Positions 1 through 64,000 of a DNA stretch of 64,000 bases are shown piece by piece. The notes beneath the pieces were generated by a model. It was not told where the DNA came from. It ran no database searches and saw only the letters and a program-made list of their open reading frames with translations. The DNA is taken from contig JBOEGF010000010.1 in NCBI GenBank assembly GCA_050633305.1, positions 576,001 to 640,000 on the forward strand, written 5' to 3'. The first letter of the stretch is position 1. Each line of letters begins with the position of its first letter. This stretch comes from Nannocystales bacterium. GTDB taxonomy: Bacteria; Myxococcota_A; Polyangia; Nannocystales; Nannocystaceae. Made by a program: the position numbers and the translations under genes.

Positions 1-16
1 CCGGGGGCACCTGGGC

Positions 17-2728
17 TTGGTTGCCTTCGGCGGAGGCCCGATGCATTCCGTCCTAGCAGACGAGCCGTGGGAGCTGGGGGCGAGTCCGACAGTGGGTTTC
101 CCGGTGATACTCGGCGACATCGACGGTGATGGCTTCGCAGACCTTGCTGCCATCGATTCGCACGAGGACGGCATGGGCGCGGCGAGCAGCAGGGCAACGC
201 TGAGCGTGCACCTCGGCGCACCCGGTGGTCCCACGACCGAATCCGTACAGCAGATCGAGTACGAGCCGAACTCCAGCTCACCCAGGTTGTTCGCTGCCGG
301 TGATGTGGATGGCGACGGACTGGCTGACGCCCTCGTGTACGCCGGAGCTCCCGTCTCGCTGCGACTGCACCGCGGGTCCGCTGTGGGGCTCGAGACCACC
401 GAGGTCTGGAGCAGGCCGCGGGATGGCGCATCTCGCTTGCCGGCGACAGGAGACCTCGATGGAGACGGCGACGTCGACATCGCCGTAGTCGGGTCGTCGG
501 GTGGGCCTTCGTCCTTGGAGGTCTTCATACAAGACGGCGGGACGCTTCCCGACACCGCCGATATCGTCGTTGAAGCGAGCAATGAGCAGTGGGGTGTTCC
601 TTTCACGGCGCCCGACATCGAGGGTGACGGCAGTGCAGAGCTTTTCGTCCTCGCGAGGGGGGCAGGTGGAGCGAGCTGGGTGAATCTCGTGCGGTGGAGC
701 GGGATGCCGAGCGCTGGGCCGGCGGCGCCGGACCAGGTGATCTCCTTGGACGAACTTGCGGGGGAGCCACTGCCACGCCTCGCCGAGATCGTCGGGCTCT
801 TGGACCACCAGGTGGCCATCGCTGCCGACTTCGACGGGGATGGACGCGGCGATGTCGCTGTTCCTCTATGGAGGGAGGAGGCTCCAGCAGAGATGCTGGT
901 CTTATACGGTGGTGCAGACGGACTGTCCGGCGGTCGGAGCTGGCGCTTCGTCAGTCCCACCGGTCCAACGGGAAACGCCTACTCCTATTTCGGACGGAGT
1001 TCTGCCGCGGGCGACCTCAACGGCGACGGGATCGCAGACCTCGCGGTGAGCACTGCCCCGCTTCTCTCGCCCGTGGGGTTGGAGCGGACATTCATCTTCG
1101 TCTTTCCCGGGTCGCCCGATGGCCTGGCGTCGTCGCCGAGCGACGTCATTCCGGGGGGGTGGGTGAACTCGGAGCTCGTGCACATGGGCCTGGGCGGGCT
1201 CAACGACACCAACGGCGACGGGTTCGCGGATGTGCCCGGCCGGCGCCGTGAGAGGATCGGCACCGACTGGGTCACGGTCGGGTTCGACGTCTATCCCGGC
1301 CAGGCTGAGGTCGACGCCTGTACCGCCGACTCGGACCACGACGCGGTCTGCGATGACGAAGACGACTGCCCCGAGACGTTCAACCCAACCCAGGCCGACT
1401 TCGACGGAGACGGTGTTGGCGACGCGTGCGATCCCAACCCCGGCGGCCCCAATCCCGAGACCGGGGGGGAGACCTCTACCGGAGCCTTGGACGGGACAAC
1501 GGGCGAGGACGGGGTAGGAACGACGACGGGCGTAGAGAACACTGAGGGGTCCACCACGTCCGCCGCCGACGTCGAGACCGATCTGGGGGGCACCGATACG
1601 GGTGGGTTCGCCGGTGGGGCAGCGGACTCGGGGTGCGGTTGTTCCGCTGGGAACGACGGCGGTGCGTCGTTCTTCGCACTCATGCTGCTGGTACTCGTGC
1701 GGGCACGGAGACGCTCGCGAACTCTGCTCGGGGTGCTCGGGGCGGTGCTCACGCTCACTTCTGGTTGTGGAGACAGTCGCCGGCCTCCACAGATGGCACC
1801 GGTGGCGGCACCGCTCGACGACGAGGGCGACGAAGACACGAGCGACGACGAATTCAACGACACGGGGGGCTTGAGACTGGACCTTGCCGGAGGCACGATC
1901 GATCCCACGGACCCCACGGCAGCCGGCGACGGTGTGCGGGGCTGCAGCCGGGTCGACTTCCTGTTCGTGATCGACAACTCTGGATCGATGCGGGACTTTC
2001 AGGAGAACCTGATCGCAAGCTTTCCTGACTTCATCCAGGCTATTGAGGAACAGGTCGAGATCACCAACTATCACATCATGGTCACCGACCTGGACGGGTG
2101 GGGCTACGACTATTGTGAAAGTGGTTGTGAGTCGCTCGGATACTGTGAAGGCGCTCCCGAGTACGGCTGTGGGGTCACGATCCCGGCCTCACCATGCGAG
2201 GCCGTCGTCGGTGCCGGCGTGATAGAGCCGGTCGGCCGCGACACGACCGGCCTGCCGTGCCCGATCTTCACCAGCGACCGCCGGTACCTGGATCACACCC
2301 AACCCGACCTCGAAGATGCGTTCGCCTGTGTTGCCCAGGTGGGAACCGCAGGCCCTGGGACCGAAGAATCCCTGGACCGCATGATCGATGCGCTCGGCGA
2401 CGAGGGGACCTCCGCCGGAGAGTGTAACGCCGGGTTTCTCCGTGATGATGCCATCCTCGTCGTCACGCTCATTACCGACGAAGACAACGCGGAGGGAGTC
2501 AACGGCGCAACCGCCATCGAGGCTGTCGTCGATGCCAAGGGTGGGGACCAAGAGGCGATCGTCGCCCTCGGTGTGATCTCCCAAAGTGTCTCACTCGAGC
2601 AGTTCGTGAACCACTTTGGTGACAACGCGTTGCTCGGAGACATCCGCGCGGAGTCGTACGCCCCGTTCTTCGAAGAGGCCGTGAGCATCATCGACCGGGT
2701 GTGCGACGACTTCATCCCCGAGGGGTAG
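17..2728 (+). CDS. FG-GAP repeat / thrombospondin type-3 protein with internal MYXO-CTERM, fused to a lipoprotein vWA-like domain (5' end probably outside the window)
   Basis: Repeated GDxDGDGxxD FG-GAP motifs; DSDHDAVCD..DCP..NP.Q.DFDGDGVGDACD (TSP3-like); GCGCS-hydrophobic-RRR (MYXO-CTERM); then DFLFVIDNSGSM and GFLRDDAILVVTLITDED (myxobacterial vWA-like). Confidence 0.8.
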   Translation: MVAFGGGPMHSVLADEPWELGASPTVGFPVILGDIDGDGFADLAAIDSHEDGMGAASSRATLSVHLGAPGGPTTESVQQIEYEPNSSSPRLFAAGDVDGDGLADALVYAGAPVSLRLHRGSAVGLETTEVWSRPRDGASRLPATGDLDGDGDVDIAVVGSSGGPSSLEVFIQDGGTLPDTADIVVEASNEQWGVPFTAPDIEGDGSAELFVLARGAGGASWVNLVRWSGMPSAGPAAPDQVISLDELAGEPLPRLAEIVGLLDHQVAIAADFDGDGRGDVAVPLWREEAPAEMLVLYGGADGLSGGRSWRFVSPTGPTGNAYSYFGRSSAAGDLNGDGIADLAVSTAPLLSPVGLERTFIFVFPGSPDGLASSPSDVIPGGWVNSELVHMGLGGLNDTNGDGFADVPGRRRERIGTDWVTVGFDVYPGQAEVDACTADSDHDAVCDDEDDCPETFNPTQADFDGDGVGDACDPNPGGPNPETGGETSTGALDGTTGEDGVGTTTGVENTEGSTTSAADVETDLGGTDTGGFAGGAADSGCGCSAGNDGGASFFALMLLVLVRARRRSRTLLGVLGAVLTLTSGCGDSRRPPQMAPVAAPLDDEGDEDTSDDEFNDTGGLRLDLAGGTIDPTDPTAAGDGVRGCSRVDFLFVIDNSGSMRDFQENLIASFPDFIQAIEEQVEITNYHIMVTDLDGWGYDYCESGCESLGYCEGAPEYGCGVTIPASPCEAVVGAGVIEPVGRDTTGLPCPIFTSDRRYLDHTQPDLEDAFACVAQVGTAGPGTEESLDRMIDALGDEGTSAGECNAGFLRDDAILVVTLITDEDNAEGVNGATAIEAVVDAKGGDQEAIVALGVISQSVSLEQFVNHFGDNALLGDIRAESYAPFFEEAVSIIDRVCDDFIPEG

Positions 2729-3059
2729 GCCGGAGAGCCGCGGCCATTCCCGGCCGTGTCTCGGGTCCTCTGGAAGTTGCGTGACTCGTTCTCACGCCCT
2801 GGTCTCGGCGTGGTGTACCCGCGGGGAAGCAGTCTCTGGTGGGGCCAACTCTCGACGCTGCTATCCTTCCGGTCCTGGCCCGCAGGAAGCAGCGCCCCTT
2901 CTGTGGGTCCTTGGAGGTCGAGCGTGGCGGCGACGAGGTGCTTGGACGCCGAATGCCGCGGCTGCCGCGTGCGACTGACATCGAAGGCCTTGCGTACGAG
3001 GCGATTGAGTCGGGCATCGAAAAGGGGAGAGGTTCTCTGCGAGGGCGCAAGCGCTCGCG

Positions 3060-3359
3060 ATGGCCTCTGGGGGCGCAGTGGGCCTGCTTGCGTTGTGGGG
3101 CCTGCGGCTCGGAGCGCCGGAGCGGCTTGATGCTCTCGTCGCGGAACTCGGCTGGCTGCATCTGGGCATCCTCGCGGTCTCGGCGATGACGGCGTATGGC
3201 ATCTTGCAGTTGTTGTTCGACCGGGCCCCGCCTCCATCCTCCGGGCCTGGCCAGTTTGGGAGTTTCGTGGAGAACCACAGTGAAGAAGGCCGCTGGAAGC
3301 GGCGCCTGATCGCTGTCGCGGTCGGGATCGTGCACACGTGGGTCTTCCTCGCGGGCTGA
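3060..3359 (+). CDS. Small hypothetical membrane protein
   Basis: 99-aa ORF with 2-3 hydrophobic stretches in an otherwise empty gap; no recognised motif. Confidence 0.35.
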   Translation: MASGGAVGLLALWGLRLGAPERLDALVAELGWLHLGILAVSAMTAYGILQLLFDRAPPPSSGPGQFGSFVENHSEEGRWKRRLIAVAVGIVHTWVFLAG

Positions 3360-3587
3360 GGGGGTTCGGCTGCGGTGCTCACGGGCGGTGGACCAAGAAC
3401 GACAAGCCGTCGTACGGGGAGAGCGAGAGTTCCTTGTCGCGTCCGGCGTACGTCCGCGTGACCATGGGCTGGAGGAGGCGCCCAGGTGTGCGGACGCGTG
3501 CGTTGCCGGGTGCGCGGCTGCGCCCGCGGTGAGTCGCCACCTGATTCGACTGATGGGTTCCCGGGGGGGGGAGTTATCGGAATGCTC

Positions 3588-5252
3588 TCAGCGGGTCATC
3601 CGGATCTGCGCCCGTGCGACATCGAGGGAGACCGTCGCCAAGTTGAGCTCGACGCGTTCGAGCTCCTCGGCGACGAGCAGCGGGGCTCGCACCATGACCG
3701 CCGACCCTCCGTGAAGTGGGACGACATCGACCGCGGTTTCGGTCGCGTCACCGCGCTCGTCCACGTACCGCAACGATGTGAAATCATCGAGTGCGGAGGG
3801 GTCGACCCACCCGCGATCCGTCCACCAGTGTGAGACGCCGGTCTCGGTGTCGACGAGGCCGACGAGAACATTGGAACCATCGAGCGCGTCGGTCATGTCG
3901 GCGGCATCCCAACTCGACAGGATCGAGATGCGCTCGAACGTCGCGTTCCACTGCCAGTCGGAAACCCACTCCGCGTCGCAGTACGTCATATAGTCGTAGT
4001 GCTCGGCGGCTGCGCGAACCTGGTGGTCCCGCACGCCCCAGCCCCACCCTCCGATGAGGCCGTCGGCGTAAGGGTAGGACGGGTCGACGTCCTGGTTGAA
4101 GCTCGGACATCCGACATGGGATCGCCCCTGGTTGTGTCCGATCTCGTGGACAACCGAGTCCGCCTGTTTGAACGAGGTCGACACCACGGCGACCCGCGTC
4201 GCGCCATCGCCCATCGTCGGGCCTGCCCACGCACCAATTCCACCGAGACAGGTCGCGCCGTCACAGGCCCCGCAGTTGTCGAAGAGCGTGGTGTAGTAGA
4301 CGTTCGGGTCCGCTTGGTCCGTTGCTCGCAACACGCCGGTACGGCCGAGTAGCTCGACGAATCCGTCGTACGTGGACAGGTCGATGTCGTCGACGACGAT
4401 CGGAGCATGTGCGGTGACCTCGATGGTCTCGAGGCCGTGAAGTTGAAACAGTGCATCTTCGTACACTGCGAGTCCGTCCCCCGACACGTCGACGCTGGTC
4501 GTGCACTCCGATGACGTGTAGTCGACGGGAACCAAGACCACCCGCATGTTCTGCGGTTGTGCTTCCACGCCCAGGGGGAGTTCTCCCTCGGCCGCGCCGG
4601 GGGGCGTGTCGACGGGGGGCAGCGTCTCGAAGTCACCGCCTGCCTCGAACAACTCCACGGTGCAGCTCGCCCCCGCGTTCATCAGGTCGGCAGAGAGGAC
4701 CACCAGAAAGCCTGAGTCGGGCTCATCGACGAGCGAGTCGCTGGAGACCACCGCCTCTTGCACGACGAGGTCCTGGGTCCCGTCCTCCTGCGTGACCGTG
4801 ACGCGGGCCTCGAGGGCGCGCTCCACCCAAACGTCTTCATCGACGTCCAGGAACACACGTAGGGCGGTTTCACGGTTGCGGGGCAGTCGAGCACTGCGTT
4901 CGGTGGGCGGGATTGCAACCGAGTCCACGGCAATCGGAATCGCGACTCCCGGGTTTAGATGCACCGCAGAGATCGACACGCCGCGTGCAGGCTCGAGTTC
5001 CGTCGTGTCTCCGGTCTCTTCGCCGGACCCGCTGCTGCCCGCTGTACTCGAGCTCGATGTCGTCGGTTCATCGACGCCGCCAGTGGACATGGGGACGCTT
5101 TGTCCCGTGTCCGCCGTCACGTCTGTTGTCCCCGTCGTCGGTCCCGTGTCGTCGGCGACCGAGGGACCGTCTCCATCGGCACATGCGCCGCCGGTGAGCA
5201 TGGCGATCGCAGCGACCGCGAGAGGGCTACGGAGTCGTCTAACTTGGGGCAT
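3588..5252 (-). CDS. Lipoprotein zinc metallopeptidase (metzincin, M66-like)
   Basis: Lipobox-like TGGAC, Ser/Thr linker, HEIGHNQGRSH zinc motif, YPY..G.IG.WGW and DYMTYC Met-turn; start placed at MPQVRR (ATG 5252). Confidence 0.75.
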   Translation of the reverse strand: MPQVRRLRSPLAVAAIAMLTGGACADGDGPSVADDTGPTTGTTDVTADTGQSVPMSTGGVDEPTTSSSSTAGSSGSGEETGDTTELEPARGVSISAVHLNPGVAIPIAVDSVAIPPTERSARLPRNRETALRVFLDVDEDVWVERALEARVTVTQEDGTQDLVVQEAVVSSDSLVDEPDSGFLVVLSADLMNAGASCTVELFEAGGDFETLPPVDTPPGAAEGELPLGVEAQPQNMRVVLVPVDYTSSECTTSVDVSGDGLAVYEDALFQLHGLETIEVTAHAPIVVDDIDLSTYDGFVELLGRTGVLRATDQADPNVYYTTLFDNCGACDGATCLGGIGAWAGPTMGDGATRVAVVSTSFKQADSVVHEIGHNQGRSHVGCPSFNQDVDPSYPYADGLIGGWGWGVRDHQVRAAAEHYDYMTYCDAEWVSDWQWNATFERISILSSWDAADMTDALDGSNVLVGLVDTETGVSHWWTDRGWVDPSALDDFTSLRYVDERGDATETAVDVVPLHGGSAVMVRAPLLVAEELERVELNLATVSLDVARAQIRMTR

Positions 5253-5543
5253 ATGGACCACTGTGGTGGTGCGACGCCGCCAATCGATTCCCATGCACGC
5301 GAGAAAGTTTCTTGTCGCGCCAGTCGAGAAACGGATCACTGCTGATGGGTGGGTGGGCTGCGCCCCGCACTCCTGTCCAGCTCCTGTGGCCGGCTCACCG
5401 TCAGTCTCGGGTCTGTAGACCTCGCGCCAGTCGTTTCGCGCCCCCAGCTTGGCTGCGGTCGCGCGAATCAAGACCTGCCAACGTCCGGAAAACCACCAGA
5501 ATTACAATATGACACTGGGTGCCATTATTGGTACGGTCGAGCC

Positions 5544-7385
5544 ATGCCACGCGTCATCGATGGTCGAGCGCCAGTCCTGTCCGTCCCCCATGGCCCCCTC
5601 TACGCCGAGCAGAGCACGTCCCCGATTCTCGGTTCCACTCGACCCGTACCCCTACTCGTAAGCTTGCTCCTGCTTGCTGGCTGTCCGTCCGCCTCCTCCT
5701 CCTCTGGGGGTACGAATGCGTCAGGAAGCACAGGTGTGTCTGGAAACACGGATGCGTCAGGGGACACAGACGCGTCTGGAAGTACGGGCCCCTCAGGAAG
5801 CACGGGCCTTTCGGGAGGTACGGAACCCTCGGAAAGCACGGATACGTCAGGAGGCGCAGAATGCGAATCCGGCTACTATCAGTTTGAGGACGTTTGTCTG
5901 CTCGAAGTTCCGGGAGAAACGTACTTCGTATCCTTGGATGGAGACAACAGCAACGTCGGCAGCTTTGAGGCGCCTTTCTACTCGTGGCAAAGGGGGGTCG
6001 AGGCCGCTCGTCCCGGAGATATCGTCTACATTCGCGGTGGTGTTTGGGAGCCGGCCGAGCGTGTCGGACGCGTCTTCGGCATGGGGCTCCTCGCCGAGAA
6101 TACCGGAACCGAGGACGCGCCTATTCGCTACTTCAACTACCCAGGTGAGGTCCCCATCCTTGACGGCAGTCTCATGGAACCGGACGAGTACCAATGGAAT
6201 GCTGGCGTGAGCATGGACAATGTCGAGTACATCCACCTTCGGGGGTTGACGGTCAGGGAAATCCACCAGAGTCCACCGGACTTCGAGCACGAGAAGCCGT
6301 ACTCGGAGGCCTACGGCATCGGATGTACGAACTGCGCCAATATGCGGTATGAGAACATGACCGTGCATGATATCGATGGGCGGGCCTTTCAGCACTGGAG
6401 TGGCGCATGGACTGAACTCGATGCGCAGGCCTCCTATGACCGATGCGTGGAGGATCAGGGCGGTGATGAAAGCAATTGCACGTATCCAACCCCGATCTAC
6501 GAAAGCGACGAATCCTCCTGGGTCAACTGCGATGCGTACAACTTGTTTGATCGGCACTCCACAGCGCCGGGGAACGCTGCGGATGGCTGGAAAGTAGCCA
6601 CGTATCACGGCAGCACCTTCACCTGGGAAGGTTGTCGCGCTTGGAACTACAGCGACGATGGGTTTGACCCTCACGGCTCCGGAATGCGGATCTTCGATTC
6701 GTGCTGGGCCATGTCCACGGACAAATACGCGGATGAGTCCGGCGACTGGGACGTCGAAGGGAATGGCTTCAAAATTACCGCGGTCAATCGCTCTGGAATC
6801 GAGGGCTATGAACTAGGCGCGGAGGTCGGCGTCGTCGTTCGAAACTCCATTGCCGCTGGCAATCTGGGCGTTGGGGTCTACAATAATATCCTGGCTGATT
6901 TCGACGACCTTTGGCCCAATGGTGGGCTGCTTCATAACAATTTTGCCTTTCAGAACTACCACGGTCACTCGGATAGTACGACGTCCGTTTACCGGAATAA
7001 TGTTGCTTATAGCAGCGTCGCTGTTGGGCCTATTGGGGAGGTCTACAATATCGCCATTTCGAACTCTGAGTACACTGAGAGCCACAATAGCTGGGTGAAG
7101 CAAGATGACGGAGGTTGGCCATGGGCGATCGATAACCCGGACTTCGGCATCGAGGAGGAAGACTATTTGAGTCTCGACATGTCCGAGCTCACGCTTCCGC
7201 GACAAGCCGATCACAGTCTTCCTGACATCTCTTTCGCTCACCTTGCGGAAGGATCGGACCTCATCGACGGTGGCGTCGTGATCCCTGGCTACCACTGCGA
7301 AACGTCGGGCGAGAAGTCGGATGGCGCCTGTGTCGAGTGGTACGGCGCTGCCCCGGACTTGGGGCCATTCGAAAGCAACTACTAG
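5544..7385 (+). CDS. Right-handed beta-helix lipoprotein, PL9 pectate lyase-like
   Basis: LLLLAGC lipobox; YFVS..GDNSN.GS.EAPF, PGDIVYIRGG, GNAADGWK, NYSDDGFD, GNGFK and C-terminal APDLGPFE motifs typical of PL9-like proteins. Confidence 0.75.
   Translation: MPRVIDGRAPVLSVPHGPLYAEQSTSPILGSTRPVPLLVSLLLLAGCPSASSSSGGTNASGSTGVSGNTDASGDTDASGSTGPSGSTGLSGGTEPSESTDTSGGAECESGYYQFEDVCLLEVPGETYFVSLDGDNSNVGSFEAPFYSWQRGVEAARPGDIVYIRGGVWEPAERVGRVFGMGLLAENTGTEDAPIRYFNYPGEVPILDGSLMEPDEYQWNAGVSMDNVEYIHLRGLTVREIHQSPPDFEHEKPYSEAYGIGCTNCANMRYENMTVHDIDGRAFQHWSGAWTELDAQASYDRCVEDQGGDESNCTYPTPIYESDESSWVNCDAYNLFDRHSTAPGNAADGWKVATYHGSTFTWEGCRAWNYSDDGFDPHGSGMRIFDSCWAMSTDKYADESGDWDVEGNGFKITAVNRSGIEGYELGAEVGVVVRNSIAAGNLGVGVYNNILADFDDLWPNGGLLHNNFAFQNYHGHSDSTTSVYRNNVAYSSVAVGPIGEVYNIAISNSEYTESHNSWVKQDDGGWPWAIDNPDFGIEEEDYLSLDMSELTLPRQADHSLPDISFAHLAEGSDLIDGGVVIPGYHCETSGEKSDGACVEWYGAAPDLGPFESNY
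5712..5855 (+). repeat. Eight degenerate 18-bp tandem repeats encoding a T-x-x-S-G-x linker
   Basis: Units such as acgaatgcgtcaggaagc, acggatgcgtcaggggac and acgggcccctcaggaagc read directly from the sequence. Confidence 0.8.
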
Positions 7386-7458
7386 ACGTCCTGTGGTCCC
7401 GCGAACGCGTCGTCAGCCACGAACGGGTTTCGCGGAGGCTGGTCCCCGCCGTACGGCG

Positions 7459-8478
7459 TCACGTCCGGGCGAAGTTCGCCACCATCCAATGCGGATACAG
7501 GTTCGGCGGTGCGGTGAGCTCGGCGAGGGCGTCGAGTTCATCTTGTGACCACTCAAGCTCCACCGCGCCGAGGTTGTCCTCGAGTTGCTCGACCCGTTTG
7601 GCGCCCACGAGCACCGAGGTGATGCCCCGCTGCTGCAATACCCATGAAAGGGCCAATCGCGGGATGGTGGAGTCCTTGGCCTTGGCGAGCTCGTCCAGCT
7701 TCTCGATCAAGTCGTAGCCTCTCTCCTTGTCCACGGGCGGGAAGTCGAACGTGGTCCGACGGGATCCTTCAGGGTCCTCTTGGCCACGACGATACTTGCC
7801 CGTGATGAAGCCACCGGCCAGCGGTGACCAGACCATGATGCCGAGGCCCTGGTCTTCGCACATCGGCACGAGGTCGAGTTCGAGCTCACGGCCCAGCAGC
7901 GAGTAGTAGGCCTGCAGGGACACGAAGCGGGTGCCGGCCGCGGCAAGGCTGTTTGCCTTGACCACTTGCCAGCTGGCGAGGTTGGAACACCCGATGTAGC
8001 GAACCTTGCCTTGTTGGACGAGGTCTTCGAGTGCCCGCATGGTCTCCTCCATCGGCGTGCGATCATCGGGACCGTGGATCTGGTAGAGGTCGATGTGGTC
8101 GGTACCGAGGCGGCGAAGACTCGCTTCGCAGCCGGCGATGATGTGCTTGCGAGACAGACCCACGTTGTTCATGTCGCCCGCTCCACCGCCGGCCGCGTCG
8201 CTCATCGGTCCGCGAACTTTCGTGGCGAGGACGACTGCGTCGCGGTCGATGCCGAGCTCCTTCAGCGCTCCGCCGAGGAGGGTCTCGGATTGGCCGTAGC
8301 TGTAGATGTCGGCGGTGTCGAAGAAGTTGATGCCCCCGTCGAGGGCTCGCTTCACCAGCGCTGTGGCGCCGTCCTGCTCGACTTGACCAATGCCATAGAA
8401 CCCCTGACCGAAGGTCATGCACCCAAGGCAGAGCTCTGAGACGCGTAGACCGGTGTTTCCCAAGAATCGATACTTCAT
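7459..8478 (-). CDS. Aldo/keto reductase
   Basis: MKYRFLGNTGLRVSELCLGCMTFG, FFDTADIYS.G.SE, LATK, IDLYQIH, GKVRYIGCSN, WSPLAGG. Confidence 0.95.
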   Translation of the reverse strand: MKYRFLGNTGLRVSELCLGCMTFGQGFYGIGQVEQDGATALVKRALDGGINFFDTADIYSYGQSETLLGGALKELGIDRDAVVLATKVRGPMSDAAGGGAGDMNNVGLSRKHIIAGCEASLRRLGTDHIDLYQIHGPDDRTPMEETMRALEDLVQQGKVRYIGCSNLASWQVVKANSLAAAGTRFVSLQAYYSLLGRELELDLVPMCEDQGLGIMVWSPLAGGFITGKYRRGQEDPEGSRRTTFDFPPVDKERGYDLIEKLDELAKAKDSTIPRLALSWVLQQRGITSVLVGAKRVEQLEDNLGAVELEWSQDELDALAELTAPPNLYPHWMVANFART

Positions 8479-8628
8479 GCTGTTTGTCCCTCGCGACTGC
8501 GGCGTGCTCCTACCCTAGGCGCCGCGGTGCGTGGCGGCCACGCTCGATCCTGGCGACGGTTTGCCTATTCCTGTCACCGGACACACACCAGGTGGCCAAT
8601 CGCCTCGAAAACTGGTCAAATCCTGGCG

Positions 8629-9540
8629 ATGGCGACGCCTGGCATCGTCGAGTTGTTGTTGGCCAACACGCCGAAAGAGGGGACCAACACGACGTATTGG
8701 CCCGGTCTGAAGCTGTTCCGCAGCGCCAAGCCCATGGCCCGGACTTCGATGGTCTACGACGCCAGCGTCTGCTTCGTGGCGCAGGGATCCAAGTGCGTTC
8801 ACGTGGGGACCGAGACGTATCGATACGACCCCATGAACTACTTGGTGGTCTCGCTCCCGCTCCCTGTCGAGGCCGAAATCTTGCAGGCGACACCCGACGA
8901 ACCACTCCTCGCGCTGGTCCTGCAAGTCGACGTCGCCGAGGTCGGGCAACTGTTGCTCGAGATGGATGAGGCCCACCCCGGGGGTGCCAGACCGGCCCAG
9001 CCCGGTCTCTACGTCTCGCCGGTCGACGATGAACTGGCAGACGCCATCGCCCGAATGACCGCGAACTCCACGGACCGCACACGCGCACGCGTCCTTGGGC
9101 CCGGAGCGATGCGGGAGGTCCTGTTTCACTTGCTGCGAGGGGAGCAGGGCGACCAACTCCGTCAGCTCGCCCTGAACGCCGGCGCGGGTCGTGGGGTGGC
9201 TCGGGTCGTCCGTCACCTCCAGCAACACTTCGACCGGCCGACGGATGTCGACGGCCTCGCGCGTATGGTCGGCATGAGCACCTCGACCTTGCACCGCAGC
9301 TTCAAGGAGGTCACGGCATTGACACCGATTCAGTACCTCAAGACCGTTCGACTGCACCGTGCGCGTGTCCTGATGTTGAGCGACGGTCTCAGCGCAGGCG
9401 AGGCCGCGTTCCAGGTCGGATACCAGAGTCAGTCGCAGTTCAGCCGCGAGTTCAAACGGCTGTTCGGGACAACGCCAAAGCAGGCGTTGATGGAGGTCGA
9501 GGTCCTCTCGTCAACACGGGCGGGTCCGGGCACCGCTTGA
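8629..9540 (+). CDS. AraC-family transcriptional regulator
   Basis: VCFVAQGSK N-domain; GMSTSTLHRSFK..T..TPIQYLK and VGYQSQSQFSREFKRLFG HTHs; divergent from the AKR. Confidence 0.93.
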   Translation: MATPGIVELLLANTPKEGTNTTYWPGLKLFRSAKPMARTSMVYDASVCFVAQGSKCVHVGTETYRYDPMNYLVVSLPLPVEAEILQATPDEPLLALVLQVDVAEVGQLLLEMDEAHPGGARPAQPGLYVSPVDDELADAIARMTANSTDRTRARVLGPGAMREVLFHLLRGEQGDQLRQLALNAGAGRGVARVVRHLQQHFDRPTDVDGLARMVGMSTSTLHRSFKEVTALTPIQYLKTVRLHRARVLMLSDGLSAGEAAFQVGYQSQSQFSREFKRLFGTTPKQALMEVEVLSSTRAGPGTA

Positions 9541-9657
9541 TGGTGGTGCATCGTGGCGCGAACGCGTGGCTGCCTCGTAGGACGGGAGGCAGAAGGACGC
9601 CGCGGGCGAGTTGTTCAAACGGGCGTCGGCGCTCGCATCGTGCAAGCGGCGGACGGT

Positions 9658-11661
9658 TCAGCGAGCTGCCGCCGGCTCGGGCGGAGTAGGCTTGGGCGCG
9701 GCGTTCTCAGCTTCGGCTTGCTCGTGGGTCAGAAGGCGAAGGCGGCCCATGCGGTACGTACCGCTGCCGTCGACGGGCAGGATGCGGAGCTCGTCATAGC
9801 CGGCAGCAGCGATCTCAGAGGGGATGTGTACGCGATGCCGCACCATGCGTGTGCTGGCTTGCTCGGTCTTCTGACCAACTTCGCGGTGGTGCACCTGTAC
9901 GTCCTGTCGGTAAAGCTCGATTGCATACACGTCGTCGCGTTCGAGCCGAACGCTGAGCACCTCTTCGTGGTGCGTCTCGCCCAGCACGATGGTGACACCA
10001 TGGTTCCGCAGCGATGTGGAAAGCGCGCCCGGGACCGAGACCTGTTCGTAGGTTCGCTCCGCGCTGAGGTAGGCGTCGAGGAGGTGCTGGTTTGCCCCGG
10101 TGTGCATACGCCAGATGGCCTCCCAGCGCTCGGACGACCAGATGGGGCCGCTCACGATCAGCGAGAGATCGTCCCAATACTTGGCCAGATCGGGGTCTTC
10201 GATCTCTCCGCGCATCACCGCGGCCTCCGCATAGCCGGAAGGCGGATGGCGCCGGAAGTGCCCCGGTAGGACGAAGCCGATCCGCCCGGGGAGGCGAGCC
10301 AGCAGAGGATCGGTGATCGCGTACGGGTTGATGTAGTGCACCTGCGGCCCTGCGGCGTAGCCCATGTACCCGCCGTTGCCATTGACGATTGCGAGGGTCT
10401 CGCCCTTCGCCTCGGCATCCTCGCGGTGCTGGGCCCCTTCCTTGTACCAAGGAGCTTCGAGGAGGAAGGGGCTCTCGCGGTCACTGATGAGGCCGGCGAA
10501 CTCGTGACGATAACCGCGCTCGTCGTCGATGAGCGTATCGGTGTGGAGTCGCTTCTCGCTGTAGTCACTGCCGCTTAGGACGGTCGGGTTGGGCGCCACG
10601 AAGGCCAGCACGGTCGTGACCACGCTTCCGACGATGAGGGGCGGCCTGGGCAGACTCGCTCGGTTGGCGAGCAAGCCTGCGGCCACGACCAAGGGGGCGC
10701 TAAAGAAACGCCCGCTCATGTAGTCGCCTCCGATCTTGAACACGTAGCCTACGTAGAGCAGCGCTCCGAAGGCAGCGACCGCGTGCTTGGGTTGTTCACG
10801 GAAACGCCGGAGAGCCACCAGCACGATGAGGAAGGTGCAGACCAGGGTGACGGGGTCCCACTCCAGCGAGTTCCTGAAATAGCGCGTCCCTTGGGTGACG
10901 ATGAAATCGCTTGTGGCCCCCGAACCCAGCTTTGCGTAGGCGGTGTTCGGGACCAAGAAGCCGTAGTAGATGAGTGAGACGAATTCCCAGATGAGCAACG
11001 GGAAGAAGCCCCAGAAGATCGCGAAGACCCGCCGGATTGTGAATCGAGGAGGCCACAGCCAGTAGAGGAGGGCAGGGGCCAGCACCAGGCCGAGGTCCAA
11101 GCGGTTGCAGACCAGGCCGCCGCCGACGAGGCTGGTGAGGAAGATCCTGCGATCCGCGACGTTGGGGGCAGGGTCCTCGTCGGCCCAAAACCCGGCGAAG
11201 AACATCAGGAGGAGGAAGTGAGAGAGGGGGTTCTCGAGTCCGCTGGTCGAGTAGTCCACAAAGGCTTTGGAGGCGATCAAAATGCCCAACGCCATCGCCG
11301 TGCCCTGCCACGAGCGATTCAGCTTACAAACCAGCAGATAGACGGTGAGGCCCGTGAAGATGAAGCAGAGGCCGAACGCCGACGCCGCCATGTGGCGGGT
11401 GATGAAGAACGAGAGGCTCATCAGTCCGAACCACAGCGGGTGGGTGTAGACCTGGACGCGCTCGTTGACGTTCCAGCGTGCGCCATAGCCGTAGACCCAG
11501 TTCTCGACGCTGCGGAAGGTGAAGTAGGCGTCCTCGCTCAACCACGCCGTGCGCAACAGGACGACGACGAAGAGGACGATGAGACCCCCGAGGATCCATG
11601 CGGCACGCCTCGGGCGCGGGGAGTCGGGCTTGGGGGACTCCGGGGCTTCGGTCGGCATCAC
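9658..11661 (-). CDS. GT-C fold membrane glycosyltransferase, AftB (arabinofuranosyltransferase)-like
   Basis: AWLSEDAY.TFR.V.N...GYG..WN..ERVQ.YTHPLW, DYSTSGLENPL, YYGFLVPNTAYAK, GGDYMSGRF, DPLLARLP..PGHF; about 10 TM segments. Confidence 0.8.
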   Translation of the reverse strand: MMPTEAPESPKPDSPRPRRAAWILGGLIVLFVVVLLRTAWLSEDAYFTFRSVENWVYGYGARWNVNERVQVYTHPLWFGLMSLSFFITRHMAASAFGLCFIFTGLTVYLLVCKLNRSWQGTAMALGILIASKAFVDYSTSGLENPLSHFLLLMFFAGFWADEDPAPNVADRRIFLTSLVGGGLVCNRLDLGLVLAPALLYWLWPPRFTIRRVFAIFWGFFPLLIWEFVSLIYYGFLVPNTAYAKLGSGATSDFIVTQGTRYFRNSLEWDPVTLVCTFLIVLVALRRFREQPKHAVAAFGALLYVGYVFKIGGDYMSGRFFSAPLVVAAGLLANRASLPRPPLIVGSVVTTVLAFVAPNPTVLSGSDYSEKRLHTDTLIDDERGYRHEFAGLISDRESPFLLEAPWYKEGAQHREDAEAKGETLAIVNGNGGYMGYAAGPQVHYINPYAITDPLLARLPGRIGFVLPGHFRRHPPSGYAEAAVMRGEIEDPDLAKYWDDLSLIVSGPIWSSERWEAIWRMHTGANQHLLDAYLSAERTYEQVSVPGALSTSLRNHGVTIVLGETHHEEVLSVRLERDDVYAIELYRQDVQVHHREVGQKTEQASTRMVRHRVHIPSEIAAAGYDELRILPVDGSGTYRMGRLRLLTHEQAEAENAAPKPTPPEPAAAR

Positions 11662-12215
11662 GGGCGTGCTCCACGAGGATAGCGGTGTGGCGCTCTCAGG
11701 TCAGTCGGGGAAGAGTCTAGCCTGGGCTATGTCGGCCCAGACGAAGGCGCAGGACACCACAGTCCTGTGATTGGGGTTGTAGGCCGCCGCGCATACGTGG
11801 GGGAGGTTGGGTCGCTGCACGCTCTTGCCCCCTGTCTCGGGGCTGAGCCGACGGGGCAGTGCGGAGGCGCCGCTTCTTGCGGCTCCCGGGTCGAGTTGAT
11901 CCACCGTGCACCGGAGCACCCCGATGGAGACATCGATCGCGCTGTCACAATGAAACCCAGCCGCGAGTCACGTCTCGGCATGGGACGGGGCGGAGTGCCT
12001 GCCGTTGCCCACCCTCTGCGGTGAGTTCGGCCGTCTGCTCGGGACCCCGGCTTTCTCCAGATTCGTCGTGCCGTTCGCGCCCACTCGACGAGCTCGAGCG
12101 GGGATGTTGGACCTGGCTTAGGCGGCCAGCCGGACCGCGTCGAGTATGCATTCAATCGTGTGGTCGAGACGGAACATTACCTATAGCGATTGCAGTAGAC
12201 TCCGCGCCGGGAACA

Positions 12216-12227
12216 GCGAATATTCGC
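12216..12227. promoter_or_regulatory. Perfect 12-bp palindrome GCGAATATTCGC upstream of the graspetide precursor (possible operator)
   Basis: Palindrome seen directly, 25 nt before the ATG; function inferred. Confidence 0.25.
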
Positions 12228-12252
12228 GCTCCCTGCACCAGAAGAACACATC

Positions 12253-12471
12253 ATGAGCAAGAAAAAGCTGAAAGAACTGTTCATTGAGGATCTCGGCGAA
12301 GTCACCGGTGGCAAGGGCGGCATCCACACAACGCTCGCTGTGGGCGAAGAAGGCCCCTACCCCACGACGCTCGCTGTCGGCGAAGAAGACATCCTGACCA
12401 CGATGGCACTTGGCGAAGAACACGCGACCACCCTCGCGCTTGGCGAAGAAGGCGACTTCCCCAGCCTGTAG
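12253..12471 (+). CDS. psnA: Plesiocin-type graspetide (omega-ester peptide) precursor
   Basis: Leader with LFIEDL motif and VTGG double-Gly site; four cores TTLAVGEE, TTLAVGEE, TTMALGEE, TTLALGEE. Confidence 0.95.
   Translation: MSKKKLKELFIEDLGEVTGGKGGIHTTLAVGEEGPYPTTLAVGEEDILTTMALGEEHATTLALGEEGDFPSL
12328..12450 (+). repeat. Four core-peptide repeats ending in ggcgaagaa
   Basis: 24-nt units separated by 6-12 nt spacers. Confidence 0.9.
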
Positions 12472-12514
12472 CGGTTGGCGTTGGTGGCCGTGATGACGTC
12501 CTCCAACGCTCGCA

Positions 12515-12552
12515 AGAGGGCGGGCGAAGGCGTTGGCTTTCGCCCGCCTTCT
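12515..12552. terminator. Hairpin between the convergent precursor and export operon (likely bidirectional terminator or mRNA stabiliser)
   Basis: agggcgggcgaaggc-gttg-gctttcgcccgcctt, a 15-bp stem with G-U pairs. Confidence 0.6.
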
Positions 12553-12556
12553 CGTA

Positions 12557-13453
12557 TCAGCTTCGCGGCATTGCGAAGCGAACCTCGGCGACCGTCCCGA
12601 CGCGTAGCAGGTCTCGTTGAGTGTCGTCGAGCTTCAGACGGGCCTCTGCAAAGATCAGTCGGGTCCCCGCGTCGATCTCCGGTGCGACGGTCGTGACCGC
12701 AGTTGTCATATCGACATCCTCCGCCACGAAGCGAACCGTGACGACGGCACCCAGGACGAGCCCTGCGCTGTGCGCTTCGGGTACGGCGAAACGTATCAAG
12801 CGAGTATCAGAGATGATCTGGACGACGGGTTCCCCCGTGCCCAGAGTCGCTCCAGGGTCAGCATATCGGCGCGCCACCGTTCCGCTGAACGGCGCGCGGA
12901 GCTCGGCTTCGGCGATCCTTGCAGAGGCCTCGTCCATCTTGCTGCGCTGCTGACGAAGCGAGGCTCCGGCGCTGCGTTTCCTTGCGCTGGCGAGCTTCTC
13001 AGCGAACTGTCTCTCCCGAACCTCAGCCTTGGAAATGAACTTCTGGATCTGCTCGACGTCGGAGCGCGACGCCTCGGCTTGCTCGAGTTCCAGCGCAAGA
13101 CGGTCGAGGCTGGCCTTCGAGGCCCTCCACGCCGCAGTGGCAGCGACCAGCTCGCTCTTGTCGCCTCGCACGTCCATCTGCGCGATGAGGTCACCTTCGG
13201 CGACATGATCGCCGACTTGCAGATCGAGCCGCTGAAGCTTTGCGAAGCCAGAGGCAACCAAGACGACCTCCAACTCGGGGACCAGGACGCCCACCATCGG
13301 GCCGGACTCGGTCGCTTGCTCAACGGACTTCGTCGCCTCCTCCTGTGCGCTGGTGTCCTCGACGACGGGCGAGGTCGCCGCGGGGCTGCAGGCCGCCAGG
13401 GACATGGCGACAACGAGGCCGCATCGCAAGCTGGAGCCCATCCCCGCAGTCAT
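12557..13453 (-). CDS. Efflux RND periplasmic adaptor (MFP) lipoprotein, copy 1
   Basis: SLAAC lipobox, VGDHVAEGDLIAQM, LRAPFSGTV, PEIDAGTR; ATG overlaps the ABC gene stop (ATGA). Confidence 0.88.
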   Translation of the reverse strand: MTAGMGSSLRCGLVVAMSLAACSPAATSPVVEDTSAQEEATKSVEQATESGPMVGVLVPELEVVLVASGFAKLQRLDLQVGDHVAEGDLIAQMDVRGDKSELVAATAAWRASKASLDRLALELEQAEASRSDVEQIQKFISKAEVRERQFAEKLASARKRSAGASLRQQRSKMDEASARIAEAELRAPFSGTVARRYADPGATLGTGEPVVQIISDTRLIRFAVPEAHSAGLVLGAVVTVRFVAEDVDMTTAVTTVAPEIDAGTRLIFAEARLKLDDTQRDLLRVGTVAEVRFAMPRS

Positions 13454-15654
13454 TGCGACTGCCTTTCGTACAGCTGGCGGTACACACTCGCTCCATCGAG
13501 CAGCTCGTGATGGGTCCCAGACTCGACGACCCGCCCCTTGTCCATCACGATGATCAGGTCGGCATCCACGACCGTGCTCAGCCTGTGGGCGATCACGATC
13601 CGCGTGCACTGCAGGCTTGCCAGTGAGCCTTGAATCGCGGCTTCCGTCACGCTGTCGAGGTTGCTCGTCGCTTCGTCGAGCAGAAGGATTGCGGGGTTGC
13701 CCGCGAGCGCACGTGCCAGGGCCAAGCGTTGTCGCTGTCCCCCGGAAAGGGATGCCGCTCCATCGGCGAGGATCGTCTCGTACCCCATCGGTAGAGCGTT
13801 GATCTCCTGATGGATGGCCGCCCGCATCGCCGCTTGGGCGACCTCGTCCATCGTCATCTCCGGGTTGCTCATCGCGATGTTGTCACGGACCGACATTCCG
13901 AAGAGTTCGCCCTGCTGTGTGACCACGCCCAGCTGCTCTCGCACGCTGCGAAGATCCAATGTGGACAGGTCGAGGCCGTCGTACATCACCCGGCCTTGCT
14001 GTGGTTGGTACAGACCGACCAGAAGCTTGGCCACCGTGCTCTTTCCCGCGCCCGAGGGCCCGACGATCGCGACGAACTGCCCGGGCTCGATCGTGACGGT
14101 GAGGTCTTGTACGGCGGGTGGTGTGGCCTCCGAGTAGCGGAACGTGGCTGCTACGGCTTGAATCTGCCCTGAGAGTCGCGGTGCGCGCTGGACCGCGCTC
14201 GCGTCCTGTTCAGGCTCCGTCTGCATCACGTCTTCAATGCGTTCGAGGTAGCTTCCGAGCACCTGGAACTGGAGGCTGACACCGACCATTGCGGATAGCG
14301 GGCCCAAGAAGCCTGCTCCCAGGGCTGAGAGTCCGAGCATAGCGCCCAGGGAAAGGGTGCCGTTGAGGACCAGGTTCGTGCCCACCGCGAGGATGACCAA
14401 CGGGGCCGCCATGCTGAAGGCGCCAAGCAACGAGGACACGAGCGCGTCGAGTTTTCCGCGACGCAACGAAACGTTGAGCGCATCGACGAAGAGGTTTGAC
14501 CACCGATCGACGGCCCGATACTCGGCGCCCATGGACTTGAGGCTCTCAATCCCTGTGAGCATCTCGACCTCGTAGCTGGACGTCTTGGCCTGCACGGCGA
14601 GGCTCTGTGTCATCAGATCTCGCTGCACGCGGCGCGTGGCCCAGTATAGCGACAGCTGGGCAGCGCCGAGAAGCAGGACGACCGCTCCCATCAACGGGCT
14701 CGCCCAGAAAATGAGCACCAGGTACAGGCTGACGAGCGACCCATCGAGCAACGCAGACATCGCACCTGAGGTGAGGATCTCCCGAACGGTCGCGTTGCTC
14801 CCCAGCCGCATGATCAGGTCGCCCGCAGAGCGGCGCTGGAAGAACGCGTAGGGAAGATCGATGAGGTGGTCGAGGAACCCAACCGTCATCTTCGCATCGA
14901 GCAACGTGCGCAGCTGCAGCAGCAGGTTGGCGCGGACGAGCGCGCTGATGAAGTTGAAGACCACCATCATGCTCAGGCCGGCCCCAAGCACGAGCAACAG
15001 GTCGACGTCGCGCCGTGGAATGATGCGATCGACCAGCAGAGTGGTCATCAGCGGCAGGCCCAGCGCGAGCAGCTGGACCAACACGGACATGACCAGCGAG
15101 CGGCTCCACAACTCGGGGTATGTGAGGACCTGTGCCATGTAGCGGCGGATCAGCGGGCGGCGACGAGATTCGGGCTCGAACGCCTCGCTGGGCTCCAGGA
15201 GGATGGCGACCCCCGTGAATGCTTCGTTGAACTCGGCCGCAGACACCCGTCGGCGTCCATGCGCGGGGTCCACGATGACGATCCCCCGCTTGTCGACCCG
15301 GTCGAAGACGACGAAGTGGTTGAACTCCCAATGGAGGATCGCGCCCGACGGGACAACATCGAGGTCTTCGACGTCTTCGACCTGAACGCCACGCCCGCGC
15401 AGGCCGTAGCTGCGGGAGGCGCGAATGATGCCCAGCGCGCTGACCCCGTTTTGGTCTGCACCCAGAGCGTCTCGTAGCTCGTCCAGGCCGGTCTCGTGGC
15501 CGTAGTAGCGCAGGACGATACTCAGACACGCAGCGCCGCAGTCCGCGGCCGTCATCTGCTGCACATGTTCCAGCTTGCGGCGGCGACCCAACATGCCCAG
15601 CCGCTGCAACGCCGGGAAACGACGCTTCAATGCGTGGTCGTGGTCGGTGCTCAT
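13450..15654 (-). CDS. C39 peptidase-containing ABC transporter, copy 1
   Basis: QQMTAADCGAACL, HWEFNHFVV, IVDPAHG; Walker A GPSGAGKST, LSGGQRQR, LLLDEATS, IAHRLST. Confidence 0.96.
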   Translation of the reverse strand: MSTDHDHALKRRFPALQRLGMLGRRRKLEHVQQMTAADCGAACLSIVLRYYGHETGLDELRDALGADQNGVSALGIIRASRSYGLRGRGVQVEDVEDLDVVPSGAILHWEFNHFVVFDRVDKRGIVIVDPAHGRRRVSAAEFNEAFTGVAILLEPSEAFEPESRRRPLIRRYMAQVLTYPELWSRSLVMSVLVQLLALGLPLMTTLLVDRIIPRRDVDLLLVLGAGLSMMVVFNFISALVRANLLLQLRTLLDAKMTVGFLDHLIDLPYAFFQRRSAGDLIMRLGSNATVREILTSGAMSALLDGSLVSLYLVLIFWASPLMGAVVLLLGAAQLSLYWATRRVQRDLMTQSLAVQAKTSSYEVEMLTGIESLKSMGAEYRAVDRWSNLFVDALNVSLRRGKLDALVSSLLGAFSMAAPLVILAVGTNLVLNGTLSLGAMLGLSALGAGFLGPLSAMVGVSLQFQVLGSYLERIEDVMQTEPEQDASAVQRAPRLSGQIQAVAATFRYSEATPPAVQDLTVTIEPGQFVAIVGPSGAGKSTVAKLLVGLYQPQQGRVMYDGLDLSTLDLRSVREQLGVVTQQGELFGMSVRDNIAMSNPEMTMDEVAQAAMRAAIHQEINALPMGYETILADGAASLSGGQRQRLALARALAGNPAILLLDEATSNLDSVTEAAIQGSLASLQCTRIVIAHRLSTVVDADLIIVMDKGRVVESGTHHELLDGASVYRQLYERQSQ

Positions 15655-16619
15655 AGCTCCTTGATGACGGGGACCAAGGTCTCCAAGAGGGTTTCGGATC
15701 GTAGCTTGGCCTCGAGTGTCCCCTGCATCCCATCGTAGACGCGATATTCGGTGCCGTCGGCCTCGAAGACGTCGGAGGGGAGCTCCGTTTCAACCACGAC
15801 CACCGGGCCATGCAGCTCCAACGCGCCTTCGCGGTCGCGACCGAGAAACCGCATCGCCTCGGCCGGGCCCACAACCTCGTCGGCTACAGAACGCACGAGG
15901 ACTTGTTGCCGGCTGTCGGAGAACCCCTCGAGTTCGAGATAGAACTGGGTGTCGGCGGCGCTGAGTAGAGGCCGGTAGTGCCCCGGGAACAAGGCCACGA
16001 TGACGGTGCTCGAGCTGTCTCGTTCGACCGAAACCACCGCATCGCCTGGGCCCACGGCTTGTCCGGGGTGGACTCTCACGTCCGAGACGACTCCGGGTTG
16101 CGGGGCGAGGATGGAACGCTCTTTGAGCCGAGCCTGTGCACGCTGAAGTTCGGCATCCAGCGCCGCCAAGCGCTCGCGGCGAACGTCCGCTTCGGGGAAA
16201 CGCAGGACCTCGACCAGACGCTGGTGGTGTTCGCGCCGAACTCGCTCAAGCTCCGCCCGTTGGGCCGCGTCATCGAGGCGAACGAGGACTTGTCCGGCCA
16301 CGACGCGCTGACCGTGTTCAACCTCGATGGTCTGTACAGTCCCGACGACCGCGGAGGTCGCGGCTTCGCGGCCGTCGCGTCGCAAGATGGCGACGCCCTG
16401 AGCGTACTCACCAACCCGGGCCGTCGCCGCGAACAGCATCGCCGCGAACGCGACCACCACCGTGACCACGACCGCCCACCGAGTCCATGTGGACACGATG
16501 TGCAGCGGTCGGCCCGGGCGAGCACCCATGCGGTGCGCCTTGAGGGCCTCCTCGCGGAACTGGATCCTGCGGGCCTGGGTCGGCCCGCTGGGTTGCTGCT
16601 GCTTGCTCGGCTCGCTCAC
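15651..16619 (-). CDS. HlyD-family secretion adaptor, copy 1
   Basis: N-terminal FREEAL motif, one TM, lipoyl-like halves (VEHGQRVVAGQVL, APQPGVV), GMQG near the C-terminus. Confidence 0.88.
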   Translation of the reverse strand: MSEPSKQQQPSGPTQARRIQFREEALKAHRMGARPGRPLHIVSTWTRWAVVVTVVVAFAAMLFAATARVGEYAQGVAILRRDGREAATSAVVGTVQTIEVEHGQRVVAGQVLVRLDDAAQRAELERVRREHHQRLVEVLRFPEADVRRERLAALDAELQRAQARLKERSILAPQPGVVSDVRVHPGQAVGPGDAVVSVERDSSSTVIVALFPGHYRPLLSAADTQFYLELEGFSDSRQQVLVRSVADEVVGPAEAMRFLGRDREGALELHGPVVVVETELPSDVFEADGTEYRVYDGMQGTLEAKLRSETLLETLVPVIKEL

Positions 16620-16646
16620 ACGGTCCCCTGCGTGGAATCTCCGCAG

Positions 16647-17588
16647 CTAGACTTTGCCCACGGCGTGGGAGGAGAGCGCATCGCACAAGGGACCGGTGAT
16701 GTCGACCCCGGCGCGGGCTTCGAATCCCAGGAACATGGGAGAGGGGTTCAACTCGAGGATCCGATAGCGGCCCTCGCGGTCGGCCTTGATGTCCATGCCC
16801 GTGAAGCGAAGGCCCAGGGTCGCCGTGGCGCGTCGGCACTGCGCCGCCACTTCGTCGCTGAGCTGGATCGCCTCGATCTTCTGCTCGTTTTGGCGGAAGT
16901 CGATCTCGTCGGTCACGATTCGCAGCGCGCAGATGACTTGGCCGTCGATGATGTACACGCGCACATCCTCGCCGGGGAGCAACTCCTGGAAGCACACCGG
17001 GGCGGACTCGAGCCGAGCGAGGCGTTCGTCGGTGAGGTGCTCGGGCTCGACCTTGCGCGTGGCCGCACCTCCGGTCACAGGCTTGTAGATCGCCTCGTGC
17101 TCGGCGCAGAAGCGCCGGACCGCAGCGGGGTCGTTGCTCCAAAGGGTAGCCGGAACGGGTAGCTCCGCCGCGTGCAGCAACGCCAGCTGGTACGGCTTCG
17201 TGATGTTGATGCTCGTCGAAGACGGGTTGTACAGAGCTGAACCTGCCAGCTCCCATCGGAGCAACATCGCGGCAAGCGGAGTGGAGCGCTCCCGGAAGGC
17301 AAGCATCGTGCGCCGCCAGTTCTCCTGCATCGCCTCGTCGGCTTCGACGCCGAAGCCGGCAGGGCTCTGATACAGACTGCGTACGTAGACAGCCGCGGGG
17401 CGGCCCAACGCTTGGCCGTCGAGCTCGACCGCCTCGTTGGCCTCGCCGAGCGATAGGGTCATTTCCTCGGGAAAACGCTGTGCATCGAGCACGAGCGGGT
17501 CAAGCCCGCGCTTTTGCAGTTCGTCGTGGACGGCACGCGCGTGCGCATCTTCGAGGGACCCGGCAATGACGATTGGGGGGGACGCCAC
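16647..17588 (-). CDS. psnB: Graspetide ATP-grasp macrocyclase (PsnB-like)
   Basis: KPYQL, P.TLWSND, IYKPVTGG, PVCFQELLPG.DVRV, DFR motif, GMDIK, ILELNPSP; linked to a TTxxxxEE precursor; start placed at GTG 17588. Confidence 0.92.
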   Translation of the reverse strand: MASPPIVIAGSLEDAHARAVHDELQKRGLDPLVLDAQRFPEEMTLSLGEANEAVELDGQALGRPAAVYVRSLYQSPAGFGVEADEAMQENWRRTMLAFRERSTPLAAMLLRWELAGSALYNPSSTSINITKPYQLALLHAAELPVPATLWSNDPAAVRRFCAEHEAIYKPVTGGAATRKVEPEHLTDERLARLESAPVCFQELLPGEDVRVYIIDGQVICALRIVTDEIDFRQNEQKIEAIQLSDEVAAQCRRATATLGLRFTGMDIKADREGRYRILELNPSPMFLGFEARAGVDITGPLCDALSSHAVGKV

Positions 17589-17771
17589 GGCGGCACCGTA
17601 CCACCGGGAGCGAACGGCCCACGGGACTGCGACGAATCGGGATACCTGGCACACCCATCGCGAACCCGGGCCGAGTCACCCGGCGACAGAATGGGATGAC
17701 CCGAGGAAACGCAAAACGCGCCATCTCCCCACCACCCCATCCCGTCCCGCACGGCAGCCCCCGGATGCGCG

Positions 17772-19061
17772 CTACCCCTCGGGCGTGGTGCCGACCGAGA
17801 CGCTGCCGCCATCGGCGATCCACCGGAAGTTGTCCAGCAGCACGGTGGAGTCAAAGGCGGCATCGCCGGTGTCCCAGATCGCGAACCGGATGGTCAGTTC
17901 CTGCCCACCAGTCACCGGGGCGGTGGTGACCAGCCAGCTCGTTGCGCCTGCGTCATTCCACACGTCGAACCCAGTGCCCGCTAGCTCTGCTGTCCCCAGA
18001 GGGCATCCCGCGCAGACCTCGAAGAACGCGATGTTGACGCTCACCGGGTTGGTCATGCTGTCGAACGAAATGTTCCCATTGATGGCCCCCTCGGGAGCAG
18101 GTGTGACGTGGGCGATGTACTGGTCGTTGTACGAGTCGCAGACCCACTCGGGATATTCGAACGAGTAGAAGTTGAAGTTGTACGAGAACCCCGTCGCGTT
18201 TGTCGGGGTACGTAGGGTGACCTCGAGAGCGACATCGTCGTTGATGTCGGATTCTCCAGGGCACTGGGGCACGTCCTGCGGGAATCCCGGTGGTGGTGTG
18301 CCCGGGCCGAAGCCAAAGCAGGTCTGCGAACCGCAGGCATCGGGCTGGCCGGGAGTCCGAGCGTTCCCGGTCGAGAGAACCAACATCTGGCTTCCTTCTT
18401 GGGGGGCGACGTTGGGTCCGAAGTCGAACGACAAACCCGTTTGTGCGGACGCCCCTGCCACCGGGGTCCCATTGGCGCGAACGTACTGCGCATTGATGAT
18501 GCCCCAGTCCGTATCGTCCGCGGCGACCTTGCACAGTCCCATCGCACCCGCTCCCGAGAGGGGGTCTGCGTCGTTGAGCACGTATGCGCCGTCGCAGGCC
18601 GGAGGTATGTTGTCGACTCCGCCATCGCAGTCCTCATCGGCCGGGCTCGGGACCATGCCCATCTCATCGGGCTCGAGGTCGATGACTTCGATCGCACCCG
18701 GGTTGACGTTGGCATCGCAGTCGTTACAGTCGCCGTCGAGCACCGTGAAACCGTCGCCGTCGAGGTCTTCCATGGGCCCGGACTTGCAGCTGTCCTCGGT
18801 TCCGCCGCTGTCGTTCCCGGGCTCGAAGCCCACGTCCCACTTGATGTCGTCGGTCGGTTGCCCGCCGCCACTGGAGTCCGTCTGGCCGCCGTCCGTCGCG
18901 GTCGCCTCGTCGTCACTGGTCTCACTGGGGTCCTCCGCGTCGATGCCCCCAGTGGCGGTCAGACTGCTCGCGGAGTCAAATGGATCGTCGTCCTGTCGGG
19001 TGGAGTCGCAGCCCGGCAGTGCCAGCACGGTACAGAAAGCCGTCAGTATTCGGTGGTCCAT
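17772..19061 (-). CDS. Lipoprotein with DxDGDG/DCND metal-binding motif and choice-of-anchor-L-like domain
   Basis: ALPGC lipobox; DLDGDGF...DCNDCD..NPGA.E..DEDCDG; LVLSTGNA, SFEYPEWVC..YND, IRFAIWDTGD..FDSTVLLDNFRW. Confidence 0.75.
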   Translation of the reverse strand: MDHRILTAFCTVLALPGCDSTRQDDDPFDSASSLTATGGIDAEDPSETSDDEATATDGGQTDSSGGGQPTDDIKWDVGFEPGNDSGGTEDSCKSGPMEDLDGDGFTVLDGDCNDCDANVNPGAIEVIDLEPDEMGMVPSPADEDCDGGVDNIPPACDGAYVLNDADPLSGAGAMGLCKVAADDTDWGIINAQYVRANGTPVAGASAQTGLSFDFGPNVAPQEGSQMLVLSTGNARTPGQPDACGSQTCFGFGPGTPPPGFPQDVPQCPGESDINDDVALEVTLRTPTNATGFSYNFNFYSFEYPEWVCDSYNDQYIAHVTPAPEGAINGNISFDSMTNPVSVNIAFFEVCAGCPLGTAELAGTGFDVWNDAGATSWLVTTAPVTGGQELTIRFAIWDTGDAAFDSTVLLDNFRWIADGGSVSVGTTPEG

Positions 19062-19192
19062 CGCTCCAGTGTCCTCTCGGCCGCGGGTCGTCCGGCCAGC
19101 GGCCCCAGATTGTTGCACGCTTTGGGCCGAGCTCGCCCCGAGGCCGTCGATGAACTGCTGTAAACGCCGAAGGCCTGCCCTCGCGTGACGGA

Positions 19193-19696
19193 CTACCCAC
19201 ACTGGCCGAGCGCCGGCGCCTGGAAGGTGTCGGACGTCTGACCGCTCGGGAAACATGGTACCCAGCCCGTAGGAGGGATGCAGCGTCTTCCGGTCGCGTA
19301 GGCGGAACGAAGATCTTGGCTGCATAGGAACGACTCTTCCTTACAGACCGAGAACTGTCCGCATCCGAGGAAGGTCGGTTCGGCCGAGCAGTCGACGTCG
19401 GAGTCAGTGGTGCAGCGCGTGACGAGATGGCCGTAGACGGCCGAGCACCCCTCGGCTTCACACTGGTCCTCGGTTCGACCGCTGCAGGAGATCGGCTCGG
19501 GGACCCCGCCGACGGTGACCTCCTCGAACTCGCACGTGCTCGCGGGGAGGTCTGCGTGTGGGGCCACGTCTGCGCGCGCGGATACGTCCGTGGTTTCTGC
19601 AACGTCGTCTTGGAGTGCAGTCTCGTCCGATGCGCAGCCCGCAGCAGTGAGCAAGCGGACCAAGCTCAGCGTTGTGACAACCCGCGTCCACGCCAT
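19193..19696 (-). CDS. Small Cys-rich lipoprotein
   Basis: TAAGC lipobox followed by about 11 further Cys (e.g. FLGC, CIPPTGWVPC). Confidence 0.6.
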   Translation of the reverse strand: MAWTRVVTTLSLVRLLTAAGCASDETALQDDVAETTDVSARADVAPHADLPASTCEFEEVTVGGVPEPISCSGRTEDQCEAEGCSAVYGHLVTRCTTDSDVDCSAEPTFLGCGQFSVCKEESFLCSQDLRSAYATGRRCIPPTGWVPCFPSGQTSDTFQAPALGQCG

Positions 19697-19760
19697 CCGC
19701 GGAGGGTAGCAGTCCCGAGCTTGCCAGCGGCAGGGGGCCGTGCCGGTGCGCGTGCGGGAG

Positions 19761-20654
19761 TCATGGAGGCGCCTCCAGACGAACTTGCCCGACGGCGCCG
19801 ATGCGGAGGCTCTCGCGCTGCTGTGCGCTTGGGGTGAGGGTGGCCTCTGCGATCACGAGACGGGTCCCAGGGTCGATCTCCGGTGCGATGGAGCGAACAG
19901 AACCGCGCAGCTCTACCGTAGTTGAACTCGCTGGCCGCTCGAAGAGAACGGTGACGGGCGCCGCGAGGCGCAGGGTGCCGACGCGTGCTTCGGGCACGGC
20001 AAAACGAACGCACCAATCGCTCGAGATCAGTTGAACGACGGGCTCCCCTGCGTCCAGAGTCGACCCTGCGTCGACGTAACGCTTGGCAATCCGGCCCGCA
20101 AACGGGGCGCGTAGCTCCGCCTCCTCGAGTCGGGCCGAGGCTTCGTTCATGTTGTTTCGGCGCTCGGACACGGAGGCTCCTGCGCTACGGATGCGCGCGC
20201 GTGCGAGCTTCTCCTCGAGTCGTTGGACACGAAGCTCGGCCCCGGGTACGAGACCTTCGAGCTGCTCGCTATCCTCGCGGATGGCTCGGGCCTGCTCGAG
20301 TTCGAGCGCGAAACGCTCGAACTCGGCGCTCGACGACCGCCACGCCGCTTTCGCCGAGACCATTTCGCTTTCGTCCTGGCGGACATCCATCTGGGCCACG
20401 ACATCGCCACGGGCAACGGCATCCCCGACCTGGACATCGATTTGTTGCAGACGGGCGAAGCGGCGGGCGACGAGGACGACGTCCGAAGCTGGGACGAGCA
20501 CGCCGAGCATGGCTGCATCGTGCGCGTCGGGGGCCTCCCGAAGCGTGGCCGTCGCGGGGGTGGTCGGTGCGGTGGTGTCCCGCTCTTTCGCGGGCGCGTC
20601 AGGGGTGCATGCGCAACTGACAAGCAGCACGATGGTCCAGCATCGTAGTCTCAT
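19761..20654 (-). CDS. Efflux RND periplasmic adaptor (MFP) lipoprotein, copy 2
   Basis: Clear paralog of 12557..13453 (GVLVP, VGD.V..GD..AQMDVR, LRAPF.G, PEID.GTRL); ATGA overlap with the ABC gene. Confidence 0.88.
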   Translation of the reverse strand: MRLRCWTIVLLVSCACTPDAPAKERDTTAPTTPATATLREAPDAHDAAMLGVLVPASDVVLVARRFARLQQIDVQVGDAVARGDVVAQMDVRQDESEMVSAKAAWRSSSAEFERFALELEQARAIREDSEQLEGLVPGAELRVQRLEEKLARARIRSAGASVSERRNNMNEASARLEEAELRAPFAGRIAKRYVDAGSTLDAGEPVVQLISSDWCVRFAVPEARVGTLRLAAPVTVLFERPASSTTVELRGSVRSIAPEIDPGTRLVIAEATLTPSAQQRESLRIGAVGQVRLEAPP

Positions 20655-22855
20655 TCGACGTTCCTCTCGTACAGCCGGCGATAGACGGACCCTGTGCGCA
20701 GGAGTTCGCGGTGTGTCCCCATTTCGACGACCTCTCCGCGTTCCATCACCAGGATTAGATCCGCGTTGAGGACAGTGCTCAGTCGGTGGGCGATGACGAC
20801 CCGGGTGCACTCGAGGGCGGCAAGCGAGCGCTCGATGGCGGCCTCGGTCACCGTGTCGAGGTTGCTTGTCGCCTCGTCGAGCAGCAGGGTCGCGGGTTTG
20901 CTGGCCAACGCTCGTGCGAGGGCGATTCGCTGACGTTGCCCACCGGACATCGAGGCGCCTCCGTCGGCCAGAATCGTTTCGTAGCCCATCGGGAGAGCGA
21001 CGATGTCGTCGTGGATCGCTGCGCGTTTGCAGGCGTCCGTGACCGCCTCCAGCGTCAATCCGGGCTGCCCCAGCGCGACGTTTTCCCTCACAGACATCGC
21101 GAAGAGATCCGTACGTTGCGTGACGACGCCGAGTTGTTCTCTGACGCTTCGAAGCTCGAGCCCCGCGAGGTCGATACCGTCGTACAGCACCCGACCTGCA
21201 GTCGGTGGGTATAGTCCGACCAGCAGCTTGGCCAGCGTGCTCTTTCCGGCGCCCGAGGCGCCGACGACCGCGACACACTGCCCGGGCTTGATCTCGACCG
21301 ACACCTCTCTCACCGCCATCGGCGTCGCCTCGCTGTACCGGTACGAGACATACTCGGCCTTGATGGCCCCGGTCAGTCTCGGCGCCCGAGTGACCTTCGC
21401 CGGGTCTTGCTCGGTCTCGGTCTGCATCACGTCCTCGATCCGCTCGAGGTACGAACCCAGCAACTGGAACTTGAAACTCACCCGGACCAGCGCACCCAGG
21501 GGGGTGAGGAACGCCGCGCCCAACGCAGAGACGCCCAGCATCACGCCGAGGGTCAAGCCCCCGTCGAATACCATTTTGGCGCCTGTGCCAAGGATGATCA
21601 GCGGGGCTGCCATGCCGAACGTGCTCAACAATGAGTTGACCACAGCATCCAGTCGTCCACGCCGCAGTGAGACGTTGAGACTATCGATGAAGAGGTTGGA
21701 CCACCGTGCAACCGCTCGAGATTCGGCGCCGATGCACTTGAGCGTCTCGATGCCCGTGAGCATCTCGACCTCGTAGCCCGACGTCTTTGCCTGGCAGGCC
21801 AGGCTCTCGCTCATCAGCTCGCGTTGGAGGCGGCGGGTTGCCCAGTACAGCGAGACCTGGACGGCCGCCAGGGCGACAACGACTGTCGCCATCGGTGGGC
21901 ATGCCCAGAACAGCAGGCCCAGATAGAGGGTGACGAGGGCCCCGTCGAGCACGGCCGACATTGCGCCTGATGTGAGGATCTCGCGGACGGTGGCATTGCT
22001 GCCCAATCGCAGCAGCAAGTCGCCGGCCGAGCGCCGTTGAAAGAATGAGAACGGGAGGTCGATCAGGTGGTCGAGAAAGCCCACCGTCATTCTTGCGTCG
22101 AGTAGGGCGCGGAGCTGCAGGAGCAGGTTGGCCCGAACGAGTGCGCTGACGAAGTTGAAAGCGACCATCAGGGTCAAGCCCACGGCCAGCACGGAAAGAA
22201 GGTCGGTGTCGCGCCGTGGAAGGATGCGGTCGACGAGCAAGGTCGTCATGAGCGGCAAAGCCAGCGCAAGGACCTGGAGGAGCAACGACATCATGACGGA
22301 GCGGCCCCACAGGTCGGGATAGGCCTTGAGGTGCGCGAAGTACCGTTGCAGGAGAGGGCGCCGGCGCACACCGGGCTCGAAGGTCTCTCCGGGCTCGAGC
22401 AACAGCGCCACCCCCGTGAACGCTCCGTCGAACTCCGCTCGGGAGACTCGGCGTTGGCCGTGGGCGGGATCGAGGATGGTCACGTCACCCCGCCGGCCGA
22501 CCCGTTCGAAGACGACGAAGTGGTTGAAGTCCCAGTGCAGGATTGTCCCGGCGGGGATCAGATCGAGCTCTTCGAGGCGTTCGAGCTGCACGCCTCGCCC
22601 GCGCAGGCCGTAGCGGCGAGCAGCTGCGAGGATCCCTTGCGCACTCACGCCGTTTTGGTCGGCTCCGGTTGAGTCGCGGACTTCGTCGAGCGGAGTCTCG
22701 CGTCCGTAGTAGCGTAGGACCATCGCGAGGCAGGCGGCGCCGCAGTCCGTGGCCGTCAGCTGCTGCACGCGCTCCAGCCGACGCTTGGATGAACGCCCGA
22801 GTCGGTTCAGGGCGGGAAAGCGGGACGCGAGCGCATGTTCGGGGGCGGAGTTCAT
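20651..22855 (-). CDS. lanT: C39 peptidase-containing ABC transporter (LanT-like), copy 2
   Basis: QQLTATDCGAACL, HWDFNHFVV, ILDPAHG, GASGAGKST, SGGQRQR, LLLDEATS; start MNSAPE at 22855 overlaps the HlyD stop. Confidence 0.95.
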   Translation of the reverse strand: MNSAPEHALASRFPALNRLGRSSKRRLERVQQLTATDCGAACLAMVLRYYGRETPLDEVRDSTGADQNGVSAQGILAAARRYGLRGRGVQLERLEELDLIPAGTILHWDFNHFVVFERVGRRGDVTILDPAHGQRRVSRAEFDGAFTGVALLLEPGETFEPGVRRRPLLQRYFAHLKAYPDLWGRSVMMSLLLQVLALALPLMTTLLVDRILPRRDTDLLSVLAVGLTLMVAFNFVSALVRANLLLQLRALLDARMTVGFLDHLIDLPFSFFQRRSAGDLLLRLGSNATVREILTSGAMSAVLDGALVTLYLGLLFWACPPMATVVVALAAVQVSLYWATRRLQRELMSESLACQAKTSGYEVEMLTGIETLKCIGAESRAVARWSNLFIDSLNVSLRRGRLDAVVNSLLSTFGMAAPLIILGTGAKMVFDGGLTLGVMLGVSALGAAFLTPLGALVRVSFKFQLLGSYLERIEDVMQTETEQDPAKVTRAPRLTGAIKAEYVSYRYSEATPMAVREVSVEIKPGQCVAVVGASGAGKSTLAKLLVGLYPPTAGRVLYDGIDLAGLELRSVREQLGVVTQRTDLFAMSVRENVALGQPGLTLEAVTDACKRAAIHDDIVALPMGYETILADGGASMSGGQRQRIALARALASKPATLLLDEATSNLDTVTEAAIERSLAALECTRVVIAHRLSTVLNADLILVMERGEVVEMGTHRELLRTGSVYRRLYERNVE

Positions 22856-23787
22856 CGATCCTCGAATCTGGGCAGGAGGGTCTCCAGGAGCGTCTCGGAG
22901 CGCAGCTTGGCTTCGAGTGTCCCTTGCATGCCGTCGTAGAGTTCGTAGTAGGTGTTGTCGGCGGCGAAGGTGCGGGTGAGCATCTCGGTCTCGACCACGA
23001 CGACCGGACCTCGCAGATCCATCGCCCCTTCGCGGTCGGGGCCGAGGTAGCGCATTGCCTCTGTGGGGCCCACGACCTCGTCCGCAATCGAGCGCACTCT
23101 GACCGCATGACGCTCCTCGGGGAAGCCCTCGAGTTCCAAGAATAGGGTGCTTTCGTCGGCGCTCAACAGGGGGCGGGTTCGCCCAGGGAAGAGCCCGATG
23201 ATCACCGTACGAGAATCGTCGTCGTCGAGAGACACGATGGCGTTGCCGGGGGCCACCGCTTGGCCCGGACGCACGCGGACGTCGGAGACACGCCCTGCCC
23301 GAGGCGCACGCACCGAGCGCTCGTTCAGCTTGGCGCGTGCAAGCTGGAGTCGAGTGTCGACCGCCGCGAGTCGCTCGTTTCGGGCACCGTCCGAGGGGTC
23401 GCGTAGCAACTCGACCAGGCGCTGCTGGTGCTCTCGGTCGACACGGCCCAGCTCGGCGACCTGCGTAGCGTTGTCCAACGTTGCCAAAACCTCGCCTTCG
23501 TGGACCCACTGCCCAGGTCGAACATCGATGCTCTGTATCGTCCCCGCGACGGCCGAGCTGACCACGCTACGTCCCTCGCGACGGACCACCGCGATGCCCT
23601 GAGCGTACTCACCCACCTGAGCGGTCGCGGCGAAACCAAGCCCCGCCAGGACCGCGAGCACCGACACCCGTGTCGCCCACCGGGCCCACGACGAGGCGAT
23701 GTTGAGTGGTCGCCCCGAACGCGCTCCCCGGCGGTGCGCCTCCAGGGCCGCGTTGCGGAATCGAGGGCCTCGGCCGTGGCTGCTCAC
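22852..23787 (-). CDS. HlyD-family secretion adaptor, copy 2
   Basis: Paralog of 15651..16619 (FR..AL.AHR.GAR.GRPL.I, VGEYAQG, YDGMQGTLEAKLRSETLLETL). Confidence 0.88.
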   Translation of the reverse strand: MSSHGRGPRFRNAALEAHRRGARSGRPLNIASSWARWATRVSVLAVLAGLGFAATAQVGEYAQGIAVVRREGRSVVSSAVAGTIQSIDVRPGQWVHEGEVLATLDNATQVAELGRVDREHQQRLVELLRDPSDGARNERLAAVDTRLQLARAKLNERSVRAPRAGRVSDVRVRPGQAVAPGNAIVSLDDDDSRTVIIGLFPGRTRPLLSADESTLFLELEGFPEERHAVRVRSIADEVVGPTEAMRYLGPDREGAMDLRGPVVVVETEMLTRTFAADNTYYELYDGMQGTLEAKLRSETLLETLLPRFEDR

Positions 23788-23880
23788 GCGGACCTCTTGG
23801 TGTGGGACGAGCGGGGCATGCTTTCCTACTCCCTCCGCGGCGGACGACGGAGTTCTGACGAACCTGATCTGAGAAAGTTG

Positions 23881-24981
23881 CTACCAGACCAAGTCGGGCA
23901 TGAAATCCTCATGGACGAGTGTCAACACGCGGTGGGCCCCGCTACCGGGCCGTAGGTGCTTGGCAAGGTCGCAGGCGAGCTGGGGCAGGGCCGCTCGGAG
24001 GCTTTGGGCCCGTGTGCGGCAGTTGTCCTGCTCTTGGGTCGTGAGGGCGTCGGTACGGAGCAGTGCCTGGTGTAGCTGGATCACGCAGCGGTAGATCACC
24101 AGCGCCTGGAGCATCGTCACCAGGGGTCGCATCTGGCCGGAAATGGGGGAGCGCAGGCTCGGTCCCCACCGCGGTAGGCCACACGGCGGGCAGAGTTCCC
24201 ACCAGAGCCACATGCGCTGGTGCAGATACTCGTGCAACAGCCCCTCGCACAAGGCAGGCACTCCAACGGAGAAGGGATTGACGAAGACCGCTCCGGGCAG
24301 GCGTAGGCGCAGGTTGAAACTCCAGTGCGCTTGGGGCAGAGGCTGCCCTTGTTCGTGGGGAACGGGGGGCAGCAGTGCGGTTGTGGTGATGGTGCGCTCA
24401 AAGTCGGCGAACACCACCTGGTCGACTCGGGACAGCAGAGCCCGTGCTCGCTCGTATTGCCGCAGGGCGTGCGCCGAGCAACCCGGCTTGGCCGACATTG
24501 CGTACACCGGAGGAAACGGAAGGTCTGCGAACAGCCCGGGGATGGGGAAATACACAACGTGTCCCCCGGCGGACCTGCGATGGGCATCGAGGGCGATGAC
24601 CTCCCCGCCGCGGCGCTCGACCACACCGTGGCCCAGGTGGGGCAGGCGGTAGATTCCGCTCTCAATGCCCGGGCCACTGGGGGATACGCCTCCGCTCAGC
24701 ACGTCGAGTCGATGCAGCAGTTGAGTTGCCGTATCCAGGTCGGGGCACCGATCGCCCAGACAGACGAGGGGCGCATGGATTTCGGGGGAGTTCCCCAACG
24801 CCCGACTCAGGTCCCCAAGGCGTGCCTCGAGCGCGTCGAGCTGCGTGTCCAGGGCCCGCAGGGAGGCGTTCTTACGGCGACTGTTGCGAAGCAACCGCCG
24901 CGGCAGGCTCGAGCGGGCCTGTAGCTGCTGCTCGGCGTTGATCGGGGCCAGGACATCGATCAAGGATTGGACGCGGAACAC
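23881..24981 (-). CDS. HExxH-motif peptide-modifying protein (aKG-HExxH dioxygenase-like)
   Basis: PGAVFV...LCEGLLHEYLHQRM...LRSPISGQMRPLVTMLQA resembles the HExxH...SPWR.D.RPL..LL(H/Q) pattern; GGAGGT RBS 7 nt before GTG 24981. Confidence 0.75.
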   Translation of the reverse strand: MFRVQSLIDVLAPINAEQQLQARSSLPRRLLRNSRRKNASLRALDTQLDALEARLGDLSRALGNSPEIHAPLVCLGDRCPDLDTATQLLHRLDVLSGGVSPSGPGIESGIYRLPHLGHGVVERRGGEVIALDAHRRSAGGHVVYFPIPGLFADLPFPPVYAMSAKPGCSAHALRQYERARALLSRVDQVVFADFERTITTTALLPPVPHEQGQPLPQAHWSFNLRLRLPGAVFVNPFSVGVPALCEGLLHEYLHQRMWLWWELCPPCGLPRWGPSLRSPISGQMRPLVTMLQALVIYRCVIQLHQALLRTDALTTQEQDNCRTRAQSLRAALPQLACDLAKHLRPGSGAHRVLTLVHEDFMPDLVW

Positions 24982-27632
24982 GTCGCCGACCTCCAGGCGG
25001 TGGTTCGGCCGGCCTCCTGGGGGACGTGGCGCCATCTCTCCAGAAGGTTGCGGGCGAACAGGAGCGCCCAGGCTTCCTCGGCGCGGTTGTGACGGAAGTG
25101 CAACCGTGTGCCGGTCATGTGGACGACCGATCTCAGGTGCTTGCACAAGCGAAGGCGATTGTCCTGCCCAAGCCACGCGCTCAGGTGGTGGGCGCGTTGT
25201 ACGAGCGCAGCGTGCATGGTCTCGTCACCGTCTCCAACTGCCGTGCTCACCAAGGCCCGACGGCGAGCTCTCCACATGTTTCCGACCGCGCGGCGGTCAT
25301 CGGTCGAGTAGCCGAACTCCGCGCAAAATGAGTCGAAAGCACGGCGGCAGAAGGCGTGCTGCGCATCGGGGGAGAGTCCCGCGTAGTCCAAGGTCTGAAG
25401 GATCGCAAGCGCGTACAAGTTGGTGCGCCGGTCGTCCATCAGCGGAAGGCCACTGCAAGCGTCGTAGAGGCTGGCCGAGTCCGCGACGAACAGCGCCTCG
25501 ACCGCCTCGATGTCCGCGGCACCGCCGTAGCGGTCCCACTCACGCACGTAGGGTTCGACCGCAAAGTGCCGAACGATTCGTTGGTCGAGCATGACGTCGA
25601 GCCGCTCCATGAGAGCGTGCATGACCGCGGGCTGCCCCGCAGGGATGCGTAGGCGTAGCTCGCTCTCGACCTCATCGGAGAGGAACACGTAGAAGAACTG
25701 GACCTCGCCGAGGCTCTCGCGAAGCTCGCGAAGGACTGTGGGCATGCGCTCCGACAGCGCGCTTACTCGAAGGGTTCGGTACGGGCCGAGCAGGGCACCG
25801 GGGGCAGGACGAGGAACTTTGGGGACCCGCAGCCGCTTGGCCACGGACCCGAACGTGACGGGGAGCAGGGCGTGGGCAGCGTGGCCCCGACCGTCAATGA
25901 CAAGGTCTACGGAGGGCAGCCGCTCGGAGACCGCGAGGCGCTGCTGCCGACGAAGCCGCTTGAAGAGGTCTCGTCGTGCCGCGCAGTCGACAGCGGGGTC
26001 AAGGGGCAGCGCGCCACTGCTCGAGTCTACGGTGACCTCGCAGTCGGCCAACCCGACCCGTTCCAGCCATGTCGGCAGCGTGTCTTCGGTGAGCTCCGCT
26101 GGTACGGGGGCCCGACGTCGACACAACACGTGCCCACCGTAGGTGATACGTGGCCGAACCGGGAGTCCCTTGAACGCTACGTCGAGAAGACTGCGACCCG
26201 GGCGTTCTGCGGTTGCAGCTCGAGACAGAAGACGAACCAGTGGGTGCAGTGCCCGGTTGGAGTCGTCGTACGGCACTGGCCGCACGATCCTCAGCTGGCG
26301 TTGCTCCTCACGGGTGCGCACCAGCAGCCTATCCCCGGTCGCGCTGACTTCGAGGTCCTCGAGACGAAGGGTCCGTTGTGAGTCGCTGGCTCGGCCGCAG
26401 TATTCCAGCGCGAGAACCCCTGGGACACGGACGTCTGCGATCTTGTCGAGTACGCCCGGACCTCGGTACGCGAGCATGACCGTCTCGGTCCCTTCCTCGT
26501 CCAACCCTGGCAGGCGCTCCGCGAGCCCCGGCAAGTCGTAGCGGCCGATCAGCTCCCGCGGGTGGGCGGAGAACAAGGCCGGGCCCACCAGGCGACCGTC
26601 GGCACTCCATCGAGTGCCGAGCAACATGACGCCCGACCACGACGATGCGGGCAAGGGGGCGTCGGTGAGGTCGATGGACGACTCGAACGCACGAGCTCGC
26701 AGCCAACGCACGAATGGCTCGTCTGCAGCGGCGACCTCGAACTCGGGGTTGTCCGCTCGCTCCAGCAGACCTTCAGCCATCCGCTCGAGTTCAGGCATGG
26801 GGAGCCACCGCCCGTCGAGGCGCTTGTCGAGCAGGCGCTGGAGGACTGGGGGCTCGGACCGTGTGCACCGCAGCAGCACCTCCGCTACCTCCTGCACATC
26901 AGCGAGGGCTGCGGGCATGCGTACCGGCCGGGCGAAGGTGGCGAACGCGTTGGTCGGCGTCTCGGTTGCATCTTGACGGGCGGTGACCTCTGCGACGGCC
27001 TCGCCGAGCGACTCTACGTTCGGCCTGGCCTCGTCGTTCCACAGTGAGCATGCACCTGGGGGCTCGAGGACCCCCATGTCGAGAAGTCGGTCGAGTAGAG
27101 CGCGAACACGATCAGCTGGAATCCCTTCTGTTTGCAGGCAAGTTTCCCACTCGATGCGAGTCCCGCCGCGCTGGCGCAGCAATGCCTCGCGAAGGCCCTT
27201 CGGTAGGCCCAGCCGTTTGGCATGGAACACGTCCGCGGCGACGTCGCGTTGGTAGACGGTGACGGCATCCGCGTGGAACACCGCGCTGGTGGAGACCGCC
27301 AGGGTTTCGGGATGCTTGCCGGGCAGCCGGGCCCCGAGCGGGTGACTGCGCTGCACTCGAACGTCGCTCAGCGACGGTTCGCCTCCGGCGGGTGTCGCGA
27401 TCGCGGCCGCGGCGAACAGGCTGCGAGGGATCGAGCGTGAGCGGGCACGGGCTTCGTACAGCGCCCGAACTGCCGGAAGCTCGCCGCGCTGGATCTGGGC
27501 GGGAAGGTCAGGGTTGGACGACGCGACCGCAATCGCCGCGAGGAACCGTTGTCGTTCGTCCTCGGGCGCGCCATCCCACGAGAAGTCGCTCGGGAACAGG
27601 GACGTTCGCAATACACACCAGTCGACGCTCAT
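24960..27632 (-). CDS. lanB: LanB-like lanthipeptide dehydratase with C-terminal elimination domain (divergent, about 890 aa)
   Basis: LRTSLFP, FLAAIAVASS, YEARARSRSIPRSLFA, IGRY, LEDLEV, PRITYG; ELRLRI, YVREWDRYGG, EALFVADS, SVVHMTGTRL; ATG overlaps the lanC stop. Confidence 0.8.
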   Translation of the reverse strand: MSVDWCVLRTSLFPSDFSWDGAPEDERQRFLAAIAVASSNPDLPAQIQRGELPAVRALYEARARSRSIPRSLFAAAAIATPAGGEPSLSDVRVQRSHPLGARLPGKHPETLAVSTSAVFHADAVTVYQRDVAADVFHAKRLGLPKGLREALLRQRGGTRIEWETCLQTEGIPADRVRALLDRLLDMGVLEPPGACSLWNDEARPNVESLGEAVAEVTARQDATETPTNAFATFARPVRMPAALADVQEVAEVLLRCTRSEPPVLQRLLDKRLDGRWLPMPELERMAEGLLERADNPEFEVAAADEPFVRWLRARAFESSIDLTDAPLPASSWSGVMLLGTRWSADGRLVGPALFSAHPRELIGRYDLPGLAERLPGLDEEGTETVMLAYRGPGVLDKIADVRVPGVLALEYCGRASDSQRTLRLEDLEVSATGDRLLVRTREEQRQLRIVRPVPYDDSNRALHPLVRLLSRAATAERPGRSLLDVAFKGLPVRPRITYGGHVLCRRRAPVPAELTEDTLPTWLERVGLADCEVTVDSSSGALPLDPAVDCAARRDLFKRLRRQQRLAVSERLPSVDLVIDGRGHAAHALLPVTFGSVAKRLRVPKVPRPAPGALLGPYRTLRVSALSERMPTVLRELRESLGEVQFFYVFLSDEVESELRLRIPAGQPAVMHALMERLDVMLDQRIVRHFAVEPYVREWDRYGGAADIEAVEALFVADSASLYDACSGLPLMDDRRTNLYALAILQTLDYAGLSPDAQHAFCRRAFDSFCAEFGYSTDDRRAVGNMWRARRRALVSTAVGDGDETMHAALVQRAHHLSAWLGQDNRLRLCKHLRSVVHMTGTRLHFRHNRAEEAWALLFARNLLERWRHVPQEAGRTTAWRSATCSASNP

Positions 27633-28690
27633 GATGACCTCTTCGGGTAGGGGGGGGAAGGGGGTTCTCGTGGCCGCAGCGGCGGGGGGAGGAACAGATC
27701 GAGGGCGCGGGAGGAGGGCTCCTCCGCGTGCAGCGCAGGCAAGCAGCTGGGTAGGCCAGACAAGGGCCGCAACATGTCGTGGGCGAGTCGTGACGGCACT
27801 CTCGCCCACAGACGGAGGAGGGTGTCCTCGGCCTCGGTCGCCCGGGGTCGGATCCCCGACCGCAAGAACCGGGAGACCACCATCGCCCGCCCTGCGTGGC
27901 CGCAGCAGAACCCAAGGTTCATCTCGCTCTCGTCGGCACTGGCGGCCAGTGCCTTCTGGGCGATGTCCAAGTACGCATCGCAGTCCAACCGAATGGCTGC
28001 TTCGAGATAGACCAGCGCGTGGCCAACGCTTCCGCTGCAGAGGCTGGAGGCCACCCAGGAGTGGTGGACCGGTTGCCCTTCTCGCACGGGCCAGCGCGCG
28101 CACCCGTCATCCTCGGTTCGCAGCCCTGCCAACCAGTCCAGGCCTCGGCGTACCCGATCTCCTTCGACCGGCGAGGGCTCGTTGAGCAACAGCGCGCGAA
28201 AGAGCAGACCTGCGACACCGTGGGCAAACCCCAGCGGCAAGGCCCGGCCGCTCTTTCGGCCGCGCTCGAAGTGGAGGAACTCTTGGTGAATGAAGTCAGC
28301 CCACCCAGGCGGGTCCGGGGAATCGCTGGCCAAGTACACGGGGCCGTCGTTGGCAAAGGTATCGAAGCCCAGCGCACGTGCCGGCGGTGCGAAGTCCTTG
28401 CCGTCCACGCCGCTGAGGCGTCGTTCGGCCCACCTTCGCCCACGAGTTCCGTACAGGAACGAGCCTCGAACCTCGACTGGGACGTCAGGCTCAGGTGCAT
28501 CCAGACTTCGCCAGCGGACGGCGGCTTGCCTCAGATCGAGAACGCTCGCGCCCGCGGTCTGTTCGAGGCATTGTTGCACGAACAAGAGGCCAGGCCAGCC
28601 GCTGCAGATTGTAGGGCCGCCGATCTCGGCGGTCGTCGCATTGCGACAGCGGTCGAGGACCGCCATGAAGGCGTCGGTACGGAGGTTCAT
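27629..28690 (-). CDS. lanC: LanC-like lanthionine cyclase
   Basis: FLYGTRG, LGFAHGVAG, RWP, LCSGSVG and LGFCCGHAG motifs. Confidence 0.82.
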   Translation of the reverse strand: MNLRTDAFMAVLDRCRNATTAEIGGPTICSGWPGLLFVQQCLEQTAGASVLDLRQAAVRWRSLDAPEPDVPVEVRGSFLYGTRGRRWAERRLSGVDGKDFAPPARALGFDTFANDGPVYLASDSPDPPGWADFIHQEFLHFERGRKSGRALPLGFAHGVAGLLFRALLLNEPSPVEGDRVRRGLDWLAGLRTEDDGCARWPVREGQPVHHSWVASSLCSGSVGHALVYLEAAIRLDCDAYLDIAQKALAASADESEMNLGFCCGHAGRAMVVSRFLRSGIRPRATEAEDTLLRLWARVPSRLAHDMLRPLSGLPSCLPALHAEEPSSRALDLFLPPPLRPREPPSPPYPKRSS

Positions 28691-28706
28691 CGCTTGCTCG
28701 TGAACC

Positions 28707-28744
28707 GGGCCGGTGGCGCAAGGGGGGACCCGCGCCACCGTCCC
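28707..28744 (-). terminator. Stem-loop between the precursor gene and lanC
   Basis: cggtggcgc (28711-28719) pairs perfectly with gcgccaccg (28732-28740), extendable by ggg/ccc. Confidence 0.6.
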
Positions 28745-28754
28745 GAAGGACGTC

Positions 28755-28961
28755 CTACCAGTCGCCCCAGGGGTGGGTGGAGTCGGTGCAGGAGGGGTCG
28801 CCGGGCTTGCACTTCTTCGCGACGGGGGCCGGTGCCGGTGTTGCGCCGGTGTCAGCGGTGCCTCCGTTTGTTCCACCGAGCACGAGGCCAAGGTCCTCCT
28901 CGGTGATGCCGTCGATCAGGTCGTTCAGAGAGCGTTTGTCGTTGTGGGTCTTGCCAAACAT
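28755..28961 (-). CDS. lanA: RiPP precursor peptide (double-glycine leader, Ser/Thr/Cys-containing core)
   Basis: Leader ends ITEEDLGLVLGG; core TNGGTADTGATPAPAPVAKKCKPGDPSCTDSTHPWGDW; first gene of the lanC-lanB operon. Confidence 0.85.
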   Translation of the reverse strand: MFGKTHNDKRSLNDLIDGITEEDLGLVLGGTNGGTADTGATPAPAPVAKKCKPGDPSCTDSTHPWGDW

Positions 28962-29229
28962 CGTTGGATCTTCGCTTTCGTCGTTGTTGCTTTCGTTCGG
29001 AACGAACCCCGGGATTTCCCGGATTCATTGAGCCCTCTGCACCGAGAGCCCGGGTTCTGACGCGGACAACGGTGTTTTTTTGGATGGCGACCAGTCCCAG
29101 CCCAGTCGCGTGATCGAGGCTCTGCGCGATTGGGCCCTGGCATCGAGGCTCGGTGTGCCCCGAACCTGCAGAGACGATTCGTCGTCCGCTGGGGCAACTC
29201 CTCGGTCCCTCGATGCTACCGTTCGAGGT

Positions 29230-30411
29230 GTGAGCGACATCAGGACCTCGGCTTTCCTCGCGCATGCCTTGGTCGGGCTGATGCTGTGCGGCTGCGGCAA
29301 CGACACGGGTGCAGACGATTCCGGGCCCGGGTCCAGCTCGACGAGTGATCTGTCGGCGGGTCCGACGAGCGAGCCGGAGTCCAGTTCGACGACGCAAGAC
29401 ACGGGTCCGAGTCCCCAATCGACGACGGGTACAACCGGTGGGGGGACCGCCACGTCCGATCCCGACACGGGGAGTTCATCCGAGTCCGGGGACACCGGTG
29501 GACTCGTCGACGACGGCCCCGTGGGCTGGGCTAGCGTCGCCGGCCGGGGCGTTCGGACCACCACCGGCGGCGCCGCGGGGCGCACGGTCACGGTCACGAC
29601 GCTCGACGAACTCGAGATGTACGCGGGGGCCGAAGAGCCCTACGTCATCCAGCTCTCCGGGACGATCACCGGATCGGTTCGTGTTCGCTCGAACAAGACC
29701 CTCGAAGGCCTGCCGGGGGCCGAGCTTGTGGGTGGGCTCGCGATCATCGGGGAAGACGACGGCTTCGTCTCCAACATCATCGTCCGGGACCTGACCGTCC
29801 GCATGGACAACTGCCCCGGCGACGGGTGCAGCTCGGATGATGCCGTCACGGTCTATCGAGCGCATCACATCTGGGTCGACCATTGCGACATCAGCGATGG
29901 CGACGATGGAAACCTCGACATCACCGCGGAGTCCGACTTCGTCACGGTCTCGTGGTGTCGCTTCTCATACAGCAACGACTCCGGAGGCCACCGTTTCTCC
30001 AACCTGATCGGTGCCTCGGACGGCGCGACCGAAGACCAAGACGACCTCGCGGTCACGCTGCACCACAACTGGTGGACGGCCAATGTCTCCGAGCGCATGC
30101 CTCGGGTGCGCTTTGGCCCGGTACACGTGTTTAACAACTACTACACGCCAACCGACGCCCTGTACTGCATGCGGGCGGGCTTCGAAGCAGACCTTCGCAT
30201 CGAGAACAACTACTTCGAAGGGGTGAGCAACCCGTTCGACGCTGGCAACACGGCTCCCTCGGCGCAAGTCTTGGCGACCGGCAATGAGTTCAGCCCGATG
30301 CCGATTCCCGAGCCCGACCAGGGCGACGTCTTCGACCCGCCCTACGCGTATTCGCTGGACGCCGCCTCGGACGTTCCTGCTGTGGTCATGGCCGGCGTTG
30401 GGCCGCGATAG
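29230..30411 (+). CDS. Pectate lyase family 1 lipoprotein
   Basis: MLCGC lipobox; TTGGAAG, SNKTLEG, NIIVRDL, IWVDHC, VTLHHNW, RMPRVRFG.VHVFNNYY. Confidence 0.92.
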   Translation: MSDIRTSAFLAHALVGLMLCGCGNDTGADDSGPGSSSTSDLSAGPTSEPESSSTTQDTGPSPQSTTGTTGGGTATSDPDTGSSSESGDTGGLVDDGPVGWASVAGRGVRTTTGGAAGRTVTVTTLDELEMYAGAEEPYVIQLSGTITGSVRVRSNKTLEGLPGAELVGGLAIIGEDDGFVSNIIVRDLTVRMDNCPGDGCSSDDAVTVYRAHHIWVDHCDISDGDDGNLDITAESDFVTVSWCRFSYSNDSGGHRFSNLIGASDGATEDQDDLAVTLHHNWWTANVSERMPRVRFGPVHVFNNYYTPTDALYCMRAGFEADLRIENNYFEGVSNPFDAGNTAPSAQVLATGNEFSPMPIPEPDQGDVFDPPYAYSLDAASDVPAVVMAGVGPR

Positions 30412-30498
30412 GCCACGGGACCAGAGCCCGACACAGGTGGCGTCGACGGCCTCGGGTGGATCGCCGCCCGTCGGAGAAGAGTGCCTGCCCGCGAGATG

Positions 30499-33288
30499 TC
30501 ATGGGACGCGTCGTGCGTCGAGCCACGACGCAATCGCGTCCACGTCGTCGTCGCGACTCTTCTTGGCGTAGCCGCGGCTGGAGGCCTCGGCGAGTTCGAT
30601 CGCCCGCTGACGATCTCCGTCGCTCGCCCAAAGCGCACGGGCAAGCGGCCACTGAATGTCTTCGACCTCGAGCGGGGGCTCGATCTCGAGGGCCATCCCG
30701 AGCGCGTGTTCGAGCTCTGTTGCCGCCTGGCCGGCCTCTCCCTGTTTGAGCAGAGTCTGTCCGAGCCCCAAGTGTGCCTGCACGGTGGAGTCGATGCGCA
30801 TCTTGTGTTTCTTGTAGATCGATGCGGCTCGCCGGAACCGCTTGCGGGCATCGGTGAGTTCGTCCTGAGCAAGCAACACGTTGCCGAGGAGGGTGAGGGA
30901 GTAGGCTGTCTTGGCGTTGTCCTGGCCCAGGCTTGCTTCGCGGATGCGCACCGAGTCTTCGGCATAGCCGCGCGCTTTGTCCAGGGACCCTTTCCTCAAG
31001 TGGAGCTGGACCAAGTTGTTGAGCGGGAAGCTCAGCTGGGGGTGGTCGGCCCCGAGCAGCGTCCGGTGCATCGTGTGGGCGCGTTCGACATACGCGACGG
31101 CGTCGTCGTACTGACCCTGCAACCTCGCGACTTCGCCGAGGTTGGAAAGGCATGTGGCCAGCAGGGGGTGTTGTGGCCCCAAAACCTCGGCCCAGACGTC
31201 GGCGGCCTCTTCGAAGTACGCTTGCGATTGGTCGAGGTTGCCCTGTCGTGCGACGACGGGCGCCAGGTTGTTGAGCGAGTGGCCGACGTAGAGGTTGCGC
31301 GGTCCAAGTTCGCGTCTGCGAATCTCGAGCGCCTCTTCGTGAAAGGCCTGCGCGCGCTCCAGGTCGCCGGCAATGTCGGCGAGGATGCCCACACTATTGA
31401 GATGCGAAGCGTAGGACAGTGGGCTGGTACGTCGCGAGAGCGCCTCGGAGCTGGTGGACCATGCCCAGGCGACTTCGTACTTGCCGAAGGGTTCGGCGAG
31501 GAGGCCAACGATCATCCGTGCGGCGATCGCAGCCTCGCGGTCCATCAGTCGTCCAAGGGCCAGGCTGTAGCTCCGCTCGAAGCTCGCCAACGACTGTTCG
31601 TAGTCGCCGGTACGACTCGCGGCGATGGCGAGCGAGAGGGAGGCGTGGACATGCAGTGGTTCGTAGTCGAGGGGCTCGGCTTCGGCGGCGGCCGCAGTCG
31701 CGAGCGCGAGACTCTCGTCGTAGCGCCCAAGGTCACCAAGTGCAGCCGCGCGAGCAAGCTTCTCTTCGACCAGCGCCACATGGGAAGCCAGCTCTGGGTT
31801 CTCGGGCGGCGCTTGTTCGGCCAAGAGGGCGTCCGTGTCCGCGCACCGCCCGAGCGAGGGGAGGTCCTCGGTCGCGGTGACCGCGTTGCGCAAGGTGGTG
31901 TCGTCGGTCTCGGCGAGACCATCGAGCATGGCCTGGAGCCGGACCAAACGTCCGTCGAGGCAGCCCATGCGGCGGTCGAGTAGGTCCCCCGACTGCTCGC
32001 CACGTTGCGTGGCTTCGCAGGCGTCAACCCGTGCAAGCAACCATTGATCGGTGTAGGCCTGGAGCCGGGTTTCGACGCGGCTCCAGGTCGCGCCGGCGTA
32101 GCTGCGCCCCGTGGCTTCGAATGCGGCCTCGAGCTCGGAGATTCGCGACGCGTCCCAAATGCCTGCGAGGTGCTGCTCCATGTTCGCGCAGGCCGCAGCA
32201 TCGCGTTGGAACAGTGCAACGCTGCCCCAGGTGCCGCCGACGAGGAGCCCCAACACCCCTACCGAAACACCGATCCTGCGACGGCGGATCGCGGGGTCGT
32301 TGGCGAGCGCGTCGAGGAGGTGGGCCATGGAGGGCCAGCGAGCGCCGGGGTCGACCGCAAGGCCACGACGCAGGACCTCGTGTAGCCAGTTCGGTACGGA
32401 GCTTTCACGGGGGGCGGGGCGGACCTCTCCCTCGCGTACAGCCAGCGCCATCGCCACCACCGACGAGGAGGGAAAGGGGCGCTCGCCATACAGCGCTTCC
32501 CACAGCGCGACACAGAAGCTGAACTGGTCGCTCGGGGCCTCGACTGCCCTGCCAGCGAACTGTTCGGGCGACATATATGCGGGCGTCCCCAGCAGGGTAC
32601 CGGCTTCGGTCAGCACGACGTCCATCGAGCCCAACGATGCCTCCTGCCGTCCCGATGGGCGCTCGTCGGTGGTATGCAGCTTGCCGCGCGCGAGCCCGAA
32701 GTCCATGACTCGTACGCGCCCGTTGTCGTCAACCATGACGTTGTCGGGCTTGAAGTCACGATGAACGAGGCCCGCACCATGGGCCGCTGCAAGCCCGCGC
32801 CCCGCGGCAATGAACACGGGGAGCACCTCTTTCCACGAGCGCGGGTCCTTACCCTTGCGCATCCACTTGCCCAGCGTTTGTCCCTCGACGAACTCCATCG
32901 CGATGAAGAGCTGCTCGGCATGCGTACCGACGTCGAAGACCCTCACGACGTTGGGGTGATCGAGTTTCGCGAGGGCCTGAGCCTCGCGCTCGAGGCGGAT
33001 CTTGTCCGCGTCCGTAGCGTTGCTGTACTCGGCGTTCGTGCAGCTGCCTTGGCGCTTGAGCAGCTTGAGCGCGACCTTGCGATCGAGCTTGGGATCGTAC
33101 GCCGCCAGCACGACGCCCATCCCGCCCTCACCGAGCATGTCGGCGACCAAGTATCGGCCTACCGACTCACCCCGGCCGGGTGGAGGTGGCCCGGAGTGTC
33201 CGCCCTCAGACAGGGCCGTGTCCGAGGGCAGTGGACCGGCCGCAGGTGTCCCGACCACAGTCTCGACCAACGACTTCCGGCCGGGCAT
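30499..33288 (-). CDS. Ser/Thr protein kinase with TM segment and TPR repeats
   Basis: LGEGGMGVV, VALK, HRDFKPDN, DFGLA, GTPAYMSPE; HP...LNNL TPR units. Confidence 0.95.
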   Translation of the reverse strand: MPGRKSLVETVVGTPAAGPLPSDTALSEGGHSGPPPPGRGESVGRYLVADMLGEGGMGVVLAAYDPKLDRKVALKLLKRQGSCTNAEYSNATDADKIRLEREAQALAKLDHPNVVRVFDVGTHAEQLFIAMEFVEGQTLGKWMRKGKDPRSWKEVLPVFIAAGRGLAAAHGAGLVHRDFKPDNVMVDDNGRVRVMDFGLARGKLHTTDERPSGRQEASLGSMDVVLTEAGTLLGTPAYMSPEQFAGRAVEAPSDQFSFCVALWEALYGERPFPSSSVVAMALAVREGEVRPAPRESSVPNWLHEVLRRGLAVDPGARWPSMAHLLDALANDPAIRRRRIGVSVGVLGLLVGGTWGSVALFQRDAAACANMEQHLAGIWDASRISELEAAFEATGRSYAGATWSRVETRLQAYTDQWLLARVDACEATQRGEQSGDLLDRRMGCLDGRLVRLQAMLDGLAETDDTTLRNAVTATEDLPSLGRCADTDALLAEQAPPENPELASHVALVEEKLARAAALGDLGRYDESLALATAAAAEAEPLDYEPLHVHASLSLAIAASRTGDYEQSLASFERSYSLALGRLMDREAAIAARMIVGLLAEPFGKYEVAWAWSTSSEALSRRTSPLSYASHLNSVGILADIAGDLERAQAFHEEALEIRRRELGPRNLYVGHSLNNLAPVVARQGNLDQSQAYFEEAADVWAEVLGPQHPLLATCLSNLGEVARLQGQYDDAVAYVERAHTMHRTLLGADHPQLSFPLNNLVQLHLRKGSLDKARGYAEDSVRIREASLGQDNAKTAYSLTLLGNVLLAQDELTDARKRFRRAASIYKKHKMRIDSTVQAHLGLGQTLLKQGEAGQAATELEHALGMALEIEPPLEVEDIQWPLARALWASDGDRQRAIELAEASSRGYAKKSRDDDVDAIASWLDARRVP

Positions 33289-33446
33289 GAGGAGCAAACG
33301 CTAACACGCGGGATGTCCTCGGGGTAGGACCGCGCGAGACGCTGGGCTGCGCCTGTGGCACCCCGTGGAAGGGGGCACGCTGGATCCGCGGAGCGCTGAA
33401 CGCCGCGCTGCTGGGCGGGAGCAATCTCCTGCGAGTCGGAGTCCGG

Positions 33447-34370
33447 TCAGTCGTCGAGACCTGAGACGCGGCTCATCTCGGCGAGTTGCCCTCCTCGAGC
33501 GTGGGTTCCGGGTGTTCGGTCCGACGCCGCGGTGGTGATCCGCGTATCCGCAGCGAGATCGCACGCCCAGCTCAGGCCCAGTAGCAACATGACGAGGCGG
33601 ACGTCGCCTTTCTCGATCGCCCGTTCACGGAGCCCTCGTGGACAAAGGTCGTCGAGCCCCGCCGTCTCAATCACTCGCGCACGGACTTGGGGCTCGGCCG
33701 TCACACGGCGCAAGGGTGCGTAGCGAACCCATGGGGACTTGCGTAGCCAGTAGGCGAGGGCGGGCCTGCGACCTAGAGGCCGTGCGGTGGAATCGACAGG
33801 GAAGCCGAGCAGGGCGGGGGCCAGGGTGCTCAACACGTGTCGGGGGTACCGTTCGCCGAGCTTCTCGCGTGCGAGAACCATGTGCTGGGCTCGAACCATT
33901 GGCGTCGCTGGATCCGTGCGGGATGCGAGCGCTCGCGGACCACCTCGCCCGGACCGATGCGATGGACATGGGTGTGAATGGTTGCGGTGCCCAGCGGGTG
34001 CTCGAACGCAGCGAGCTCGCTGAGGGTCTCGCGATTCCATGACCATGGCAGCTGGGCTCGTCGGACGACGTCAAAGACACTGAGACCGTGTACGAGCTGG
34101 CCTTGGTGGATCGCGTGCTCGGCCCAGTAGTAGGGGGTCGCGCTGAGGGGAGAGCTGACGAGGGCGGCGCGGTCCTCGTGGTCACGTGTTTCGGCGACGA
34201 AGTCGCCCGCAAGACACGGGGCCGCGGGCGTGTCCTCGAGAAGCGACTTCAATGCCGTGTGGAGCGCGACGATTGGAGTGTAGCCCGCGACGAGACGAGC
34301 ACAGGGCGAGGGATACATGTGTCCTCCTCGTTGCCGGGCTCGCCGGATCGATTGCGTTCTGTAACCACAT
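33447..34370 (-). pseudogene. Decayed asparagine synthase-like gene
   Basis: One frame reads GDF...PYYW...WNRETL...LGTATIHTHVHRIGPG (GATase-like N-domain); another reads KLGERYPRHVL..LAPALLGFP (C-terminal-like); no SGGxDS core; frames broken. Confidence 0.4.
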
Positions 34371-34703
34371 CTTCGAGCGGCCGCGACCGACGAGGACGAC
34401 CAGCACAAGAGTCAACTGCCGGAGACGAACTCGACCCGGCCTGTGTTTGGACGCAGCGAGTGACGTACCGCTGACTCGAGGGCCGCGCGCTCGACCCCGC
34501 TGAGCGCCCGGGCATCGACGAGAACATTCTCGCGCGTGACGAAGGGCCTGTGATACGTGGACAGTCTCGATTCGTTCGTGCCAGACATCTGCGCAGAAGG
34601 CGAGGTCGGTCGCACTCGACGTCCAGTCATCCCTGCGCTCGGGTCATCCGAGCGGTGCTGCTCTTCTCATTGTGCCCCTGCTCCGCACCGGATACGTTGG
34701 GGG

Positions 34704-35174
34704 ATGCGTTATATTAGCTTTGCGTTTGTGGTGGCGGCTTGCGTATCGGCTGGATGTGCCGGAGGCGAGACGGCAACGTTCGAGGGGGTCGTCGCTGACC
34801 ACCGCGATGAGTCCACGGTGGAGTACCGCGACTGCGGGACGGCGTCGCAGGGCAACGTGTGCGAAGAGACGGTCAGTGCGCCGATGATGTGCTTCACCGA
34901 TGCCTATGCCGCATGCGAGCCGGCGGAACTTCACCTCGACGAGACCGGAATCGACGCGGCATTCGTCAAGGTCTTGTTCGTCGAGCCATCGGGTGATGGT
35001 TGCCGTGTGACAGCGTTCACCGACCACAGCGCCGATGGTTTCAAGGGCGACTATGGCGATTTCATCGAGGATGATTGTGCCGGAGCTGCGCTGGAGGAGT
35101 TCCCGGAGGAGGAGGCCACCTGCGTGCGCTTGAGTATCCAGGGCTGCGAGGCGCGGCAGGAGTGGTACGAGTAG
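34704..35174 (+). CDS. Hypothetical Cys-containing lipoprotein
   Basis: MRYISFAFVVAACVSAGC signal/lipobox; acidic Cys-paired body. Confidence 0.65.
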   Translation: MRYISFAFVVAACVSAGCAGGETATFEGVVADHRDESTVEYRDCGTASQGNVCEETVSAPMMCFTDAYAACEPAELHLDETGIDAAFVKVLFVEPSGDGCRVTAFTDHSADGFKGDYGDFIEDDCAGAALEEFPEEEATCVRLSIQGCEARQEWYE

Positions 35175-35184
35175 CTCAAAGAGC

Positions 35185-35478
35185 TTGGCCACGATCGACC
35201 CCTTTGTCCCTCGAGTCGTCGCCGTCCTCAGCGCCGACATTGCCGTGCCCGAGCCTGCGCGCGTTCTGGAGTTCTGTGGGGCCCGCTGTCCCCTCGCGCA
35301 GGTACGAGGGCGAGCAAGTCGCGAGGTCTCGCGCCGGCCGTATCGCGTGGCTGGATTTGACCGTCGCTGGGGCTGCTCAGACCCGAGATCTCTACCGACG
35401 GGTGGTCGGGTGGTCGGTGGAGGACGTGGCCGTGAAGCACGACGAAGAGGCCTACGCCGACCGGTCTGGCTGCTCTAA
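35185..35478 (+). pseudogene. VOC/glyoxalase-family remnant
   Basis: VLSADIAVPE..R.LEF in one frame and GRIAWLDLTV..A.QTRDLYRRVVGW in another: two VOC domain starts with the rest missing. Confidence 0.55.
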
Positions 35479-35526
35479 CTTCCGGTGGGGGATGAGTCGA
35501 AGGCGGGCCGAAGCCGCGCTCGCCTC

Positions 35527-36501
35527 TCACCCCGCCGGGGGCGAGAAACACTGGATCGAGGTCTCGATGCGAAAGTGTGAGCCGTCATGGCGACGTTCGG
35601 CGTGGAAGATGTCCATCGCGTAGGTCTCTCCATCGGTGAGCCCCAACGTGTCCAGATCGATGCTGCCCGTCAGCTCGCCATGCAGACCGCCCAAGTCGAT
35701 CACCCGTGCCCCATCGACGAAGACCCAAAGGTCGTCGTCGCCGACGAAGGTAAAGACTTGGCCGGGCTCGTACACGAACGTGGTGTGGATCTCAGTTGTG
35801 AAGTGGAAGTTGTGTTGGTCACCCAATGCGTCGGGGAACGTCTCGTTGTTCGGTCCCGGTGCGCCATTCCAACCGGCGTCATCCAGAGGGAAGAAGGTGT
35901 CGTCATCGAAGACGAAGAGACCCGAGCCCGGCGCGGTCTCGACCAACTCGATGTCGAGCGCCGCGGTCACGTTGACGTCGGCCAGGTCGGCGTACCACTG
36001 CGCGAAGGTGTCGATGGAGGTGATCTGGGTCGGAGAGCTCCCCGCCGGGGGGGCCGGCGCGGCGGCGTTGTAGACCGGGAGGTCATCGGCGCCCAGGGTC
36101 GACTCGACGAGGTCGAGGCTTGGCTGTCCGCCCCAAAACGACTCAAAATCCGGATGAGTGCTCGCGAAGTCCCGCACGGTGGCGGTGAGTGTGACGGTGC
36201 CGTCGTTGCATGCCTCGGGGCCGACCGAGCCCACGTCCGAGATGGTACCGACGTCGAAGCTGACCGGACTGTCCGCGGTCGTGTCGCTGCCCGAGGGAAG
36301 GGCGGAGGTCGAGGTGGCGATGCCTGTCTCGGTACCCGAAGGGGCCGCGCTGCCAGAGGAGGACGACACGGTGGACGCGTCCGCCCCGCCCGTGCTCGAC
36401 ACAGAGGTCGTGGTGGGGAGGGAGTCAGGGCTGTCGGAGTCGGGGGCATCGCATGCGGCCGTCAGTGTGGCCACGAGGCACAGGATGGATGCGCGGTTCA
36501 T
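35527..36501 (-). CDS. Fibro-slime (PA14-like) domain lipoprotein
   Basis: LTAAC lipobox; VRDF...HPDFE, FAQWY, FFPLD, HNFHFTTE, GDDDLWVF, DLGGLH, IFHAERR..GS.FRIETS. Confidence 0.9.
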   Translation of the reverse strand: MNRASILCLVATLTAACDAPDSDSPDSLPTTTSVSSTGGADASTVSSSSGSAAPSGTETGIATSTSALPSGSDTTADSPVSFDVGTISDVGSVGPEACNDGTVTLTATVRDFASTHPDFESFWGGQPSLDLVESTLGADDLPVYNAAAPAPPAGSSPTQITSIDTFAQWYADLADVNVTAALDIELVETAPGSGLFVFDDDTFFPLDDAGWNGAPGPNNETFPDALGDQHNFHFTTEIHTTFVYEPGQVFTFVGDDDLWVFVDGARVIDLGGLHGELTGSIDLDTLGLTDGETYAMDIFHAERRHDGSHFRIETSIQCFSPPAG

Positions 36502-37733
36502 GGCTGTGACTCCTCGTAGATGATGACAGCGCTCGAGACCTGCACCTCGGGTGGGGTGTGGTTGCCGCCGTCATACTCACAGCCGGTCCCCAACGCGCAG
36601 CCCATGCAGACCGGAGCATCGGGGCGACACGTGTTCTCGTAGCCGGTCACGTCGTAGACGACCTCGACTGAGGTCCCGGCCGTTGCGTGCGCGGTGATGT
36701 CCTCGACCCACGGCTGCACCATGTCCCCGGGACACCAGCCGGCTCTGGGTAGGGTCCAGGTGCCCTGCTGGCCTGACACCGGGTTTTGGTCGCAGTCGTC
36801 GCGCCAGATCGTGCGTTGGACCGGCGCGTCGGCGATGAGGAAGCCGTGGGCGAGTTGGCAGAACTCGGCACAGTTGTCGAGGTTGCCCTGGCCGTGCCCG
36901 GTGATGACGCTCCACAGCTCCACCTTTGCGGCTTCAGGCGGCACTTCGAGCGGTGCGGCAGCGAGCTGATCGGGGAGTGGGTTGAGGGGATCGCCGAGGG
37001 TCAGTTGCTGGCGAGGCCATAATGGGATGACTCGGGTCGGAACGAGGTCGGGAACCCCTCCGGTGTATTCGAGCTGCGCGTCCACGATCCATCCGTCTCC
37101 GTTGGCGTGACCTGGGCCGACCCACGTGTCGATGTAGAGCCGAAGGGTCTGCTGCCCGGTGAGCAACGTCTGCAACGCGGTCACATCCAGCGTCCAGGTT
37201 CCGCCCACGCGGTAGGGGGTGACGAAGCGGGCGAGCTCCCAAACCGGCGGCTCCTCTCGGCCGGGTTCGGCGACCAGGCCAATGCTGCCCTTGCGATCCC
37301 ACCAGTCGCAGAGGCCGTCGGGACAGCTCAGTCGGAGCGTGAGGGTGACCGACTCATACGTGAAGCCGGGCTCGGGCAGCTCCACCTCGAAGTCCAGCTC
37401 GCGTTGGTTTTGTCCCTCGTCCCAACCGAGCCAGAAGATATGCGCGCCCTCGAAGACTGGGATCAGGGCATTCTCGCCGGGGAGGAATGCCGGCCCTTCG
37501 CCCGTGCTGTCGGCGGATGTAGTCCCCTCGGATCCCTCGGAGGACGAGGACATACCTGTCGAGCTCGAGGCAGTCGGCATGTCGACGCCCGTGGACGCAG
37601 CGCTGGTGCCTGCTTCGGGTCCCGTGGATGTCCCTGCAGGGCCATCGGCCCCGGAGCCGCCGCACCCGACCAGCATCGCCATCGAGGCGATTGCGACCCT
37701 GAGTGACCGTTTTGCGCGCACTTCAACCCTCAC
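36498..37733 (-). CDS. Peptide-N-glycosidase F-related lipoprotein
   Basis: LVGC lipobox; CDWWDR, ELARFVTPY, ITGHG, CAEFC, WRDDC, GTW..PRAGWCPG. Confidence 0.85.
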   Translation of the reverse strand: MRVEVRAKRSLRVAIASMAMLVGCGGSGADGPAGTSTGPEAGTSAASTGVDMPTASSSTGMSSSSEGSEGTTSADSTGEGPAFLPGENALIPVFEGAHIFWLGWDEGQNQRELDFEVELPEPGFTYESVTLTLRLSCPDGLCDWWDRKGSIGLVAEPGREEPPVWELARFVTPYRVGGTWTLDVTALQTLLTGQQTLRLYIDTWVGPGHANGDGWIVDAQLEYTGGVPDLVPTRVIPLWPRQQLTLGDPLNPLPDQLAAAPLEVPPEAAKVELWSVITGHGQGNLDNCAEFCQLAHGFLIADAPVQRTIWRDDCDQNPVSGQQGTWTLPRAGWCPGDMVQPWVEDITAHATAGTSVEVVYDVTGYENTCRPDAPVCMGCALGTGCEYDGGNHTPPEVQVSSAVIIYEESQP

Positions 37734-37738
37734 AACAA

Positions 37739-37767
37739 GGGAGTGGAGATTTTGGGCCGGCGGTTAC
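37739..37767 (-). promoter_or_regulatory. ECF-type promoter candidate GTAACC-N17-ACTCCC just before the PNGase F-like gene
   Basis: Same spacing as, and similar boxes to, the GTGACA-N17-ACWAYC motif; the kinase-ECF pair is divergent from it. Confidence 0.35.
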
Positions 37768-37813
37768 GCGACACCCGCGAAAAACTCGATCGGGCTTGTA
37801 GACTCCGGCGGTT

Positions 37814-47382: not shown

Positions 47383-48000
47383 ATGCACACACGCAGTGCT
47401 TCTGAACGACTCCTGGGCGCCAAGAAGACGGCCCCGCGGCTCATGATTGGTGCCGTGAAGCTTGGGCTGGTGGCTCTCTTGCCGGCCTGCGGACCAGTGC
47501 GAGGCGACCCTGACTCGTCCGCCGAATCCGGAGGGACGTCGGGAACGACGCATCCCTCTAGACAAGACACCGGGTCGACCTCCCATCCGACTCCGGAGCG
47601 GGCCTCGAGCACGGCGGCGTCGGTCTCGACTACAGAGGAAGCCGGGTCGACCGGGGACGGGTCCTTCGATGTGGGGGATCGGCAAGCCCCGGAATTCTCC
47701 GACGATGTGTGGCCTCTGCTCAAGGGACGCTGCAGCTGCCACGTCGGTTTTGCAGCGGGAGGCCTGCGACTGGCCGACGAGAGCGCCTACGAGACCTTGG
47801 TCGATGGAGATTCGCTCGATACGGACCTCGCCCTCGTCGAACCAGGAAGCCTCGAGAAGAGCTACCTGTGGCGAAAACTAGTCGGCCAGCAAGCAGGGGT
47901 TGGGGGCGATGGAGTTCGTATGCCGATGAGCGGGACGCCATTGACCGATGAGGAACTCACGACAATCGAAGGCTGGATCGTCGCGGGTGCGCCTCTGTAG
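47383..48000 (+). CDS. Cytochrome c-like lipoprotein (CSCH...RMP)
   Basis: LLPAC lipobox; F..DVWPLL..RCSCH, LVEPG..EKSYL..KL, RMP, L..IEGWI..GA; start may be 47443. Confidence 0.7.
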   Translation: MHTRSASERLLGAKKTAPRLMIGAVKLGLVALLPACGPVRGDPDSSAESGGTSGTTHPSRQDTGSTSHPTPERASSTAASVSTTEEAGSTGDGSFDVGDRQAPEFSDDVWPLLKGRCSCHVGFAAGGLRLADESAYETLVDGDSLDTDLALVEPGSLEKSYLWRKLVGQQAGVGGDGVRMPMSGTPLTDEELTTIEGWIVAGAPL

Positions 48001-48234
48001 CCTCGTGTGTTGAATCGGCCATTCGGATCAATGTGTAGCGAACAGCCCATGAATTGTGGCGGGTCCTCCGCATGCCTTCGCGCCGTCGCGCGGGGTCGAG
48101 AAACCCCACCGGACCATGGAGGACCCGGGGCCCTTTCTACGATCTTTCGGCGCCGGCTCTCACGGGGTCGGCAAAAAAGGGGGCCATGGCCAACCGTCCT
48201 TCAAAAAAATGGGGTCGGAAGGCGACAGGGGTGC

Positions 48235-48263
48235 GTGACAAGTTCACCGCATCCGCCACAATC
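48235..48263 (+). promoter_or_regulatory. Putative autoregulated ECF promoter GTGACA-N17-ACAATC
   Basis: GTGACAAG...CGCCACAATC about 20 nt upstream of the ECF gene; near-copy at 50927. Confidence 0.55.
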
Positions 48264-48283
48264 AAGCAGAGGGAAGGGCGCGG

Positions 48284-48964
48284 GTGATGACGGCAACTGG
48301 CAAGCACCGGGTGAATGGAGTTCCAACGGACGATGAGCTGCTGGACAGCTGGCTTTCGGGTGACGAGGACGCCAGGGAGCGGTTGCTGGGCCGTCACTAC
48401 TCAAGCGTGAGGCGCTTCTTCGAATCGCAGAGCCCCTCGTCCGCGGCTGACCTCACCCAGTGCACGATGATTGCGTGTGTGTCGGCGATCCGCACCTTCG
48501 AGCGTCGGTCCAGTTTTCGTACCTTCTTGTACGCGATCGCGCGGCGGAAGCTTGCTTACTTTCGCCGCCGCGAATCACAGCGAAGACCAAAAACGGTCTT
48601 TAATGAAGACGAGTACGAGCGACCTTCCATGACGACGCCGAGTCGTGTCGTCGCCGGACGCGAGGAGCATCGTCTGTTGATGTATGCATTGACGCAGATT
48701 CCCAGCGATCAGCGCGTTGCGTTCGAACTGTTCTACTGGGAGGCAATGTCCAATCGAGAGGTTGCCGAGCGGCTGAATGTGAAGATCACGACCGTGACGA
48801 CGCGGCTCTCTCGAGCCCGAAAGAGCATTCAGGAGCGCATTTCGGACATGCGCCCATCGGAGTTCGTCTCGCATCGCCTGATGGGGGACCTCGGCGGATG
48901 GATGCAGTCGTTGCGAGTCGTGGGCATGACCGCGTCTTCAGATGGCAGAACCCGGGGAGGGTGA
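48284..48964 (+). CDS. ECF sigma-70 factor
   Basis: DDELL..W..GD, DLTQ, SSFRTFLYAIAR, FELFYWE.MS..EVA..L......TRLSRAR. Confidence 0.92.
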   Translation: MMTATGKHRVNGVPTDDELLDSWLSGDEDARERLLGRHYSSVRRFFESQSPSSAADLTQCTMIACVSAIRTFERRSSFRTFLYAIARRKLAYFRRRESQRRPKTVFNEDEYERPSMTTPSRVVAGREEHRLLMYALTQIPSDQRVAFELFYWEAMSNREVAERLNVKITTVTTRLSRARKSIQERISDMRPSEFVSHRLMGDLGGWMQSLRVVGMTASSDGRTRGG

Positions 48965-49230
48965 GGCGGCCTCCACAGGCCGCGTCACGGCCGGATGGCG
49001 GAGTCCTTTCTGTAGTCGAGCTGCGTGCTCTCGTGCTCGATCGGTGTTGGTAATGGGTGCTGTCCCCTTTGTTGGGGTGGTGCCCATTGCCAATTTGAAT
49101 GAGGCTTGCGAGGCGCTCTTGTGAAGAATAGGCTTACATCGAAGTCGGTTCGGATACCCGTGCTTCGCTGCGTCTTTTGTATTCCTCCCCTCTTGATCCG
49201 TTTGGTCATCAGGGGCACCCTGAATTTGCT

Positions 49231-50757
49231 ATGGGCGCACAACTGTCGAGCCTCCTTGAAGAGCCGAAACGGGTGGGGCCGTATACGCTGATCCAGAAAC
49301 TGGGGCAAGGGGGGATGGCGGAGGTCTACCTCGCTTGCAAAACCGGGGCTTCGGGCTCTCGCGAGTTCGTTGCGGTGAAGGTCATCCTCCCGCATCTCCG
49401 CTCCCATCCCGAGTTCGAGAAGATGTTGGTTCGAGAGGCTGCCATTGCCGCGAACCTCGACCATCCGAACATCGTCAGGGATATTGGGTATTCCGGCAGC
49501 ATGCACTACATCGCGATGGAATACGTCGACGGTGAGCCTCTGCGTGCTCTCATGAGGAAGGCATTTGAAAGTGGCTCCGTGCCCCTGGGGACCTCCTTGA
49601 GCATCTTCTACGCGTTGTGTCGGGCGCTGCATCGTGCACATGAGGCAAGGGATGAGCGTGGGCGACCTTTAGGCATCGTTCATCGCGATGTTACGCCGTC
49701 CAATGTGTTGATCGAATACGACGGTACGGTGAAACTCGCCGACTTCGGAATCGCCAAGACGACCGCTCGAGTGCGTACGACGATCGGGGGGAGTCTCAAG
49801 GGGAAGGTCGGCTACATTTCGCCCGAGCAATGCCGATGCGAACAACTGGACCGGCGCTCTGATGTGTTCAGTCTTGGGGTGCTTCTCTACGAACTCACGG
49901 TGGGGCGACGGATGTTTACCGCCGCCAACGAGTTCGCCGTGATGGGGAAACTCCTCCGGGGAGAGTTCCCGCGACCACGGGACACTGCGGCTGGCTACCC
50001 GACGCTGCTCGACACGATCGTTGCCAAAGCGACGGCGGTTGAACCCAGGAACCGTTATCAGACCGCGGCGGAGTTCGGGGCCGCGATCGCGGAATTCTCC
50101 GCAGACCATGCGATAGAGCTTTCGCCGGCGGCCGTCCGCCGAGCGATGGACCACTACTTTCCCCCGGTCTTCCGAACCCCTGTGGAGTGGTTGGCAGCAC
50201 GGGCCGAGGAGGACCTGGACGGAGATGAGCACGCCAAGACTACGAAATACTCAGTCGCGCTGGCTCGTGACAAACGAGTGGAGCAGTATGCCGCCGCTGT
50301 CACTAGGGTCGAGGAGTCCGTGGAGCAGAACGCAGCCCGGAGCCGCCCGATCGTGTCCAGGCCCCGGAGGCACCCCGCTTGGCTCTGGATGCTCGGCGGG
50401 GTCGCACTGGCGCTGGGCTCGAGCGGCGGAACTGCATTGGCGTTGCGCCCAGCATCAACGGATGTGAAGACGGAAGTGCCGACCACGGGCGAATCGATGT
50501 CGCTCGACTCACCTTCACCCTCGCGGTCTTCCTTTGCCTCTTCCTCCCCCGGCTCGGGGAACGTGGGGAGGTTGCAGGCCGCGGGCTCGGGTGCTGAACT
50601 GCTGGTACTCGCGGAAGATGAGCATGCATCCAAGCGGGGCAACAAGAGCTTTGCCAGGAACGCTCGCAAGCGTCGAGCTCGGTCGCGGAAGAAGGCCGCC
50701 GACCGAAAGCGCGGCGCCCCGAGCAAGACTCGTCGCGTGATGCGGTCTGCGAAGTAG
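49231..50757 (+). CDS. Ser/Thr protein kinase with TM
   Basis: LGQGGMAEVY, VAVK, HRDVTPSN, DFGIAK, GKVGYISPEQ. Confidence 0.95.
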   Translation: MGAQLSSLLEEPKRVGPYTLIQKLGQGGMAEVYLACKTGASGSREFVAVKVILPHLRSHPEFEKMLVREAAIAANLDHPNIVRDIGYSGSMHYIAMEYVDGEPLRALMRKAFESGSVPLGTSLSIFYALCRALHRAHEARDERGRPLGIVHRDVTPSNVLIEYDGTVKLADFGIAKTTARVRTTIGGSLKGKVGYISPEQCRCEQLDRRSDVFSLGVLLYELTVGRRMFTAANEFAVMGKLLRGEFPRPRDTAAGYPTLLDTIVAKATAVEPRNRYQTAAEFGAAIAEFSADHAIELSPAAVRRAMDHYFPPVFRTPVEWLAARAEEDLDGDEHAKTTKYSVALARDKRVEQYAAAVTRVEESVEQNAARSRPIVSRPRRHPAWLWMLGGVALALGSSGGTALALRPASTDVKTEVPTTGESMSLDSPSPSRSSFASSSPGSGNVGRLQAAGSGAELLVLAEDEHASKRGNKSFARNARKRRARSRKKAADRKRGAPSKTRRVMRSAK

Positions 50758-50926
50758 AGGCGACGCGGCACGTCGTAAGGGAAGGAATTCCAGTACCGCA
50801 GAAAGGCGCATGGATCTCAAAGAGGTCCGTGCGCCTTTCTGGGTTTCGTCTACACCGTAATCCTCCGGACTACGCGGACTCTCAGCGCGGCAGTGCTGGT
50901 CGCCGAAAACAACTCTCCGCAGCTTT

Positions 50927-50955
50927 GTGACAAGGCACCCTGCTTCGCCACTACC
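50927..50955 (+). promoter_or_regulatory. Putative ECF promoter GTGACA-N17-ACTACC
   Basis: GTGACAAG...CGCCACTACC upstream of the cytochrome c gene pair. Confidence 0.55.
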
Positions 50956-51013
50956 CAAGAGACGAGCTGGAAGGGCGAATGGACGCCACCAGGCGCCAAG
51001 GGAGTACGGACGA

Positions 51014-52825
51014 ATGAAACGCATTGCTGAGAAGCTATTCCTCGTGCCGGTGTGCGGCGTGATCCTCATCCCCGGCTGCAGGCCGGTCAGATACGAAGGC
51101 GAGAGAAGCACCGATGAGGGGGAAAACTCCTCTCGGGGGGAGGACGGCCCCGGCGATGCATCCGGAGAAGATGGCGGCGACGCCCCGACGGACTCTGGCT
51201 GGGATGACGATGCGTCAACAGGGGGAGGCGACCCAGGGTCCTGTGACACGGAGAAACAGTGGGCCATGGGCTTTCTCTCGACACACTGCGGCGCGTGCCA
51301 TGCTGGCGGGGCCAGTCAAGGAAACTTTGACTACGTCGATGACTTCAATCAGTTGCTCTCGAGTGGGAAGATCGTCGCTGGGGACGCCGCAGCCTCTGTG
51401 TTGTTCGCTCGCATCGACGCCGGCTCGATGCCGCCGCAGGGGATTGAGCCTCAGCCCAATGCGGACCAAGTCGCTCGGTTGGGTGACTTTATCGACGTTT
51501 GCACGGATGGCGGTCAGGATCTCGACTGCGACAACGAAGTCATCGGAAATCTCGAGCTGCTGCGGGAGATACAGGACGACATTACGTTCGTTGACACCGA
51601 CGACCGGCCGTTTACACGATATCTGACGCTCACGCACCTGCACAACGCAGGGCTGTGCGGCGAGGACCTGCAAGCATACCGCGACGCGACAGCCAAGCTC
51701 GTCAATGCTCTCTCAACCGAGGCGATCATCGAGGCTCCTGTTGCCATTGACGCGGCGGAGACGATCTTCCGCATCGACCTTCGTGACTACGGGTGGGATC
51801 AACCCGTCGGGGCATTTTCAGACAAATGGGAGGCGCTCGTGGACTCCAGTCCCTATGCGTTCGAGCGTCTCGAGGACGAAGCCGAAACCATCAAGGTGTT
51901 GATCGAGACGTCGATCCCGATGCTCCAGGCGGACGCCTTCATCGACATCGCATCGCAGCCCCCACTGTACCACGACCTCGCAGGGGTCCCCGATACTCTC
52001 CAGGAGCTCGAGCAGCTCCTTGCATTGAACATTGAGGACAATGTTTTCGATGAGGAGGTTGTCCGATCCGGACTGCTCGACTCTGGTGTCTCTCGGCAAA
52101 ATCGCATCATCGAACGCCACGAAATCCCGTTGGCCGCAAACCGAGTGATGTGGGTCAGCTACGACTTCGAAGACGACAGCCTGGAAGAGCAGAATATTTT
52201 CGCGAGTCCGCTGGACTTCCAGGAAGCCGGCGGCGAAGTCATTTTCAGCCTACCCAACGGGCTGCATGCGTACATGCTCACGGATGCTGCAGGAAACCGG
52301 CTGGACGTGGCTCCTGACGCGATCGTCACCGACCCCTCTCAGGAGGACCAGAACGTTCGAAACGGAATCTCTTGTTTCGGGTGTCACCCGCAGCTCCTTC
52401 CCGCGCTGGACTCGGTGAGGGACTACGTGCTCACCGGAGTTGAGTTCGACGCTCAAACCAAAGATACGGTGGACCGAATCTACCCCGTTCAGTCGGAGGT
52501 CGACGAGATTATCCAGGCCGACACCACGGCGTTCCAAGGAGCGGTGTCTGCGACAGGGGTCGACCCTGGTCTCACGCTCGAGCCCATCTCGGACACCTTT
52601 GCTCGGTTCCAACTCAACGTCAGCCTCGAGGTCGCCGCAGCCGAACTTGGCATCGCCCCCGCGACTCTCGCAACCCAGCTTGGGGGACTCGAGCCGGCCT
52701 TGTCTCCGTTGGTCAACAGCACCATCAAACGCGATACATGGACTTCGCTGTTTGCGAACACTGTGTGTCGTCTCAAGCTCGGCCTCGCCGACGACCCACA
52801 GTGTGCCGTCGTCGAAGAAGAGTAG
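51014..52825 (+). CDS. Di-heme cytochrome c-domain lipoprotein, paralog 1
   Basis: IPGC lipobox; CGACH...MPP and CFGCH. Confidence 0.8.
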   Translation: MKRIAEKLFLVPVCGVILIPGCRPVRYEGERSTDEGENSSRGEDGPGDASGEDGGDAPTDSGWDDDASTGGGDPGSCDTEKQWAMGFLSTHCGACHAGGASQGNFDYVDDFNQLLSSGKIVAGDAAASVLFARIDAGSMPPQGIEPQPNADQVARLGDFIDVCTDGGQDLDCDNEVIGNLELLREIQDDITFVDTDDRPFTRYLTLTHLHNAGLCGEDLQAYRDATAKLVNALSTEAIIEAPVAIDAAETIFRIDLRDYGWDQPVGAFSDKWEALVDSSPYAFERLEDEAETIKVLIETSIPMLQADAFIDIASQPPLYHDLAGVPDTLQELEQLLALNIEDNVFDEEVVRSGLLDSGVSRQNRIIERHEIPLAANRVMWVSYDFEDDSLEEQNIFASPLDFQEAGGEVIFSLPNGLHAYMLTDAAGNRLDVAPDAIVTDPSQEDQNVRNGISCFGCHPQLLPALDSVRDYVLTGVEFDAQTKDTVDRIYPVQSEVDEIIQADTTAFQGAVSATGVDPGLTLEPISDTFARFQLNVSLEVAAAELGIAPATLATQLGGLEPALSPLVNSTIKRDTWTSLFANTVCRLKLGLADDPQCAVVEEE

Positions 52826-52861
52826 CCAAAGCGAACCACCGCCTTTCACGGAGCCGAGACC

Positions 52862-54970
52862 ATGACCGTACGAGTCCTCCCCCCCTACCACCTCTCACTG
52901 TGTGCGTTGGCCTTCGCCCCTGGCTGCTACGCGGGTATCGCCACGGGCGCCCCGGAGGGGGAGACTGCGGCGGAGGGCAACACCGACATCGAGGCCGAAG
53001 ATGCGGACGAGACAGGTGGTGAGACGGGGAGGGGAGATGAGCCCCCTCCCGCTCCGCCTCCTGCAGCCGAGGTCAACTGCACGCAGGAGACTTCGTGGAC
53101 CGTGGACTTCCTGGCGGAAAACTGCGGTGGGTGTCATGGCGGGGAAGGCTCAGCACAAGGCAATTTCGACGATGTGACCGACCTGGCTCGGCTCGTCGAG
53201 AGCGGCAAGGTTGTCCCTGGGGACCCGAGCGCTTCTCCCTTGTTCGCGCTGGTCGACAGCGGTGCCATGCCCCCTGCGAGCGTGTCCGAGCGCCCGAGCG
53301 CGGAGCAGCTGGATCGCTTGGCTGATTTCATCACCGAGTGTGCCGCCGCGCCTCCGGGGCAGTGCCAAGGGAACGAGCCCATCGATGTCTATGAAACGCT
53401 GGAGCTGATCTCGTCGGACATCGTCGGCGTTGATGCGGACGACCGTCCCTTCGTTCGGTACTTGACGTTGGGGCACTTGCACGCGGCCGGATACTGTGAC
53501 GACGAGATCGAGGTTTTCCGAGCAGCGATGGCGAAGCTGCTCAACGCTTTGTCCACCGAGGTCGGGGTCGAGGTCCCCGTGCCGCTCGACGACGCGCGAA
53601 CGATCTATCGCATCGACCTGCGAGACTACGGCTGGGAGAGACCCATCGGCGGATTCTCGAACAAATGGGAGGCGCTCATAAACGCGACGCCCTACGCGCT
53701 CGAGCGGCTCGAGGACAGCGCCCGGTTGATTCAGCAGTTCACGGGAACCACGGTGCCGATCCTGATGGCGGACGCCATGCTCGACGTTGCGGCCCAACCT
53801 CCTCTGTACCATGATCTGGTCGACGCTCCGACGTCGCTGGCCGACCTCGAAAACCGCTTCGGTATCGACATCTCGGACAACATCGAGGAACTCGATGTGG
53901 CACGCGCTGGCGTACAGGACTCGGATGTCTCGCACCAGAACCGTGTCGTGGAGCGACACGAGCTCGGCACCGGTCAGGGGCAAACCGTCTGGATCGCGTA
54001 CGACTTCGACGACGACAGCGAGGTGGACACGAACATCTTTACCGCCCCGCTCGATTTTGACGCCGTGTTGCTGGAGGTCATCTACTCACTCCCCAATGGG
54101 TCACACGGCTATCTGTTGCTTGATGGCAATGGGGACCGAGTGGATGTTGGCCGCAACGAGATCGCGAGCGACCCACTGCAAGACGACCGAAAGCTTCGCT
54201 CAGGTATCTCCTGCATCGGGTGTCACACCAGCATTCTCGTCGCCGAGGATGTCGTGCGGGAGCACGTGCTGGGGGGCGTCGAGTTCGATGCGCAAGCCAA
54301 GGATGATATTGCCGAGATCTACCTACCTACGTACGAATTCGTCGAGCTGCAGGAGCAAGACAGCCAAGCCTACCACATCAGTCTCACACGGGCGGAGGTC
54401 GACGTCTCCGAACCCGTCGAGCCTGTCTCCGCGAGCTACACCCAGCATCGCCGCAACGTGGATCTCAAGCGAGCTGCGGCCGAACTGGGGATCTCTGATA
54501 CGACGTTGTTGACCAACCTCGGACGGCTGAGTCCAGTGTTGGGGCCTCTTGCGACGGGGTCGGTCAAGCGCGACACTTGGACGGCGAGGTTTCCCGAGAC
54601 CGTTTGCTTGCTGAGGCTAGGGCTCGCCGACGACCCTGCCTGTGCGGGGGTGGGGGAGGGAGACGGAGTCCCTGGCACCGCCGGTGAAGGGGCCGACCCG
54701 TACGGGGACTGCGCGAACAGTGCGGCGACCATCTGCGGGCCAGACGCGTTCTGTTTGGACACGCCCGACTTCGGAGTCTGTTCCCCGGTCCCATGCGAGT
54801 CCGCCGCGGACTGCCCCGACGCACCCATTGATGCGGACGCCGAGCTTTCATGCCAGGACACGCTTGGAGTGGGGTTCAACTCCTGCGTTCTCGATTGTCG
54901 TGTGGGTCAGGTATGCCCGGGCGGGATGTCCTGCGTGGCCAACTCGTTCTGCGTATTCCAGCGACAGTAA
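52862..54970 (+). CDS. Di-heme cytochrome c-domain lipoprotein, paralog 2, with Cys-rich tail
   Basis: APGC lipobox; CGGCH...MPP and CIGCH; shares RYLTL.HLH, RIDLRDYGW, QNR..ERH and SLPNG with paralog 1. Confidence 0.8.
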   Translation: MTVRVLPPYHLSLCALAFAPGCYAGIATGAPEGETAAEGNTDIEAEDADETGGETGRGDEPPPAPPPAAEVNCTQETSWTVDFLAENCGGCHGGEGSAQGNFDDVTDLARLVESGKVVPGDPSASPLFALVDSGAMPPASVSERPSAEQLDRLADFITECAAAPPGQCQGNEPIDVYETLELISSDIVGVDADDRPFVRYLTLGHLHAAGYCDDEIEVFRAAMAKLLNALSTEVGVEVPVPLDDARTIYRIDLRDYGWERPIGGFSNKWEALINATPYALERLEDSARLIQQFTGTTVPILMADAMLDVAAQPPLYHDLVDAPTSLADLENRFGIDISDNIEELDVARAGVQDSDVSHQNRVVERHELGTGQGQTVWIAYDFDDDSEVDTNIFTAPLDFDAVLLEVIYSLPNGSHGYLLLDGNGDRVDVGRNEIASDPLQDDRKLRSGISCIGCHTSILVAEDVVREHVLGGVEFDAQAKDDIAEIYLPTYEFVELQEQDSQAYHISLTRAEVDVSEPVEPVSASYTQHRRNVDLKRAAAELGISDTTLLTNLGRLSPVLGPLATGSVKRDTWTARFPETVCLLRLGLADDPACAGVGEGDGVPGTAGEGADPYGDCANSAATICGPDAFCLDTPDFGVCSPVPCESAADCPDAPIDADAELSCQDTLGVGFNSCVLDCRVGQVCPGGMSCVANSFCVFQRQ

Positions 54971-54975
54971 GGACG

Positions 54976-56307
54976 ATGGGCGCACAAATGCATCACTGCG
55001 TCAGCATCCTGGGGCTCTGGAGCCTCATGGGGTGTGTGGAAATCGAACCCTCTCAGGGGCCGTTCGGGTGGAGCTCGGGTACCGGGGAGCCTCCAGACAC
55101 GACGATGTCAGATGCCTCGGACTTCGATGAGCAACCGGGGGACATGCCCGCACGGCTCGATGTTTCGGCGGGCGGTGCCCCCGCGGGACAGGCCTGCACG
55201 GGCGTGTCGTCCGAGACGTACGCGCACATCTGGATTGCGAACTCGCCCCAAGGAACGGTATCGAAAATCGACACCCGCACGGGGGCGGAACAGGGGCGAT
55301 ACTACACGGGCCCCTCGATGGGGATCGACAATCCGTCTCGAACGTCGGTCGGCCTCGCGGGAGACGTCGTGGTCGCGAACCGACTTGGCAGTGTTGTGAG
55401 CGTCGCCGCCGACCGCGAACGCTGCATCGACCGGAACGGCAACGGTGTCATCGAGACTTCAGGGGGCGCAACCGACGTGCTGCGCTGGGGGGAGGACGAG
55501 TGCGTACGGTGGAACAGCTTCCTCTCCACCGACGCCGACTCGACCCACGGTCCGCGCCCCGTCGGGTGGGATATCGGCGAAGGTGATGACCCCTGTGATG
55601 TCTCCGATGACCGCGTCTGGGTGGGATGGTTCGACCACCACACGAACACGGGCCGCTTCGAGAGGCGCGATGGGACCGACGGTGCCCTGCTCGACGAAGT
55701 CTCGGTCGAGGAGTGGGATGCAAGCCGTTCCAGCAACTTCGGGCCGTACGGCGGGGCTGTGGACGGCGACGGCAACTTCTGGGTCCTTGGTCTGTTCGGC
55801 CCCATCGTGAAGATCGACGGTCAGACCCTCGAGGTCTCGCGCTGGGAGGTTCCGTCGGGAACGTCCCCTTACGGCCTGGCGCTGGATGAAGACGGTCACC
55901 CGTGGCTCGCGGGCTACGACGGCAACGTCCTTCATCTCGACCCCGAGCTCGGTTGGAGTGAGCCGATCCTGGTTGGAGATGGTCGCCGATTACGGGGGCT
56001 GCAGGTCGATCAAGAAGGTCAGGCTTGGATCGCGGCCAACGACCCGTGCGGAGTCGTGATGGTCGACACCAAGACCAGCGCGCTCATCTACTCACAAATC
56101 GAGTTGCAGGACTGCCGCGAGCCGGTCGGGGTCAGCGTCGACATCGACGGCCAGGTCTGGCTGCCCGACTTCGGCGGGAACTCTGTCTACCGACTCGATC
56201 CTGACGAGCTGTCCACCGTACGAACCGTGGGCTTGCAGGGCCCGTACACCTATTCGGACATGACCGGGGCCGGGCTTCGCCTGGTCGCCCACCAACCCGT
56301 TGGCTGA
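54976..56307 (+). CDS. Vgb-like beta-propeller lipoprotein
   Basis: LMGC lipobox; IWIANS..GTVSKIDT, PSRTSV, YGGAVD, PYGLALD, PYTYSDMTG. Confidence 0.8.
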   Translation: MGAQMHHCVSILGLWSLMGCVEIEPSQGPFGWSSGTGEPPDTTMSDASDFDEQPGDMPARLDVSAGGAPAGQACTGVSSETYAHIWIANSPQGTVSKIDTRTGAEQGRYYTGPSMGIDNPSRTSVGLAGDVVVANRLGSVVSVAADRERCIDRNGNGVIETSGGATDVLRWGEDECVRWNSFLSTDADSTHGPRPVGWDIGEGDDPCDVSDDRVWVGWFDHHTNTGRFERRDGTDGALLDEVSVEEWDASRSSNFGPYGGAVDGDGNFWVLGLFGPIVKIDGQTLEVSRWEVPSGTSPYGLALDEDGHPWLAGYDGNVLHLDPELGWSEPILVGDGRRLRGLQVDQEGQAWIAANDPCGVVMVDTKTSALIYSQIELQDCREPVGVSVDIDGQVWLPDFGGNSVYRLDPDELSTVRTVGLQGPYTYSDMTGAGLRLVAHQPVG

Positions 56308-56339
56308 GCGAGAGCCTCGCGCTCGTGAGCGGTCCTGTT

Positions 56340-56475
56340 CGGTTCGCGGAGCTTGAACATCTGAAGCTGGCCCGTGGCGACGCACGGCAGGCTATCGAGC
56401 AGCTCGGCCGAGGTCGGGCATCGAGTCGTGGGGCATCTTCTCGCGGCAGAGCGAGATGAGGGGGTTCTCGTCGCG
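56340..56475 (-). pseudogene. Decayed copy of an acyl-CoA synthetase 3' end (direct repeat of about 42276-42410)
   Basis: cggttcgcggagcttgaac.tctgaagct.gcc.gtggcg... aligns by eye with about 10 mismatches in the first 82 nt, then a 1-nt indel. Confidence 0.75.
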
Positions 56476-56633
56476 TCAGGTCACTCGTCAGCCCCTCTGC
56501 CGGGGGGAACGGCGCCTCGCGAGCCAACGACGCTGGCTCGGAAGCCCCAGGCGGACCACAAGCCAGGATTGGGATCCTGTACCTCGGCTCGGAGGCTTGT
56601 TGAACACGGATTCATAGCGGGGTAAGGCAAGCC

Positions 56634-57287
56634 ATGGGCCTTGTGGTCAAACTGGTCATATTCGCGATCGTGGGCATCGCAGGGGCTGTGGCGGCACGAA
56701 GGATGGCTATCGCCGCCAAGGCTCCCATCTCGGATGACGAATGCGTCTCTTGTGGGTCGTCCGAGGTTCAGGTCCAGGGCGCCGGAGCGTATGTGTGCCT
56801 CGCGTGCGGCTACGAGGGAGGTTCAGGCCGGGCGGCACTCCACGAGCAGGCCCAGGCGGAGCGCTACGCGAACCTGAGCCCTCAGGCGCGTCAAGAGGCA
56901 GTGACCGACCACATCCGAACGGCTGCGCGCATTTTGTCGAACTACAACGAAGGTGTGGTTGTGGGCAACGTTGGCCTGGCAGCGGTGGGGCTCGACGAAT
57001 TCTCCCGGGACGAGGGTCTAGCCGCTGCAAGATCGACCGTCGCCGGTGACCTTTGCGCTGCTGCGGCGGAACTCAAGCTTGCCGCGCGGGTCGCGGGCGG
57101 TGAGATCGTGCTCGCCAACGGCCTGACCGTGGACGCGAAGGGCGTCGCGAAGTCCCTGCTCGAGGCGCAGGAAAAGATGCTCGCATCGGTCGCGATGATC
57201 TCGACCGCCGCAAACGCCGACTCCTACCTTCAGAAGGTGCTCGCTGGAATTCCTGACGTCTCCGCCGCGTCGAATCCCTCCGCATAG
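56634..57287 (+). CDS. Membrane-anchored zinc-ribbon protein
   Basis: N-terminal TM, then CVSC...CLACGY. Confidence 0.7.
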   Translation: MGLVVKLVIFAIVGIAGAVAARRMAIAAKAPISDDECVSCGSSEVQVQGAGAYVCLACGYEGGSGRAALHEQAQAERYANLSPQARQEAVTDHIRTAARILSNYNEGVVVGNVGLAAVGLDEFSRDEGLAAARSTVAGDLCAAAAELKLAARVAGGEIVLANGLTVDAKGVAKSLLEAQEKMLASVAMISTAANADSYLQKVLAGIPDVSAASNPSA

Positions 57288-57350
57288 CAACGAGGACGCC
57301 GGCGTCGTCGAGTCGCAGCTCACGCGTGGCCGTGACGGGCCCAGACCCGC

Positions 57351-64000: not shown

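Follow-up and report, generated by a model that had tools for sequence, protein, structure and literature searches.

Seven open reading frames lie on the minus strand in the order lanA-lanC-lanB-HExxH-hlyD-PCAT-MFP within the 64,000-nucleotide stretch of DNA analysed here (the window), as the first-pass annotation had stated. The lanA gene (28755..28961) encodes a 68-aa precursor and is followed by a GC-rich hairpin in the lanA-lanC gap (28705..28746), by lanC for a cyclase of 353 aa (27629..28690), by lanB for a compact, divergent, full-length dehydratase of 890 aa with glutamylation and elimination domains (24960..27632), and by the gene for a stand-alone 366-aa protein of the aKG-HExxH fold (23881..24981), whose GTG start is backed by the N-termini of its homologues. 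The exporter genes come last: hlyD for a HlyD-type adaptor (22852..23787; 311 aa), PCAT for a C39-peptidase ABC exporter (20651..22855; 734 aa), and MFP for a second membrane-fusion protein (19761..20654; 297 aa). In line with the overlaps noted earlier, ATGA overlaps occur at three junctions (lanC/lanB, hlyD/PCAT, and PCAT/MFP) and lanB overlaps the HExxH gene by 22 nt; 93 nt separate the latter from hlyD. The window had been described as free of radical SAM genes, and none of the genome's 41 radical-SAM matches falls inside it; the nearest, the sole one on the same contig, is about 260 kb off. We found no Rfam matches at 11000-31000, and promoter and terminator scans gave a signal no better than chance. 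The hairpin, with a 12-bp core stem and no U-tract, is indeed present after lanA, but its fold is modest in the window (z -1.90; 8 of 200 shuffles equally stable) and strong in the corresponding gap of the related locus L003 (z -4.08; 0 of 200 shuffles as stable); an inverted repeat was spotted by eye in G049. Its probable role in the window is to stabilise the lanA transcript or to attenuate read-through.

The order lanA-lanC-lanB-HExxH is kept at 49-63% protein identity in two further Nannocystaceae genomes, G047 (locus L003) and G049 (loci L095 and L002, split by a contig break within lanC), so the gene arrangement is not a matter of chance. Full-length LanB-clade and HExxH-clade matches fell in the same 3 of the 72 genomes of the order, with HExxH-clade matches above 340 bits and every other match in the 72 genomes at or below 45 bits; the LanC clade was found in 3 of 400 genomes of the class, again the same three. 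The precursor accompanies all three enzymes in each of them, which bears out the proposed association of precursor and enzymes. These are the only near-complete loci seen, and since all come from one family, they are not independent. A related LanB/LanC/double-Gly cluster in Polyangiaceae (L004) has no HExxH gene, and the HExxH oxygenase is therefore an accessory.

The LanA precursor, which has no Pfam match, carries a double-Gly leader of 30 aa with Ile-12, Glu-9, Leu-7, Val-4, and Gly-Gly; the pattern of hydrophobic residues at -12, -7, and -4 with Gly-Gly is found in all five homologous precursors. PCAT matches Peptidase_C39 (E 4e-33) with its Gln/Cys and His/Asp motifs intact, in agreement with the C39-type leader assigned before. 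The exporter trio is a paralogue of the adjoining graspetide (plesiocin-type) exporter, with identities of 62% for hlyD (to 15651-16619), 71% for PCAT (to 13450-15654), and 51% for MFP (to 12557-13453). Of the suggestion that the exporter is dedicated to this cassette, adjacency in the window genome stands, but this is the case in only one of the three Nannocystaceae loci, no such exporter standing beside the cassette in G047 and G049. The 38-aa core contains Cys51, Ser57, Cys58, Thr59, and Thr62, and the five cores share the pattern C-K-x4-[ST]-C-T-D-[SA]-T-x-P-x-G-[DE]-W, in which Lys52, Asp60, Pro64, Gly66, and Trp68 are invariant. Each core has two Cys and at least three Ser/Thr, and each genome has one cognate precursor. 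For the unmodified window core we calculate a monoisotopic mass of 3793.71. Because two of the five cores have no Ser/Thr ahead of the first Cys, the Cys residues would have to attack dehydro residues downstream of them.

LanB had been called divergent, and this holds: it is only 12-18% identical to the NisB, MibB, and MadB structures and measures 890 aa, compared with 1023-1106 aa for 14 canonical LanBs (as trimmed in the same searches), while retaining the full NisB/MibB fold. Lant_dehydr_C matches it at E 6e-28. The model matched MadB, MibB, and NisB over the whole chain (Foldseek E 7e-28 to 1e-23) and the TbtB glutamylation domain (E 2e-18), structural matches reached Z 16-20, and profile-profile comparison with the 14 canonical LanBs gave 99.7% over residues 29-860. 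Eleven of 15 NisB active-site positions (R14, Y80, R83, R87, R464, R784, R786, E823, R826, H961, and R966) are the same in all 10 LanB homologues. The equivalents of Thr89 (Thr in 2 of the 10) and of Asp121, at an unconserved position, are missing, the Tyr776 position is Leu or Val, and Asp299, which MAFFT did not place, seems to correspond to Thr232 in a manual register only. In one study NisB no longer dehydrated its peptide with T89A, D121A, or D299A, but in L. lactis the loss was partial (PMC4341554). The elimination domain keeps the anti-lyase signature of R784, R786, R826, and H961 plus Tyr (PMC9486935), except for the Tyr. The clade is a natural experiment on the need for individual NisB residues.

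The cyclase matches LANC_like (E 7e-11), and its His157 takes the NisC His212 position, with Cys218 and Cys262 also aligned to NisC. The CCG motif recognised in the first reading is confirmed: Cys262-Cys263 replaces CHG, Cys263 standing in place of the His ligand, and all four LanC clade members retain the catalytic His together with a complete set of zinc ligands of CCG type. A three-Cys zinc site is likewise found in the CCG-motif LanM cyclases ProcM and SyncM. Those are promiscuous LanM enzymes, whereas here the motif occurs in a stand-alone class I LanC beside a single cognate precursor, and this LanC can serve as a test of whether ring closure from Cys to downstream residues accompanies a three-Cys zinc site.

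The HExxH protein carries His250-Glu251-His254, which all 76 aligned relatives share. Its model (pLDDT 95) resembles ChlH (8s5f; Z 23.1, rmsd 4.5, 303 aligned) and SjiH (22ob; Z 22.8, rmsd 3.8, 320 aligned), after which structural matches drop to Z 8.9, and its family profile matches ChlH at E 1.4e-10. With ChlH, SjiH, BpmH/BipH, PflC/PosC, and PesO (TIGR04267/IPR026337) it shares the fold and the HExxH, SF, SP, and RP motifs, and like PflC and PesO it is stand-alone. Nevertheless, it is only 13-16% identical to the characterised oxygenases and belongs to its own subfamily, below the TIGR04267 cut-off of 40 bits (29-32 bits, E 5e-7 to 8e-7; 36 bits for its orthologues). Gln292 occupies the position of the conserved His of ChlH and PosC, their putative third iron ligand. 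Among the 76 relatives this position is Gln in 43, His in 31, and Asp in 2, and it switches at least 10 times in a quick tree; the G049 orthologue has His there, and in another myxobacterial HExxH group the His sits three residues later. The partner enzymes of the window protein are LanB and LanC, not rSAM or MNIO enzymes. The aKG-HExxH oxygenases are a recently found family whose reactions are still unpredictable (PMC13060819); known substrate residues include Asp, His, Pro, and Gln, and ChlH requires a pre-formed ring (PMC12636437, PMC13060819).

The locus had been proposed as a new RiPP system with a product of an unrecognised type. No match to a characterised cluster was found, but we read the system as a variant of class I lanthipeptides and not as a new RiPP class; a dehydrated, thioether-bridged, and oxidised product would still be expected from the sequences and models. 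Like class I systems (NisB/NisC, MibB, MadB; 4wd9, 6m7y, 5ehk, 9g04, 2g02), the cassette has separate LanB and LanC, a full LanB fold, 11 NisB active-site residues, LanC His and zinc Cys, and a Ser/Thr/Cys core. It differs in having CCG for CHG, in the loss of T89, D121, and Y776, in the absence of an FxLD box, and in that both rings would have to run from Cys to downstream Ser/Thr. Neither of two features offered as novel is so. Passages of Walker et al. 2020 (PMC7268733) already describe Gly-Gly leaders and C39 exporters for class I precursors, mainly in Bacteroidetes, with one Myxococcus fulvus example in the supplement; HExxH enzymes whose listed cluster genes include no radical SAM have been characterised as PflC/PosC and PesO. 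The clusters in those passages share the double-Gly leader, class I enzymes, and C39 protease-transporter, but the window LanA has no LxLxKx5L motif and an unrelated core, and the term HExxH does not occur in the passages or in one supplement file. The coi/lanthivirin clusters (bioRxiv 10.64898/2026.08.26.747419) are also class I, with an oxygenase, CoiH, adding +16 Da after cyclisation. Unlike the cassette, they are actinobacterial and have no protease, and CoiH is described as having a new fold with no obvious metal site; CoiH was rejected as the identity of our oxygenase, which has the ChlH fold. We found no paper on a LanB/LanC-HExxH pairing and no aKG-HExxH enzyme described on a lanthipeptide in the literature. 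The building blocks are known, and it is their pairing and its product that appear uncharacterised.

Most likely, this rare conserved cassette makes a sulfur-bridged peptide that is then oxidised by an unusual iron enzyme. From sequences and models, we propose that the cassette encodes a divergent class I lanthipeptide with two Cys-to-downstream-Thr/Ser rings, tailored by an aKG-HExxH oxygenase, a reading to which we assign a probability of about 0.62. LanB, given its fold and most of its catalytic residues, would glutamylate and dehydrate core Ser/Thr, most likely Ser57, Thr59, and Thr62. The three-Cys zinc LanC would then join both Cys to downstream dehydro residues, with one putative ring from Cys58 to Thr62 and the other from Cys51 to residue 57 or 59. 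With Fe(II), 2-oxoglutarate, and O2, the HExxH enzyme may oxidise the cyclised core (+16 Da), by analogy with ChlH and PesO most likely at the beta-carbon of the invariant Asp60 in the small ring, or at the invariant Pro64. The C39 ABC transporter would cleave after Gly30 and export the core, through the adjacent copy in the window and probably through a plesiocin-type exporter in trans in the relatives. As a default guess, the product is a secreted antagonistic or signalling peptide.

It is conceivable, although we consider it unlikely, that the same lanthipeptide is made and that its oxygenase does not beta-hydroxylate: the enzyme could alpha-hydroxylate Gly66 and cleave oxidatively, taking off the G-[DE]-W tail to leave a C-terminal amide, or it could sulfoxidise a thioether or cross-link Trp68. 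Backbone cleavage by PosC falls four residues short of the C-terminus, at Ala and in part at Gly (PMC12636437), and the invariant Gly66, placed 3-4 residues before the end in all five precursors, suits such chemistry; having Gln in place of His at position 292 may affect the iron site, and methyllanthionine sulfoxide is known from class I clusters, there through the unrelated CoiH. However, beta-hydroxylation is the activity of most characterised HExxH enzymes, our present data do not link the clade specifically to PflC/PosC, and the invariance of Trp68 would be easier to explain if the residue has a function in the product than if it is lost with the tail.

The sub-cut-off score, Gln292, and the L004 cluster could also mean that an ordinary class I lanthipeptide is made while the co-transcribed HExxH gene product is inactive on LanA or serves only as a binding scaffold. 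This we regard as improbable, since its His250/Glu251/His254 triad is invariant and its gene goes together with lanB at each of the three loci, and the restriction of position 292 to three residues, with repeated switching and His in G049, looks like a tolerated exchange rather than decay. Least probable to us is a dehydrated peptide bridged by a disulfide instead of thioethers, or a divergent LanB whose activity is not full dehydration. A disulfide could form between the two Cys, six residues apart, and T89, D121, Y776, and perhaps D299 are lost; the intact LanC site and the kept R784, R786, R826, and H961 of the anti-lyase signature (PMC9486935) argue against this reading.

Returning to the tailored lanthipeptide, the cassette is a four-gene, one-substrate test of aKG-HExxH action on a lanthipeptide, in which the G049 enzyme has His and the window enzyme Gln at the position of the putative third iron ligand, a natural contrast on nearly the same substrate. 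We would only tentatively suggest, with the odds against it, that an unstudied HExxH subfamily, its iron held by two His and one Gln, works on a reverse-cyclised bicyclic lanthipeptide from a compact LanB in which three or four of the "essential" residues of NisB are missing, with chemistry new to lanthipeptides (Gly cleavage that leaves the C-terminus amidated, thioether sulfoxidation, or cross-linking of Trp). Standard HMMs gave a divided picture: LANC_like and Lant_dehydr_C match, but TIGR04267 stays below its cut-off and Lant_dehydr_N misses the window LanB, matching three of six scanned homologues (that of L003, P0007, and P0009 (just under cut-off)). Since both of these models miss in the window, similar clusters are likely under-annotated. 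A metagenome scan with the LanB alignment returned three matches, to the C-terminal domain only, with no clade members. Plasmid tblastn with four HExxH family members gave two weak canonical matches for one and none for three, and 401 genomes of another phylum gave no HExxH matches (5 candidates scored per genome, without a positive control). Among 401 genomes of the same phylum, the sole strong HExxH match was G000. With a limit of E 1e-10, the enzyme's own subfamily comprises 111 clusters, WP_283137726.1 being one of its members, and the relative P0076 comes from Rhizohabitans arisaemae, the sole organism named by cluster look-ups.

We propose that the product of the lanthipeptide cassette is made by the following route: LanB would dehydrate Ser/Thr residues of the LanA core, LanC would close two reverse-direction rings, the HExxH protein (a 366-aa candidate oxygenase) would add oxygen at Asp60 or Pro64, and the C39 transporter would remove the leader. 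We give this pathway as a whole a probability of about 0.62, and we infer each of its reactions from observed folds, motifs and synteny and from a constraint on ring direction. All seven genes claimed in the first-pass annotation are open frames on the minus strand, in the order stated there: lanA (28961-28755), lanC (28690-27629), lanB (27632-24960), the HExxH gene (24981-23881), hlyD (23787-22852), the PCAT gene (22855-20651) and the MFP gene (20654-19761). The overlaps it described are also present, with ATGA at three junctions and 22 nt shared by lanB and the HExxH gene; 93 nt separate the latter from hlyD. The hairpin claimed 3' of lanA is modest in the window (z -1.90) and strong in L003, the homologous locus of the Nannocystaceae genome G047 (z -4.08). 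None of the genome's 41 radical-SAM matches falls in the window, as had been noted. At 29080-33297 lie a pectate-lyase-domain protein (E 1e-25), divergent from lanA, and a putative Ser/Thr kinase with TPR-like repeats, with no indication that either belongs to the cassette.

The cassette is real and conserved. LanB has nine relatives at 44-72% identity among 8000 scored candidates, and the genome collection yielded 13 loci, three of them full-length matches. L003 keeps the order lanA-lanC-lanB-HExxH; G049, also of the Nannocystaceae, has the cassette split by a contig break inside lanC. Across 72 genomes of the order, LanB matches of any kind occur in 12 and HExxH matches of any kind in 32, with full-length LanB and HExxH scores above 340 bits only in the window's genome, G047 and G049, and every other HExxH match at or below 45 bits. 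The LanC clade was detected in these same three among 400 class genomes; the three are kin, the window genome and G049 belonging to one family. The distribution is patchy, since the cassette is absent from all 6 other genomes of the window's genus. A Polyangiaceae locus, L004, encodes a LanB 31% identical, with lanC and a double-Gly precursor of unlike core, and its genome has no HExxH match; this cluster (8133-17248), of the window's LanB/LanC clade, has a four-Cys precursor, a CCG LanC and a convergent pair of ABC exporter genes, whose long C39 type is unusual. In L003 the HExxH gene is followed, after 104 nt and in the same orientation, by a cytochrome P450 gene (13847-15268, E 5e-99), a possible extra tailoring enzyme that neither the window nor G049 has.

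The double-Gly leader claimed for LanA is of textbook type in all five homologues, in which a variable Ala/Pro/Gly-rich linker precedes a common core, C-K-x4-[ST]-C-T-D-[SA]-T-x-P-x-G-[DE]-W. Because two of the five cores have no Ser/Thr ahead of the first Cys, both Cys, if both are used, must attack downstream dehydro residues; since neighbouring residues cannot form a ring, we infer a Cys58-Thr62 ring and one from Cys51 to residue 57 or 59. The G049 core has three Ser/Thr in total. A product with a disulfide, or with incomplete dehydration, seems very improbable to us.

The LanC is of CCG type, as claimed, and so are all four members of its clade. In a weak alignment (E 0.016), His157, Cys218 and Cys262 match NisC positions that we take to be catalytic and zinc residues, and Cys263 stands in for a NisC His. 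LanC-like frames were detected in 7 of 22 canonical-LanB loci scanned (none in the remaining 15), and all seven carry CHG. In the portions of the sources available, descriptions of CCG concern LanM enzymes alone, ProcM among them (PMC10027976, PMC12328550), whereas here it lies in the LanC of a LanB/LanC cassette.

For the LanB, called divergent, Pfam recovers the elimination domain and not the N domain; the full fold comes from the model (pLDDT 75, pTM 0.58), which aligns end to end with MadB, MibB and NisB and also with the TbtB glutamylation domain. With NisB numbering transferred via 14 canonical LanBs, all 10 homologues keep R14, Y80, R83, R87, R464, R784, R786, E823, R826, H961 and R966, and R826 and H961 point to anti-elimination (PMC9486935). 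The Thr of T89 is kept in 2 of 10, and the D121 position shows no conservation; Leu or Val replaces Y776, and D299, which MAFFT did not place, falls at Thr232 by manual register. According to PMC4341554, the T89A, D121A and D299A variants gave no dehydration in a study based on E. coli, but most of it persisted in L. lactis. Elsewhere, a 1551-codon frame in a Phycisphaerales genome (L005, 6272-10924) carries both LanC and LanB motifs and is possibly a fusion.

The HExxH protein falls short of the TIGR04267 cut-off (about 30 against 40 bits), but its model (pLDDT 95) reaches Z 23.1 with ChlH and Z 22.8 with SjiH, against Z 8.9 for the next match. Its unnamed subfamily has 179 representatives at E 0.001 and 111 at 1e-10. 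We aligned 76 near-full-length sequences, drawn from 7 relatives found in one search and 150 representatives listed in another and excluding fragments, one 542-aa protein and weak matches. The HExxH motif is invariant among them, and we consider it improbable that the protein is an inactive passenger. The position of the ChlH and PosC His (PosC read by eye), presumably an iron ligand, is Gln in 43, His in 31 and Asp in 2; a quick tree implies 10 or more switches there. Another chemistry, such as cleavage at Gly66, would have a precedent in PosC, which cleaves at Ala or Gly (PMC12636437, in the part available); by that analogy it is conceivable, though unlikely, and we favor oxygen addition. 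A separate HExxH group (L044-L076) is widespread in Nannocystales, with weak matches in about 30 of 72 genomes and a downstream His three residues later than that of ChlH.

The system proposed as new varies class I lanthipeptide biosynthesis in a new way and does not constitute a new RiPP class; it is apparently uncharacterised so far, although an earlier report may exist. Neither its leader type nor an HExxH enzyme free of radical SAM is new, the exporter is not specific to this cluster, and few family members were seen. Published work already describes class I clusters that combine Gly-Gly leaders with C39 exporters (PMC7268733), as well as HExxH enzymes from clusters in which no radical SAM is listed (PMC12636437, PMC13060819). 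Canonical aKG oxygenases and P450s are recorded in lanthipeptide clusters. Full-text searches, covering few subscription journals and no preprint supplements, turned up no paper on an HExxH enzyme in a LanB/LanC cluster. In the CoiH preprint text available, HExxH appears in the references alone; PMC12912966, also seen in part, names aKG-HExxH proteins and lanthipeptide dehydratases as auxiliary enzymes of radical-SAM clusters, leaving co-occurrence unstated.

The claim of a dedicated exporter applies to the window's genome alone. The hlyD/PCAT/MFP trio has a counterpart (62/71/51% identity) at 16619-12557, which serves the cluster of an ATP-grasp gene and its precursor (12253-12471), and no such trio lies within the DNA examined around the G047 and G049 cassettes. 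This second cluster (12253-17588) has its ligase, HlyD, PCAT and MFP on the minus strand and, at its far end on the plus strand, a 72-aa precursor with the LFIEDL leader and four TTxxxxEE repeats, the leader and repeat type of plesiocin, a group 2 graspetide (bioRxiv 2021.03.09.434688, seen in part). The ATP-grasp gene occurs in 22 of 72 genomes of the order. G047 and G049 have the plesiocin-type cluster away from the cassette, with the precursor preceding the ligase on one shared strand; the PCATs there are closer to the window's graspetide PCAT (80-82% identity) than to its lanthipeptide PCAT (72-74%). G047 also has an unlike C39 pair (26% identical) about 16 kb upstream of the cassette. The simplest explanation for these two genomes is export in trans. 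Two proteins encoded between the window's two RiPP clusters (17772-19696) are probably lipoproteins or secreted; one of them has a choice-of-anchor L domain (E 8.5e-15). On another G049 contig (L110, G049:C402), a double-Gly precursor at 2169-2480 has about eight tandem 7-residue Cys/Tyr/Pro repeats, with HlyD and a C39 exporter downstream.

Follow-up and report, generated by a model that had tools for sequence, protein, structure and literature searches.

The locus analysed here raises the question of whether a full-length LanB with visibly altered motifs is a decaying copy, an enzyme of changed chemistry or a working lanthipeptide dehydratase. The gene lies in a 64,000-nucleotide stretch of DNA (the window), and the first-pass annotation had read its catalytic motifs as substituted, proposing altered chemistry rather than simple decay. 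We favour, with moderate confidence, the prediction of an active Glu-tRNA-dependent class I lanthipeptide dehydratase from a small, long-diverged myxobacterial lineage. This reading is based on how the sequence is conserved, on the fold, on the order of the genes and on purifying selection, and we infer all of its chemical steps.

The LanB gene and its fold

The gene stands in an operon encoding a precursor, LanC, LanB, a putative HExxH oxygenase and a C39 exporter (Table 1). As had been claimed, the frame is intact and translationally coupled: the 890-residue open reading frame begins with an ATG that overlaps the lanC stop codon. The GTG start of the HExxH gene (position 24981) falls within the last LanB codons, with GGAGG 8 nt upstream, and the promoter and terminator scan gave chance-level results. 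In the source genome (assembly 92% complete), which carries two tRNA-Glu(TTC) genes, LanB was the sole PF04738/PF14028 match and adjoined the sole LanC match; complementation by a second LanB was ruled out, none being found in this assembly. The protein is indeed shorter than typical (890 aa, and 873–932 aa across its clade, versus a median of 1031 and a range of 916–1109 in 118 ordinary LanBs), but short length alone is not special, because 12 of the 118 ordinary LanBs are below 950 aa and the Atlas LanB clusters include representatives of 843 and 876 aa.

Table 1. Features of the LanB operon and of the LanB protein (window coordinates).
Feature	Coordinates	Strand	Remarks
LanA precursor, 68 aa	28755..28961	-	30-aa double-Gly leader + 38-aa core
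LanC cyclase, 353 aa	27629..28690	-	PF05147; aligned to MadC, NisC
Divergent full-length LanB, 890 aa	24960..27632	-	ATG start; no internal stop
LanB glutamylation and elimination domains			~ residues 1-595 and ~ residues 615-870
RRE-like 3-strand/3-helix unit			~ residues 117-186, inside the glutamylation domain
Glutamylation motif, residues 59-73	27414..27458	-	reads YEARARSRSIPRSLF
R364 (NisB R464 equivalent)	26541..26543	-	invariant in 14/14 clade, 118/118 ordinary LanBs
Donor-pocket region	25872..26120	-	R505 (TbtB R743) kept in 12/14; A508 at NisB W616
Elimination motif FFYVFLSD..SELRLR, residues 646-662	25647..25697	-
Remaining elimination-site residues	25104..25541	-	E698, R701, Y702, H838, R843 kept
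Putative alpha-ketoglutarate HExxH oxygenase, 366 aa	23881..24981	-	HEYLH
HlyD-type adaptor, 311 aa	22852..23787	-
C39 peptidase ABC exporter (LanT), 734 aa	20651..22855	-
Second membrane-fusion protein, 297 aa	19761..20654	-

Comparison by hhalign with ordinary LanBs gave a probability of 100 over 853 columns. The structural model that the first-pass annotation had suggested (AlphaFold, pLDDT 93) adopted the full two-domain LanB fold, although the 56 ordinary LanBs in the alignment behind the model bias it toward that fold. The closest structure was NisB (Z 22.2, rmsd 6.2 Å, 785 aligned, LanB residues 1–868), and MadB also matched (Z 21.1, rmsd 5.8 Å, 822 aligned). The domains for glutamylation and for elimination are thus joined in one chain according to both hhalign and the structural alignment to NisB. 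The protein shares with NisB, MadB and MibB the two-domain fold over about 800 residues, the equivalents of Y80, R83, R87, R464, R784, R786, R826 and H961, and an operon with LanA, LanC and an exporter. It differs in its structural identity of 12–18%, in a double-Gly leader and a three-Cys LanC in its system, and in the length of its clade, which is 100–220 residues shorter through 13 small deletions and is without T89, F91, G92, D121, D299, W616, D648, R775, Y776 and H782. Because T89, D121 and D299 are missing, we file the protein as a variant lineage and not as a canonical LanB.

Catalytic residues are kept and the second shell is changed

The earlier motif readings match the sequence. In the glutamylation motif, T89 is replaced by Ile (variable across the clade), F91 by Arg and G92 by Ser, with Y59, R62, R66, P69 and F73 (NisB Y80, R83, R87, P90 and F94) kept; in the elimination motif, F650, L651 and E658 replace R775, Y776 and H782, with R660 and R662 (NisB R784 and R786) kept. 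RYGG (residues 701–704) and the His of SVVHM (H838) are retained; E698, R701, Y702, H838 and R843 correspond to NisB E823, R826, Y827, H961 and R966, and T842 replaces the Asn before R966. The alignment with NisB upheld the replacements at T89, R775, Y776 and H782 but not the claim that the catalytic motifs themselves are substituted, since the proven NisB catalytic residues (R786, R826, H961, Y80, R83, R87 and R14) are invariant in all 14 clade members. The equivalents of R14, Y80, R83, R87 and R464 on the glutamylation side (R9, Y59, R62, R66 and R364), those of R784, R786, R826 and H961 on the elimination side (R660, R662, R701 and H838) and that of E823 were all found in 14/14. These ten residues stayed constant over 10.05 substitutions per site, with just 96 of the 890 columns invariant, and all 9 columns that are invariant in the 118 ordinary LanBs are kept in this protein. 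Passages of PMC4979651 report that NisB R786, R826 and H961 Ala mutants halt at the glutamylated intermediate, and Table 1 of PMC4341554 gives mutant data for Y80, R83, R87 and R14. Entries in the latter paper describe R775A as leaving dehydration in vivo unaffected, T89A as costing about one dehydration, D121A, D299A, D648A and T89A as mild in vivo, and W616A as lowering dehydration. As judged from the alignment, most of the losses first noted fall outside the residues proven to be catalytic.

The changed part of LanB is, on the same comparison, its second shell, from which T89, D121, D299, W616 and D648 are gone and in which R775, Y776 and H782 are replaced. Thr at the T89 position was present in 114/118 ordinary LanBs versus 3/14 clade members, Phe or Tyr at F91 in 117/118 versus 0/14, and His at H782 in 114/118 versus 0/14. 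Neither D121 nor D299 has a conserved Asp counterpart; the alignment posterior is low there (0.10 and 0.08), so this mapping rests on the absence of a conserved acid in those stretches. The conserved Asp of the HAD motif (D122) was rejected as D121 in another register, because its place in the alignment is the hairpin that follows the strand with the conserved Asn. Of the 47 columns in which ordinary LanBs show conservation of 90% or more, 29 are kept, 2 partly kept and 16 lost. A count over 12 positions, which is descriptive only since these were picked after the losses had been seen, gave 10–12 missing in clade members and 0–6 in ordinary LanBs. The replacements R70, H587, A508, T232 and T842 are slow-evolving (site rates 0.18–0.27 versus a median of 0.76), and C412, H463, H501, R506, D580 and H584 are newly invariant in the clade. 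Net charge was no different from that of ordinary LanBs.

Two related enzyme types were compared. The N-terminal scaffold is shared with TbtB (Z 20.6, rmsd 4.6 Å, 534 aligned), as is an Arg-rich x-R-R-R at TbtB R743, the middle of which is mostly Ala in ordinary full-length LanBs; TbtB numbers were read from the alignment on the assumption that a tag shifts them by 3 residues, and with this shift R743 and F783 both fall on the correct letters. In contrast to TbtB, this LanB carries a fused elimination domain, and F783 and E851 are not kept. A PEARL peptide aminoacyl-tRNA ligase was ruled out, as the elimination domain is present and H587-x-L589 replaces the PEARL-specific Glu-x-Arg. The SapT paper describes the NisB elimination site as an Arg pair, an Arg and a His, and syn-type lyases as lacking the His and having a Lys. 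The divergence of the elimination motif near the NisB Tyr position is shared with the syn-type enzymes SptBb and CoiSA; these are without the His base and have Lys, whereas the clade has the His and, at that position, Leu, Val or Met. A syn-type glutamyl lyase was accordingly rejected (H838 in 14/14, no Lys at 650–651).

A monophyletic clade under purifying selection

The clade comprises 14 full-length LanBs, 31–72% identical, spanning a tree of about 10 substitutions per site, and is monophyletic with a support of 100 in FastTree, the long branches of which do not place its origin. The substitution pattern is common to all 13 relatives, dN/dS within the clade is 0.27–0.43, and several of the replacements evolve slowly; the earlier judgement against simple decay is thereby borne out. 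Since the relatives carry the same odd changes, the protein is, as far as its sequence tells, a distinct enzyme lineage and not a broken copy. PF14028 matched 14/14 members and PF04738 only 6/14 (E 0.01), so that genome-mining rules requiring the N-terminal Pfam profile can overlook such clusters (8/14 missed).

A single-protein search of the genome contigs found no relatives; the alignment search of these contigs returned 13 loci, namely three full-length clade members and ten short ordinary elimination-domain matches. The metagenome contigs yielded just 3 short matches, the plasmid records one match (36%), and the viral contigs no match by the LanB protein or by the precursor pattern. A relative was present in 3/72 genomes sampled in the order, in at least 1/401 in the phylum and in at least 1/251 around the L003 genome, the last two counts being floors owing to a stricter first look.

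Precursor, cyclase and oxygenase

The LanA core contains 2 Cys, 2 Ser and 6 Thr and a conserved motif, C-K-x-x-[DE]-x-[ST]-C-T-D-x-T-x-P-x-G-D-W. A similar peptide also lies directly 5' of lanC at two related loci, L002 and L003; the contig of a third related locus, L001, starts 779 bases before the gene, so none could appear there, and tblastn found no second LanA copy in the source genome. Counted from the Cys of C-K-[PA], positions +6 and +11 are Ser or Thr in 4/4 precursors, and the L002 core has no Ser/Thr ahead of its first Cys. Because the precursors place conserved Ser/Thr after Cys, predicted rings of reverse direction are implied, which would be unusual for class I; the pattern comes from four precursors, and a Cys-Cys disulfide is also compatible with the cores.

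LanC has the acid His157 and the zinc ligands Cys218, Cys262 and Cys263 (CCG type), with H, C and CCG conserved in 12/12 of the homologs aligned. Its model adopts the LanC fold, with Z 24.4, rmsd 3.6 Å and 319 residues to LanCL1, and Z 21.9 and 21.6 to MadC and NisC. An acid His, three ligands and the toroid fold place it among zinc-dependent cyclases, the third ligand being Cys and not His. A passage of PMC13060382 states that ProcM-clade cyclases with three Cys form rings in either direction, LanCs usually working C-to-N, and figures given in the survey PMC11251773 assign B-CCC to only 2 predicted peptides versus 194 for B-CCH. The CCG triad is common to this system and the ProcM-clade cyclases, as are predicted rings in which Cys lies N-terminal of the dehydro residue; ProcM itself differs in that it is fused and belongs to class II. 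Both missed in the first-pass annotation, the LanC with its three Cys and the precursor with Cys ahead of Ser/Thr are stronger oddities than the LanB motifs.

The putative oxygenase matched TIGR04267 at E 7.8e-7 and 29.3 bits, under the 40-bit cut-off, and the ChlH structure at only E 0.51. Its HExxH motif occurs in 3/3 aligned proteins. The downstream ChlH His, which we take to be an iron ligand, is Gln here and in L002 and His in L001. The L003 genome contains LanA, LanC and LanB and no HExxH profile match, so the oxygenase is not required.

Proposed mechanism and alternative readings

In the favoured active dehydratase, the RRE-like unit would bind the double-Gly leader, and the Y59/R62/R66/R364 site would hold the CCA end of Glu-tRNA while glutamate passes to core Ser/Thr. 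R660 and R662 would clamp the glutamate side chain, R701 activate and H838 deprotonate, giving Dha/Dhb by a NisB-type route. The three-Cys LanC may then add Cys to a dehydro residue C-terminal of it; in the simplest prediction, one ring joins Cys(0) to Ser/Thr(+6) and the other Cys(+7) to Thr(+11). In loci that have it, the HExxH enzyme may hydroxylate a residue of the core (Asp, His or Pro, for example), and the C39 exporter would cleave after GG and secrete the product. The substitutions could represent second-shell remodelling for another substrate geometry and tRNA contact. The joint loss of T89, D121, D299 and W616 speaks against this reading, as do the His in place of the pocket Glu, the 16 lost columns and the failure of PF04738 to match most members; lists in a review and in the MadB paper place T89, D121 and D299 among six residues essential for glutamylation and give their mutation as abolishing dehydration.

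A dehydratase that uses a different aminoacyl-tRNA, as the first-pass annotation had suggested, or another acyl donor is unlikely, although these losses and that of the pocket Glu leave room for it; Asp would be the likeliest alternative, because the carboxylate clamp remains. The changes cluster in the donor half, where the pocket Glu (TbtB E851) has become the slow-evolving H587 (His in 13/14), T89 is relaxed (rate 0.86), the acids at D121/D299 have gone and the new invariant residues have appeared; passages of PMC11962472 describe PEARL enzymes that use many amino acids on this scaffold with the CCA-binding Tyr/Arg kept. Against this, the glutamate-reading elimination site (R660, R662, R701, H838) is unchanged in 14/14, the MadB paper has all class I LanBs analysed so far acting via glutamylation, and the pocket position varies (Glu 107, Gln 10 and His 1 in 118 ordinary LanBs, Asp in NisB). 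It is similarly doubtful that this could be the first non-Glu-tRNA LanB lineage, with a His-lined pocket, combined with a three-Cys LanC closing N-to-C class I rings and a HExxH oxygenase with Gln in its metal site.

Partial or redirected activity (slow or site-restricted modification of only 1–2 residues, a remaining ester, or altered elimination geometry) seems just as improbable. In the reported entries, dehydration by NisB is less extensive in each of the T89A, W616A, D121A and D299A mutants, and these losses coincide here; the Tyr swapped for Lys in syn-type lyases, probably Y776, is Leu, and the cores offer just 2–3 conserved Ser/Thr. However, the counterparts of His961 and Arg826 are in place and the Tyr has not given way to Lys, and a low processivity would still fall within the active-dehydratase reading, differing in degree.

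A dead scaffold whose only task is to bind the leader, on behalf of LanC or of the HExxH enzyme, is very unlikely; the Michael acceptor would then be of oxidative origin or absent. Many conserved residues are lost, LanC and the oxygenase are atypical too, and the LanC model is as close to intermolecular LanCL (Z 24.4) as to MadC and NisC. The scaffold role proposed earlier nevertheless loses ground because both domains have catalytic residues that are invariant in 14/14 over 10 substitutions per site, NisB tolerates R775A and is mildly affected by T89A, the L003 genome has no HExxH profile match, and no other LanB-type gene was found in the source genome. A decaying pseudogene of an ordinary LanB, for which one could cite the short length, a stop codon a few codons later than in L001 and L002 and the failure to find it in 6/6 same-genus genomes, is refuted to near certainty by open frames in 14/14, the substitutions, dN/dS and single clade described above, and a gene order conserved in 4 loci.

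Published NisB mutant data conflict on T89, D121 and D299, and the clade lacks all three and keeps the rest; the lineage is thus a test run by nature of which LanB residues are needed for glutamyl transfer. If the predicted rings form, this would be a class I system whose cyclisation runs in reverse and whose zinc site resembles that of ProcM, which would be useful for peptide engineering.

The LanB operon and its relatives

All motifs quoted for the window LanB in the first-pass annotation were found in the translated frame, which contains no stop. Pfam analysis of the single protein detected the C-terminal domain only (PF14028, E 4e-28), and a PF04738 fragment of 104 positions was additionally matched in the genome-level search. 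The HExxH gene is followed on the minus strand by genes for HlyD, a C39 ABC exporter and a second adaptor. Start/stop overlaps run from lanC through the HExxH gene and, separately, from HlyD through the second adaptor. No LanB-like or LanC-like match besides the window's pair was found in this genome (92% complete).

Features of the window and of the related loci L002 and L003
Feature	Locus	Position	Strand	Remarks
Precursor LanA	window	28961..28755	minus	68 aa
LanC	window	28690..27629	minus	
LanB	window	27632..24960	minus	890 aa
LanB/HExxH junction	window	24960-24981	minus	22-base overlap, GTG start
HExxH protein	window	24981..23881	minus	ChlH His is Gln
HExxH protein	L002	12622-13743		ChlH His is Gln
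Cytochrome P450	L002	13847-15268		directly 3' of HExxH gene
Precursor	L003	8133-8327		most distant precursor, 4 Cys
Second RiPP cluster	window	12253-12471 with 12557-17654	plus; minus	3 kb from LanB operon
Pectate lyase-domain protein	window	29080-30411	plus	just upstream of precursor, opposite strand
PNGase F-like protein	window	36498-37733	minus	further upstream of precursor
PARP catalytic domain ORF	window	40912-41931	minus	PF00644, E 2e-8, above cut-off

The stop of LanB overlaps the HExxH start at two related loci, L001 and L002, whereas the matching window junction reads on, so that the window LanB is a few residues longer. The second RiPP cluster encodes a 72-aa precursor in which a GG leader is combined with four TTxxxxEE repeats, a TIGR04187-like ATP-grasp ligase, its own HlyD, a C39 exporter and an adaptor; it resembles a plesiocin-type graspetide cluster.

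The LanB protein search yielded 10 relatives among 8000 scored candidates. A profile search of 1.84 billion representatives yielded four with E no worse than 1e-30, of which two were additional to the protein search. Below these the score dropped from 916 bits to 97, the level at which ordinary LanBs start. With the L003 genome locus (31%) as the fourteenth member, the sequences were aligned. Of the remaining 146 proteins listed, 118 served for comparison (28 under 900 aa were left out); they were picked by likeness to the clade and are not a random sample. All 14 members formed a single clade (support 100, stem 1.44) in a tree on 70 rows. The titles of named relatives point to Nannocystaceae, Myxococcota and Polyangiaceae, which makes a myxobacterial host probable. 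The distribution was patchy: the clade LanB occurred in 3/72 genomes of the order, two of which are possibly identical to L001 and L002 and were not counted separately, and in none of six same-genus genomes. The LanA-LanC-LanB order was kept in the window, L002 and L003, and the HExxH gene lay 3' of LanB at three loci (the window, L001 and L002). The L003 genome had no HExxH match; its C39 exporter is on the opposite strand. The P450 of L002, found in this cluster only, may be an extra tailoring enzyme.

Conserved and altered residues of the LanB clade

The AlphaFold model of LanB (pLDDT 93, pTM 0.89) matched NisB, MadB and MibB end to end. NisB numbering was derived from alignments to the PDB chain and a profile-profile alignment. 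Invariant in 14/14 sequences were R9, Y59, R62, R66 and R364 (NisB R14, Y80, R83, R87, R464), R660, R662, E698, R701 and H838 (NisB R784, R786, E823, R826, H961), and Y695, Y702 and R843. NisB R786A, R826A and H961A are reported to halt at the glutamylated peptide (PMC4979651); Y80F and H961A gave zero dehydration, R83A almost zero and R775A a wild-type pattern, while T89A lost one dehydration and the loss was slight for D121A, D299A and D648A (PMC4341554, Table 1). For one PEARL, activity is reported to require a Tyr and an Arg that are spaced three residues apart and were modelled at the tRNA CCA end (PMC11962472), and we infer that this pair equates with NisB Y80 and R83. A purely scaffolding role for this LanB is quite improbable.

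The earlier concern over the elimination site was mostly unfounded, as R660, R662, R701 and H838 are kept there, while the glutamylation half is more altered than was noticed at first. The T89 position (Val 5, Ile 3, Thr 3, Ala 1, Ser 1, Glu 1) evolved at about the median rate and is thus relaxed, as are F650 (R775) and S539 (D648). R70 (F91), T232 (near D299), A508 (W616), H587 and T842 are slow sites and so look like fixed replacements, and the helix following D121 is deleted. T89, D121 and D299 are given as essential in a review and the MadB paper (PMC7296275, PMC12241602), in contrast to the milder NisB in vivo mutant data; the primary papers behind this listing are Garg 2013, Ortega 2015 and Bothwell 2019. 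H587 aligns with TbtB E851, which is placed, along with R743 and F783, in the pocket holding a glutamyl-adenosine mimic (bioRxiv 10.1101/2024.03.12.584671). The R743 equivalent is kept in 12 of the 14; F783 is not kept, and its position also varies among ordinary LanBs. Use of an aminoacyl donor other than Glu is unlikely, and partial or redirected activity equally so. Seven short ordinary LanBs (P0025, P0037, P0107, P0128, P0138, P0141 and P0146; 939-966 aa) have gaps at the D121/D299 columns and Gln or His in place of the pocket Glu; they may represent another lineage whose donor pocket has been remodelled, or else reflect an alignment artefact.

Frames were open in 14/14 clade LanBs (873-932 aa), over a total clade tree length of 10.05 substitutions/site. 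For the three gene pairs represented by DNA, the Nei-Gojobori method gave dN/dS of 0.27, 0.29 and 0.43 (0.19-0.44 for residues 1-135), values that are rough because dS is near saturation. The earlier judgement against decay thus stands, and decay is exceedingly improbable.

Ring direction and the HExxH neighbour

LanC kept the acid His and had Cys-Cys-Cys zinc ligands in 12/12 aligned homologs (a thirteenth match, a 219-aa fragment, was excluded); the LanC mechanism is described in PMC9934072. One survey counts 2 predicted peptides with LanB and a three-Cys cyclase versus 194 with the usual triad (PMC11251773). Four precursors were compared: the window's, those of L002 and L003, and P0161, at the protein level. 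All four have a GG leader, which certain class I systems are known to carry (bioRxiv 10.1101/2020.03.13.990614). Each also places Ser/Thr at +6 and +11 relative to the C-K-[PA] Cys, and three contain a further Cys at +7 together with Thr at +8. A C-K-P-G-D stretch is common to the L003 and window precursors though their LanBs are only 31% identical. In the L002 core no Ser/Thr precedes the first Cys, so any conserved thioether would have to join Cys to a downstream residue; the exact pairing in the rings is a guess. The usual LanC direction is opposite, while the three-Cys ProcM clade closes rings both ways (PMC13060382).

The HExxH protein scored below the family cut-off. Family members are reported to hydroxylate Asp, His, Pro, Phe or Gln or to cleave the backbone (PMC12636437, PMC13060819). 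The ChlH His downstream of the motif is Gln in two of the three cluster proteins. CoiH, the subject of one lanthipeptide paper mentioning HExxH (bioRxiv 10.64898/2026.08.26.747419), is a different enzyme.

Proposed pathway

The window system probably uses Glu-tRNA-dependent dehydration. Elimination would be of the His type, NisB-like (PMC9011353), and would be followed by ring closure in the reverse direction, optional hydroxylation, cleavage and export. A full-text literature search listed no paper on the clade or on a LanB-LanC-HExxH cluster, which is weak evidence, as most subscription papers lie outside its coverage. We conclude that the clade is a genuine and conserved lineage, a variant of the class I lanthipeptide machinery.
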